A stretch of DNA of 34,903 nt from a virus. The position numbers were made by a program, and so were the translations under genes. Below the pieces are notes generated by a model. The model did no database searches. It saw only the letters and a program-made list of their open reading frames with translations, and was not told where the DNA came from. Within the stretch, counting starts at the first letter, position 1. Each line of letters opens with the position of its first letter. Below, piece after piece: positions 1-34,903 of this stretch. Location of the stretch: the IMG/VR virus record IMGVR_UViG_3300022187_000010; one strand, given 5' to 3'.

Positions 1-127
1 TTTTGTAAAGTGTGGACGTGCTTGATGTGTCCAAACTCACTAAACGATATATTGAATGCTTTTAAATATTTATTACCAGCAAACCTACCTTTTAAAACAT
101 AAGTAACCATGAAGTTGCCTAGTTTGT
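1..127. repeat. Terminal direct repeat copy 1 (identical to 34777..34903); closure overlap of a circular or permuted genome
   Basis: The 127 nt at the left end repeat base-for-base at the right end, and a minus-strand ORF continues across the junction in frame. Confidence 0.95.
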
Positions 128-302
128 ATACTTTAGATTTTTCAGTTGTATAAGTCTCAAACCCAAAATTTAACAACCATTCTTCTGTAAGTGGTATTCC
201 ATTATAAATATCTGCAAACTTTACTTTTGCATTTAATCCAATTTTAACTACACCTAAAGTGTCTTGGACAAAATTACCAATTCTTAATTCATTTGCTTTC
301 AT
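1..302 (-). CDS. Hypothetical protein, N-terminal part of a 115-aa ORF that wraps the circular junction (continues at 34776..34731)
   Basis: ATG at 302-300 overlaps the upstream stop (TAATG). Manual translation gives MKANELRIGNFVQDTLGVVKIGLNAK...HIKHVHTLQ with no stop to base 1. Joined length is 348 nt, which is 116 codons. Confidence 0.7.
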   Translation of the reverse strand, partial: MKANELRIGNFVQDTLGVVKIGLNAKVKFADIYNGIPLTEEWLLNFGFETYTTEKSKVYKLGNFMVTYVLKGRFAGNKYLKAFNISFSEFGHIKHVHTLQ

Positions 303-694
303 TAGTAAACCGTTTTTAATTTGTGAATGTAGTTAGGATCTTCTGCATAACCTATACGCTTTAAAAAACTATGGTAGTCTCCACCTTTGTAGAATCTACG
401 CTGCCATACTGCATACTCTTTTACTGAATCTTGCCACTTATCAAACTTCATGTAACCGCCTTTGGAAGATATAAACCCGAATAGGTTGTTATTATCTAAG
501 CTGCAATTATTACACTTATACCATCCAGTCTCTACTACGCTTTGCCTTACTACTATATCTACGTGTTTAACTCCATAAGCTTCTAGTAGTGCTTTTACTT
601 GTGTGGTGTCTTGAGCTTTGGCTTTTTTACCTACCAACATCAATACAATTAGTATCAATGGAAGTAGGTACCATTTATCTGTTAGTGTTTTCAT
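302..694 (-). CDS. Secreted GH73-type peptidoglycan hydrolase (N-acetylglucosaminidase/FlgJ-like) with an N-terminal signal or anchor
   Basis: 130 aa. Hydrophobic N-terminus WYLLPLILIVLMLVGKKAKA. VETGW...NNNLFGF and YAEDPNYIHKL resemble the glucosaminidase-domain catalytic region. Confidence 0.6.
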   Translation of the reverse strand: MKTLTDKWYLLPLILIVLMLVGKKAKAQDTTQVKALLEAYGVKHVDIVVRQSVVETGWYKCNNCSLDNNNLFGFISSKGGYMKFDKWQDSVKEYAVWQRRFYKGGDYHSFLKRIGYAEDPNYIHKLKTVY

Positions 695-950
695 TTTTTT
701 TAAATAAGTCGTGTAAATAATCTGATTTATCCTCTAAGCCAGACATATAGTGAGTAGGAGGCTCTATGGTTTTGTCTTCTTTTAATTCCCAATCTGGGAA
801 CACTTCTTTAAAAACTTTAACCGAATGTCTAACCATCCCTGGAGCATAAGTGTGTCTCCCGTGTGCATATCTAATAGCCATCCACACGATGTCTTTATAT
901 GCTTCTGCTACTTTATTTAGTTTTTGTTGAGGTGTTATGTCTTTATTCAT
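675..950 (-). CDS. Hypothetical protein
   Basis: 91-aa ORF with an ATG start, in the same orientation as its neighbours. Confidence 0.6.
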   Translation of the reverse strand: MNKDITPQQKLNKVAEAYKDIVWMAIRYAHGRHTYAPGMVRHSVKVFKEVFPDWELKEDKTIEPPTHYMSGLEDKSDYLHDLFKKNENTNR

Positions 951-1044
951 CTTGTTTAAGTTTTTTTATATATTATTTAATAAGGCAGCCGCTTATTTAA
1001 TGTTAAATATGTTTAACAAAATATTGTTAATTTGTAAACTATAT

Positions 1045-1407
1045 TTAACAATCTTTCCAATCCCCAAGTATAGTTGTAAGGACTTTCATTTCGTCAAATG
1101 TTACGGGCTTACAGTTCAGCTCCGAAATAGTTAAATCGCAAGTTACCAACTTTTTGCCTTCGTATGTAAATTCTACTTCTAAAACGCCTTTAGCATATCG
1201 ATTTGTATGAAACTCATCGTGTTCATATTGCTTAGTCAATTTAAAACCAAGCCCTTTTAATTGTTCTTCTGTCAACTCGCTATTATCTGACTGTTTAGTT
1301 TCTGTTAGTTTGGATTCCAGCCATTCGATGTAATACCATTCAATAATATTACTTGGATTAATACCACCCTTCTCTAAGCAATACTGTTCTCTTAGTTTAT
1401 TATTCAT
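1045..1407 (-). CDS. Hypothetical protein
   Basis: 120-aa ORF with an ATG start. Confidence 0.6.
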   Translation of the reverse strand: MNNKLREQYCLEKGGINPSNIIEWYYIEWLESKLTETKQSDNSELTEEQLKGLGFKLTKQYEHDEFHTNRYAKGVLEVEFTYEGKKLVTCDLTISELNCKPVTFDEMKVLTTILGDWKDC

Positions 1408-1423
1408 TTTTTAAAGTGTTTAA

Positions 1424-1711
1424 TTACCATTCACCCTTATAATGTAGATAGGCTATGTCTTTACCCTCTAGTTTACTTAGATACTCAATAGCTTTAGGTA
1501 GTCTTATACACTTATCATTGTACTCATATACATAACCACGACCGTATCTATCTGCTTTAAAAAGGTCAACGTGTTTAGCACATCGTTTAACCCAGTCTTT
1601 AATTGAGTCAACACCTACTAACTTAGCAAACTCCCCCACCTCTACCGTAGTAGGGTTAGGGTGAGTGCCGTAGTCTCTATGCGCTTGTTCTATTGTTCCA
1701 CAAGTATTCAT
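1424..1711 (-). CDS. Hypothetical protein
   Basis: 95-aa ORF. Its ATG overlaps the upstream stop (TAATG). Confidence 0.6.
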   Translation of the reverse strand: MNTCGTIEQAHRDYGTHPNPTTVEVGEFAKLVGVDSIKDWVKRCAKHVDLFKADRYGRGYVYEYNDKCIRLPKAIEYLSKLEGKDIAYLHYKGEW

Positions 1712-2160
1712 TATCCTAGTCCGTTATCTTTTGCTTTCTGTTCTAACACTACTAACTTATCTAAAATTAACTCTGCTAGTGCAGTAGTTTTATCTAGTCT
1801 TTGAGAAGTTGTATTAACATCTTCACCATATCCATTCGATATAAGCATTAAATTAGCCTCTCTAAAGGCATATTGTGCAATTATGGATGCTTGGTTACGC
1901 TGATAAGATTTAGAGCCGTTAGATGGGCTAAAATTGCTTTGTTCTTTTTGAGCAGATTTTGCCTTGTTAAATTCTTGTTGACCATGCTCAGTTATTTGGT
2001 AGGTTATTTCCCATCCTACTTGCACCTCTTTTTTCTTACCTATGTTAATCTTATCACCATTCTCCATTGTTAGATTATGGTAGTAAGTAGTTCCATAGTC
2101 ATTTGTAAAAGGCTTAACCTCGCCTACTTCTTTTACTTTACTTGTCTTGATTTCTGACAT
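1711..2160 (-). CDS. Hypothetical protein
   Basis: 149-aa ORF with an ATG start. The beta-rich N-terminal half and helical C-terminal half are not recognisable by eye. Confidence 0.6.
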   Translation of the reverse strand: MSEIKTSKVKEVGEVKPFTNDYGTTYYHNLTMENGDKINIGKKKEVQVGWEITYQITEHGQQEFNKAKSAQKEQSNFSPSNGSKSYQRNQASIIAQYAFREANLMLISNGYGEDVNTTSQRLDKTTALAELILDKLVVLEQKAKDNGLG

Positions 2161-2560
2161 CTTTATTTGATTTATTGTTTAAACTTTTACTTATTGAAAA
2201 GGCCTTAGACTTTCTTGCTCGTCTATCATTGTATGCCTTTTTTTCTTCTATGTTCTCAATGTGCTGGATTAGACATTGCAAGTCCATAAACATATTCTTA
2301 GTTCTACCATGAGTTAATGTATTCTTTAGTGGAAACTTTTTAGCGATGTAGTCACACCGTTTTTTCATTTCCGTTAATTCGTAGTCTAAGGCTTTAGCAC
2401 CTCTCATGAAGTCATCTATTAAATCCGAAATAGATTCTAATGCTTCCATGTCGTTGTTTCTTTGCGCTTCATTAAGTGCATTGTCTAGCATCTTATTAGC
2501 GTTGTGTATTTCTGTGAATATTCCCATTTCTTTTAGTTTTAATTGGTTATCTGTTAGCAA
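2138..2560 (-). CDS. Hypothetical coiled-coil protein (start uncertain: TTG at 2560 or ATG at 2527)
   Basis: 140-aa ORF whose first codon is TTG. The first ATG (MGIFTEIH) is 11 codons in. Confidence 0.55.
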   Translation of the reverse strand: MLTDNQLKLKEMGIFTEIHNANKMLDNALNEAQRNNDMEALESISDLIDDFMRGAKALDYELTEMKKRCDYIAKKFPLKNTLTHGRTKNMFMDLQCLIQHIENIEEKKAYNDRRARKSKAFSISKSLNNKSNKDVRNQDK

Positions 2561-2631
2561 ATCTATAACATAGGTTTTAATAAAACAAGGATTTTGTAAA
2601 TTATTTTCAAATTATTTTTACTAGACACGCG

Positions 2632-2656
2632 AAAAACCTAGTAAATACTAAGGTTT
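2632..2656 (-). terminator. Weak stem-loop plus short U-run after the exonuclease gene
   Basis: Minus strand reads AACCTTAGT-ATTT-ACTAGGTT followed by TTTCG. The stem is 8 bp with one bulge, is AT-rich, and has a short T tail. Confidence 0.3.
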
Positions 2657-2676
2657 CAAAGGAAATTAAATAAGGA

Positions 2677-3465
2677 TTATTTTATACCAGCGTTAAGTTT
2701 AAACTTAATCCAGTCTTGATGTGTCTTGTTATTAATCTTAAAATACTTATTACACGCTCTATCAGAACAACGCATCCAATGGTGTATAGTTCCTGACGCT
2801 GTTGTAACTTGCTTATTGTGGTATACGTGTATGTTTCCACAGTTAGGGCAGTTGTACTTCTCTAAACCTTTATTAACTGAATGGTTAAACTTAGGCTTAA
2901 TATACGGCTCTAGTTTTTTATACAACGCTTTAAGGCTTGTTATATCTCCATCACCATAGTAGAGTAAATGATCTAACGCCTTTTTGCACTTCTTAAATTG
3001 TATGTCATCCCATGTAGATATACCTCCTGCGTCTAGTTTTAAAGGTAGTTTAAAGTATTTACACGCTTCTTTAAGGCTGTATGAATCCATGTACGCTATT
3101 TTCTTTAGTTCTAGCATGGTATCTATCTGTACGGGTTTAACGGGTAAATCTACGCCATGATATAAAGCCCTGTTATACACTTTCTTCATGTCAAATCTAT
3201 TGCCGTTGTGTGCTACTACTTCGTTTGCATCTTTGAACTGTTTGGATATTTCCTTTAGTACCCGCTTGTCACATTGTTTATTTAAACCCCAGTCAATATT
3301 GTGTACTTTATCCTCACCCTCCCACGACCAATGAAAAGATATTATTTTCTGTGGTTCTATTATCTGTGATGCGTGTACGTATTGTTTGCCTGAACCCCAT
3401 AACTTAGCGATTGCTTGACTCATTTCTAAGTCGTAGTAAAGTCTTTTTATGGGTGTGCTTTTCAC
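2677..3465 (-). CDS. DEDDy-type 3'-5' exonuclease (DnaQ/RNase H-like fold) with a C-terminal zinc ribbon
   Basis: 262 aa. Exo motifs are YYDLE, AHNGNRFD and YYGDGDI. C-terminal CPNCG...C..RAC cysteines. GTG start overlaps the upstream stop (GTGA). Confidence 0.7.
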   Translation of the reverse strand: MKSTPIKRLYYDLEMSQAIAKLWGSGKQYVHASQIIEPQKIISFHWSWEGEDKVHNIDWGLNKQCDKRVLKEISKQFKDANEVVAHNGNRFDMKKVYNRALYHGVDLPVKPVQIDTMLELKKIAYMDSYSLKEACKYFKLPLKLDAGGISTWDDIQFKKCKKALDHLLYYGDGDITSLKALYKKLEPYIKPKFNHSVNKGLEKYNCPNCGNIHVYHNKQVTTASGTIHHWMRCSDRACNKYFKINNKTHQDWIKFKLNAGIK

Positions 3466-3890
3466 TCTCTAAGTGATTTAATGCCTAGCAATATAAGTAA
3501 AATAACTAAACCAACCAAAACTATTATCATATAGGCAGGTGTTTTTACCTTAGTAACAGGTTGGATATACTTATAAGGCACTCGTATTTCCCTTATTATA
3601 CTATCGCCTTTACACTCACCCTCTATAAATATACTATCCCTATAATAATATTGCTTAATAGTAAGTCTATCATTAACCACAGTAATAGTGTCTCTAAGTA
3701 ATCTAAGGAAAGTAGTGTCTTTAAAGACTGTGTCTGCTTTAATAGTTTCAATATGTATAGTATCGTAAACACTTAGTGTATCTACTTTAATTAGTTCGGG
3801 GTGTTTCTTAACAAGTCTGTTAAGGCGTTTCTGAGGGGTGCATGACGCTAAGATTAATATTATACACCAAATGGCTGTTCGTATATACAT
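3462..3890 (-). CDS. Unimolecular-spanin-like lipoprotein (N-terminal lipobox plus C-terminal TM helix)
   Basis: 142 aa. Signal peptide with lipobox ILASC. C-terminal TM YMIIVLVGLVILLILLGI. Lies directly after the endolysin gene. Confidence 0.5.
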   Translation of the reverse strand: MYIRTAIWCIILILASCTPQKRLNRLVKKHPELIKVDTLSVYDTIHIETIKADTVFKDTTFLRLLRDTITVVNDRLTIKQYYYRDSIFIEGECKGDSIIREIRVPYKYIQPVTKVKTPAYMIIVLVGLVILLILLGIKSLRE

Positions 3891-4321
3891 GGTATGTTGT
3901 GTTTATCTGCATACTCCCTTACATCAAAACATGGGCATGGTTTGTTATTAAATTGATTATGCCCAGCTAAAAGTATGTTAGGATACGTTTTAACGGCTTC
4001 TAAATATATTTTGATAACAGACTTCCACTGGTCAACCGTTAGTGTGTCTTGTGGTTTCCCTTGCTCTGACATACCCCCTTCTAAACAAACACCTATTGAA
4101 TCGTGGTTGTGTCCTAAAGTATGTGCGCCAGTGTATAATAAATCTCGCCCTTGTTGTATGGTTCCGTCAAACTTTATATAAAAATTGTAACCAACATCTC
4201 GCCATCCTCTCGCCATATGCCATCTACGTACATCGTTTACATCTATATTCATAGAACGCTTAGTGTAGGCACAATGTATAATAAGATACTTAATACCTCT
4301 ATTTACTTTTGGGATATTCAT
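3860..4321 (-). CDS. N-acetylmuramoyl-L-alanine amidase endolysin (Amidase_2/PGRP, T7 lysozyme-like)
   Basis: 153 aa. Motifs IIHCAYT, GWRDVGYNFYI, GAHTLGHNHDSIGVCLEGG and AGHNQF..KPCPCF. Confidence 0.85.
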   Translation of the reverse strand: MNIPKVNRGIKYLIIHCAYTKRSMNIDVNDVRRWHMARGWRDVGYNFYIKFDGTIQQGRDLLYTGAHTLGHNHDSIGVCLEGGMSEQGKPQDTLTVDQWKSVIKIYLEAVKTYPNILLAGHNQFNNKPCPCFDVREYADKHNIPCIYEQPFGV

Positions 4322-4500
4322 CGTTTAATCCCTACGTGTTTATCCTTAACAAAAAGTAATCCAGTCCCTATACCTGCAATAATTGCCGTTTCACTTGCTG
4401 ATACATCGGCTTTAAACACCCAAGTTAATACTGCTATGAGTATTATTATTAATCCTATTATAGTGGTAATTAAGCCACTCTTAAAAAGTCTATCAATCAT
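4318..4500 (-). CDS. Holin-like protein with two TM helices
   Basis: 60 aa with two hydrophobic segments. ATGA overlaps on both sides. Lies immediately upstream of the endolysin. Confidence 0.6.
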   Translation of the reverse strand: MIDRLFKSGLITTIIGLIIILIAVLTWVFKADVSASETAIIAGIGTGLLFVKDKHVGIKR

Positions 4501-4724
4501 ACTCTGTCTTTTAAAATTTCAATATTAGTATTCAGCTTACTCATTGCGTCTGTGTTCTTTTCGACTATATCGCTAAACTTCTCAACGTGACGGTTATTAT
4601 CTTGACGCCACTTATCTCTTTCCTCGTTGTGCATCTTCGTTAACTTGAACAAGTATATTAAAACCACCACAAGAATTGCGCCTACTGCGCCTAATTCTAT
4701 TAATGTTTGTACTGCTGCGTCCAT
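4497..4724 (-). CDS. Holin or antiholin-like protein with one TM helix and a charged C-terminus
   Basis: 75 aa. N-terminal TM LIELGAVGAILVVVLIYLF followed by a charged helical tail. Confidence 0.5.
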   Translation of the reverse strand: MDAAVQTLIELGAVGAILVVVLIYLFKLTKMHNEERDKWRQDNNRHVEKFSDIVEKNTDAMSKLNTNIEILKDRV

Positions 4725-4745
4725 TTGTTTACTATGTCTTTCATT

Positions 4746-6152
4746 TTATAAGTCTGTTGGGGTTGTTCTGTAAACCTTTATACCCGTTGTTTCGTAAGTA
4801 TCGGGGTCTGCGTATGCGTTATAGTCTCTGGCGTGTGCTTTGATTCTAACGCTTTGCCCCATATCTAAACTCTGGGTTGTCCACATCTGTGTTAATGTGC
4901 CGCTATTGTTGTAATAAAAAGAAACGTCTGTGCCGTCTATCTTAATAAACACATCTTTGCCTTTTGCTATTCCTGGTTCATTGTCGGACTGAATGCCATT
5001 GTCTGCTACAACTAACCTATAATTTCCTAATGATGGGGCGTTTAAAACCCTATGAGTTATTAGCGCGAATGTTAAATCGTTTTTGTCTGCAATAAGGCTA
5101 AATCCACCATGAGACATTGGTAAGCTACTAGCATTCCAATCATAAGCGTTAAACCTTACCCATAACACCTCACCATCTATATTGTAACTACCTTTACTTA
5201 ATACTTCACAACTATTTCTATCTGGGTCTGTACCCGCAGAATGAGTTAAAGTAAATGTTAAATCGGTTGTGTTAAATGCAAAACTGGCAGAGGGCTGGTC
5301 ATCGTATTGATAGAAGTTACTACCATCCATCGGATATTCACCTAAGACATAACTATTACCGTAAGGGTTGCAGAAATTGTTTTTATTAGATGTCCTTTGT
5401 GCTGCCGTTGTTCCTGTTTGAGTCCAATCATTTCCACTTATAGGGTCTGGTATTGTATAATCAGTGGAGAATGTAGCGTTATCAAAATCAGTAGATATAA
5501 CACAGCTATTAATATTTTCATAAGCTAGTGGTTCTCCGTTATTCCATATACTTAACATTTCTGATGTAGGTATAGCCCTGTTAAACACTGCACATTGATT
5601 TATAACACCCACAGGAAACCTAGACAACACGCCCGAAGCATAAAAGCCACCCATAGTTAGTGTTTTAGCACTTGCGTATATAGTATAGTTGCCAGCTCCA
5701 GTATCAGTGATTGTGGATGTAGCCATAACTACTCCATCTAAAGTTATAGTTACAGCAGCAGCGGCATTAGCAGCACTTACGTCTACGCTAACACCTATTT
5801 GCTCCCATCTGTTATTTATAGTCCCTGTTGTAGTAACCCTTAAATCTAAACCATTACCCGCTGAACTTGACAGGAAGTCAATATTGCCAGAATCAGTCAC
5901 CCTTAAAATAAACCCTCTTTGTTTTCCACTATTATCCCACATTGATAAAAGTGTTTTATCCGTTCCTGTTGAGTAATCCGAAATATTAGAAGTTATTATT
6001 ATACTATAATTATCATTTATAGTTGACGCAGAAAACCCGCTAGACTCCATAGCATATTCCTCACTATGCCATACAAAGGATGCGTTATGAGTTACACCCA
6101 CTGCACTTGGAGTGCGTTTACCTACATTATATCCGAATCCGTAACCGTACAT
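4746..6152 (-). CDS. LamG/concanavalin-A-like lectin-domain tail fibre or receptor-binding protein
   Basis: 468 aa. The N-terminal half has a Laminin-G_3-like pattern (LSMWDNSGKQRGFILRV...WEQIGVSVD...LTMGGF...VFNRAIPTSEM). It is the last virion gene before the lysis genes. Confidence 0.6.
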   Translation of the reverse strand: MYGYGFGYNVGKRTPSAVGVTHNASFVWHSEEYAMESSGFSASTINDNYSIIITSNISDYSTGTDKTLLSMWDNSGKQRGFILRVTDSGNIDFLSSSAGNGLDLRVTTTGTINNRWEQIGVSVDVSAANAAAAVTITLDGVVMATSTITDTGAGNYTIYASAKTLTMGGFYASGVLSRFPVGVINQCAVFNRAIPTSEMLSIWNNGEPLAYENINSCVISTDFDNATFSTDYTIPDPISGNDWTQTGTTAAQRTSNKNNFCNPYGNSYVLGEYPMDGSNFYQYDDQPSASFAFNTTDLTFTLTHSAGTDPDRNSCEVLSKGSYNIDGEVLWVRFNAYDWNASSLPMSHGGFSLIADKNDLTFALITHRVLNAPSLGNYRLVVADNGIQSDNEPGIAKGKDVFIKIDGTDVSFYYNNSGTLTQMWTTQSLDMGQSVRIKAHARDYNAYADPDTYETTGIKVYRTTPTDL

Positions 6153-6427
6153 TATCTTAGTATCAGAGTTACTTCACCACTCGTTAAAGTTACTGCGCTA
6201 AAGTAGTCATCACCTGTTGACGTAATAACTGTTCCTGCGCTTACCGCTGTTGCAGGTGTGCTAATGTAATCTTCCTTTACATCACTACCACTTTCATCTT
6301 TAAGACTTGAAATAACTGCATCTAAACTAACATAAAAACTAGTGAATTTCTTAATTGCTTCGTTTGTATCATTAACGGTGTAAGTTCCGTTCTTTGCTGC
6401 CATTCTCGCGTTTGGGTTTCCGTCCAT
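6152..6427 (-). CDS. Hypothetical virion-module protein
   Basis: 91-aa ORF with TAATG coupling to the fibre gene. Confidence 0.55.
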   Translation of the reverse strand: MDGNPNARMAAKNGTYTVNDTNEAIKKFTSFYVSLDAVISSLKDESGSDVKEDYISTPATAVSAGTVITSTGDDYFSAVTLTSGEVTLILR

Positions 6428-6445
6428 TTCTTTTTATTTATTTGT

Positions 6446-6916
6446 TTAACAATTTGCTGTTATTGGTGTTATGCACCTATCGTAATTAAATCCTTGTTTT
6501 ATCTGTATGTTTGCCACCACACCAGATACTCTATCGGAATAATCTTCGCTTAAAAAACCATAGTTAACTGTTTGGCTAGGTTGAAAGAAAGCGTCCCCAT
6601 CCATTCCTAAATATTCTGGTCTCTCTATTAACCACACAATATCCGTTGCTATCTGCATACAGTCGCTTTTAACTTCCTGCTCGTTACCTCTATCCTTATC
6701 TACTAAGTCGGTAATGATTAACTCAAAATTGTAATACAAACTTCCACCTGTAGACGTTGCCCCTAATTGATTTAGGAATACTCTAGGATATAACAACCGA
6801 TCCAAACTATCTTTCTCAAAAGCCTGTGATACATTACCACTTGCAAATGACTTAACTTGATAGTGTTGGTCAGCTATTGCCTGTATTCTGTTTACTATCT
6901 GATTTAGACTTACCAT
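6446..6916 (-). CDS. Putative neck or head-tail joining protein
   Basis: 156-aa ORF that follows the connector gene. Assignment is by position only. Confidence 0.45.
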   Translation of the reverse strand: MVSLNQIVNRIQAIADQHYQVKSFASGNVSQAFEKDSLDRLLYPRVFLNQLGATSTGGSLYYNFELIITDLVDKDRGNEQEVKSDCMQIATDIVWLIERPEYLGMDGDAFFQPSQTVNYGFLSEDYSDRVSGVVANIQIKQGFNYDRCITPITANC

Positions 6917-6983
6917 ACTTTTCTTTGTAGTACTTATCTACTTTCTCTTTAATCTCTTTTTTACCTATGTATTTTTTGCTCAT
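6864..6983 (-). CDS. Possible 39-aa lysine-rich small ORF (MSKKYIGKKEIKEKVDKYYKEKYGKSKSDSKQNTGNS)
   Basis: ATG overlaps the upstream stop (ATGA at 6983-6980). It fills the 63-nt gap but overlaps the next gene by 53 nt. It is below the ORF-track cutoff. Confidence 0.2.
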
Positions 6984-7501
6984 CCTAAATAGATACCGTT
7001 AACGTGGTGCGTTTTATCTGGGTGAATATCTCCATCATCATCATTCTCTGTGTACTCTGGAAAATCATCACACTTTTGACTTAGATAATAGTTTAATCTA
7101 TACTCCCATGCTGTTGCCTTTGCTTCGTACTTATCGCTTAGTCTTTGTATCTCTTGTAGGGTTACAGTCTGGCCGCCTTCATTGCCCTGTTTGATAACAC
7201 CATTGTTACGCATTTTAAGCGTTATAAAGTCTGCTACATCAATCATTACCCTAAACAGTAATACATTCACTACATAACTATTTAAAAGCGTCTTATACGG
7301 CTCTGGAATAGGTGTGCTAGAACTAACATACGCATCTACGTCGCTTATCAGTTTATTGTATAAATCAGTTCCCAAAATTGGAACTATGTATAACTCTTGT
7401 GCATCCCTTATCAAAGGTCTAATAATAGACTCATCTACATTACCATCTAAGGCTGTGCGTTCCTTTACAAAATTCTCTGATATTAAATAAGTAAATGCCA
7501 T
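6980..7501 (-). CDS. Head-tail connector/adaptor (gp6-like)
   Basis: 173 aa. The N-terminal pattern VDESIIRPLIRDAQELYIVPILGTDLYNKL is typical of gp6-like adaptors. It lies directly after the portal gene. Confidence 0.55.
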   Translation of the reverse strand: MAFTYLISENFVKERTALDGNVDESIIRPLIRDAQELYIVPILGTDLYNKLISDVDAYVSSSTPIPEPYKTLLNSYVVNVLLFRVMIDVADFITLKMRNNGVIKQGNEGGQTVTLQEIQRLSDKYEAKATAWEYRLNYYLSQKCDDFPEYTENDDDGDIHPDKTHHVNGIYLG

Positions 7502-7504
7502 GTC

Positions 7505-9388
7505 TTATTGTTTCTCTATTAGTTCTTGCCTCCAGACGTGTCTGCAACTTGGTGATATTACACCGTCTCTATTCCAGAAGCCACCACGTCTTAACCATAC
7601 GTTATGCCCTACTATTGCGCTCATCTGGTCTATATCTTCTTTTGAATATACCCTACCTAAAGAAATTAAGCGTCTGCAAAAATCCCTACTTCCTGGTATA
7701 ATGTCTCCACCACTTGCACTTGCCCTCTTTACATATCTATAAACTATTTCAAAGTCTACTGTTGCTGCTTGCTTTTCACCCTCTTCTGTTAATTCTCTAG
7801 ATGGTTCTTCTGTGTCGCTTGGTATTTCATCAGGTATATCTATTTCCTTAACATCTATTAGCCCTTCGTTTGCTAATCTATTTAAGCTCTCTGCAACCGT
7901 TTTTAAGTCCGTATTCAAAGCCTCCGCTATACTATCTGCTGTGATGGTAGGATTGTTCTTTAAAACGCCTAATACTTGCTTATCAAAGTCCGTAACTTCA
8001 AAGTTCATTCTAAAAGAATCCTCATCTATGTTGACCTCGTCACCACTAAAATCTAACTCTTTTGAGTATTTACAATTTATCCCTTTAGCAGGTCTACCCA
8101 TTTTCTCTAGTAAACTAAATAGTAGTTCTTCTTCCTTGTCATCTTTAGACATTTGGGTAACCGTTTGTGTTACGGTTTCACTTTTAACCTCAAGTCCTGC
8201 CTTTTCTGCTAGTTGACTTAAATAATCAGAACCTAGTGCTGTTGCAATTTGTATAACCGCTGTCTCGCTAAATTGCTCTGTAATCGGATCAACTCTATCT
8301 AAGTAAACCGCATCCGTATTATATAGGTCTGATATAACACCGTTTAAGATTCTTTGACGTGAAGAAACGTAGGTACTTTGGAATACTTCCATCTTCTCTA
8401 CTATCTCCGTTCTATTCCCGAATGGTTGGTCTGTCTCAACTCCAAAAAGATTTGGCGATACCACACGATGACCCGTGAATATCATGTTTCTAGTCTGGTC
8501 TAGAAGTTGCATGAATTGCTTATCGAAGTTGTTAGGCATTAAAGATTCTACCCTTGTCTCACCCTCGCCCTCTTGTTGCCATTGCAATATAACTCCACCG
8601 CCTTGTTTAGCGTCTGTACCTTGAAACTTCTTAGCAAAGTCTTTCTCTATCTTTTTAGCTGTAGCGTCACCTGGATATTGACCACTAAAGATAATCATGT
8701 TCCCCGCTTGGAATCCGTTGTGCAAGTTGTTTAAGTGGTAGTCTGCAATTCTATAATCTATCTCAATATAAGGAACTGCACCCACGTACTCTGGTAACGT
8801 GTAGTGTTCTTTACCCGCTCTGTGCTGAACATGGTAGTATAATTGACTACCTTTTTTAGTTTCAGGATTATACTTAGCAAATGTCTTAAACCCTGCTTCT
8901 ATATCCTTGTCTGTGCCTTTGTAGTGCTTCGTCCAATCAGGTGAATAAGCAAACTCCTCACCGTCTTTAGATACTCTAATCTTACTAGCATCTACATGGT
9001 ATAAATCAAACTTGCCGTTAGGCTTCCATATAACCTCTAACGCTATGATATTAAATAACTCAAAGTCTAACGCTGCTTTCAACATGATACTTTCTAAGCC
9101 CTCATCTGGATTAGCCTTTTTTATCATGCCTTGTATTTCGGCTACGTCTTGGACATTCTTTACTTTAGCGTCATCTACTCTAAGCCCCTCTCCTGCGATA
9201 TAATGAACCTTACCAGTAATTATACTATTGTGGGTTGCTGAACGGTCATATAACTCAATTAAACGCTGTGGATACATATTGTCATGTCCGAACTGTACCC
9301 AGTCGCTATTCTTTAATTCCTTGAACTCTGGAATATCACAAGCATTTAACTGTATGAATATCGGCTTATTTTGATTTTCTTCACTCAT
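7505..9388 (-). CDS. Portal protein with a C-terminal extension (wHTH-like segment, acidic linker, Mu F/SPP1 gp7-like cysteine motif domain)
   Basis: 627 aa. The portal call for the first ~460 aa rests on size and module context only; I recognise no portal motif by eye. The last 165 aa (7505..8002) contain QVLGVLKNNPTITADSIAEALNTDLKTVAESLNRLANEGLI and SRDFCRRL..GRVY...SPSCRHVW. Confidence 0.6.
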   Translation of the reverse strand: MSEENQNKPIFIQLNACDIPEFKELKNSDWVQFGHDNMYPQRLIELYDRSATHNSIITGKVHYIAGEGLRVDDAKVKNVQDVAEIQGMIKKANPDEGLESIMLKAALDFELFNIIALEVIWKPNGKFDLYHVDASKIRVSKDGEEFAYSPDWTKHYKGTDKDIEAGFKTFAKYNPETKKGSQLYYHVQHRAGKEHYTLPEYVGAVPYIEIDYRIADYHLNNLHNGFQAGNMIIFSGQYPGDATAKKIEKDFAKKFQGTDAKQGGGVILQWQQEGEGETRVESLMPNNFDKQFMQLLDQTRNMIFTGHRVVSPNLFGVETDQPFGNRTEIVEKMEVFQSTYVSSRQRILNGVISDLYNTDAVYLDRVDPITEQFSETAVIQIATALGSDYLSQLAEKAGLEVKSETVTQTVTQMSKDDKEEELLFSLLEKMGRPAKGINCKYSKELDFSGDEVNIDEDSFRMNFEVTDFDKQVLGVLKNNPTITADSIAEALNTDLKTVAESLNRLANEGLIDVKEIDIPDEIPSDTEEPSRELTEEGEKQAATVDFEIVYRYVKRASASGGDIIPGSRDFCRRLISLGRVYSKEDIDQMSAIVGHNVWLRRGGFWNRDGVISPSCRHVWRQELIEKQ

Positions 9389-9771
9389 TATTCAGGTGTA
9401 TATTGAATATCTATATTGTTGTCTAAGGCTGTATAATCTACGTCACTTGAAGCTGTTGGATCTACAACTAAAACTCTACCACTTTCCACTATTTCATCTG
9501 CTAGACTAGGGTCTGTATTACTTGAACTTGTTTGAGCGTAGATAATGTACGTCCATTGTCCTGCATCTTTTAACTCTACGTCTGTACCCTCAACTATTGT
9601 AAAAAGATTGTATCTACTTACAGCGCATGACGTATCGGTAGATAAGAAGTTCTTAACTAGATTAGTCTGCACGTTTTTAAAAGAAAACAAGTAATAAGGG
9701 TTACTTATTGTCGTTTTCTCCGTTAGTGTCAGTGCTACCTTGTTGCTCTGTGTCTGGTAAATTAATATCAC
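9388..9771 (-). CDS. Hypothetical virion-module protein (GTG start, or expressed as a fusion with the upstream ORF)
   Basis: 127-aa ORF with no internal Met. The only canonical start is GTG at 9771, which lies 71 nt inside the upstream ORF. Confidence 0.55.
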   Translation of the reverse strand: MILIYQTQSNKVALTLTEKTTISNPYYLFSFKNVQTNLVKNFLSTDTSCAVSRYNLFTIVEGTDVELKDAGQWTYIIYAQTSSSNTDPSLADEIVESGRVLVVDPTASSDVDYTALDNNIDIQYTPE

Positions 9772-9955
9772 TCTTTTTTTTACGTCTTTTTGTTTTAGGG
9801 AATGTCATTTTTTTAGGCTCTGACTTAAAAATATGGTCCAAGCCATACGCTCGATAAGTTGCGTACATTTCGGGCTTATCTTCTATCGTAACAGTCTGTG
9901 TTATTCCCTTTTTACGAATAGTAATTGTTGCCCCTATCCACTTTTTATCTATCAT
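9701..9955 (-). CDS. Hypothetical basic-tailed protein (start re-set to ATG 9955, MIDKKW...)
   Basis: The ORF-track start at 9997 lies inside a terminator U-run, and the conserved promoter element occupies 9956..9987. ATG 9955 directly follows that element. Confidence 0.5.
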   Translation of the reverse strand: MIDKKWIGATITIRKKGITQTVTIEDKPEMYATYRAYGLDHIFKSEPKKMTFPKTKRRKKKSDINLPDTEQQGSTDTNGENDNK

Positions 9956-9987
9956 ATTAATAAATATAAATACTTGTTTTTGTAACA
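9956..9987 (-). promoter_or_regulatory. Conserved promoter-like element, copy B: TGTTAC-N13-TATATTTAT-TAAT
   Basis: One of four copies with identical 13-nt spacing. It lies immediately 3' of a strong terminator and abuts ATG 9955. Confidence 0.6.
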
Positions 9988-9997
9988 TATTGAACAT

Positions 9998-10021
9998 AAA
10001 AAAAGGGGCTTAATAGCCCCC
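9998..10021 (-). terminator. Rho-independent terminator after the capsid/tube-like gene pair
   Basis: Minus strand reads GGGGCT-ATTA-AGCCCC followed by TTTTTTT. Confidence 0.8.
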
Positions 10022-10043
10022 TTTAAACTAACTAAAAGATATA

Positions 10044-10559
10044 TTATAGAAGTCCGCTAATAATAGTACTGTCAACTTGTGGGGCTGGTAGTTTCTCTTT
10101 ACCTCCCATCTCAATAGTAAACCCGTTCATATCTTCTACCATTATTCCAGACTGATATGCAGTAGTACCTGTCATTTGAAGTCCACCGTCTGCACCTAGC
10201 ATATAGTACTCTCCAGCAAAGTTTTGAACTATGGCAATACCTGTTAATTTCGCTAATGCTAAAACTTCTGCTATCTCAGTAGTAGTTCGCTTATGCATCT
10301 TTAGTCTTAACAACTGCTCAAAAGCGATAGTACGGTTCTCAGTAGACCCTACGAAAGTCTCACCCCAGTCACTATCTTGATGCTGTACTTCGTACTGCTT
10401 GAATACAACCGAACTAGCCAACGTAATAGACGTTACTAATCCAGCAGCATTTTTAGCATATGCAGAAACATCGTCAAACTCTACTAAGTAAACAGTCTTT
10501 ACACCACCGCTTGACTTATTACAGTCTAAAGTATATCCGCTTAATGTTACACAACTCAT
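10044..10559 (-). CDS. Abundant virion protein, tail-tube-like (a decoration protein is the alternative)
   Basis: 171 aa, beta-rich (GGVKTVYLVEF...), immediately after the major capsid gene and bracketed by a stem-loop and a strong terminator. Function is not recognisable with certainty. Confidence 0.4.
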   Translation of the reverse strand: MSCVTLSGYTLDCNKSSGGVKTVYLVEFDDVSAYAKNAAGLVTSITLASSVVFKQYEVQHQDSDWGETFVGSTENRTIAFEQLLRLKMHKRTTTEIAEVLALAKLTGIAIVQNFAGEYYMLGADGGLQMTGTTAYQSGIMVEDMNGFTIEMGGKEKLPAPQVDSTIISGLL

Positions 10560-10576
10560 ATTAATTATTTTAAATA

Positions 10577-10600
10577 AGCAGAGGGAACTAACCCCCTGCT
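10577..10600 (-). terminator. Strong stem-loop between the capsid and tube-like genes (attenuator or mRNA stabiliser)
   Basis: Minus strand reads AGCAGGGGG-TTAGTT-CCCTCTGCT, a 9-bp stem with one G-U pair. It is followed by TATTTAAAAT, which is not a clean U-run. Confidence 0.4.
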
Positions 10601-10613
10601 ATTACTTCTTATC

Positions 10614-11531
10614 TTACTCTGCGTAGTAAACTACAAACTCAGGGAACGCAAACTGAACACCGATCTTAAATTCGATTTTAAGCTTATGGATGTCGTCATC
10701 TTCGCTAAACCATAGCTTCCAGCTCTCCTCTTCATTTTCTAGGTCAGTCCCGAGATACATATTCTCTCTGTAAGAGATAACGATTCTGTTCTGACCGTTC
10801 AAACCGTTAACTACTACGATAGGAATGTTAGTGTATAAAATCATACCGTCAATACCATCTTTAGGCTCTACCCATCTGTTATTAAGGTCAAATACCTCTT
10901 TTTGGTATTGATCAAACCAATCTCTACCCATGAAGCAAACTAAATCGTTTCTCTCTCTGATTGCTACTGGTACGTCTTTAGCTAATTGATAAAGTACAGT
11001 AATCTCGTTACCTGTAAATGCAGTACCACTAGATGAACGTACAGTAGTAGATGTGTCGTCAATCAACTTGTTAAACCCATCACATAAAGCTAAGTTACCT
11101 AACCCTGTGCTAGTATTTCCCTGCCAGATTAACTTCTCAACTTCAAAAGCCATGTTTGCCATTAAGTCGTCTAAGAAAATTTGCGGTAAGTCTGTTTCAT
11201 CATATGTAGAACCTGGAGTTAATAACTTCTGAGTGAATTTAGCCTCTAAAGACTTCATACAGTAGTTCTTATTTACCTTGATTTTACACACTGAAATAGT
11301 ACGTTGTGTGATAGTATCATCACCTGCTGCGAGAAAACCACAAGATCCACCCGCTTGGAAAGTAACTGTGCTATCTACTAAGTTAATTGTCTCTGCTGAT
11401 TTGATACCAGTTTGGATAGTAACATACTCCATTGTTCTCGCACCTGCTACCGCCTTTGCGATTAATTCCGCTGGCTCTTCTGTATAGTTGCCTAAAGCGG
11501 AAACGTCAAAATTAAAATCTAACTTTTTCAT
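10614..11531 (-). CDS. Major capsid protein (HK97-fold family)
   Basis: 305 aa. It follows the scaffold with a TAATG overlap and sits in the order protease-scaffold-capsid. Composition and length are typical. Confidence 0.7.
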   Translation of the reverse strand: MKKLDFNFDVSALGNYTEEPAELIAKAVAGARTMEYVTIQTGIKSAETINLVDSTVTFQAGGSCGFLAAGDDTITQRTISVCKIKVNKNYCMKSLEAKFTQKLLTPGSTYDETDLPQIFLDDLMANMAFEVEKLIWQGNTSTGLGNLALCDGFNKLIDDTSTTVRSSSGTAFTGNEITVLYQLAKDVPVAIRERNDLVCFMGRDWFDQYQKEVFDLNNRWVEPKDGIDGMILYTNIPIVVVNGLNGQNRIVISYRENMYLGTDLENEEESWKLWFSEDDDIHKLKIEFKIGVQFAFPEFVVYYAE

Positions 11532-12196
11532 TATTTTTTGTATTTTCTAAATGCTGCTTTGATTCCGTTCAAAGTGGCAACTTTGCCTACGCTAGTTTTT
11601 GGTGCTTGTGTTGGTTTGTCTGCGCTAAAATCCATAAGCACCTCGATAGCTTCTAGCACGTTGTTATTAAATTCTTTTGATTCGTTTTTGTAAGCATTGA
11701 ACTCAGATGCTAACTTTTCGTTTGCTTCTGTTAATTCTTTAATCTTACTTTCATACTCTTCTTTTGCTTCTGCAAATTTGCGCTCTACTTCTGTGCGCTC
11801 TATTACAGTTTTAGGAGATGGTACTGCTGCTGGTGTTGGCGTTTCTGCATCCATAACCTCTTCTGTCTCTACTTCACCCTCTGGCATGATAACCTCTGTG
11901 ATAAGTCCACCAACTGTTACGATAACTGTACCGTCAGCAAGTTCGTGACTAGCATCTTCTACTGGTACTATCTCACCATCTGCTGCAACTGTTACGGCTG
12001 CCCCAACTTCTACTGCTGGTTCAATCATAATAGGTGTACCATCTGAAAGAGTAGCATCAATAAATTTGCTTGTAGTTTCTTCTGTGGCTGGTGCTTCAAC
12101 GTCAGACATAGCAGAGTTAAATGCTTCTTTAAACTCCCCACGCTTATCAGCAGGAACGTCTAAGAACAATTCTTTAAGTCTGTCTTTAAAACCCAT
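11531..12196 (-). CDS. Scaffolding protein
   Basis: 221 aa, highly acidic, Ala/Glu/Val-rich, with a helical C-terminus. It lies between the protease and the capsid gene. Confidence 0.6.
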   Translation of the reverse strand: MGFKDRLKELFLDVPADKRGEFKEAFNSAMSDVEAPATEETTSKFIDATLSDGTPIMIEPAVEVGAAVTVAADGEIVPVEDASHELADGTVIVTVGGLITEVIMPEGEVETEEVMDAETPTPAAVPSPKTVIERTEVERKFAEAKEEYESKIKELTEANEKLASEFNAYKNESKEFNNNVLEAIEVLMDFSADKPTQAPKTSVGKVATLNGIKAAFRKYKK

Positions 12197-12216
12197 ATTA
12201 TTAATAATTTTTAGTT

Positions 12217-12248
12217 ACTAATAAATATAAGTTTGGAATGTTGTAACA
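12217..12248 (-). promoter_or_regulatory. Conserved promoter-like element, copy C: TGTTAC-N13-TATATTTAT-TAGT
   Basis: Same bipartite element and spacing as the other copies, 20 nt upstream of the scaffold ATG. Confidence 0.6.
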
Positions 12249-12262
12249 ATTTTGTATATTTG
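12232..12262 (+). promoter_or_regulatory. Plus-strand Bacteroidota-consensus promoter candidate: TTTG-N19-TATATTTG
   Basis: Exact match to the -33 TTTG / -7 TAnnTTTG pattern with a 19-nt spacer. It is arranged back-to-back and interleaved with minus-strand copy C. Confidence 0.35.
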
Positions 12263-12268
12263 AAGTGT

Positions 12269-12345
12269 TAAGGGAAGTGACAAAACCTTTAATGATGCAT
12301 TACGGAAGAGGGATAGCGAAGTATAGTAACTACCCTCTTTTTTTT
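12269..12345 (+). ncRNA. Candidate ~75-nt small RNA on the strand opposite to all genes
   Basis: Bounded by the plus-strand promoter candidate and a plus-sense stem-loop plus T8 terminator. Lies in a 147-nt intergenic gap. Confidence 0.3.
12306..12345 (+). terminator. Stem-loop followed by T8 in the plus sense (in the minus sense it is preceded by A8 and has no U-run)
   Basis: AAGAGGGATAG ... CTACCCTCTT, about 10 bp with one bulge, followed by TTTTTTTT. Overlaps the protease stop codon. Confidence 0.45.
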
Positions 12346-12943
12346 ATGCCTTAAACTCTGACTTAATGATACTTTTAATTTCCTTTAGTATCTTATCTTC
12401 TTTAGTCTCTTCTACTAAGACTTGGTCAAATAAACCTTCTACACTGAATCCTTTTAACTCACCTGTCTTAACGTAGTCATTCCAAAGTCTATCGTTGTCT
12501 ATTTTCATTACACCGTACCATGTACCCTCTGGGTTGTCAAAGCCTTTAGGGTCTGTTATTCCCATTTGTGAATCTGTTATAAAATCACTCACTAAGTAAA
12601 CGTCTGACATCTTCATCTCAGGATCGTGCATTAAGTTTACGTTCCTTTCAAAGCCCGACCTATGATACTTATAGTTGATTTGTCTAATGGTGTCTTTAGA
12701 GAAATATACGTAGAAGTCTCCACGCTCCTCTGAGTATCTGTATATCTTTAAGTCTGGAATCATTAAAGCCCCCATAACTAATCTGCGGTCTTTATCCGCT
12801 GTCTTGAAAACCATCTTAGGCTTCTCTTCATTGAACGCCATAAAGTTTTTCATAATTGCAGGGGTGTCAACTAATGCTATGTAATCTACACCACTTTCAT
12901 CATGGTCGTTAATTACTATCTCGTATACTTCTACCTTTTCCAT
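12344..12943 (-). CDS. XkdF-like phage serine protease (prohead protease candidate)
   Basis: 199 aa. DYIALVDTPAI, NLMHD and KGFSVEGLF match the XkdF-like domain pattern. It lies upstream of scaffold and capsid. Confidence 0.65.
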   Translation of the reverse strand: MEKVEVYEIVINDHDESGVDYIALVDTPAIMKNFMAFNEEKPKMVFKTADKDRRLVMGALMIPDLKIYRYSEERGDFYVYFSKDTIRQINYKYHRSGFERNVNLMHDPEMKMSDVYLVSDFITDSQMGITDPKGFDNPEGTWYGVMKIDNDRLWNDYVKTGELKGFSVEGLFDQVLVEETKEDKILKEIKSIIKSEFKA

Positions 12944-12975
12944 ACTTATAAATATAATATCGTGTTATTGTAACT
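12944..12975 (-). promoter_or_regulatory. Conserved promoter-like element, copy D: AGTTAC-N13-TATATTTAT-AAGT
   Basis: Same element and spacing as the other copies. It overlaps the stop of the upstream gene and abuts ATG 12943. Confidence 0.55.
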
Positions 12976-15205
12976 ACTCTACTACTGTTGCTTGTGATTG
13001 TATTTGGCTAATCCCTTGTTGGGTACTTGTTATATCGCTCTCTACTACTACCACTTTATTAACCTCTCTTTCTGGTTGTCCGTTGCCTATTAGTGTACTA
13101 CCGTTCTGTACTGCGTTAATAGGTACTCCTGCACCTGCTACTCCTCCACCAGCAGACGATGATAGGTTAGATACGTTAGGGCTTGGCCTTTTTAATAGTG
13201 CTGCTGCTTGTGCCATGTTGGCTAGTATAGTCGCTATACCGCTTGCAAACTGCGCTGCACCTGCGCCACCTACCGTAACAGCGTTTAATGGGTTTGCTTG
13301 TGATGCTGCTACCAATGCACTAATTGCTTTTGCTGTATCTATTGCTATCTGTGCTAGTGCAAATGCTTTTTGTATCTTTTCAGCTTTTTGACTATCCTTT
13401 ATTGCTATTTGAGTTAAACTAGATAAACCTGCTACTGTGCTTTCTGCTACACTTAACTTAGCATCTCTAGTGTCTTTCTCTAACTGTATATCTTTTAGCT
13501 TTTGATCTGTGTTTGCTGCATCCTCTTCATCTCTATACTTTTTGTTGATTGCTGCTAGTTCTTCTTTCTGAGCTTTCTCAAGTTCCGCAGTATCTAACCC
13601 GTATTGTTTAGCTATTTCTATTAACCTAAAATACTTATCTTGTACCTGTGTTATTTCCCTTTCTTCATTACTAAGACTTTTTTGGTACCTCTCTTCATCT
13701 AGTTGTTCTAGTTCATTCTGAAATTCTTGCTGTTGCTCTCGTTCTCTTTGCCTTCTTTCTCTTTCTCTTGCTAGTCTATCTTCTTCCTTTTTATTTTCCT
13801 TCTCTTCTTTTTTCTTTCTATCGTCTTCGGCTTTTTTGTCTGCAGCTTCTTTTGCTTTCCTTGCCTCTTCTGCTGCTCTTTTAGCTGCGTCATTACGCCT
13901 CTTGTCTTCCTTTATTTGGTTTAATTCTCTAGTCTGGGCGGCTTCCTTGCTCGCTTCCTCAACCTCGTCTAATTCCTTCTGCTTTTGATCTATTCTATAT
14001 TGAGAGACTTGTTGGTATGCATTAAACTCTTGTTTGCCATTTCGTGTCCAAATTTCAACTGATTGCCCAGCTGACTTTTCTAATTGCTCCTTCTCAAAAG
14101 CTATTTGATCTTGTAGTGCTTCTTTTTGCCTTGCAAGTGAATCTAATACATACCCTAGTTTCTCCTGCTCTACATCAAATGTAGCTTGACCTGCTGCTTG
14201 TAGTTTGGCTATCTCAAAATCATACGCATCACTTCTTGCTTGTCGCTTCTCTTGCTCTGCTTGTATAACGGCATCTGTTTTTTTACGCTCCTCTGCTACA
14301 ACTGCCTGTCTAGCCTTATCTGCTGCATCGGCTTGTGCTTTTGCTGCTCTCTCTGCTGCGCTTGGTATAAGCCCTAGATTTGCTGCTACTTCTTCTACTG
14401 CATCTGATACAAAATCAAAGGCATCTATTAACGGCTGTAGTATCGGCATTACCACCGACTTAATCTTATCACTAAAGGCAATAAATCCTGCTACTAGCAA
14501 TCCTATGGCTGTTACAATCAATCCAATAGGGTTGGCACTCATCGCCACGTTTAAAACCCTCTGCGCTACCGCTGCCTTATTAGTCCACAATGTTTTAGCC
14601 TTAGTTAAGGCTAACATCGCTTTCTCTTTAGCTTCTTTAGCAACAAGTACAAGGGTAGATTCTTTTTCTAAGTTTTTACGTATGGTTTCAATCCCTACTA
14701 ACGCTGCTTGTGCGCCTTGAAGTTTTACTAATGTCTGTTGTAACTCTTCATTCTCTACACCCATCATTGCAGTTATACCCTGAAAAGCTGTAAACCCACC
14801 TAATACAGAAGTACCTAAATCTAATGCTGCTTGGAGTTTATATCCATCATTCGCAAGTCGCTTAGTTTCGTTCTGAATATCTACATACCTATCTCTTAAT
14901 TGTGCAGCTTCTTGTAATGCTTTTTTACCTACTGGCGTATTTCTACCCGCTTCTAATGCTATCGCTTGATACTCTTGTATCTGTTGATTCATTTTACGGA
15001 CATTGATAGGGGCTTCTTTAACTGTTTTATTTAGTTGATTTAACCTTTGCTCAAATGACTGTTCACTTTTCTCTGCTTTCTTCGTTTCCTCGTTTAGTTC
15101 TTTCGTTTCTTTAGAAAGACTATCCATAGCCTGAGCCATTTCCTTTGCAGAAACTTGAGCCTGTTTAGTGTTAAAGTCTAATTCTATTCCTATCTTCTTA
15201 GCCAT
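12974..15205 (-). CDS. Tape-measure-like protein (long coiled coil with central TM segments and a Gly/Ala-rich C-terminus)
   Basis: 743 aa. Hydrophobic core NPIGLIVTAIGLLVAGFIAF, a K/E/R-rich coiled coil, and an Ala/Gly-rich tail. Confidence 0.55.
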   Translation of the reverse strand: MAKKIGIELDFNTKQAQVSAKEMAQAMDSLSKETKELNEETKKAEKSEQSFEQRLNQLNKTVKEAPINVRKMNQQIQEYQAIALEAGRNTPVGKKALQEAAQLRDRYVDIQNETKRLANDGYKLQAALDLGTSVLGGFTAFQGITAMMGVENEELQQTLVKLQGAQAALVGIETIRKNLEKESTLVLVAKEAKEKAMLALTKAKTLWTNKAAVAQRVLNVAMSANPIGLIVTAIGLLVAGFIAFSDKIKSVVMPILQPLIDAFDFVSDAVEEVAANLGLIPSAAERAAKAQADAADKARQAVVAEERKKTDAVIQAEQEKRQARSDAYDFEIAKLQAAGQATFDVEQEKLGYVLDSLARQKEALQDQIAFEKEQLEKSAGQSVEIWTRNGKQEFNAYQQVSQYRIDQKQKELDEVEEASKEAAQTRELNQIKEDKRRNDAAKRAAEEARKAKEAADKKAEDDRKKKEEKENKKEEDRLARERERRQREREQQQEFQNELEQLDEERYQKSLSNEEREITQVQDKYFRLIEIAKQYGLDTAELEKAQKEELAAINKKYRDEEDAANTDQKLKDIQLEKDTRDAKLSVAESTVAGLSSLTQIAIKDSQKAEKIQKAFALAQIAIDTAKAISALVAASQANPLNAVTVGGAGAAQFASGIATILANMAQAAALLKRPSPNVSNLSSSAGGGVAGAGVPINAVQNGSTLIGNGQPEREVNKVVVVESDITSTQQGISQIQSQATVVE

Positions 15206-15207
15206 AA

Positions 15208-18201
15208 TTAAGCTGTATATATTGAGTAATTAATAAGTATAGTCAAACTGCCATTACCAGTTCGAGGGTTTCCCGTATCTGTGTAAACTTTTAAAGCTGT
15301 GTTCGGGGGAAAGTTTGTTCCTGACCCTAAATAAGTAGGTTCTGCTTCTACGCTATAAGGTGCTGCGGTTGCTAGTATGCCATCTGCTGTGTATATTCGT
15401 GTGGAGTCGTCACCGAACGTAAACCTTACATTCGTGTTACTCGTATACGCTGTTGTTAAACCACCTTTAGATATAATTATCTTATTTGGTGAGATTATCT
15501 TCCCTGCTCCTGGTGCATCTATACAAGTTATTGGTGTGGTGTTTAATGAGAGTATTTGTGAGCTTGTTAAGTCTACCCTTGCCCATCTTGATCTATTTTC
15601 TAAATCTTCTTCTGCTATCTCTACACCATTGATATACGTTATACCACTTTCTAATATTTCAGCATTGTCAGTGTTTATTAAAGTTACATCAGTTAGACCA
15701 CCAGCAATAGTATTATTACTTCCGTTTACTTTTATGCGCTCAGCATCTGCACCAATTACATTGCCATCTCCAACCACATCTATACTACGAGCTGAATAAT
15801 GAACTGTATTGTCTTTACCGCTAACAGTTACATCATTTGCACGTTTATTATAGTTATTGTTGTTATAGTTAATAACTGTCTTTAATTTTGGTGGTGTATA
15901 CTCTTCAATGTCATCAGCACCACCTATTACTACACCCGTTGTAGCTACAAAGGGGCTTACATTCTTTAGTTTTAAAAATTCACACTTAGTCAAATCATTA
16001 GCATTAGCATTATAATCTATTACTTTGTTTAACCTCCAATATGCTTGTAAAAAGTAGTAATTATTTCTAAAGTCTAAATCATATACATCTTTTGGTGTAA
16101 GATTAAAATACCCACTAAATAGAATACTATTCTCGTTTGTTATCTCATCTATAAATTGCTTATGATACTCATTAAAGACATTTGCGTTAGTCCAATTAAG
16201 TGTAGTGTATGTATCATCATAATACACCTCCTTAACTACACCAAAGTTTAAATCAAAAGTAGGATTAAATGGATCGTCTAAGTGACCACAATAAGGGTAG
16301 TCTAAATGCGTTACACTTGTTGTAGCCGCAACGTGATTCCAGGATTGCCCAGTAATATTTCTAAGCCCATTATAGTAAAGTATTCTCATGTTAGCTGCAT
16401 AAGGCTTAATGCTGCCGTTACTATCTTGTTGAAAGATTCTAGGCATAACCATATCACTAAAGCCAGTATCTGCTACTGGTGTGGGACTAAATATAACTTC
16501 TGTTTTAATCTCATTTTTAACAAAGTCATTCTGTACGTCTTCAAAATGCTGACCGTATATCTCACCCCAAGATTCTATGTATTTTTGATTATAATAGTCT
16601 TTATCTTCCTTGTAGGTCCACAAGTAACGCCCTGCGTCTAAAGCACCCATTGGTGTAATCTCTTGCTCTCTATCAAATGCTAGTTTATCTGTACTATCAA
16701 AATCAACTTCTACACCGTTATCATAGAAATCATTACGTGGCTCTATAAAGTAGTTATTTTCATCGTTATTATCTTGCTCAACATATAAGTTAAACATCTT
16801 GATAATGCTGTTAAGTAAACTTTTAATTTCAATGTCAACAGGTAGTATGGTGTTCATATCTACTGTGCCACCTTCAACTAATCCAATATTGTTTATTTTA
16901 TTGTAGAATATAGAACCCGTCTTTACTTGAAAATATGCCTTACCACTATAATTAGTTACACCGTCTGTGAATAAAGTGGATGAGTCAAAAAGGTTTAGAT
17001 TAATCTGCGCCATCTCTATTGTTATTACATCTCCTTGTTGGCATAAGTGATTAACTACCGTAGGTGTAACTAAGTTTGCCCAATTCGGATCATAATTGTA
17101 ATTCCAAATATTATCAGGGTCTGGATTAGGTGCATTAGCACTTTCATAAGATGTAGTAAACGCTGGTATGTTACTTGTGTTTGCTCCAGCAGTGTAAAGT
17201 GCAATATATGAGCCGTTCTTTTTAATTCTCCATTGACAAGTTAATGAAGGTAAATTACAAGTAACAGATGCGGTAGTATCGGGAACTAATCTAATACCCA
17301 TAAATATTCTAGCACTAAATGTATAATATCCCGTATCAGGAACTGTGTAAGAATAAGTGACTACATTAAAGTTACCCCCGTTATCAAAGTTATTGCCGCT
17401 ACTATCATCATTAAATTCTATTGTAGCTAATGCACCAATACTGTTAAACTCTAATTCTTGTTTTGCGCTGTTACCAGCTTCAAATAACCTATCTTCTATC
17501 TGTTTGTTGGATAGTTCTAAACGCTCTCTGGTAAATGGGAATATTAACCTTTTAAATCTAGCTGAGTTAATAAATGAACTTTCGTAGGTGTAACCATAGG
17601 TGCTGAATATCTTATCCCATACTTCCTTAGCATATAAGGCAGGATACAACTCTGTTACTTTGTAGTCAACCTGATTAGCTGAATAACCATAATCAATTAA
17701 AGGATATACATAGCCATTACCATACTCAAATGCAACCGCAGAACTGTTTTGGATTATTGAAGTGTCCCAACTATTCTCTTGATTCTCTTTTGTGTACTCA
17801 TGGTTAAATTCGCTAAAGTCTAAAGATCCTAGCTTATCTTTACCTATGTCAAAAAATAGATTTGCTAAACTACCATAAATAACTACTTCATAACTAAACT
17901 TTCTAACTGCGCTTTGTTTGATTTTAGACAATCTAGCATAGCCATTAAACACTTCTACGCCATCTTGAATAACTAAACAACTTGCCTTAGTGTTTGCATT
18001 ATAACCACCACTTCTATTAACATTAAAAGCATGAGTAAATAGTTTATCATTTGTCTTAGTAGAGGGCAGTACAATAGTCTTACTAAATGACTGTTGACGT
18101 TTATCTGGCTCTCTTATATCTGCAATAGAATAATTAAGGGGGAAGTTAACGCCCTCTTCTGGCATATCTAGCAAAGTATTATCTATATAAATCTCTACCA
18201 T
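15208..18201 (-). CDS. Large tail or baseplate protein (candidate tail tip or receptor-binding protein)
   Basis: 997 aa, Asn/Thr/Tyr-rich. The C-terminal segment is beta-helix-like and repetitive (VTVSGKDNTV..VVGDGNVIG..VNGSNNTIAGG). Confidence 0.55.
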   Translation of the reverse strand: MVEIYIDNTLLDMPEEGVNFPLNYSIADIREPDKRQQSFSKTIVLPSTKTNDKLFTHAFNVNRSGGYNANTKASCLVIQDGVEVFNGYARLSKIKQSAVRKFSYEVVIYGSLANLFFDIGKDKLGSLDFSEFNHEYTKENQENSWDTSIIQNSSAVAFEYGNGYVYPLIDYGYSANQVDYKVTELYPALYAKEVWDKIFSTYGYTYESSFINSARFKRLIFPFTRERLELSNKQIEDRLFEAGNSAKQELEFNSIGALATIEFNDDSSGNNFDNGGNFNVVTYSYTVPDTGYYTFSARIFMGIRLVPDTTASVTCNLPSLTCQWRIKKNGSYIALYTAGANTSNIPAFTTSYESANAPNPDPDNIWNYNYDPNWANLVTPTVVNHLCQQGDVITIEMAQINLNLFDSSTLFTDGVTNYSGKAYFQVKTGSIFYNKINNIGLVEGGTVDMNTILPVDIEIKSLLNSIIKMFNLYVEQDNNDENNYFIEPRNDFYDNGVEVDFDSTDKLAFDREQEITPMGALDAGRYLWTYKEDKDYYNQKYIESWGEIYGQHFEDVQNDFVKNEIKTEVIFSPTPVADTGFSDMVMPRIFQQDSNGSIKPYAANMRILYYNGLRNITGQSWNHVAATTSVTHLDYPYCGHLDDPFNPTFDLNFGVVKEVYYDDTYTTLNWTNANVFNEYHKQFIDEITNENSILFSGYFNLTPKDVYDLDFRNNYYFLQAYWRLNKVIDYNANANDLTKCEFLKLKNVSPFVATTGVVIGGADDIEEYTPPKLKTVINYNNNNYNKRANDVTVSGKDNTVHYSARSIDVVGDGNVIGADAERIKVNGSNNTIAGGLTDVTLINTDNAEILESGITYINGVEIAEEDLENRSRWARVDLTSSQILSLNTTPITCIDAPGAGKIISPNKIIISKGGLTTAYTSNTNVRFTFGDDSTRIYTADGILATAAPYSVEAEPTYLGSGTNFPPNTALKVYTDTGNPRTGNGSLTILINYSIYTA

Positions 18202-19436
18202 TATCTTCTTTGTCTATAATTATTCCAAGCTAAGTTAACAGTCATTTCTAAGTTAAATGTCTTGTCAATTATGTTCTGCTTTTCTTCATAAGTATTGAGG
18301 TCGATATCTGCGACCGCAACCAATGTGCCATCTGGATATTCACAGTAGATTATAGGACTATCAAATAACTCTCTCAGCCAAATGCTCTCAGCTTCTGTTA
18401 TCCAGTTACTTGTTATTCTAATTGCTTTGTTAGTTTGTGTGTGATATGAGCGTCTTTGGTGTTTGGTTAAGTTTCTAGTCACTGCATCTTCTGAACGTGT
18501 ATAACCATGTGTCATGTAGTTAGATTGTTCTTTCGACCAGTTAATCTTATGAACTAAATCAAACGCAAAACTATCAAAACCACCAAGCTCGTTAATGAAA
18601 TGAAGTGTATATCTATCAAAACCAGTACACGTTAAATCCCTTGTGTATGTTCTTAGCTCACTTGTTCTTGTTATACCATTGTCAAACGTCTGCACGTCAT
18701 AAGAGGCTACATCTGCATCTAAGATAGGTAATGCACCACTATTTACAGTAACGCCCGTCACATCGTTTAAATTAGCACCTACTGGAAATCTAACATGGTT
18801 GTCTGTATAACTACCACCACCCCTATATGGATTGCTAAACAAAAATAGCCCGTTTAATGTACCCGTACTATCGTACGTTCTTACTCTTACTCTATCTAAA
18901 TATACTGTACTGTTATCGTTGTACATATAAAGCCATGCATTCATGTCGCTTGGGATTGTCCTATTAACTGGTGCGTTAGTTAAGAACTTGGTCAGTGCGC
19001 TTGAATTATTATAGTAGTCTGTATAATCAAATCCTATATAATCCTCATACTCTAAAGAACCATTAATAACTTCTAAAGTTTCTGATGTAGCAAGTCCGCT
19101 AAAATCTGTTATCACTCCGCTGACATCATATTGCTCTCCAAAGTCTACGTAAACCTCTGCAATTGAGTTAGGGTTATTTTTAATGCTGTCATCGTTTAAC
19201 GCTGTATCAAAGTCAAAGGTAAGGTAAGATTCTATAATACTTGCAATATCTATAAAGCCATTAGAGTAGTTAGGATCTGCTGGTGTAAGGTATCTATGTC
19301 TCTTAACACCGTTAACATAAACATCTGAAATAAACTTAAATGATGTCTCACTTGTATTGGTTGAACTAAGGACATAATCAATAGGATTATAAGCCGTAGC
19401 CATTCCAGTTACTTGTTGGTCTATTGTTATTGCCAT
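18201..19436 (-). CDS. Tail structural protein
   Basis: 411 aa, with TAATG coupling on both sides to virion genes. Confidence 0.5.
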   Translation of the reverse strand: MAITIDQQVTGMATAYNPIDYVLSSTNTSETSFKFISDVYVNGVKRHRYLTPADPNYSNGFIDIASIIESYLTFDFDTALNDDSIKNNPNSIAEVYVDFGEQYDVSGVITDFSGLATSETLEVINGSLEYEDYIGFDYTDYYNNSSALTKFLTNAPVNRTIPSDMNAWLYMYNDNSTVYLDRVRVRTYDSTGTLNGLFLFSNPYRGGGSYTDNHVRFPVGANLNDVTGVTVNSGALPILDADVASYDVQTFDNGITRTSELRTYTRDLTCTGFDRYTLHFINELGGFDSFAFDLVHKINWSKEQSNYMTHGYTRSEDAVTRNLTKHQRRSYHTQTNKAIRITSNWITEAESIWLRELFDSPIIYCEYPDGTLVAVADIDLNTYEEKQNIIDKTFNLEMTVNLAWNNYRQRR

Positions 19437-19969
19437 TACTTGTCGTATTGTTTTACTATTAACTCCGCTAGTTCATCTATTAATGATTGAACCTCTGGAG
19501 AATCTATTGTATTACTAGCCCACTTAGTAGCCTTAATACCTTTGTAGAATATTGACCGAGCAACTGCAAACGGGCTTATCCCTCTACTGTCTGCGTATTG
19601 CCTTAGTGATTGACCTCCTATTGTGCTTACGTTTGTAGGTGGCATCTTGTCAGTGTACGCAAAGTCTCTACCATATCCTAACTCGATTCCTAATGATTGC
19701 CCCGACTTAGTTCCTGCAACACCCGCGTCTTGATAACTACCATATTCTTCCCACTCAATCTCTAGCACATATCCGTTATCTGTTTCCTTAATAGGCAGAA
19801 CGGGTGCAATAGACTGCTGTAAATAACCGCTATTGTCTGGTGCGTTTCTTTGCAATGCTTGGACTAATCTGTTAGCCACCTCTTTAATAGATAGTTTAGC
19901 AGCATCGTTTATCTGTGCTGCTACCTCTCTTCCTAGTTCATTAAGCTGGTCTAATCCTTTAACCCCCAT
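19436..19969 (-). CDS. HK97 gp10-like neck or tail-completion protein
   Basis: 177 aa. The pattern RNAPDNSGYLQQSI ... YQDAG is typical of the gp10 family. Confidence 0.55.
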   Translation of the reverse strand: MGVKGLDQLNELGREVAAQINDAAKLSIKEVANRLVQALQRNAPDNSGYLQQSIAPVLPIKETDNGYVLEIEWEEYGSYQDAGVAGTKSGQSLGIELGYGRDFAYTDKMPPTNVSTIGGQSLRQYADSRGISPFAVARSIFYKGIKATKWASNTIDSPEVQSLIDELAELIVKQYDK

Positions 19970-19970
19970 T

Positions 19971-20002
19971 ATTAATAAATATAAAATAAGCGTTTTGTAA
20001 CA
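19971..20002 (-). promoter_or_regulatory. Conserved promoter-like element, copy A: TGTTAC-N13-TATATTTAT-TAAT
   Basis: Same element and spacing as the other copies. It lies directly 3' of a terminator and 1 nt before ATG 19969. Confidence 0.6.
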
Positions 20003-20006
20003 GCAT

Positions 20007-20037
20007 AAAAAAACCCCGCCAAACTAATGACGAGGGC
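20007..20037 (-). terminator. Intrinsic terminator candidate
   Basis: Minus strand reads CCCTCGTCA-loop-TTGGCGGGG (8 bp including G-U pairs and one bulge) followed by TTTTTTT. Confidence 0.55.
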
Positions 20038-20073
20038 ATTATAGATATGAAAGGCTTTACTTCTTTTTAACCA

Positions 20074-20430
20074 TTATTCATCGGCTTCTGGTATAGATAT
20101 TATCTCCACCTTAATTTTATCTGATGGAGGTAGTCGTGTATATCGTGTAGTTAATTCAGACTTTTCTCCGTTCTCATCTAAAAGCCACATAGAATGTTGG
20201 AAGAATCTCATATTCTCTGTGCTTAGTAAATCTTTTACGGGCATCTCCTTTAACATCCAATTCCTTTTCCATCCCCACGAATCAGAAATTATAGAAAACT
20301 CATGGTGGAGGTTGTCATGTGTTAAGTCATACGTAAACATATCTTCTGCGAAACAAGCAAAATTTGCGTACATATCCAATATGTTTAGGCGTTTAATTTC
20401 GTCGATTATTTTTTCAATATCTTCATTCAT
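20074..20430 (-). CDS. Hypothetical protein
   Basis: 118-aa ORF with an ATG start. Confidence 0.6.
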   Translation of the reverse strand: MNEDIEKIIDEIKRLNILDMYANFACFAEDMFTYDLTHDNLHHEFSIISDSWGWKRNWMLKEMPVKDLLSTENMRFFQHSMWLLDENGEKSELTTRYTRLPPSDKIKVEIISIPEADE

Positions 20431-20431
20431 G

Positions 20432-21153
20432 TTACTTCTTATTTAACTGTTGTTTAATTAACTTCTGTTTGTCTTTCTCTTGAGCTAAGATATTCAAAAA
20501 CTCTATAACTCCTAAATCTAAGTAGTAATTTCTTTTAGTGTAGTCGCCATTACATAGATTATCTAGGGTTGCTGCCCATCCATATCTTTCTGCATACCAT
20601 GCGCTGTCGCTGTCAACTCCTCCGCCATCTTTTCCAAATAGCTTGGTATATCTTCCAACAATGTCGCCCAAACTCTGCAAAAAAAAATCACGTTAGGATA
20701 GACATAAGCTACAGGCATATCTAACACCATTGCAAACTTGTCTTGATCTGTTAGGCGTTTCTTCCAGAACTTCCATCTAGGTGTAGTCTCTTCTGTTATA
20801 ACTCCCATTAAGATATTTAACCTTTGGATAAGTTCTAGTTCAGTTCCCTTGCTTAGTTCTGTGCCGTCTATAAACTGTTCTGCTTTTATTCTAGTAGCAT
20901 CTACGATAGGCTCGAATCTTCTACCCTTAAACTTGAATCTATACATACTGTCACCATCAGGTGCATTAAACGCCCATTCCTCTCTTTTAGCTAAGGCTCT
21001 TAGTTCCTGCATAGGTAACTGCATCAAATCATCGTACTTGTGCTTAGTTGCTATCTCTAGCACCTTTGCCATGCGTTTAACTGGATTAAGTTCTAGGTGT
21101 ATTACTTCTTGAATACGTATAAAGTCTCTAACTGTCTTGTCCTTCCAACTCAT
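20432..21153 (-). CDS. Predicted 240-aa trans-frame product: frame-0 residues 1-158 joined by a -1 shift at a U9 run to the downstream ORF
   Basis: ORFs 20563..21153 and 20432..20680 overlap by 118 nt. The downstream ORF has no ATG and begins exactly at the end of the TTTTTTTTT run. A -1 slip on T TTT TTT gives ...NVIFF-LQSLGDIVGRY.... Confidence 0.5.
20563..21153 (-). CDS. Frame-0 product (196 aa) of the two-frame gene; function unknown
   Basis: ATG start at 21153. The 38 residues after the U9 run look like out-of-frame sequence. Confidence 0.55.
   Translation of the reverse strand: MSWKDKTVRDFIRIQEVIHLELNPVKRMAKVLEIATKHKYDDLMQLPMQELRALAKREEWAFNAPDGDSMYRFKFKGRRFEPIVDATRIKAEQFIDGTELSKGTELELIQRLNILMGVITEETTPRWKFWKKRLTDQDKFAMVLDMPVAYVYPNVIFFCRVWATLLEDIPSYLEKMAEELTATAHGMQKDMDGQQP
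20679..20687 (-). other. U9 homopolymer slippery site (A9 on the plus strand)
   Basis: mRNA sense reads GTG ATT TTT TTT TGC. It contains the X XXY YYZ-type heptamer T TTT TTT and is long enough for RNA polymerase slippage. Confidence 0.55.
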
Positions 21154-21376
21154 ACTCTCTTAAATAAATATCTATCAAATCTTTTGTTTTCTCTAAGTCA
21201 ATATAGAACTCACCTTTGTGTCTACACCTTACTACTCGTTTAAGTATGTCAAACTCATAGGCATTCAATCCCCAATCTTCTGCAAACTTGTATAGGCTGT
21301 CTTTGCCTTTGTAGTGTGGTTGGGTGTTTGTTGTGACTTCGCATTCGTCCCTATCTGACCAATTCATATCTATCAT
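21128..21376 (-). CDS. DUF3310-family phage protein
   Basis: 82 aa. The pattern HYKGKDSLYKFAEDWGL..YEFDILKRVVRCRHKG...DLEKTKDLIDIYL matches DUF3310. Confidence 0.6.
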   Translation of the reverse strand: MIDMNWSDRDECEVTTNTQPHYKGKDSLYKFAEDWGLNAYEFDILKRVVRCRHKGEFYIDLEKTKDLIDIYLREYELEGQDS

Positions 21377-21542
21377 TTAAAAAAGGAGTAACGCTCGTTT
21401 GCCGACTACCCCCTTATTGACCAAACCTTTAAATAAATTAACTCCTACTAACCGCTTAGATGGAGCGTCTAATTTTTTAAAGATATTAATTGCCTACTCT
21501 ATCACGTTTTCGGCTTCCCGTATAAATATAAAGATAACAAAA

Positions 21543-22745
21543 TTATCTAATAATATAAACACCGCTTTGTTTTTTACTTAGTTTTCTTTCAGCAATATAT
21601 CTTAAGGAATCTAATATATGATTATAGTCGTCTATTGGCTTATCCTTATATTTGTTAGTTGAGTAGTCTTTCATCCATACGTAATTTTTAAGCTCTTTAA
21701 TTGCGTTCTCACTTCTCTCCGTTACGTTTATCTTATACCTCTGTACTATGTCTATGGTGGCTCTTATACTGTCCTGCCCTTTTACGGATGGGTGTATATT
21801 AAAGCCTTCTAGTTTTATTTCTCTTATACTCTTAGGCTCTGCGCTATCCGCTACTATTTCCTTGCTCTGTGTTATACCTAACCTTAGAAGTCTCTTAGCT
21901 ATATCCTGGTTAGTCATTCCCGTTTCATAACATAACTCATCTAGCCATATTTGACCATCTGCAAACACTACCCTTATAATTGTTGTAGGGTCGTTAGTGA
22001 ATCCAAAATCAATCCCGTATACTTCCCATTGATACTCGGTAGGCATCTTCTTACACTCTGCCCAATTAGTAAATACAACACCTTCACGTCTTGACCTCTT
22101 ACCTAGTCCGTATACTTCCCACTTAAACTCATCTGCTGTGCCTGCTATTATGTTCTTATCCGTAGGCTCATAACTTAATATCTTCTTCTTAACCTCTTCT
22201 GGTGCAAACTCATTATCAAATACGGTACTGTGAATATACACTACATCGTCACGCTTTAATACGTTGTCGTATATCCAATGTTCATCTGTTGATGGGTTGT
22301 AATCCATTATCCACTTACCCTTACATCTTTGCTCTAGTTGGTCGAAATCATCCTTAGTCGCTTCTATTGCTTCGTTGATCCAGAATATATCAGTCTCTAC
22401 ACCATGTATCTTTTGGGGGGTGTCTAGTCCTCCAAATGTTAACTCGTTATTATTCCATTCGTATCTAAATGGATTCTTTGTAAAGTGAATTGGTAAGCCT
22501 ATTGATTGTATTACATTCTGCATAGTGGCCAGTACTGACATTCTAATCCATGTGTACTTTTGCCTTGCAACCATTATAGTTAAACCCTCATTCTGATAAC
22601 CGTATAGTATTAATGCTTGTGCTATGCTCCATGACTTGCTAGATCGTGATCCACCCTCCAATACAATGCCACGTACTTTAGGGTCGTTTATTGCTGCCCA
22701 TAGTTTCTGAAATACATCAGTAGTATGTACTTTATGCTTTGCCAA
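21543..22745 (-). CDS. terL: Terminase large subunit (PBSX/Terminase_3-like)
   Basis: 400 aa. Walker A-like GGSRSSKSWS near the N-terminus. Nuclease-half acidic motifs (YGIDFGF, ADSAEPKSI, DSLRY). TTG start, with an in-frame TAG 15 nt (five codons) upstream of it. Confidence 0.85.
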   Translation of the reverse strand: MAKHKVHTTDVFQKLWAAINDPKVRGIVLEGGSRSSKSWSIAQALILYGYQNEGLTIMVARQKYTWIRMSVLATMQNVIQSIGLPIHFTKNPFRYEWNNNELTFGGLDTPQKIHGVETDIFWINEAIEATKDDFDQLEQRCKGKWIMDYNPSTDEHWIYDNVLKRDDVVYIHSTVFDNEFAPEEVKKKILSYEPTDKNIIAGTADEFKWEVYGLGKRSRREGVVFTNWAECKKMPTEYQWEVYGIDFGFTNDPTTIIRVVFADGQIWLDELCYETGMTNQDIAKRLLRLGITQSKEIVADSAEPKSIREIKLEGFNIHPSVKGQDSIRATIDIVQRYKINVTERSENAIKELKNYVWMKDYSTNKYKDKPIDDYNHILDSLRYIAERKLSKKQSGVYIIR

Positions 22746-22857
22746 ATTTTCGTATCTGTTCTACTATACCTTTAGAGTAGCGCTTTAATAGTCTTTCGTT
22801 AACCTCATCACTTACAACCGCCGCAAACTTATTTCTTTTCAATTTTTCTAAGCTCAT
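22732..22857 (-). CDS. Possible 41-aa small ORF bridging the sulfotransferase and terL genes (MSLEKLKRNKFAAVVSDEVNERLLKRYSKGIVEQIRKFGKA)
   Basis: ATG at 22857. It is open across the otherwise unassigned 83-nt gap and overlaps both neighbours. It is below the ORF-track cutoff. Confidence 0.25.
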   Translation of the reverse strand: MSLEKLKRNKFAAVVSDEVNERLLKRYSKGIVEQIRKFGKA

Positions 22858-23350
22858 AGATGCCGTTGTTTATTTTCTCTGATTCAACATCTATAAAGTT
22901 TGGGTATTCGCTGAATTTGTGTTTTATCTTTAAACCCAATGCGTCTGCAATTTCTTTTTGAACCTTATCGGGATGGTGGGTTAACTCTTCAAAATGTACA
23001 ATATGTGTAATGTGTTTTTTGTATTTAACCATTTGATCTTCTACATCGTTGTATCTTTTCTCTGGGACATAACCATTATCCGATTTTAATACATCCGCTT
23101 TATTCCTATGGATGTGTAGTATCTTAACGTCATTATCTTTTATTAGCTTAATTGCTTCCTTTATAAAGTCATTATCAACCCCAATACTGAATATCTGTTT
23201 TGCGTTTCTTTTTGCCACATCGTATTCACTCTCTAAAAACCTTTTTAAAGACATTTCATCAACTGCTACACTCAAACCCTCAAAAGCATTCATTAAACGT
23301 CTTAGAAGCGTTGTTCCCGTTTTTGCACAACCTGTTATGTAAACCCTCAT
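22829..23350 (-). CDS. PAPS-dependent sulfotransferase-family protein
   Basis: 173 aa. 5'-PSB-like loop GCAKTGTTLL, 3'-PB-like HRNKADVLKS, and the family-typical VHFEELTHHPDKVQKEIADALGL. Confidence 0.7.
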   Translation of the reverse strand: MRVYITGCAKTGTTLLRRLMNAFEGLSVAVDEMSLKRFLESEYDVAKRNAKQIFSIGVDNDFIKEAIKLIKDNDVKILHIHRNKADVLKSDNGYVPEKRYNDVEDQMVKYKKHITHIVHFEELTHHPDKVQKEIADALGLKIKHKFSEYPNFIDVESEKINNGIYELRKIEKK

Positions 23351-23955
23351 TTAAATCTGTGAAACGGTGTAACACTATACTTATCTTTTAAGTCTGTAAT
23401 CTCTACCATTGATGAGTTTATAGTGATTGACTTATAATTCACTTTATCAAGTCGCTTAGTTAGGCAAAAATCAAGACCGTTATTAATTTGTCCAGTCCAT
23501 AGTAACCAGTCTAACTTATCCATTAGGCTTCTCGATAGACATCTTCCTGCACCTGCACTCTCTCCTCTTCTGTGATTAGTGTATCCTTTCCAATGTATTC
23601 TCTCGCCAGTCTTTAAGTCTTGTACATAGATATCGCTTATACCTATAAACTCATAACCTTGCAGCAGGTAAGTCTTATAGTTCTCACTTCCCTTAATCAT
23701 GTCATCACTCCCTAATATTAAGAACGCATCTGCGTCACTATACTGTTTCAAGAAATTTACACCCGCCTGCCATTTATTAGATAACGGAAAATTAGGAGCA
23801 TGGATATAATCTATCTGTCTGTTTATACAAAAGTGTCTATCTTTCTTCGTACTGACAACCATTAAACACTTAAGGCCTTCATCATACCATGAATCTAATG
23901 CCAATGATACTGCCTCATGGCGACCATACATTGCGCTTAATACTTGTATCTTCAT
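23347..23955 (-). CDS. GT-A-fold glycosyltransferase-like protein
   Basis: 202 aa. PLSNKWQAGVNFL...DAFLILGSDD (DxD-type motif). ATGA coupling to the sulfotransferase gene. Confidence 0.5.
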   Translation of the reverse strand: MKIQVLSAMYGRHEAVSLALDSWYDEGLKCLMVVSTKKDRHFCINRQIDYIHAPNFPLSNKWQAGVNFLKQYSDADAFLILGSDDMIKGSENYKTYLLQGYEFIGISDIYVQDLKTGERIHWKGYTNHRRGESAGAGRCLSRSLMDKLDWLLWTGQINNGLDFCLTKRLDKVNYKSITINSSMVEITDLKDKYSVTPFHRFK

Positions 23956-23987
23956 CTTATATTAGTTATTAACTGGATTATCTAAAC

Positions 23988-24731
23988 TCATAACTCAATC
24001 TTTTTAGGTGGCGCAACATAGAAGTTATTAGTCTTAGCGTATTTAAGGAGTTCCTTTTTCTCTACCTCTGTGTTATGTCTTAGCCACTTGTCTTTAAACT
24101 TCCTATACTCTGTGCTATTGTCCTTCCAGCTTGAGGTTAAATGTATGCTTTTTAGCATTTCAATTGGTGGCAAGTAGTAGGACTTATATCCACTTGCGTT
24201 TATTCTAAAGTTCCAATCACTATCCCAACGTCCATACATCTTGTACTCCTCATTGATAAAACCTACTTTGTCTAGTAGTTTAGTTGAGAAGAACCAACAC
24301 CCATACACGTTATCTGAATGCTGCAAAGGTACTTGTTCAATCATCTCTAAGTTACGCTCTTGTCTATACCCCCAGTCATAACCTAAAAACCCTTTTAACT
24401 TGCATCTACTGTATATACTTTCAGATAGTGCTAGCCAGTTATTAGGTAGTACAATATCAGGGGCAATCATAGCCACGTAGTCATACCCTTGTTCTTTTAC
24501 CCTTAATAGCATTTGATTATAAGCTACTGGGTTGCCTACGTTCTCTTCTGAATAGTGCAGAAACTTTGGCTCAAAGGATTTAACAAGGTCTTTTATACGG
24601 TCGTTCTTACTTCCGTTATCCCATATAAACAAATCGTAGTCTTTACCTGCATTGCTTAACGTAACACCTAAGCCCATCTTTGCTTTGTGGTATTCATTCA
24701 TGGTGTTACATATTACTGCTATCTTACTCAT
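23988..24731 (-). CDS. Family-2 glycosyltransferase
   Basis: 247 aa. LFIWDNGSKND and AMIAPDIVLPNNW match the GT2 nucleotide-sugar binding and DxD-equivalent regions. Confidence 0.7.
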   Translation of the reverse strand: MSKIAVICNTMNEYHKAKMGLGVTLSNAGKDYDLFIWDNGSKNDRIKDLVKSFEPKFLHYSEENVGNPVAYNQMLLRVKEQGYDYVAMIAPDIVLPNNWLALSESIYSRCKLKGFLGYDWGYRQERNLEMIEQVPLQHSDNVYGCWFFSTKLLDKVGFINEEYKMYGRWDSDWNFRINASGYKSYYLPPIEMLKSIHLTSSWKDNSTEYRKFKDKWLRHNTEVEKKELLKYAKTNNFYVAPPKKIEL

Positions 24732-24736
24732 TAATT

Positions 24737-24744
24737 CAAATATA
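24737..24744 (-). promoter_or_regulatory. -7-type box TATATTTG located 5 nt before the GT2 start codon
   Basis: Matches TAnnTTTG, and TATATTTGAATT is shared with the box at 27633..27626. No correctly spaced -33 TTG is present. Confidence 0.3.
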
Positions 24745-24846
24745 TTCTATTCATGTCAAACATAACTACATTTCCTTTAATAAACAAATGAACACCCTCT
24801 ATACTATGACTTACATTGTAAGATAAGATAGGTAAGTATTCTACTG

Positions 24847-25896
24847 CTATTCCCCATTCCCACATAGAGACTTGTAAAACTCTTCCCTTACTTTCGCTTC
24901 TTTCAATATATCGTAGTTCTCTAATACATCTTTATTTAATCTATTTGCTAATGTCGCTACTAAGTCTCTATCTTCACTTAATCTCTTTACTGCTTCATAC
25001 CATCCCTTACCTCCATCACACAGTATACTGTTATCTTCATTACATACATTCGTAAAAGGCTCTTGATTACTTGCTACTAAAGCACACATCATAAACCCAG
25101 CTTCTAAGGCTTTTAATTCACTCTTACTTTGTGTAAACTCATCTTTGTATAATGGTGCCAGACAAACATCTATATGGTTATACATCTGACCGTAGCAATT
25201 AACGTCTAAAGCTGGTATTACATCAAAGATATTACTAGCACCAGCGCATGACATAAAACTCGCTATCTTGTTGTTCTCTTCACCAGGTGCCCATCCACCG
25301 TAGTGAAGTTCCACGTTTGGTAACTCCCCTATCTTGCAAAGCTCATCTGCAATCATCTCCATATCCTTGACATGGTCCTTTGCGCCTATAAACCCTACTC
25401 TTAACTTATCGCTAGGTGTTTTAAACTTCATCCATTGCACGCTGTTGTAATCTACTGCGTTCTTAACTACTTGGACATTCTTATTGTAAGGCTTTATAGA
25501 CTTCTCTAAATAAGGCGTTGAAACTGTTATCGCATCGGCTGCCTTTGCTGCCTCTATTTGTCTTAATCTAAATCCTTTTTGCTCAAACTCTTTATACAGT
25601 CCATGATATTTAGGCAATCTCCATGCGTCGTCATAATCCATTACCAACTTAGCACCAGACTTCTTAATAGCATCTAATATATCCTTAGTGTTATCCTTAT
25701 CCTTTGTCTTAGATAGCATCCTAGAAAATACTACTATATCGTATTCGCTTAACTCTTCATGTATGTTACTAGGTGCATTGTCTAATGTCGGGGTAAAGTT
25801 AACCTCAAAATCTTTCTCATTCAAATACTGATGGGGTGTAAGTCTATACATATCTACACCTGAGTACTGTGGGTTTATAACTAATACTTTAATCAT
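24847..25896 (-). CDS. GT-B-fold (GT1/GT4-like) glycosyltransferase
   Basis: 349 aa. The C-terminal SKSELKALEAGFMMCALVASN resembles the GT4 E-x7-E / EAxAxG region. Confidence 0.6.
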   Translation of the reverse strand: MIKVLVINPQYSGVDMYRLTPHQYLNEKDFEVNFTPTLDNAPSNIHEELSEYDIVVFSRMLSKTKDKDNTKDILDAIKKSGAKLVMDYDDAWRLPKYHGLYKEFEQKGFRLRQIEAAKAADAITVSTPYLEKSIKPYNKNVQVVKNAVDYNSVQWMKFKTPSDKLRVGFIGAKDHVKDMEMIADELCKIGELPNVELHYGGWAPGEENNKIASFMSCAGASNIFDVIPALDVNCYGQMYNHIDVCLAPLYKDEFTQSKSELKALEAGFMMCALVASNQEPFTNVCNEDNSILCDGGKGWYEAVKRLSEDRDLVATLANRLNKDVLENYDILKEAKVREEFYKSLCGNGE

Positions 25897-26335
25897 TCTT
25901 AATATCTCCCTTACCGTTTATAATTTCTATCTGTATCTTCTCTTGTGGCTTGTCGTCGTCTTTAGGCTCATTTCTCATGCCTAATCTGTTCTTTGCGTAG
26001 AAAATACCCTTACCCTCATTCGCTACAATGTCCTCTGCTAATGACTTAAATAATTTATCTATCCTTTTTATAGTGTTAAACTTTTCTTTGTTGCTTTCGC
26101 CCTCTCTCTCATCGTTTAACCAATTATAATAGGTCACCCTGCTAATAGTCGGCTTACCCTTTTTGACTACCCATATCCTTAGAAAGTACTCTACTGTTGG
26201 AATGTGTCTATCCCTTATATCAATAGTCTTATACTGTGCTACTACCTCTTTGGTGTTTTCTAAGCACTCGTCTATGTATTGGTAGGCTAGTTCTTCTAGT
26301 TCATAGGGTGTTATGTCTGTGTAGGGTTTAGCCAT
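25889..26335 (-). CDS. terS: Terminase small subunit
   Basis: 148 aa counted from ATG 26335; the track's TTG at 26341 is less likely. IPTVEYFLRIW...TYYNWL and NEGKGIFYAKNRLGMRNE match the small-terminase (gp3/Terminase_2-like) pattern. Confidence 0.6.
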   Translation of the reverse strand: MAKPYTDITPYELEELAYQYIDECLENTKEVVAQYKTIDIRDRHIPTVEYFLRIWVVKKGKPTISRVTYYNWLNDEREGESNKEKFNTIKRIDKLFKSLAEDIVANEGKGIFYAKNRLGMRNEPKDDDKPQEKIQIEIINGKGDIKND

Positions 26336-26531
26336 TGTCAAGCTCTCTTATTAATCTAACGTATTTAGGTATTACCGTATTTAGTAAGCAACTACCACAA
26401 CCTCCTACGTGTTCTCCTGTCTCTCTCACATAAGCCTTTCTTAGTTCCTGGTTTATGTTTCCTTTGGATGCTGTGTTATTAGCATGACATTGGAGTATGT
26501 AGTCTCTATGTTTAATTGCTAGTTCTTTCAT
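26328..26531 (-). CDS. Hypothetical Cys-containing small protein
   Basis: 67-aa ORF with TAATG coupling upstream. Confidence 0.55.
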   Translation of the reverse strand: MKELAIKHRDYILQCHANNTASKGNINQELRKAYVRETGEHVGGCGSCLLNTVIPKYVRLIRELDNG

Positions 26532-26629
26532 TATCCGAATAATGTTACAAATATATAGATTACTAAACCTAAACTAATAAGGCTGGTTACTAATTGAACT
26601 TTTGTTGTTTTCTCTTCTTTGTTATCCAT
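26531..26629 (-). CDS. 32-aa single-TM small protein (MDNKEEKTTKVQLVTSLISLGLVIYIFVTLFG)
   Basis: It exactly fills the gap between two genes and has TAATG overlaps at both ends. It is below the ORF-track cutoff. Confidence 0.45.
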   Translation of the reverse strand: MDNKEEKTTKVQLVTSLISLGLVIYIFVTLFG

Positions 26630-26904
26630 TATTGAGTGTATTTAATTGCTAATTTAACTACTAATATATTGATAAATAATAATATAAGCAAATTGTCGCT
26701 ATTGAAATTTAACCCTATTGTTACCCAAAAAGGAACGCAATGGTTACAATCTAATTTACCCGCTACAAACATTAAAGGCTTTATTCGCTTATCGCTTATC
26801 CTTATCTTGTCTGCATAGAAATAAGCCAAACTACTCAAGGGTGTCAGTAGCCATAGATAACTTATTATAGCTGGACTTAACAGCGTCTCTAAATCGTTTA
26901 ACAT
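26629..26904 (-). CDS. DUF1360-like membrane protein
   Basis: 91 aa. YADKIRISDKRIKPL...GKLDCNHCVPFWV resembles the DUF1360 signature. Overlaps the sigma-factor gene by 74 nt. Confidence 0.5.
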   Translation of the reverse strand: MLNDLETLLSPAIISYLWLLTPLSSLAYFYADKIRISDKRIKPLMFVAGKLDCNHCVPFWVTIGLNFNSDNLLILLFINILVVKLAIKYTQ

Positions 26905-27385
26905 ATCTGTAACAAGTTTGGTGATTAATTCCTAGTTCTTCTTCCATCTTTCTAAATGATCCAACGTCTAACCATATTCTAGTCATACGCTCATATAGCA
27001 TCTCCTCACTCTTCTTAGCATTAGCATAAGACTTATGGAAGATGTCCATTAGTTCATTATATAGTTCTATCTGTTGCTTAGACCTATCGTCTGTGTTTAT
27101 GTCTATGTATCTATCTACGTCTAACTGTTGACGCTTTCTAAACTTTACATAGAATGCTGACGTTGAGCTGCACCACATATTTTTAAGAATACGGTACGAG
27201 TATAACTCTAAAAGGTTCTTATTGATTAGGTCGTCTATGTTCTTTGGTGATGTCTCCAATAGAGTTAAAGCCCATTCTTGGTAGAGGTCGTCGGAAAAGT
27301 GAAGTTCATCTTTGCAGAACTTATAACACATTAAACGCCATTTATTGTCGTTTAAAATATCTAGAACCTCTTGTCGTATCTCCAT
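26831..27385 (-). CDS. Sigma-70-family (ECF-like) RNA polymerase sigma factor
   Basis: 184 aa. Region-2-like SDDLYQEWALTLLE...YSYRILKNMW and region-4 HTH SFRKMEEELGINHQTCYRYVKRFRDAV. Confidence 0.6.
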   Translation of the reverse strand: MEIRQEVLDILNDNKWRLMCYKFCKDELHFSDDLYQEWALTLLETSPKNIDDLINKNLLELYSYRILKNMWCSSTSAFYVKFRKRQQLDVDRYIDINTDDRSKQQIELYNELMDIFHKSYANAKKSEEMLYERMTRIWLDVGSFRKMEEELGINHQTCYRYVKRFRDAVKSSYNKLSMATDTLE

Positions 27386-27435
27386 GTTCGTTTACATAGA
27401 CGTTGCTAAGATACAAAAAGTTTCTTATATAACAC

Positions 27436-27464
27436 AAAACCCCCACAAAATTCATTGCAGGGGC
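27436..27464 (-). terminator. Stem-loop plus U4, 50 nt upstream of the sigma-factor ATG
   Basis: Minus strand reads CCCCTGCAA-TGAATT-TTGTGGGG, 9 bp including two G-U pairs, followed by GTTTTG. Confidence 0.45.
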
Positions 27465-27557
27465 TTAATAGATAAATAATAAAACTAATTAAGAAATGAA
27501 TACTTGAGAACTCATTGCTTTGATAGGTGCTAATATACTACTTTATTTTTAATAAAC

Positions 27558-27591
27558 AAAAAAGCCAAGCACATGATGAACACGACCTGAC
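27558..27591 (-). terminator. Promoter-proximal stem-loop plus U6 in the sigma-factor leader
   Basis: Minus strand reads GUCAGGU ... GCUUGGC (7 bp, three G-U pairs) followed by TTTTTT, about 65 nt downstream of the promoter box. Confidence 0.35.
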
Positions 27592-27625
27592 TTTTAAGTA
27601 ATGGTAAAAACCACAAAAATCAATT

Positions 27626-27656
27626 CAAATATAATACTTATTTAATTAGTGTGCAA
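27626..27656 (-). promoter_or_regulatory. Host-type promoter candidate: TTG-N20-TATATTTG
   Basis: The -7 box TATATTTG has the extended match ATAAGTATTATnTTTG, shared with 33776..33791. It lies in a 274-nt gap. Confidence 0.5.
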
Positions 27657-27659
27657 GTT

Positions 27660-27968
27660 TTATTTAAACATAGGCAAACGCCATTCATTAGGTAAAGGCA
27701 TACACATATAATGCTCTTCTGTTTGGTAGTTATCCCACTTATGTGTTACTGCGTTAGGGTCGTAGGGCTTTGCTTTTAAATTAACTACGTGGTTCTCTAT
27801 CGATAAAGATGATAAATACCTTACACGTCTATCGTTATAGCCTAGATACTCAGATATTTTATTGCAACTCCAATCGTTTTGCATTAGGTGTAGTACTATC
27901 TTTTGTAGTGTCTTGTTCTTACCATCTCCACGTCTTAAGCTCTTCTCTCTTTTTTCTGTTGTTTTCAT
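27660..27968 (-). CDS. HTH DNA-binding protein
   Basis: 102 aa. WSCNKISEYLGYNDRRVRYL is a helix-turn-helix-like segment. Confidence 0.5.
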   Translation of the reverse strand: MKTTEKREKSLRRGDGKNKTLQKIVLHLMQNDWSCNKISEYLGYNDRRVRYLSSLSIENHVVNLKAKPYDPNAVTHKWDNYQTEEHYMCMPLPNEWRLPMFK

Positions 27969-27970
27969 CT

Positions 27971-28366
27971 TTACTCTGTTTTATCGTATAGTTTCTTATA
28001 GAATGATATATCCTGCTCCATGCTTTTAAGTACACCATTAGCAGAATCTTGTACACTCTTACCCCCTCTGTAATTACCCTCATGTTGGGCTTCCTTTGTT
28101 CGGTAATCTTTAGCGTCTACAGTTGCCTTTGCTTCACTCATTCCTAATGTGTCTTTGTTTGTTAGGTGTTCAATCTTAAAACGTGCTGTCTCTACCCTGC
28201 GATTAGCGTAGGCATGGTTATAGTTAATTGCTGCCTCACGTACCTTTTTACTTAGTTCGTAGATTAGACACGCTAATTCACGCCTTAAATCTATTAGGGT
28301 TACTAGTTTAGTTTCATCCCATTGATTAGATTTATACTCGTTTATGATCTCGCTCATTCTATCCAT
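27971..28366 (-). CDS. Hypothetical helical protein
   Basis: 131-aa ORF with an ATG start. Confidence 0.6.
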   Translation of the reverse strand: MDRMSEIINEYKSNQWDETKLVTLIDLRRELACLIYELSKKVREAAINYNHAYANRRVETARFKIEHLTNKDTLGMSEAKATVDAKDYRTKEAQHEGNYRGGKSVQDSANGVLKSMEQDISFYKKLYDKTE

Positions 28367-28440
28367 GTTCTTTTAGCTTCTTTAGTTTAACGCTTTATAA
28401 CAGTTAATAAACATCATTAAAAACGCTGTTTATTTTGGTG

Positions 28441-28761
28441 TTACCCAACATTTAAGTCAGGCAACTTTGCTTGTATGTGAAATTTAGGACTTATCTGCTT
28501 GCCTCGTTGCTCAAGCCAACTATAAGAATCAAATCCTATTTGTTGCCTTACCAATCGGATACCTCGCCAAGTCAATTTTCCTTTGGTTATTTCGCCTTTA
28601 ATCGGTGGTTCTGCCGTAGTTCGTAAAGCAGTTGTAAATAGTTTCTCTTCTTGCTTTTGCATTTCAGCAATCAAACGTTGGGTAACACTGGCTATATTTA
28701 ATGCCAAGTCCTCGTCAACTTGAAAGTTAGGGTGTTCAATTTTCTTTAGTTCATATTTCAT
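28441..28761 (-). CDS. Hypothetical protein
   Basis: 106-aa ORF with an ATG start. Confidence 0.6.
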   Translation of the reverse strand: MKYELKKIEHPNFQVDEDLALNIASVTQRLIAEMQKQEEKLFTTALRTTAEPPIKGEITKGKLTWRGIRLVRQQIGFDSYSWLEQRGKQISPKFHIQAKLPDLNVG

Positions 28762-28831
28762 AATTATCGTTTTTTAAGTTGGCACTACACATAACCAAAC
28801 CGTTATAAATCATTTCTTTAGTTGTTTTAGT

Positions 28832-29488
28832 TTATCCTTGTAAATTACTTTTAACCCTTACGTAGTTGCCTTTTCTTATCGGGGTGTCTATTGCTTTCTC
28901 AACGCTCCACCCTCTTTTTATTCTACTGCGTATAGCACCCTCGTTCCCTAAAAGACCCTTATCCCTCAATAACATCATTAAAGGTCGTTTAGTGCCTTTA
29001 TAATAAACGTAGAATGTGTTTTCTCTGTTGTTTGCGTTTACCCTTGGTGTTACTACCCTACAATTATTCGGATTATACCCTTTGTTGCCATCAATTCTAT
29101 CAATATGATAACCCTTCTTTAGTTCGTTTTTCTCTGCCCAGTCCTTAAAACTATCGTAATTGTTTAGCCACTCTTCACAAACCCTTATTCCTTTATCGTA
29201 ATATAAGTGACTTTCGCAATAGTTGGGTTGTGTTCTGTATTTGATAGCCCTCCATATTTTACGGATATATGCATCTGATTTAGTATTGCTGACCCTTTTA
29301 AAACAACCACAACTTTTTATCCTACCCCTACTTAGGTGAACAAGTCTGACTTCTTTTTGTTTACCACAATCACACCTACATAAGAAAGTTCTATTAGTCT
29401 GTCCTGAAGGCAAAACCTTTCTAGGTAGTTCTTTTAGTACCGTTAATTGGTTAAACTTATCGCCTATGCTTATATCTAGTTTGCTCAT
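28832..29488 (-). CDS. HNH-family nuclease with an N-terminal Cys cluster
   Basis: 218 aa. CRCDCGK...SCGC and YHIDRIDGNKGYNPNNCRVVTPRVNANNR (HNH core). Confidence 0.65.
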   Translation of the reverse strand: MSKLDISIGDKFNQLTVLKELPRKVLPSGQTNRTFLCRCDCGKQKEVRLVHLSRGRIKSCGCFKRVSNTKSDAYIRKIWRAIKYRTQPNYCESHLYYDKGIRVCEEWLNNYDSFKDWAEKNELKKGYHIDRIDGNKGYNPNNCRVVTPRVNANNRENTFYVYYKGTKRPLMMLLRDKGLLGNEGAIRSRIKRGWSVEKAIDTPIRKGNYVRVKSNLQG

Positions 29489-29495
29489 ATTGCAT

Positions 29496-30140
29496 TTAAT
29501 TTATTGCAATATACACATTATAATCATACAAACCTATTTTTTGGTTAAAATAGTCTCTCAAATATACGCCATCTTTCGGTAAATCCTTAACCTCTTGTTC
29601 AAATTCCCTTATGCATTTTCTAGTTATCTTTAGGGCTTCTTTAATCTCTATCTTGCTTAACCCTAAGTAAGTAAACTGTATAGGCATTTTGTTTTCTACG
29701 TAGTCTAAGTATGCTTCACTATAACGTGTCTTTAGTCCTTCCCTATAACCTACCTTGTGTTCGCTGTTAAATTGGTTACAATGCGCTCTAGCCGTATGTA
29801 AGTTATGTAGATTAAACCGTATTGAACCGATTGCCCCACGATTATGAAAGTGTGCAGCGTGTGCAAGGTTAATAGTCTTACCACAATCTATGCAGCCATA
29901 GTACCCGCAATGCACGTCTATCATTTTAGAGAGTTTGTTTACCTCGTCTTGAAGGTTACCTAATCTATTCTCAACGTATATGTTCTCTTCTGTCTTTTTT
30001 AAGGCTTCCTTATCCCTCTTTGCTTTCTTCTCTCGCTGTTGTTTTTGATAAGCATAGGCGCATTGAGGTGAACAGACAACCTGGTTAGACCGTTTCTTCT
30101 CAAACATCTTTTTACATTCTATGTTCTTACACTTAGGCAT
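29496..30140 (-). CDS. ninG: NinG/Rap-like recombination endonuclease
   Basis: 214 aa. N-terminal CKNIECKK...CSPQC, then CIDCGK...HAAHFHNRG...HNLHTARAHCN, typical of the lambda NinG family. Confidence 0.6.
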   Translation of the reverse strand: MPKCKNIECKKMFEKKRSNQVVCSPQCAYAYQKQQREKKAKRDKEALKKTEENIYVENRLGNLQDEVNKLSKMIDVHCGYYGCIDCGKTINLAHAAHFHNRGAIGSIRFNLHNLHTARAHCNQFNSEHKVGYREGLKTRYSEAYLDYVENKMPIQFTYLGLSKIEIKEALKITRKCIREFEQEVKDLPKDGVYLRDYFNQKIGLYDYNVYIAIN

Positions 30141-30431
30141 TTAGTCACCTATCACTAATTTTTCATTGTGCCTTGCTAGTTTAAATATCTCGCTAAGCAT
30201 ATAATTATAGTCCTCATCTTCAAACTCATCCTCACTTATAAATGTATTAAAATCGTTTTCACCCATCCAAGGCTCTTTTTTAATAAAAGGATAACCAAGC
30301 ATGCCTAATGCCATTTCAAATCTCATCAAACTTCCATTGCAAGTAAATTCTTCAAAATCGCTATTATCTAGCCATTGGTTAGTTCTATTAACTAATTCAT
30401 ATAGTATTTCTTCTTTTCTATTTTTATCCAT
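30141..30431 (-). CDS. Small, strongly acidic hypothetical protein
   Basis: 96 aa with about 24 Asp/Glu against about 10 Lys/Arg. Confidence 0.6.
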   Translation of the reverse strand: MDKNRKEEILYELVNRTNQWLDNSDFEEFTCNGSLMRFEMALGMLGYPFIKKEPWMGENDFNTFISEDEFEDEDYNYMLSEIFKLARHNEKLVIGD

Positions 30432-30443
30432 AATCTATTGTTT

Positions 30444-32276
30444 TTAAAAAGGTAAATCGTCATCTTCTATGATGTCATAATCTCCGTTGTCTATCTTCTT
30501 TTGGTGTATTATTTCTTTTGCACTTGATTCAAATTCTAAGTTAGGCTGTATCGTGTCTCCTATATCTTCTAAAGTTAAATCAATATCATGTCTAGGGCAA
30601 TCGTGGCCGTAGTATCTGCTATTGTCAACGTCGTAATTAAATGAAGACTCTGCGCCTATATTGCCCTGGAATTGAAATTTCGTTTTCAAGTTAATAAATT
30701 TTGTGTAACCAGACCCATTTTCATCCTCAAAATATCTGTGAATTGCAAACCCATTATGAGTTTGGTTTCTAAAATCGGCACTACCCGACACATCGTAAAG
30801 GCTCGGAGTATTATAAACTCCTGCATCGTCTTTCTTCATCTTAGTAGGGTGAGCAATTAAGAACACTACTACGTTATTGACTTGAGCAAAGGACGTTAAC
30901 TTAGTTAGCACCTCATTAATAGCATCTATCTTATTAACGCCTCTCGGTAGTAGTACTTTGTTGAAAGCATCAATTAAGAATATATCCACGCCAAAGGCAA
31001 ACATCTGTTCCTTAAATTTATCTAATAACCAATCCCACGTTGGTACTTCACCTTTTTCTGGTAGCGTTGTGTAGATCCGTTCATTTGCCCACCTTACATA
31101 TCTGTTAATGTCTGCTTCGTTTATTCGTGGTTTACCGCCTCTATCACTCCAAAAGTTTCTACCTATTGCCTTTTGTATTAAAGTTGTTTGGTGTAATGAC
31201 ATAGGGCTATGCTCTGGTGTGAACATTGACATCTTCATGTTGTAATCTTTCACCAAGTTTAAAGCGTACCACTCTGTAAAATTTGACTTTCCATGTGAGG
31301 GTATACCCGTACCTATTGTTAACTGCCCCCGCATTACGCTGTACATTTCGTTAAACTTGGCAAAGGTTGGGTGCTTAGGTTTAATTGTCTCGGGTAGTCC
31401 ATTGTGATAAAGGTCAAATATATCGCTCTCAATGTCTTTTATTTGCCATGTTCCAGATACTGGAAAGCGTTTCCTATTCTTAATGTCGTTCTCAATCTCA
31501 CCACTAATCAATGCACCGTTAGCGTCTTTATCTGTCCACTCTATGAACTCACATCTATAACGCCCTAGTCTTTGTGCTATGCGTTCCTTTAGTTCGTTTC
31601 CTTTAGTGTCGTTGTCAACTGCTATGATAAACTTCTCTATGTCTTTTATATAGATGTCAGAGTTCTTCCAGTAGTCGTCATTATCATTCGCCCCATTAGG
31701 TACGCTTATTACGTTTTTGATCCCGTAAGAATGTAAAGCAAGTACATCAAATTCACCCTCTACTATGTAGCATTCTGTTTCCCCTATGATTGAATTAATA
31801 TTGTAGAATATAGGTTTACCGCCTGTGGATTGAGTAAAGCACTTGTCTGCTGTGCGGTACTTCTTATTGACTAACTTATCACCCTCAAAGTAATTAAACA
31901 CAATGTTATTAACTTCCTTTTGTTTTTTAGGTTGGTAGTATTTCTCTTCTGTTATCCCTAAATCTTTTAAGGCAAACTGTTTAATTCTACGTTCATCTTC
32001 TACCCACTTAACTAGATTCTCGGATAGGTTGGTGTAGTTTGTCCATGTTTGGGATGGCAAGGTGTATTCTTTTACTTCATCTATCTTGCTCTCGGAATCT
32101 CTAAATGATAAGCTCTCACAATGAAAGCACTTTGCTACACCACTTGTAAAGTTAACATAAAGGCATGGGTCTTTTTTGTTCTTACGTGTGTGAGAACATT
32201 CAGGACACGTTGTTTTCATCGTACCGCTGTGCCTGTTCTTAGTCTCTATTTTATCCCAATCAAATATTTTAACCAT
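30444..32276 (-). CDS. Bifunctional primase-helicase (zinc finger, TOPRIM, DnaB/T7 gp4-like helicase)
   Basis: 610 aa. CPECSH...CFHC. TOPRIM motifs IVEGEFDVLAL and AVDNDTKGNE. Walker A GTGIPSHGKSNF and Walker B FLIDAFNK. Confidence 0.85.
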   Translation of the reverse strand: MVKIFDWDKIETKNRHSGTMKTTCPECSHTRKNKKDPCLYVNFTSGVAKCFHCESLSFRDSESKIDEVKEYTLPSQTWTNYTNLSENLVKWVEDERRIKQFALKDLGITEEKYYQPKKQKEVNNIVFNYFEGDKLVNKKYRTADKCFTQSTGGKPIFYNINSIIGETECYIVEGEFDVLALHSYGIKNVISVPNGANDNDDYWKNSDIYIKDIEKFIIAVDNDTKGNELKERIAQRLGRYRCEFIEWTDKDANGALISGEIENDIKNRKRFPVSGTWQIKDIESDIFDLYHNGLPETIKPKHPTFAKFNEMYSVMRGQLTIGTGIPSHGKSNFTEWYALNLVKDYNMKMSMFTPEHSPMSLHQTTLIQKAIGRNFWSDRGGKPRINEADINRYVRWANERIYTTLPEKGEVPTWDWLLDKFKEQMFAFGVDIFLIDAFNKVLLPRGVNKIDAINEVLTKLTSFAQVNNVVVFLIAHPTKMKKDDAGVYNTPSLYDVSGSADFRNQTHNGFAIHRYFEDENGSGYTKFINLKTKFQFQGNIGAESSFNYDVDNSRYYGHDCPRHDIDLTLEDIGDTIQPNLEFESSAKEIIHQKKIDNGDYDIIEDDDLPF

Positions 32277-32878
32277 TACAATACGCTTTTATTAATAGTT
32301 TGACCTTGTGAATTTACAAACGTGTTAGAACTTGCTTTAGGTTTAACCTTGTTTTCTTCTTTAAACCAAACGCTACGCATCTTCTGTTTCCAATTCTTAA
32401 CCACGTTTCCTTTACTGTCCGTCCACTTTCGCTTACCGCCAGTCAATGACGCATTATAATAGTCAAATGCTTTCTTAGCACTTTCTTTTGTATAACCGTT
32501 ATCTAAAAAATACTCTTCAACCAAACTTAAAGGAGGTGGAAAGGATGGGTCTAATTCCCCTTCCCCTTTCTCTTGTTCTTCTTCTTCCCCTTGTTCTTGT
32601 TGTGAAGGGTCTTGACTACCCCCTTGCGAAGGGTCTTGGCTAGGGTGCTTCAAAGCTACGCCAGTCTTATCTTCAAAGCCTTTTACACTTTTATCTATTG
32701 CGTGTTGTTGAGATGTATATGCAAAGTCTGCCATGTCAGATAATTCTTTTGGCTCAACTCCATAAAACATTCTCTCCATTAATGCTTCAATGAACTGTTT
32801 TTTGTCTTTATCGTGTTTAAGCTTATTGTAAACATCGTAATAAGACTTCAAGAAATTAAATGCTTTTCGATTACTCAT
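32276..32878 (-). CDS. Replication-module protein of unknown function with an acidic low-complexity linker
   Basis: 200 aa. Two folded-looking ends are separated by SQDPSQGGSQDPSQQEQGEEEEQEKGEGE. TAATG coupling to the primase-helicase. Confidence 0.55.
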   Translation of the reverse strand: MSNRKAFNFLKSYYDVYNKLKHDKDKKQFIEALMERMFYGVEPKELSDMADFAYTSQQHAIDKSVKGFEDKTGVALKHPSQDPSQGGSQDPSQQEQGEEEEQEKGEGELDPSFPPPLSLVEEYFLDNGYTKESAKKAFDYYNASLTGGKRKWTDSKGNVVKNWKQKMRSVWFKEENKVKPKASSNTFVNSQGQTINKSVL

Positions 32879-33663
32879 ATCTCTTGAATAGTAAAAGGTT
32901 TAAAGTTTTGGCTCTTTAAGTAAGGCTTACAAACAGTCTTATTTCTAACATGTTTAATTGCGGTCGTAGTACTTATAATCTTTAATAAGTCTGGATCTGT
33001 ATAATTTTTATAATAAGAAACTTTACCTGTTTCTATTTCTACCACTTTCAAACCTTTGCACTTTCTTGTTTTGATTCCCTTTATTTTTCTTTCCTTTTCC
33101 CAAACGCATGACTTACATGTATTCCTTTCATGTCTAAACTCGTTCGGTTTTTTAAAAACATTACAACAAATACACTTTTTCTCTATTATGCACCCATCTT
33201 TTATTTTAGCAGTATTCAGCGTGTGTTTAGAGAATTTAGGTCTAATTCTATCTAAGTGAGACATTTTTCCGCTATCCGTGGTTAACCTAAGCACCTCACT
33301 CATATCGCCTATTTTTAGATTATCTAAACTATTGTTTTTCCAGTTGTTGTCTCTATGTACAACATAGTACTCTGGCAAGCAATCTTTATTATAGTTAAAT
33401 GAAAAGAAAACAAGCCTAGATACTTGAAATCTTTTACATATACCTCCTACGCATAATGTAGCCACAAGGGAGGAATCACCCATAGATTGTTTTAATATTC
33501 TTTCTCTTACCCATCTTTCCCCGCCTCCATTAGCCTGCACGTATCTTCCAACACTCTTAACCCTGCCAAGATTAGACACTTCATATATACCGTCAAAACC
33601 TATAACATCAATCCATTCCTCTCCATGCAGCGATTCTAAATCAAGTTTTTTATAATATTCCAT
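32875..33663 (-). CDS. Free-standing HNH homing-type endonuclease (NUMOD4 plus HNH_3)
   Basis: 262 aa. EEWIDVIGFDGIYEVSNLGRVKS (NUMOD4) and VVHRDNNWKNNSLDNLKIG (HNH), plus a C-terminal Cys cluster. Confidence 0.75.
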   Translation of the reverse strand: MEYYKKLDLESLHGEEWIDVIGFDGIYEVSNLGRVKSVGRYVQANGGGERWVRERILKQSMGDSSLVATLCVGGICKRFQVSRLVFFSFNYNKDCLPEYYVVHRDNNWKNNSLDNLKIGDMSEVLRLTTDSGKMSHLDRIRPKFSKHTLNTAKIKDGCIIEKKCICCNVFKKPNEFRHERNTCKSCVWEKERKIKGIKTRKCKGLKVVEIETGKVSYYKNYTDPDLLKIISTTTAIKHVRNKTVCKPYLKSQNFKPFTIQEI

Positions 33664-33676
33664 TTTATATTAAATT

Positions 33677-33704
33677 AAAAAACCCTCTTAAATCCTCTGA
33701 GGTT
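33677..33704 (-). terminator. Weak stem-loop plus U6, 14 nt before the HNH start codon
   Basis: Minus strand reads AACCTC-N11-GAGG(G)TT followed by TTTT. The left arm overlaps one arm of an 8-bp long-range pairing (GGTTCCAC/GTGGAACC). Confidence 0.3.
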
Positions 33705-33775
33705 CCACTTTCAGATTCATTAAGAAGGTTAGTTAAAATTTCCCCGTTGCTATATTGTGGAACCGCAACTATACA

Positions 33776-33805
33776 CAAAGATAATACTTATTCTTTAATA
33801 TCAAA
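33776..33805 (-). promoter_or_regulatory. Host-type promoter candidate: TTTG-N18-TATCTTTG
   Basis: Near-consensus Bacteroidota -33/-7 boxes in a 146-nt gap. Its extended -7 region ATAAGTATTATcTTTG is shared with 27626..27641. Confidence 0.5.
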
Positions 33806-33809
33806 GTAT

Positions 33810-34448
33810 TTAACTAAATAATTCACCTTGTTTATTATTATTGTGGTTGTATATACCTCTTGCTATGTCAAATATGTGTTGACCTACTTCATAGTCTACC
33901 AAGTTACGAGCTATCTTATCCTTTCGCTGTGTTCCTTTATATCCGCTTAAATCAATCTTATGGAACTTCTCTAACTCTTTACGTTTTGCGTGTATAAAAT
34001 TTTCTGCTTTACGTCCCTTGAATCCTGGTATTTTAAAGTTAGACCAAAACAAATGCCTGCCTATTTCTTTGGCTTGTATAAGCGGCTCATAGTAAGGTAC
34101 GACATTTTCAACCACCCACTTACCCTTAAAAAAATGTTCTAAAAATATAATCTCTTGGTATAGTTTCATGTCGGGATAACTTGCGGGAGACTTTCTCTCT
34201 CCCTCCCCTGTGTTCGTTTTTCTCATTCTACTATGTGTCGGACATGGAGGACTAGACCATATAAAATCAAATTCTTTATAGTGATCTAACAAGTATTGAT
34301 GTGCGTCTGCTACCACTACCTTGTCGTTAGGGAATCTTTCCTGGTACATCCTAGCTAACTCAGGGTCTAACTCTACTGCTGTTACCTCGCAGTTATCCCA
34401 TAGCAATCTATTACCACCTAGACAAGCGTATAAATTAAGTACTTTCAT
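33810..34448 (-). CDS. Very short DNA (cytosine-5)-methyltransferase-like protein
   Basis: 212 aa. Motif I LYACLGG, motif II VELD, motif IV SSPPCPTHS, motif VI VVENV and motif X-like ARNLV. Only about 55 aa lie where a target-recognition domain is expected. Confidence 0.7.
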   Translation of the reverse strand: MKVLNLYACLGGNRLLWDNCEVTAVELDPELARMYQERFPNDKVVVADAHQYLLDHYKEFDFIWSSPPCPTHSRMRKTNTGEGERKSPASYPDMKLYQEIIFLEHFFKGKWVVENVVPYYEPLIQAKEIGRHLFWSNFKIPGFKGRKAENFIHAKRKELEKFHKIDLSGYKGTQRKDKIARNLVDYEVGQHIFDIARGIYNHNNNKQGELFS

Positions 34449-34731
34449 TCTCTTTAGTTTTAAAGTATTTTTGACTTGGTTTTAACATTTTTCTTTTTTT
34501 GAATCCTTTTTTACTCCTAGAAATAAGATAACCACTATCTATAAGTTGCTTAATTCTTCTTAGGTTAGACTGGTCTGTGTCTCCTAGTATCGCAGTTATA
34601 TAAGATGCAGGTTGATGATAGTATCCATTTTCGCTTATCTCACAGTAGTTATCTATGATAGTTAGTATAGAGTACTCCTCAATGGATAAAAGCTCTTTAA
34701 ACGGCTTGTATTTAGTTAGGTCTATTTTCAT
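34435..34731 (-). CDS. Winged-helix DNA-binding protein
   Basis: 98 aa. ITAILGDTDQSNLRRIKQLIDSGYLISRSKKG is wHTH-like. The C-terminal tail is basic. Confidence 0.5.
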   Translation of the reverse strand: MKIDLTKYKPFKELLSIEEYSILTIIDNYCEISENGYYHQPASYITAILGDTDQSNLRRIKQLIDSGYLISRSKKGFKKRKMLKPSQKYFKTKENEST

Positions 34732-34903
34732 TACTTCCTAATTTGTAATTCTTCACCAGTCAAAGCAAAGTATAAATTTTGTAAAGTGTGGACGTGCTTG
34801 ATGTGTCCAAACTCACTAAACGATATATTGAATGCTTTTAAATATTTATTACCAGCAAACCTACCTTTTAAAACATAAGTAACCATGAAGTTGCCTAGTT
34901 TGT
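34731..34903 (-). CDS. C-terminal part of the junction-spanning 115-aa ORF (see 1..302)
   Basis: Ends ...NLYFALTGEELQIRK with TAA at 34733-34731, overlapping the next ATG (TAATG). Bases 34777-34903 duplicate 1-127. Confidence 0.7.
   Translation of the reverse strand, partial: KLGNFMVTYVLKGRFAGNKYLKAFNISFSEFGHIKHVHTLQNLYFALTGEELQIRK
34777..34903. repeat. Terminal direct repeat copy 2 (identical to 1..127)
   Basis: Exact 127-nt identity with the left end. Confidence 0.95.

Follow-up and report, generated by a model that had tools for sequence, protein, structure and literature searches.

A bipartite motif ahead of the virion genes of a siphophage: candidate late promoters and a divergent ECF-like sigma factor that may read them

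Introduction

How does a phage of a Bacteroidota host direct RNA polymerase to its virion genes? Hardly anything has been described of how Bacteroidota phages control transcription, and our survey of the literature on phage promoters and sigma factors in these hosts found no pair of a phage sigma factor and its promoter. The DNA analysed here (IMG/VR record IMGVR_UViG_3300022187_000010; the whole stretch of 34,903 nt is termed the window) represents a circular siphophage genome of roughly 34.8 kb whose host is probably a Flavobacteriia-like member of the Bacteroidota. Searches of 50,697 GenBank phage records, by megablast with 12 kb and by tblastn with the capsid and sigma proteins, gave no match, and thus there is no cultured relative and no annotation to borrow.

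A previous sequence-only reading of the window had singled out four copies of a 32-nt, two-box element in front of the virion gene blocks, interpreting them as a phage-specific promoter class and naming a phage-encoded sigma-70-family protein as a candidate reader. The locus raises two questions, namely whether these elements are promoters and, if so, which sigma factor reads them.

Results

Four exact copies of a bipartite motif

An exact-match scan for both boxes found GTTACN13TATATTTAT four times in the window, exclusively on the minus (coding) strand (Table 1). The sequences of the four copies agree exactly with those first reported, and GTTACAA and TATATTTAT are identical in copies A, B, C and D, which bears out the claim of invariant boxes held at a constant 13-nt spacing. 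Shuffled controls had been put forward as a check on chance occurrence. The four copies of GTTAC-N13-TATATTTAT compare with none in 100 dinucleotide-preserving shuffles of the window (chance expectation 0), and an unbiased count of gapped dyads over the whole window returned this as the sole four-copy dyad of the coding strand. Tolerance of two mismatches added no fifth copy in the window, consistent with the earlier search by eye, and the partial '-7-only' copy of TATATTTAT described at that time is indeed found at 21531-21523.

The distance from the downstream box to the ATG is 4 nt in copies B (ATG at 9955) and D (ATG at 12943) and 5 nt in copy A (ATG at 19969); the scaffold ATG (12196) is located 20 nt beyond the 32-nt element of copy C. 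Within the element, 12 bp separate GTTACA from TATATT.

Table 1. Positions of motif copies, terminators, the host-type promoter and the sigma-like gene in the 34,903-nt window
Feature	Position	Strand	Basis or remark
Copy A, TGTTACA-N12-TATATTTAT-TAAT, candidate late promoter	19971..20002	minus	exact match, sequence read
Copy D, candidate late promoter	12944..12975	minus	exact match, sequence read
Copy C, candidate late promoter	12217..12248	minus	exact match, sequence read
Copy B, candidate late promoter	9956..9987	minus	exact match, sequence read
Motif core, copy A	19975-20001	minus	exact match
Motif core, copy D	12948-12974	minus	exact match
Motif core, copy C	12221-12247	minus	exact match
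Motif core, copy B	9960-9986	minus	exact match
Intrinsic terminator before copy A	20014..20035	minus	8-bp stem, T7 tail; closes terminase-region transcript
Intrinsic terminator before copy B	10001..10024	minus	10-bp stem, T-run; closes capsid operon
Host-type promoter TTG-N20-TATATTTG, upstream of sigma gene	27626..27656	minus	regex scan
184-aa divergent ECF-like sigma, proposed motif reader	26831..27385	minus	profile and structure evidence

The motif copies precede virion gene blocks

All four elements are positioned directly 5' of virion gene blocks (tail, protease, capsid and portal). Copy A precedes a tail-completion or neck gene, whose product matches HK97-gp10_like (Pfam), and the tail module that extends down to 12974. 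Copy D fills the 30-nt gap between the stop codon of the tape-measure gene (a call based on PHROGs) and the ATG of the protease gene, such that the tape-measure TAG overlaps the GTTAC box; the protease matches Peptidase_S78_2 (Pfam; E 2.9e-13). Copy C, the sole copy predicted to have a leader, would serve the genes for the scaffold, the major capsid protein and a 171-aa protein. Copy B is followed by an 84-aa gene, the portal gene, and further virion and lysis genes.

The two terminators ahead of copies A and B are the best two within 9000-22000, in agreement with the earlier description of these copies as lying just downstream of the clearest terminators. Transcription must restart after them if the downstream genes are to be expressed. 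The sequence-only reading went further and saw duplicated terminator-promoter cassettes at copies A and B. A flank, TTTTTTTATG, is common to the two, but it consists mostly of the terminator T-run and is thus weak evidence for duplication. It is also absent from relatives, and the cassette interpretation was rejected.

Boxes are conserved while spacers drift

Scanning IMG/VR with the bare motif returned more than 120 unrelated contigs with a single chance match each, and this uninformative outcome meant that protein-anchored searches were needed. IMG/VR relatives with 69-99% capsid identity carry the element at the same four syntenic sites. Nineteen distinct N13 instances were recovered at these sites from relatives with 75-99% capsid or 80-98% terminase identity. 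In relatives, box positions are identical in 60 of 60 cases, versus 21 of 48 for spacer positions; GTTACA, TATATTTAT and a T-A dinucleotide 3 nt beyond are invariant. Conservation in related phages, proposed earlier as a test of the element, is thereby established at the same syntenic sites.

The site of copy A is kept in relatives L158, L160 and L205, and also in L161 with a different spacer. That of copy D is kept in L121-L130 and that of copy C in L121-L131, where the T-A after the box is retained without an adjoining ATG. Copy B is kept in L122-L131 with a diverged spacer, and in L132 the ATG right after the copy B box is taken as the start because there is no in-frame ATG upstream. A variant clade, represented by the relative with 69% capsid identity, carries GTTAC-N14-AATATTTA (GTAAC-type sites) at the same sites in five copies, three of which again adjoin an ATG. 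The motif is absent from the capsid relatives L133-L138 (32-38% identity). An exact-dyad search of distant sigma-bearing clades gave coding-sequence repeats or nothing; TGCAA-N11-AAGTCA and like dyads were rejected as promoters since they are such repeats.

The elements differ from host-type promoters

The housekeeping promoter of Bacteroidota comprises a -33 TTTG and a -7 TAnnTTTG element, the latter ending in a nearly invariant G (G-5) and lying 4-5 nt ahead of the start site (PMC6847099). Promoters of this type, in the form TTG-N18/20-TAnnTTTG, occur only in the early and middle regions of the phage genome. A regex scan of the coding strand for TTG placed 17-21 nt before a -7 TA found just two sites, 33804-33776 and 27656-27626, and no such TTG at any of the four elements. 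The second site precedes the gene for the sigma-like protein, which would therefore be read by the host holoenzyme; the promoter is separated from the sigma ATG by a terminator-like hairpin (27466-27437).

Host-type boxes TATATTTG are present at 27633, 26555 and 24744, and the downstream box of the four elements differs from them at the last base only. All four copies have A here, as do 22 of 22 distinct instances from relatives, and C occurs in some wider-clade sites. The initial observation that the downstream box resembles TAnnTTTG with a terminal A, and that the upstream box is not TTTG, accordingly stands.

A 184-aa ORF encodes a divergent sigma-like protein

The 184-aa ORF proposed as the motif reader has no matches at all in Pfam or PHROGs. 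The sigma70-ECF model TIGR02937 aligns with its full length below threshold (E 0.006; 16.1 bits versus a cut-off of 42.9), and none of the curated thresholds of Sigma70_r2 and r4 (Pfam) or TIGR02937 (NCBIfam) is reached. A profile search of 1.84 billion representative proteins identified 579 relatives at E ≤ 1e-3. Sigma70_r2 matches appear in 11 of 126 family members and r4 models match 9 of 126, with TIGR02937 matches also found in the family, and the match of family profile A2 to SigW extends from end to end (E 9.3e-5). Among the 126 members, D33 and L34, located in the DLYQE stretch corresponding to the core-binding sigma region 2.2, are at least 90% conserved.

An AlphaFold model built from the 126-sequence alignment (pLDDT 91.2) shows two helical domains, sigma-2 and sigma-4, connected through a short linker; regions 1.1 and 3 are absent. 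This model supersedes one based on five sequences (pLDDT 62), for which Foldseek matches were insignificant; the five-sequence profile likewise found nothing relevant in the PDB. When the new model was compared with the PDB by Foldseek, nearly all of the best ~27 matches were ECF sigma factors, with 171-202 aligned columns at E values of only 0.03-1. The sigma-4 domain alone matched 3hug and 2h27 (rmsd 2.3-2.7 Å; target-normalised TM 0.63-0.73). No anti-sigma gene was recognised next to the ORF.

The profile matches and the predicted fold support the assignment of this protein as a divergent ECF-like sigma factor. The original attribution to the sigma-70 family thus holds at the level of remote profiles and modelled structure, but fails at the level of Pfam, PHROGs and the TIGR02937 threshold. 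Its placement at the head of the late region was incorrect. The gene is located 7.4 kb upstream of copy A, and the genes in between, which include those for a glycosyltransferase, a sulfotransferase and the large terminase, lack the motif.

Motif and sigma gene vary together

The motif and the sigma gene are both present in the window, in contig 3300028883_000121 and in the N14-variant contig, a set of few independent genomes. In the N14-variant phage, a sigma ortholog (36% identity; E 6e-37) is encoded at the syntenic position, a result that could have turned out otherwise. The GTTACA clades have a helix-turn-helix in common, LGINHQT..RYV..FR, with about 65% identity there compared with 36% overall. 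More distant family members carry TGIP..S helices, and the sites in their phages read (A/T)A(A/T)AC-N14/15-TATATTT-N5/6-ATG. This covariation between helix-turn-helix and upstream box is drawn from few independent clades, and in the wider clade the upstream boxes partly overlap genes. Coherent variation of the motif with the sigma orthologs (N13/N14, TATATTTAT/AATATTTA) is what a phage-borne reader would predict. One further sigma relative came from a scan of a genome collection; it is encoded in a Bacteroidetes MAG, where no informative motif was seen.

Predicted start sites fall at or next to start codons in three copies

At ECF promoters, position -1 tends to be a pyrimidine and +1 a purine, and leaderless mRNAs tend to start with A (PMC7776599). 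The T-A dinucleotide at the predicted -1/+1 position of the elements is invariant, and the geometry of host promoters (PMC6847099) likewise predicts transcription starts at, or no more than 1 nt from, the ATG in three copies. Both lines of evidence favour the earlier prediction of near-leaderless mRNAs. With +1 placed at the first base of the ATG, GTTACA would occupy -31 to -26 and lie about 4 bp nearer to the start than a canonical -35 element does. ECF promoters have spacers of 15-18 bp (PMC7776599), and the elements adopt an ECF-like register only if the -10 element is ATTTA or TTTAT, which gives a spacer of 15-16 bp at the short edge of that range.

Discussion

The copy number, position, orientation and conservation of the four elements indicate that they are almost certainly late promoters. 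Every computational test able to refute this interpretation, which was proposed from the window alone, came out in its favour. The best joint explanation, which we regard as probable, is that these late promoters are read by the divergent sigma factor encoded by the phage itself. Counting against it are the remote, sub-threshold matches behind the sigma assignment and the short separation of the two boxes.

We propose that the host holoenzyme would transcribe the early and middle genes, including that for the ECF-like sigma factor, from host-type promoters. The phage sigma factor would then join host core RNA polymerase, with its sigma-4 helix-turn-helix reading GTTACA and its sigma-2 domain reading and melting the A/T-rich TATATTTAT box. 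Initiation is predicted about 5 nt past TATATTTA, at the conserved T(-1)A(+1). This would place +1 on the first base of the ATG in copies B and D and 1 nt ahead of the ATG in copy A, and copy C would retain a leader of about 20 nt. Three late transcripts, those from copies A, B and D, would thus have no leader or almost none. The host sigma factor would be kept off the late sites until the phage sigma factor builds up, because the late box never carries the nearly invariant host G but A instead, and a -33 TTG is missing.

Could the elements be something other than promoters? Repressor operators, an A/U-rich translation-initiation context with A at -3, RNA processing sites or structured leaders might each explain why three copies adjoin an ATG, and A at -3 is general in the start sites of this genome (33 of 44 genes). 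Copy C, however, retains both boxes and the T-A with its ATG 20 nt away, GTTACA is held at a fixed distance across a spacer that is free to vary, which is the signature of a bipartite DNA-protein site, and two copies directly follow terminators where transcription has to restart. An RNA structure in particular was rejected, as the four regions fold no better than shuffles (z +0.74 to -1.05) and have no structure in common. We consider functions of this kind scarcely probable. A phage RNA polymerase as the reader was also rejected; there is no candidate ORF, and the large ORFs encode the tape-measure and tail proteins.

Given promoters, the sigma factor that reads them could still be supplied by the host. 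Because the downstream box is one base (the last) from the phage's own host-type boxes, TATATTTAT might be a weakened host -7 element used by sigma-A, with a phage activator bound to GTTACA, centred near -28/-29, in place of the -33 contact. The activator could be an early protein, several of which belong to no recognisable family, or the 184-aa sigma-like protein itself, and the 12-bp gap between GTTACA and TATATT suits the ~12-bp geometry of a -30 box better than the 16-17 bp of -35/-10 promoters. Against such sigma appropriation, the nearly invariant host G (PMC6847099) is missing from all of the distinct instances, of which there are more than 20, a Pfam scan of early proteins, which divergent analogues could escape, revealed no activator family, MotA-like, AsiA-like or other, and the phage has a sigma-fold protein that is co-distributed with the motif and whose helix-turn-helix co-varies with the upstream box. 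On balance, activation of host sigma-A seems unlikely. Bacteroidota genomes encode many ECF sigma factors, and the motif might instead mimic the promoter of a host alternative sigma factor, ECF or other, that is induced by infection, while the phage protein acts elsewhere. The upstream box does end in AC, as in the AAC of ECF -35 elements. The chance of this appears slim, since the motif varies coherently between phages, in spacing and in downstream box, together with their own sigma orthologs. Recognition by the phage sigma factor therefore remains our preferred explanation.

A broader proposal, which we advance only tentatively, is that a wide family of ECF-like phage sigma factors, missed by databases, directs late transcription in Bacteroidota siphophages from xxAC-N13-15-TATATTT(A/C) promoters fused to start codons, producing leaderless virion mRNAs, with co-evolution of sigma-4 and the upstream box. 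What can be said already is that a sizeable phage sigma family slips below present Pfam, PHROG and NCBIfam thresholds. In Flavobacterium johnsoniae, leaders exceed 10 nt in 87% of predicted transcripts. Leaderless virion mRNAs, if true, would be unusual for a phylum that lacks Shine-Dalgarno sequences and would provide a natural test case for leaderless translation there. The late-promoter consensus and candidate sigma factor also offer a handle for annotating expression timing in uncultured marine and environmental flavophage genomes. Moreover, they are a candidate orthogonal sigma/promoter pair for building genetic tools in Bacteroidota, a phylum with promoters that are not compatible with E. 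coli parts.

The putative late promoters combine features of several known systems. They resemble the Bacteroidota housekeeping promoter in having a TAnnTTT downstream box at the same likely distance from the start (PMC6847099), and differ from it in the last base (A, or C in some wider-clade sites), in the lack of a -33 TTG, and in the invariant GTTACA, which lies about 4-5 bp closer in. Like the cellular ECF (group 4) sigma factors SigW, SigE/RpoE, AlgU, SigH and SigL, the predicted phage protein has sigma-2 and sigma-4 domains in ~180 aa; it matches the SigW profile over its full length, and the AC end of the upstream box is similar to the -35 AAC. In contrast to these proteins, it falls below every curated threshold and has no recognised adjacent anti-sigma, and in contrast to their promoters the elements have an A/T-rich -10-like box in place of one of the CGT type and a spacer as short as, or shorter than, the lower limit of the ECF range.

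Middle promoters of phage T4 combine a MotA box at -30 with a sigma-70 -10 element, in conjunction with AsiA and with a ~12-bp geometry. The elements described here similarly have an upstream box nearer than -35 and a near-host downstream element, and the 12-bp gap fits, but the final G needed in the host element is missing from the downstream box, and instead of detectable MotA or AsiA relatives the phage encodes a sigma-like protein. As in the gp36 phage-sigma system, host core polymerase would be redirected to an A/T-rich, -10-like element before virion genes. However, gp36 lacks region 4 and its promoters lack a -35-type box, whereas the present phage has a second invariant box and a modelled sigma-4 domain.

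The closest parallel may be Salmonella phage 7-11, in which host RNA polymerase with the phage sigma factor SaPh711_gp47 uses late promoters of the form GTAAtg-N16-aCTA (PMC8948821). Both systems feature a highly divergent phage-encoded sigma factor, a bipartite consensus with a fixed spacer, and early genes on host-type promoters, and the approximately eight promoter copies of 7-11 are placed upstream of late genes (PMC8948821), as are the four copies here. The two differ in host phylum (Bacteroidota here, Proteobacteria for 7-11), in the boxes, and in the distance between conserved blocks (12-13 bp here, 16 in 7-11). In 7-11, transcription begins 6-9 bp away from the promoter element, and fusion of starts to start codons is not reported (PMC8948821). 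The arrangement proposed for the present phage would thus extend a classical mode of phage gene control to a new group of phages.

A two-box element stands before the virion genes

In the scan against shuffled controls that the sequence-only reading had suggested, GTTAC-N13-TATATTTAT was matched exactly at four places in the 34,903-base window, each on the minus strand (copies A to D; see table), and nowhere in 100 dinucleotide-preserving shuffles. Allowing two mismatches yielded no extra copies in the window, and looser patterns gained nothing convincing there. An unbiased count of all 5-mer/gap/6-mer dyads returned this motif as the sole four-copy dyad on the coding strand. The sequences agree with the four copies as first transcribed by eye, and the counts, ATG distances and hairpins likewise confirm that observation.

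All ORFs in the window lie on the minus strand, and the genes 3′ of all four elements are virion genes. The hairpins directly 5′ of copies A and B are the two best terminator-like structures in the 9-22 kb region. The four element regions themselves fold no better than shuffled sequence, and folding revealed no structure common to them. Antisense to copy C, on the non-coding strand, is a host-type promoter-like match that only a subset of relatives retains; chance alone would give about 0.8 such matches per strand.

Features of the window (copies located by exact pattern search)
Feature	Position	Strand	ATG	Box to ATG	Description
Copy A	19975-20001	-	19969	5 nt	HK97-gp10-like tail-completion protein, then large tail proteins and tape-measure protein
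Copy D	12948-12974	-	12943	4 nt	XkdF-type prohead protease
Copy C	12221-12247	-	12196	20 nt beyond end of 32-nt element	Scaffold, major capsid protein, 171-aa protein
Copy B	9960-9986	-	9955	4 nt	84-aa protein and portal
Hairpin 5′ of copy A	20035-20014				Terminator-like
Hairpin 5′ of copy B	10024-10001				Terminator-like
Antisense match	12233-12262	+			TTG-N19-TATATTTG
Sigma-like ORF	26831-27385	-			184 aa
Gap 5′ of sigma gene	27386-27659	-			274 nt
Hairpin in this gap	27466-27437				Strong, terminator-like, 12 pairs
Host-type promoters	33804-33776; 27656-27626	-			TTG-N18/20-TA(H)(H)TTTG
Further TATATTTG boxes	26555; 24744
Host-type -7 box	24751-24744	-	24731	5 nt	TATATTTG; 247-aa gene
ORF downstream of sigma gene	25889-26341	-			150 aa
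Host-like box	21552-21545				TAATTTTG
'-7-only' box	21531-21523				TATATTTAT
DUF805b RNA match	21491-21523	-			RF02914
Portal-like protein	7505-9388	-			627 aa
Direct repeat	1-127; 34777-34903				127 nt, exact

The exact terminal repeat implies that the window represents a complete genome, assembled as a circle of ~34.8 kb (about 34,776 bp). Replication-type functions (C5 methylase, Toprim primase, NinG-like protein) occupy ~34.7 to 27.6 kb. Glycosyltransferase, sulfotransferase and large-terminase genes lie between the sigma-like ORF and copy A, and the motif is absent from these genes. The gap 5′ of the sigma gene carries a host-type promoter followed by the terminator-like hairpin, which may delay or attenuate sigma expression.

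Several neighboring features were also recorded. The 150-aa ORF has no Pfam matches; a 154-aa protein at the corresponding position in a relative (L290 4044-4508) is recorded with Terminase_2 (small terminase), and by gene order the window ORF may be TerS. The portal-like protein has a weak Phage_portal match and, at residues 467-511, a C-terminal winged-helix DNA-binding domain (HTH_24, E 7e-8) that is unusual for a portal. In the 166-nt gap from the terminase stop to an 82-aa gene, an Rfam match to the cis-regulatory DUF805b RNA (38.3 bits, gathering score 35.6, E 1.5e-7) starts on the last base of the '-7-only' box flagged by the sequence-only reading, with the host-like box just upstream.

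The boxes are conserved in related phages

Relatives were recovered from IMG/VR by protein-anchored searches. In the conservation check that the sequence-only reading had proposed, the element recurs at the four matching syntenic sites, both in contigs whose capsids are 98-99% and 75% identical and in contigs whose terminases are 97-98% and 80% identical. GTTACA, TATATTTAT and a T-A dinucleotide three nucleotides past the box never change in 19 distinct instances, while spacer and flanks vary; in four pairwise comparisons, 60 of 60 box positions are identical versus 21 of 48 in the 12-nt spacers. Copy C retains the T-A although its ATG does not come next, so the dinucleotide is not merely a reflection of the start codon.

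In a relative with 69% capsid identity (contig Ga0076919_1022396; L132, L248, L290) the motif takes a coherent variant form, GTTAC-N14-AATATTTA, at the three capsid-region sites and two more, and three of these five copies adjoin an ATG. The protease-scaffold interval of this phage has gained two reverse-strand ORFs of 140 and 120 aa (L132 8232-9095, minus strand), yet the late element still directly precedes the scaffold gene. The motif is absent from capsid relatives at 32-38% identity. The element is the footprint of a bipartite protein-DNA site that works in a single direction ahead of genes.

In one 99%-capsid relative (L121 4090-4125), copy B is degenerate, with ATTAA in place of GTTAC, and CTG replaces the neighboring ATG; a single contig has both changes. 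Separately, stretches L133, L134 and L137 (37% capsid identity, higher G+C, without the motif) show a recurrent C(G/A)CTAAT ~8-12 nt 5′ of several virion-gene ATGs (for example, L137 at 6356, 7422 and 13165), possibly another late signal that likewise places the promoter beside the ATG.

The 184-aa protein is very likely a divergent ECF-like sigma factor

The sigma-like ORF product has no Pfam or PHROG matches, and only five close homologues were found among 5.8 billion clustered proteins. A profile of these five, run against 1.84 billion representative proteins, recovered 579 relatives at E <= 1e-3. Among 126 aligned family members, 11 match Sigma70_r2, seven Sigma70_r4_2 and two Sigma70_r4, and the 126-sequence profile gives a full-length match to the ECF sigma SigW (E 9.3e-5), with SigH and SigE weaker. 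NCBIfam TIGR02937 (sigma70-ECF) aligns with the full length of the window protein at E 0.006 and with its relatives at E down to 1.3e-6, all under the curated cut-off.

An AlphaFold model built from a deep alignment has a pLDDT of 91.2. Nearly all of its top ~27 Foldseek matches in the PDB are ECF sigmas (SigE, AlgU, SigH, SigL, SigW, RpoE, SigK); the alignments cover 171-202 columns, at probabilities of up to 0.97. E-values for the whole chain are no better than 0.03-1, unsurprising for two domains held by a flexible linker; taken by itself, the sigma-4 domain superposes on region 4 of SigL and sigma-E with an rmsd of 2.3-2.7 Å. In the DLYQE stretch, the counterpart of core-binding region 2.2, D33 and L34 are kept by at least 90% of family members. 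The protein thus falls below curated membership thresholds and has the architecture and profile similarity of a divergent ECF-like sigma, which we consider very likely to be its identity.

One 566-aa family protein (P0026) fuses the sigma-like domain to a downstream glycosyltransferase-like region. In a Bacteroidetes MAG (L235 9944-11547) a sigma-like gene is followed directly by a glycosyltransferase-like gene, and in the window about 1 kb separates the sigma gene from a downstream glycosyltransferase.

Sigma protein and motif occur together

Motif and sigma co-occur in the window, in a 26.9-kb relative (L125, L141) and in the phage with the N14 variant. The last was a real test: a search at the syntenic position found a 178-aa ortholog (36% identity, E 6e-37). 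The GTTACA-bearing clades have a common helix-turn-helix, LGINHQT(C/A)(Y/F)RYV..FR, identical at about 65% of positions by manual count versus 36% overall. In the clade with changed downstream box and spacing, the sigma N-terminal domain is more diverged and has an 8-residue insertion. The proposed link between the phage sigma and the motif is well supported.

In a wider clade of many phages (L164-L203, L226, L229, L232; terminase ~40% identical), a sigma family member with the helix-turn-helix TGIP..S is encoded 2-3 kb upstream of the terminase gene. Each phage has two conserved sites, (A/T)A(A/T)AC-N14/15-TATATTT(A/C)-N5/6-ATG, one after the terminase stop and one before a gene of roughly 800-1200 aa (for example, L184 at 11181 and 15888). 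The downstream box, fused to the ATG, therefore appears to be shared throughout the family, and the upstream box differs. The wider-clade comparison is suggestive only, as independent clades are few and coding sequence overlaps some upstream boxes.

The host is probably a Bacteroidota bacterium

Five points indicate that the host is probably a Bacteroidota bacterium: a Shine-Dalgarno-like core precedes only 2 of 44 genes; A occupies -3 in 33 of 44 and -12 in 33 of 44; host-type promoters lie on the coding strand; G+C is about 36%; and a Bacteroidetes MAG holds a relative of the sigma protein. No GenBank phage was found to be related at the DNA level or by capsid or sigma protein. In Flavobacterium johnsoniae the -7 element is T-12 A-11 .. 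T-8 T-7 T-6 G-5, with G-5 nearly invariant and the start site 4-5 nt on, and 87% of predicted transcripts have leaders >10 nt (PMC6847099).

The host-type box before the 247-aa gene also adjoins its ATG, so promoter-to-ATG fusion is a general tendency of the genome that extends beyond the late class. What distinguishes late sites from that box is G to A plus the GTTACA box.

A predicted class of late promoters

The element is real and conserved and almost certainly represents a class of late promoters. In the late box, TATATTTA, A replaces the host G in every instance, a one-base difference from the phage's own host-type boxes, and TTG at -33 is absent; host holoenzyme should therefore read it poorly. 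Given the 4-5-nt rule and the usual bias toward a pyrimidine at -1 followed by a purine at +1 (PMC7776599), the predicted +1 falls on the invariant A of the T-A dinucleotide. Transcripts would begin on the A of ATG at copies B and D, one nucleotide before ATG at copy A and about 20 nt before it at copy C.

We favor, with some confidence, the reading that the four elements are promoters recognized by the phage sigma, their activity being predicted. Taking +1 on the ATG, GTTACA lies at -31 to -26. ECF promoters have a 7-bp -35 element, a 15-18-bp spacer and a 5-bp -10 element (PMC7776599), a register that fits here only when ATTTA or TTTAT serves as the actual -10; the spacer is then 15-16 bp, at the lower limit for ECF promoters. 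Such a geometry leaves room for a rather unlikely alternative, in which the host sigma is assisted by a phage activator sitting near -30, on the model of T4 middle promoters; no MotA-like or AsiA-like protein was detected. Reading by an alternative sigma of the host seems quite improbable, and that the element is no promoter at all is slightly less probable still.

Comparison with known systems

SPO1 and T4 are older examples of phage sigma and late-promoter systems. Literature searches for promoters and sigmas of phages infecting Bacteroidota, Flavobacterium or Cellulophaga turned up no phage sigma/promoter pair described for Bacteroidota. If confirmed, leaderless late mRNAs and a large unannotated sigma family would raise the importance of the system.

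The nearest validated analogue is Salmonella phage 7-11, in which a divergent sigma, gp47, guides the host enzyme to eight late promoters, GTAAtg-N16-aCTA; the related gp36 of phiEco32 uses a single element, tAATGTAtA (PMC8948821). Like 7-11, the window phage would combine a phage sigma and cognate late promoters with host-type early promoters, as predicted from its sequence. It differs from 7-11 in host phylum, in its boxes, in its tighter spacing and in the fusion of the element to the start codon.

What the first reader, a model, noticed from the sequence alone, without database searches (positions are those of the whole stretch)
22746..25896. Glycosyltransferase and sulfotransferase island inserted between the small and large terminase genes
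TerS (25889..26335) and TerL (21543..22745) are normally adjacent. Here about 3 kb separates them. It encodes a GT-B glycosyltransferase (24847..25896), a GT2 glycosyltransferase (23988..24731, DNGS motif), a GT-A-like protein (23347..23955, LGSDD) and a small sulfotransferase. The sulfotransferase (22829..23350) has both PAPS-binding signatures, GCAKTGTTLL and HRNKADVLKS. The last three genes are translationally coupled or closely spaced. They are preceded by a 115-nt gap carrying a TATATTTG box 5 nt before the GT2 ATG, so they may be an independently expressed cargo unit. The set of three sugar transferases plus a sulfotransferase suggests assembly of a short sulfated glycan. No membrane or export components (flippase, polymerase, undecaprenyl-phosphate transferase) are present, and no nucleotide hydroxymethylase or kinase typical of DNA hypermodification. 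That points to a soluble target. Candidates are virion proteins made from the same late transcript, or a host surface or cytoplasmic acceptor. I am not aware of phage-encoded sulfation of a glycan as a characterised system.
Basis: partly seen in the sequence, partly recalled or inferred. Interest (0 to 1): 0.78.

Follow-up and report, generated by a model that had tools for sequence, protein, structure and literature searches.

The report
Phage sugar-and-sulfate island beside terminase
A small, complete phage genome carries three soluble sugar-adding enzymes and a miniature sulfate-adding enzyme between its two DNA-packaging genes; this looks like a kit for making a short sulfated sugar chain, a chemistry never demonstrated for any phage, and what it decorates is still unknown.

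Summary
All six ORFs exist on the minus strand at the stated coordinates. TerL, the GT-B and the 173-aa sulfotransferase pass Pfam thresholds. AlphaFold2 plus Foldseek places the 173-aa protein among PAPS sulfotransferases and the 202-aa protein among GT-A glycosyltransferases. The "TerS" has no profile hit and is inferred from position.

The window is a complete circular assembly of 34,776 bp. It has no ThyA homolog, TET-type dioxygenase, integrase, nucleotide-sugar gene or membrane/export gene.

The island is not a recent insertion. It matches genome GC and recurs across a clade down to 79% TerL identity. GT-B and GT2 form a fixed core. The GT-A, sulfotransferase and a hexapeptide acyltransferase are gained or lost at gene boundaries.

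The sulfotransferase belongs to a ~175-aa family that is mainly viral. In 38 other non-redundant loci the upstream gene is a glycosyltransferase in 21 of 34 cases. Downstream genes are often sugar epimerases, and once an APS kinase.

Best reading: late cytoplasmic assembly of a short sulfated glycan, most likely on virion proteins (acceptor inferred, about 0.4). The rivals are a host envelope glycan and DNA. No paper in the searched library characterises a phage sulfotransferase. I rate it a new variant of phage glycosylation, interest about 0.62.

The parts
25889..26341 (-). Small terminase candidate (150 aa; TTG start at 26341, ATG at 26335), overlapping the GT-B start by 8 nt
   Evidence: ORF. 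It has no Pfam, PHROG, NCBIfam or PDB hit. It belongs to a ~145-aa family of at least 684 proteins, some from Bacteroidota MAGs. The same slot in L006 holds a Terminase_2 protein that shares the N-terminal MTMA and the last ~24 aa. A 60% homolog sits just upstream of TerL in L152.
24847..25896 (-). GT-B glycosyltransferase (349 aa), conserved core gene of the island
   Evidence: Pfam Glyco_trans_1_4 30.8 bits (cutoff 27); phrog_7162 glycosyltransferase 2.2e-41. It is 27-30% identical to glycosyltransferases in the four-GT clusters of Phapecoctavirus phages. It is present in every island variant whose contig reaches the slot. No TM segment.
24732..24846 (-). 115-nt non-coding gap with TATATTTG at 24737-24744, 5 nt before the GT2 ATG; a possible internal Bacteroidetes-type -7 promoter element
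   Evidence: Sequence. TATATTTG also lies upstream of ORF 26328-26531 (at 26548) and in the gap at 27626. The generic TAnnTTTG motif is not enriched (43 found, 45 expected). L006 has about 165 extra bases here.
23988..24731 (-). GT2-like (GT-A class) glycosyltransferase (247 aa, 'WDNGS'), conserved core gene
   Evidence: phrog_2456 glycosyltransferase 2.7e-8 and phrog_26327 4.2e-12. PDB sequence hit to chondroitin synthase K4CP residues 119-188, E 3.4e-4. 24% identical to an annotated glycosyltransferase beside the capsid gene of podovirus MW202801. No Pfam hit.
23347..23955 (-). Second GT-A glycosyltransferase (202 aa, invariant LGSDD at 81-85), a variable module whose stop overlaps the ST start
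   Evidence: No Pfam or PHROG hit. Narrow family of 11 homologs. AF2 pLDDT 91.8. Foldseek hits K4CP 5.3e-8, ppGalNAc-T2, TarP and TarS with TMq 0.66-0.73. Precisely absent in L001, L003 and L006. Family members sit immediately upstream of ST homologs in L132, L139, L146 and L148.
22829..23350 (-). Minimal PAPS-type sulfotransferase (173 aa): 5'-PSB loop GCAKTGTT (7-14), 3'-PB R82...S90; a variable module
   Evidence: Pfam Sulfotransfer_3 35.9 bits (cutoff 27) and Sulfotransfer_1 28 bits (cutoff 22). G7 C8 A9 K10 G12 T13 T14 E32 K47 R48 R82 S90 R99 are invariant in 43 sequences. AF2 pLDDT 89.3. The top 16 Foldseek PDB hits are all sulfotransferases. In L004, L005 and L089 it is absent, and a hexapeptide acyltransferase precedes the GT-A gene.
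21543..22745 (-). Large terminase (400 aa, TTG start), 83 nt downstream of the ST stop
   Evidence: Pfam Terminase_3 2.9e-21 and Terminase_3C 8.7e-21; phrog_2 4e-40. Best cultured relatives are Parabacteroides and Phocaeicola phages at 34-36% identity.
27437..27466 (-). Strong intrinsic-terminator-like hairpin (12-bp stem plus T-run) that closes the early region; the transcription unit containing the island starts downstream of it
   Evidence: No comparable minus-strand terminator lies between here and TerL. The only other one (23736-23723) has a 5-bp stem and lies inside a coding sequence.

Best explanation
The island is a late-expressed, fully soluble glycan-building and glycan-tailoring cassette in a lytic phage. 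The host is probably a Bacteroidota bacterium.

**Proposed mechanism.** The island lies in the same terminator-free stretch as terS and terL, so it is probably co-transcribed with them. The GT-B and the GT2-like enzyme are the invariant core. Using host nucleotide sugars, they start and extend a short oligosaccharide. The 202-aa GT-A adds a further sugar. The 173-aa minimal sulfotransferase is translationally coupled to the GT-A. It transfers sulfate from host PAPS onto that glycan, most likely onto the sugar its partner GT adds.

**Variation.** In sister phages the tailoring end of the cassette differs: with or without the GT-A, and with the sulfotransferase or a sugar-type hexapeptide acyltransferase. 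The same backbone would therefore end up sulfated or acylated.

**Acceptor.** The most likely acceptor is a phage-made soluble macromolecule present in the cytoplasm late in infection, namely virion structural proteins. This would parallel mycobacteriophage capsid and tail-tube glycosylation. It would give particles an anionic, variable glycan coat.

**Shown versus inferred.**
- Shown: gene content, folds, cofactor motifs, modularity and neighbourhood statistics.
- Inferred: co-transcription, order of action, PAPS use, the sulfated product and the acceptor.
For: **Enzyme identities.**
- Pfam and PHROG hits.
- The ST model has pLDDT 89.3 and only sulfotransferases among its top 16 PDB fold hits.
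- The GT-A model has pLDDT 91.8 and best fold matches to K4CP, ppGalNAc-T, TarP and TarS.
- The PAPS-binding residues K10/T13/T14 and R82/S90 are invariant in 43 homologs.

**Coupling of the ST to glycan chemistry.** I examined 38 non-redundant ST loci outside this clade.
- The immediate upstream gene is a glycosyltransferase in 21 of 34 cases: 16 Glycos_transf_2, 1 TOD1/MUCI70 and 4 of the GTA3 family.
- Of 35 downstream genes, 9 are NAD sugar epimerase/dehydratases, 3 methyltransferases, 2 GT2, 2 hexapeptide acyltransferases, 1 PIG-L deacetylase and 1 APS kinase (3.5e-47). APS kinase is the PAPS-making enzyme.
- A 30%-identical cellular homolog sits, overlapping a GT2 gene, inside a NeuB / cytidylyltransferase / PIG-L / UDP-glucose-dehydrogenase surface-glycan locus of a Pelagibacter MAG.
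- The GTA3-then-ST pair, with Hexapep and GT2, recurs near Terminase_3 TerL genes only 33-38% identical to the window's.

**Soluble proteins and late expression.**
- No island protein has a TM segment.
- The complete 34.8-kb genome has no flippase, polymerase, Und-P transferase, nucleotide-sugar gene or integrase.
- There is a strong terminator upstream at 27466-27437 and none before TerL.

**Evidence pointing to the virion.**
- The island sits in the packaging and structural operon.
- ST homologs lie between portal and Mu-F-like head genes (L104), after a minor-capsid-protein-2 gene (L121), and directly upstream of TerL in three other lineages, including crAss-like contigs (L092, L119, L123).
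- A GT2 homolog lies in a modification cluster right after the capsid gene in MW202801.
- Virion glycosylation by phage GTs is established in mycobacteriophages (Freeman et al. 2023, as cited in PMC12619734).

**Modularity.** Phages with 92-97% nucleotide identity in the flanks show precise gene-boundary gain or loss of the GT-A. They also show exchange of GT-A + ST for Hexapep + a divergent GT-A.
Against: - No acceptor is identified, and nothing in the sequence marks a glycosylation site on any virion protein.
- The closest cellular homolog of the ST works in a cell-surface glycan locus. GT2 and GT4-type enzymes commonly act on lipid-linked intermediates, so a host-envelope target fits the enzymology equally well.
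- Adjacency to terminase can simply reflect a hotspot for accessory genes. DNA-modifying GT clusters have also been reported next to terminase genes (bioRxiv 10.1101/2023.12.21.572611).
- The genome has a C5-methylase-like gene.
- The ST is unusually short (173 aa against about 250-300), its catalytic base is not assigned, and PAPS availability in the unknown host is assumed.
- The GT2-like protein has no Pfam hit and was not modelled.
- Three of the 38 outside ST loci show no recognisable GT as a flanking gene in spot checks (L093, L104, L121).
Confidence: 0.42

Rival explanations
1. Host-envelope remodelling. The soluble GTs and the ST act at the cytoplasmic face on the host's own lipid-linked LPS, capsule or glycoprotein-glycan intermediates. 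The host's flippase and ligase then export the product. The infected cell surface and debris acquire a sulfated or acylated epitope that blocks superinfection or stops progeny being lost on debris.
For: - The nearest cellular ST homolog lies in a nonulosonic-acid/GT2/UDP-glucose-dehydrogenase surface-glycan locus.
- ST neighbours in large phage contigs are typical O-antigen-type genes: epimerase/dehydratases, rhamnosyltransferase and methyltransferases.
- Fold matches of the GT-A include TarP and TarS, which modify wall teichoic acid. TarP is prophage-encoded (my background knowledge, not shown by a tool).
- The cyanophage literature interprets similar gene sets as cell-surface modification (PMC12801897).
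- Swapping sulfate for an acyl group resembles serotype conversion.
Against: - No integrase or lysogeny module was found in the complete genome.
- Classic seroconversion enzymes (GtrA/GtrB/Gtr*, Oac) are membrane proteins, and none is present. No island protein has a TM segment.
- The island is in the late packaging operon. That leaves little time for export and surface display before lysis.
- ST homologs recur inside head and packaging modules.
Confidence: 0.23
2. DNA hypermodification. The GTs attach a mono- to tri-saccharide to a modified base in phage DNA around the time of packaging, and the ST sulfates that sugar. This would protect the genome from restriction.
For: - Phage GT-A and GT-B enzymes are known to build mono- to tri-saccharides on 5hmC. 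Such clusters have been seen next to terminase and structural genes (bioRxiv 10.1101/2023.12.21.572611).
- Arabinosylated 5-hydroxycytosine occurs in RB69 and DLP3 (PMC13326640).
- The window encodes a C5-cytosine-methylase-like protein at 33810-34448 (PF00145, 36.8 bits).
- The island and several ST homologs abut terminase genes.
- Module swapping would also suit an arms race with restriction systems.
Against: - The known DNA-glycan routes reviewed here need a hydroxyl-bearing base. It is made by a thymidylate-synthase homolog or by a methylase plus a TET-type 5mYOX dioxygenase.
- The complete genome has neither. Every ORF of at least 80 aa was scanned with Pfam and/or PHROGs.
- None appears within about 5-8 kb of the ST in the ten ST-homolog loci with precomputed Pfam annotation.
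- The methylase-like ORF is short (212 aa, motifs I, IV and VI only) and lies about 8 kb from the island.
- The phage has no DNA polymerase of its own.
- ST neighbours include GDP-mannose-dehydratase-type and nonulosonic-acid-type genes, which are typical of glycan rather than DNA pathways.
- The DNA-glycan preprint does not mention any sulfotransferase.
Confidence: 0.08
3. Uncoupled functions. The sulfotransferase acts on a non-carbohydrate acceptor, such as a protein tyrosine (like TPST or RaxST) or a small molecule. The GTs work independently of it.
For: - TPST structures are among the sequence and fold matches.
- In the L104 cluster the ST sits alone between portal and Mu-F-like genes. In L093 no GT is recognisable nearby.
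- The family is a minimal scaffold with little acceptor-binding elaboration (173 aa).
Against: - 21 of 34 upstream neighbours are GTs, and most downstream neighbours are sugar-modifying enzymes.
- In the window the ST start overlaps the GT-A stop. The GTA3-then-ST pair is conserved in contigs whose ST is only 30-39% identical.
- The TPST matches cover mainly the generic PAPS-binding loop.
Confidence: 0.1

Closest known systems
Mycobacteriophage virion glycosylation (Freeman et al. 2023, Cell Host Microbe; known here only through citing papers)
   Same: Phage-encoded soluble glycosyltransferases, sometimes with a tailoring enzyme (a methyltransferase). They have no export machinery. They decorate capsid and tail-tube subunits in the cytoplasm, and the genes lie in or near the structural module.
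   Different: No sulfotransferase is involved. The phages are actinobacteriophages with unrelated GTs. Here the acceptor is not demonstrated, the genome is a ~35-kb uncultured phage with a probable Bacteroidota host, and the island lies specifically between terS and terL.
Phage DNA glycan hypermodification clusters (T4 alpha/beta-GT; MT + 5mYOX + GT clusters of Pyle et al., bioRxiv 10.1101/2023.12.21.572611; 5hoC arabinosylation, PMC13326640)
   Same: Multiple soluble GT-A and GT-B enzymes in a phage build mono- to tri-saccharides using host nucleotide sugars. They are sometimes adjacent to terminase or structural genes.
   Different: Those systems require a ThyA homolog or a methylase plus TET-type dioxygenase to create the acceptor hydroxyl. 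This complete genome has neither. No sulfation has been reported in them.
PAPS-dependent sulfotransferases (Pfam Sulfotransfer_1/Sulfotransfer_3: cytosolic SULTs, TPST, and bacterial carbohydrate sulfotransferases such as Stf0/Stf1 and NodH; the carbohydrate examples are from my own knowledge apart from Stf1 = PDB 2zq5)
   Same: The 5'-PSB loop (K-T-G-T-T), the 3'-PB Arg/Ser pair and the P-loop-like alpha/beta fold. Fold matches are to SULT7A1, SULT1E1 and TPST2.
   Different: It is only 173 aa, about 60% of a normal sulfotransferase (TM normalised to target 0.3-0.4). The acceptor-binding elaborations are missing. It has no NCBIfam model. The family is mostly viral: 55 loci in IMG/VR against 5 in 185,579 species genomes, using near-identical search patterns.
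Sulfotransferase genes annotated as auxiliary genes in marine phages (for example OM43 phage MVGs and Synechococcus phage S-SRM01; PMC10580990)
   Same: Phage-borne Sulfotransfer_3-type genes from marine viromes, with function explicitly described as unclear.
   Different: Those reports list the gene without context. Here the gene is shown to be part of a conserved, modular GT cassette with quantified GT and APS-kinase neighbourhood links.
Serotype-converting phage systems (GtrABC, Oac) and prophage TarP
   Same: Phage-encoded glycosylation or acylation that creates variable glycan epitopes. TarP is a fold match for the 202-aa GT-A.
   Different: Those are carried by temperate phages and use membrane proteins or act on wall polymers. 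This genome has no integrase and no membrane component.

Membership tests
PAPS-dependent sulfotransferase superfamily (173-aa ORF) | 5'-phosphosulfate-binding loop (K-[ST]-G-T-T type) | tested here: met
   GCAKTGTT at residues 7-14. G7 C8 A9 K10 G12 T13 T14 are invariant in 43 homologs. The Pfam Sulfotransfer_3 match covers it. It is not a Walker A motif, because no K/[ST] follows the second Gly.
PAPS-dependent sulfotransferase superfamily (173-aa ORF) | 3'-phosphate-binding motif (Arg ... Ser, as in RNxxDxxxS) | tested here: met
   RNKADVLKS at residues 82-90, with R82 and S90 invariant. The Sulfotransfer_1 match spans residues 3-126.
PAPS-dependent sulfotransferase superfamily (173-aa ORF) | Sulfotransferase fold | tested here: met
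   AF2 pLDDT 89.3 and pTM 0.87. Foldseek PDB ranks 1-16 are all sulfotransferases (E 2.4e-5 to 2.8e-3, TMq 0.50-0.59). Kinases appear only from rank 17.
PAPS-dependent sulfotransferase superfamily (173-aa ORF) | Catalytic base (His or Glu) and full-length acceptor-binding domain | tested here: inconclusive
   Invariant E32 is a candidate base, but it was not placed structurally. The protein is about 100 residues shorter than solved sulfotransferases (TMt 0.31-0.39).
PAPS-dependent sulfotransferase superfamily (173-aa ORF) | PAPS-dependent sulfate transfer activity | not testable with these tools
   Only indirect support: one homolog (L145) is followed by an APS kinase gene (3.5e-47).
GT-A fold glycosyltransferase (202-aa ORF) | GT-A Rossmann-like fold with a DxD-type metal and nucleotide-sugar motif | tested here: met
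   AF2 pLDDT 91.8. Foldseek hits K4CP 5.3e-8, ppGalNAc-T2, TarP and TarS with TMq 0.66-0.73. Nucleotidyltransferases of the same superfold score lower (TMq 0.46-0.55). LGSDD at 81-85 is invariant in 12 sequences.
GT-A fold glycosyltransferase (202-aa ORF) | Membership of a curated GT sequence family (Pfam/NCBIfam) | tested here: not met
   No Pfam, PHROG or NCBIfam hit. It is a GT-A by fold only, in a small family of its own (11 homologs).
GT2 family (247-aa ORF) | Sequence match to GT2 profiles | tested here: inconclusive
   No Pfam hit at E <= 1. It matches phrog_2456 'glycosyltransferase' at 2.7e-8, K4CP residues 119-188 at 3.4e-4 and TIGR01556 rhamnosyltransferase far below cutoff.
GT-B / GT4-like glycosyltransferase (349-aa ORF) | Match to the Glycos_transf_1-type C-terminal domain | tested here: met
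   Glyco_trans_1_4 30.8 bits against a cutoff of 27, residues 166-309. phrog_7162 at 2.2e-41 over residues 10-339.
Small terminase subunit (150-aa ORF) | Match to a TerS profile or structure | tested here: not met
   No hit in Pfam, PHROGs, NCBIfam or PDB sequences.
Small terminase subunit (150-aa ORF) | Small ORF immediately upstream of TerL in the packaging operon, positionally interchangeable with a bona fide TerS | tested here: met
   The L006 slot holds a Terminase_2 protein (1.6e-15) with the same N-terminal four and C-terminal ~24 residues. A homolog lies 274 nt upstream of TerL in L152.
Phage DNA glycan hypermodification cluster | Enzyme that creates the acceptor hydroxyl on a base (ThyA-type hydroxymethylase/hydroxylase, or C5-methylase plus 5mYOX/TET dioxygenase) | tested here: not met
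   The complete genome was scanned ORF by ORF. There is no ThyA homolog and no 2OG dioxygenase. Only a short C5-methylase-like ORF is present.
Serotype-converting phage glycan modification (Gtr/Oac type) | Membrane-embedded transferases and a temperate lifestyle | tested here: not met
   The island proteins have no TM segment. No integrase or repressor module was detected in the genome.
Phage virion glycosylation system (mycobacteriophage type) | Phage-encoded soluble GTs expressed with structural genes | tested here: met
   Three soluble GTs lie inside the packaging and structural transcription unit.
Phage virion glycosylation system (mycobacteriophage type) | Glycans covalently attached to capsid or tail subunits | not testable with these tools
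   This requires virions and mass spectrometry.

The most novel reading that the evidence does not exclude
Phages can sulfate their own virion glycans. On this reading, a viral family of minimal (~175-aa) PAPS sulfotransferases, always recruited next to glycosyltransferases, gives particles an anionic sulfated glycan coat. Near-identical phages swap sulfate, acyl and extra-sugar modules at the terS-terL junction, producing different virion 'serotypes'. This would be the first sulfated glycoconjugate made by a virus of bacteria. It would also give a function to sulfotransferase genes scattered through marine viromes.
Probability: 0.35. Interest if true: 0.82.

Novelty: new variant of a known kind. 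Interest (0 to 1): 0.62.

Why it matters
**What is known and what is missing.** Phage-encoded glycosylation is known for DNA, host O-antigen and, recently, mycobacteriophage virions. Sulfation is not known for any of them. Papers that list sulfotransferase genes in marine phages say their role is unclear (PMC10580990).

**Why this case is tractable.** It is a complete 35-kb genome with a four-gene island. Natural sister genomes lack the GT-A, or carry an acyltransferase where this one has the sulfotransferase. That gives built-in controls of +80 Da against +42 Da. The ~175-aa sulfotransferase family has at least 154 clusters at 50% identity and clear gene-neighbourhood rules.

**What would follow if the product is a sulfated virion glycan.**
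- Particle charge, stickiness to marine polysaccharide gels or mucus, and recognition by hosts or grazers could all change.
- Infection would draw on the host's activated-sulfate pool.
- The minimal sulfotransferase could also be a useful compact enzyme scaffold.

Tried and rejected
**Searches that found nothing.**
- Megablast of the region against 50,697 phage records: no match.
- tblastn of the ST and of the 202-aa GT-A against the same collection: no match. No cultured relative carries them.
- NCBIfam gave nothing for four of the five island and TerS proteins.
- PDB sequence searches were uninformative for the GT-B (spurious WD40 hit) and for TerS.

**Promoter and terminator scans.**
- The sigma-70 promoter scan showed fewer sites than shuffles (20 against 25), so it was not used.
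- The generic Bacteroidetes TAnnTTTG motif is not enriched. I therefore treat the internal-promoter idea as weak.

**Ideas rejected.**
- The 173-aa protein as a P-loop kinase: the loop lacks the Walker lysine position, and kinases rank below all sulfotransferases in the fold search.
- A recent horizontal insertion: GC is 0.33-0.375 against 0.362 for the genome, and the island is conserved across the clade.
- The sulfotransferase and the acyltransferase as strict alternatives: they co-occur in L132, L139, L146 and L148.
- The chondroitin-like reading suggested by the K4CP matches: such matches are generic for GT2-type GT-A domains.

**Papers not held in the library.** Iyer et al. 2013 (NAR), Freeman et al. 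2023 and the journal version of Pyle et al. 2024.

**No link found.** Allelic variation in the gp10-like protein (19436-19969) does not track island type.

Full report

| Gene | Coordinates | Size |
|---|---|---|
| TerS candidate | 25889-26341 | 150 aa |
| GT-B | 24847-25896 | 349 aa |
| GT2-like | 23988-24731 | 247 aa |
| second GT-A-like | 23347-23955 | 202 aa |
| sulfotransferase (ST) | 22829-23350 | 173 aa |
| TerL | 21543-22745 | 400 aa |

- The GT-B start overlaps the TerS end by 8 nt. The ST start overlaps the GT-A stop by 4 nt.
- A 115-nt gap precedes the GT2 gene. It contains TATATTTG 5 nt before the ATG.
- TerL is solid: Terminase_3 and Terminase_3C at about 1e-21.
- The ST passes both Pfam sulfotransferase thresholds, and the GT-B passes Glyco_trans_1_4.
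- The GT2-like protein has only PHROG glycosyltransferase hits and a weak hit to the chondroitin synthase K4CP nucleotide-binding region.
- The 202-aa protein and the TerS candidate have no profile hits at all.

**2. Fold-level tests**

An alignment of 43 homologs of the ST shows that the residues expected to hold PAPS never vary. These are the 5'-phosphosulfate loop G7-C-A-K10-x-G12-T13-T14 and the 3'-phosphate pair R82/S90. E32, K47, R48 and R99 are also invariant.
- The AlphaFold2 model is confident (pLDDT 89.3).
- Its 16 best Foldseek matches in the PDB are all PAPS sulfotransferases (SULT7A1, SULT1E1, SULT1B1, TPST2 and others). Nucleotide kinases come only after them.
- The protein is a stripped-down sulfotransferase. 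It covers only about a third of its structural neighbours' TM-score when normalised to their length.

The 202-aa protein also models confidently (pLDDT 91.8).
- It is a GT-A glycosyltransferase by fold. Its best matches are K4CP, ppGalNAc-T2, TarP and TarS (TM 0.66-0.73).
- Nucleotidyltransferases of the same superfold match less well.
- Its LGSDD is invariant in the family and is the expected DxD-type motif.

**3. The TerS question**

The 150-aa ORF belongs to a large family of ~145-aa proteins with no annotation. There are 684 hits, several from Bacteroidota MAGs. Three observations make it a small terminase by position:
- In the ~97%-identical relative L006, the same slot holds a Terminase_2 protein (1.6e-15). 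It begins with the same MTMA and ends with the same ~24 residues as the window ORF. The shared tail is plausibly the part that contacts TerL.
- L003 carries a third allele, 50% identical, with the same ends.
- A 60% homolog in an unrelated contig lies 274 nt upstream of a Terminase_3 TerL.

In a 40%-TerL relative (L028), a 111-aa helix-turn-helix-looking ORF (my reading of the sequence; not profile-tested) overlaps the TerL start, with no island. The statement that about 3 kb separate genes that are otherwise adjacent is therefore reasonable.

**4. The whole genome is in hand**

The first and last 127 bases of the window are identical. The window is therefore a circularly closed assembly of 34,776 bp.

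Every ORF of at least 80 aa was scanned with Pfam and/or PHROGs.
- Present: primase-helicase, a NinG-like nuclease, two HNH nucleases, an exonuclease, protease, capsid, portal and tape-measure candidates, and two lysins.
- Absent: thymidylate-synthase homolog, TET/JBP or other 2OG dioxygenase, DNA polymerase, integrase, nucleotide-sugar synthesis genes, flippase, polymerase, and undecaprenyl-phosphate transferase.

It has motifs I, IV and VI only (PF00145, 36.8 bits).

None of the island proteins has a hydrophobic segment.

A strong terminator (12-bp stem) at 27466-27437 closes the early region. No comparable terminator follows before TerL. The island is therefore most simply read as part of the late packaging and structural transcript. 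This is an inference.

**5. The island is old and modular, not a fresh insertion**

Its GC (0.33-0.375) matches the genome (0.362). IMG/VR relatives compared by tblastn and blastn fall into three types:

| Type | Gene order | Found in |
|---|---|---|
| A | GT-B, GT2, GT-A, ST, TerL | window, L002 |
| B | GT-B, GT2, ST, TerL | L001, L003, L006 |
| C | GT-B, GT2, hexapeptide acyltransferase, divergent GT-A (58%), TerL | L004, L005, L089 |

- In type B, window bases 23353-23996 are missing precisely.
- Type C extends to L089, whose TerL is 79% identical.
- The flanks are 92-97% identical at the DNA level, so whole genes were exchanged at gene boundaries.
- The acyltransferase resembles LpxA and NeuD/PglB/VioB-type sugar acyltransferases.
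- Contigs with TerL only 33-38% identical carry larger versions of the same toolkit near TerL: GT-A family, ST, Asn-synthase-like, Hexapep, GT2 (L139, L148).
- The 40%-TerL group shows no island homolog.

**6. What the sulfotransferase family does elsewhere**

A profile search of 1.84 billion representatives finds 154 clusters at E <= 1e-30. Most members are 170-230 aa.

Pattern scans find 55 loci in 2.9 million viral contigs, ranging from 4.5 to 192 kb. They find only 5 in one genome each of 185,579 species.

After removing near-duplicates, 38 loci outside this clade remain.
- **Upstream neighbours.** Of 34 scanned, 16 are Glycos_transf_2, 1 is a TOD1/MUCI70-type GT and 4 belong to the window's own GT-A family. 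That makes 21 GTs. One more is a UDP-GlcNAc 2-epimerase.
- **Downstream neighbours.** Of 35 scanned, 9 are NAD sugar epimerase/dehydratases, 3 methyltransferases, 2 GT2, 2 hexapeptide acyltransferases, 2 Asn-synthase-like, 1 PIG-L deacetylase and 1 APS kinase (3.5e-47). APS kinase is the enzyme that makes PAPS.

Individual contigs show rich clusters:
- GT1, two GT32-like, a Branch-type GT, GT2, ST, PIG-L, a second ST and GT2 (L081).
- GT2, methyltransferase, GT2, ST and GT2, plus two GDP-mannose-dehydratase-type genes and a rhamnosyltransferase (L083).

A cellular homolog in a Pelagibacter MAG overlaps a GT2 gene inside a NeuB / cytidylyltransferase / PIG-L / UDP-glucose-dehydrogenase locus.

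This is consistent guilt by association. The family sulfates sugars, usually the sugar added by the GT encoded just upstream.

**7. What is the acceptor?**

This is the step that is inferred, not shown.

*DNA.* The known DNA-glycan pathways reviewed here start from a hydroxyl-bearing base. That base is made by a ThyA homolog or by a methylase plus TET-type dioxygenase (bioRxiv 10.1101/2023.12.21.572611; PMC13326640). This complete genome lacks both, and so do the annotated neighbourhoods of ten ST homologs. I rate DNA at about 0.08. It is kept alive only by the methylase-like gene and the terminase adjacency.

*Host envelope.* This target fits the enzymology and the cellular homolog's context. 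It fits poorly with a phage that has no lysogeny genes, with purely soluble enzymes and with late expression. I rate it at about 0.23.

*Virion proteins.* This is the best fit, at about 0.4.
- The island is embedded in the packaging and structural operon.
- ST homologs recur inside head and packaging modules of unrelated phages. Examples are between portal and Mu-F-like genes (L104), after a minor-capsid-protein-2 gene (L121), and directly upstream of TerL in three other lineages, including crAss-like contigs (L092, L119, L123).
- A homolog of the GT2 lies in a modification cluster right behind a capsid gene.
- Cytoplasmic virion glycosylation by phage GTs has a precedent in mycobacteriophages (cited).
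- Swapping the tailoring genes between near-identical phages would then diversify an exposed surface.

**8. Comparison with what is known, and novelty**

Full-text searches found no paper that characterises a phage sulfotransferase or a sulfated phage glycoconjugate.
- The most explicit statement is that their function in phages 'remains unclear' (PMC10580990).
- Another paper cites a 2013 computational prediction of GT- and ST-based nucleotide modification. I could not read that paper.

The system works like a phage glycosylation cassette, which is a known kind, with an uncharacterised sulfation step and a clear modular architecture. I therefore file it as a new variant of a known kind.
- It is not a member of the DNA hypermodification clusters, because the defining feature was tested and not met.
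- It is not a member of Gtr/Oac seroconversion systems, for the same reason.
- Membership of the virion-glycosylation class cannot be tested without virions.

**9. Verdict**

The finding is real and its enzyme assignments are right.

Corrections:
- The island is a stable, clade-wide, modular feature rather than a recent insertion.
- The internal-promoter idea is weak.
- TerS is positional only.
- A C5-methylase-like gene exists elsewhere in the genome.

Interest is 0.62. A specialist would find a recurrent, phage-specific, minimal sulfotransferase wired to glycosyltransferases surprising. The natural module variants make the hypothesis directly testable. The chemistry and the acceptor are still unproven.

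Noticed in passing
window 1-127 and 34777-34903: Exact 127-bp terminal overlap. The window is a complete, circularly closed phage genome of 34,776 bp with every gene on the minus strand.
   Followed up: yes
window 33810-34448 (with 32875-33663): A short C5-cytosine-methylase-like ORF (212 aa; motifs I, IV 'PPC' and VI 'ENV' only, with the C-terminal half of a normal Dcm missing). After a 146-nt gap it is followed by a NUMOD4/HNH homing-endonuclease-like ORF. It is unclear whether the methylase is active, truncated or a distinct small family.
   Followed up: partly
window 25889-26341; L003 4668-5108; L006 6826-7302: The small-terminase slot is allelic among phages about 97% identical elsewhere. 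There are three different N-terminal and central domains: an unannotated ~145-aa family, a 50%-identical variant, and a Terminase_2 protein. All three share the same first four and last ~24 residues. This suggests that DNA-recognition domains are swapped on a constant TerL-binding tail.
   Followed up: partly
window 7505-9388: The portal-like protein (627 aa; weak Phage_portal match at 91-325) carries a C-terminal winged helix-turn-helix (HTH_24 at 467-511) and a further ~110-residue extension. This is unusual for a portal.
   Followed up: no
window 19436-19969; L001, L004, L049: The HK97 gp10-like tail-completion ORF is only 42% identical in relatives whose flanking genes are 95-98% identical. 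This is a second mosaic hotspot, independent of island type.
   Followed up: partly
L145 5980-7638 (IMG/VR 192-kb contig): A homolog of the small sulfotransferase is followed about 400 nt downstream by an adenylylsulfate (APS) kinase gene (3.5e-47). This phage brings its own PAPS-synthesis step.
   Followed up: partly
L123 1827-4303 (and L120, L122, L124-L126): In marine crAss-like contigs a 39%-identical sulfotransferase sits directly upstream of the TerL gene (42% identical to the TerL of uncultured phage cr114_1). Two of these contigs come from the same samples as the window's close relatives.
   Followed up: partly
L104 4182-7344 (and L103, L105, L106): Here the sulfotransferase lies alone between a portal gene and a Mu-F-like head-morphogenesis gene, and neither flanking gene is a glycosyltransferase.
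   Followed up: no
L094 6300-8663 (Ignavibacteriaceae MAG): The sulfotransferase domain occurs as the C-terminal part of a 787-aa protein. A few other fusions of 359-782 aa appear in the exhaustive search.
   Followed up: no
L081 462-12515 (TARA-derived 42-kb contig): An about 12-kb phage glyco-island with GT1, two GT32-like, a Branch-type GT, several GT2, two sulfotransferases and a PIG-L deacetylase between them. The deacetylase/sulfotransferase arrangement recalls N-deacetylase/N-sulfotransferase logic.
   Followed up: no
window 12974-15205: The tape-measure-like 743-aa protein has a long Lys/Glu/Arg-rich low-complexity stretch. It coincides with the strongest AT-skew excursion in the genome (-0.47 at 13-14.5 kb).
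   Followed up: no
window 302-694 and 3860-4321: Two separate peptidoglycan hydrolase genes (Glucosaminidase and Amidase_2) lie at the end of the late region.
   Followed up: no
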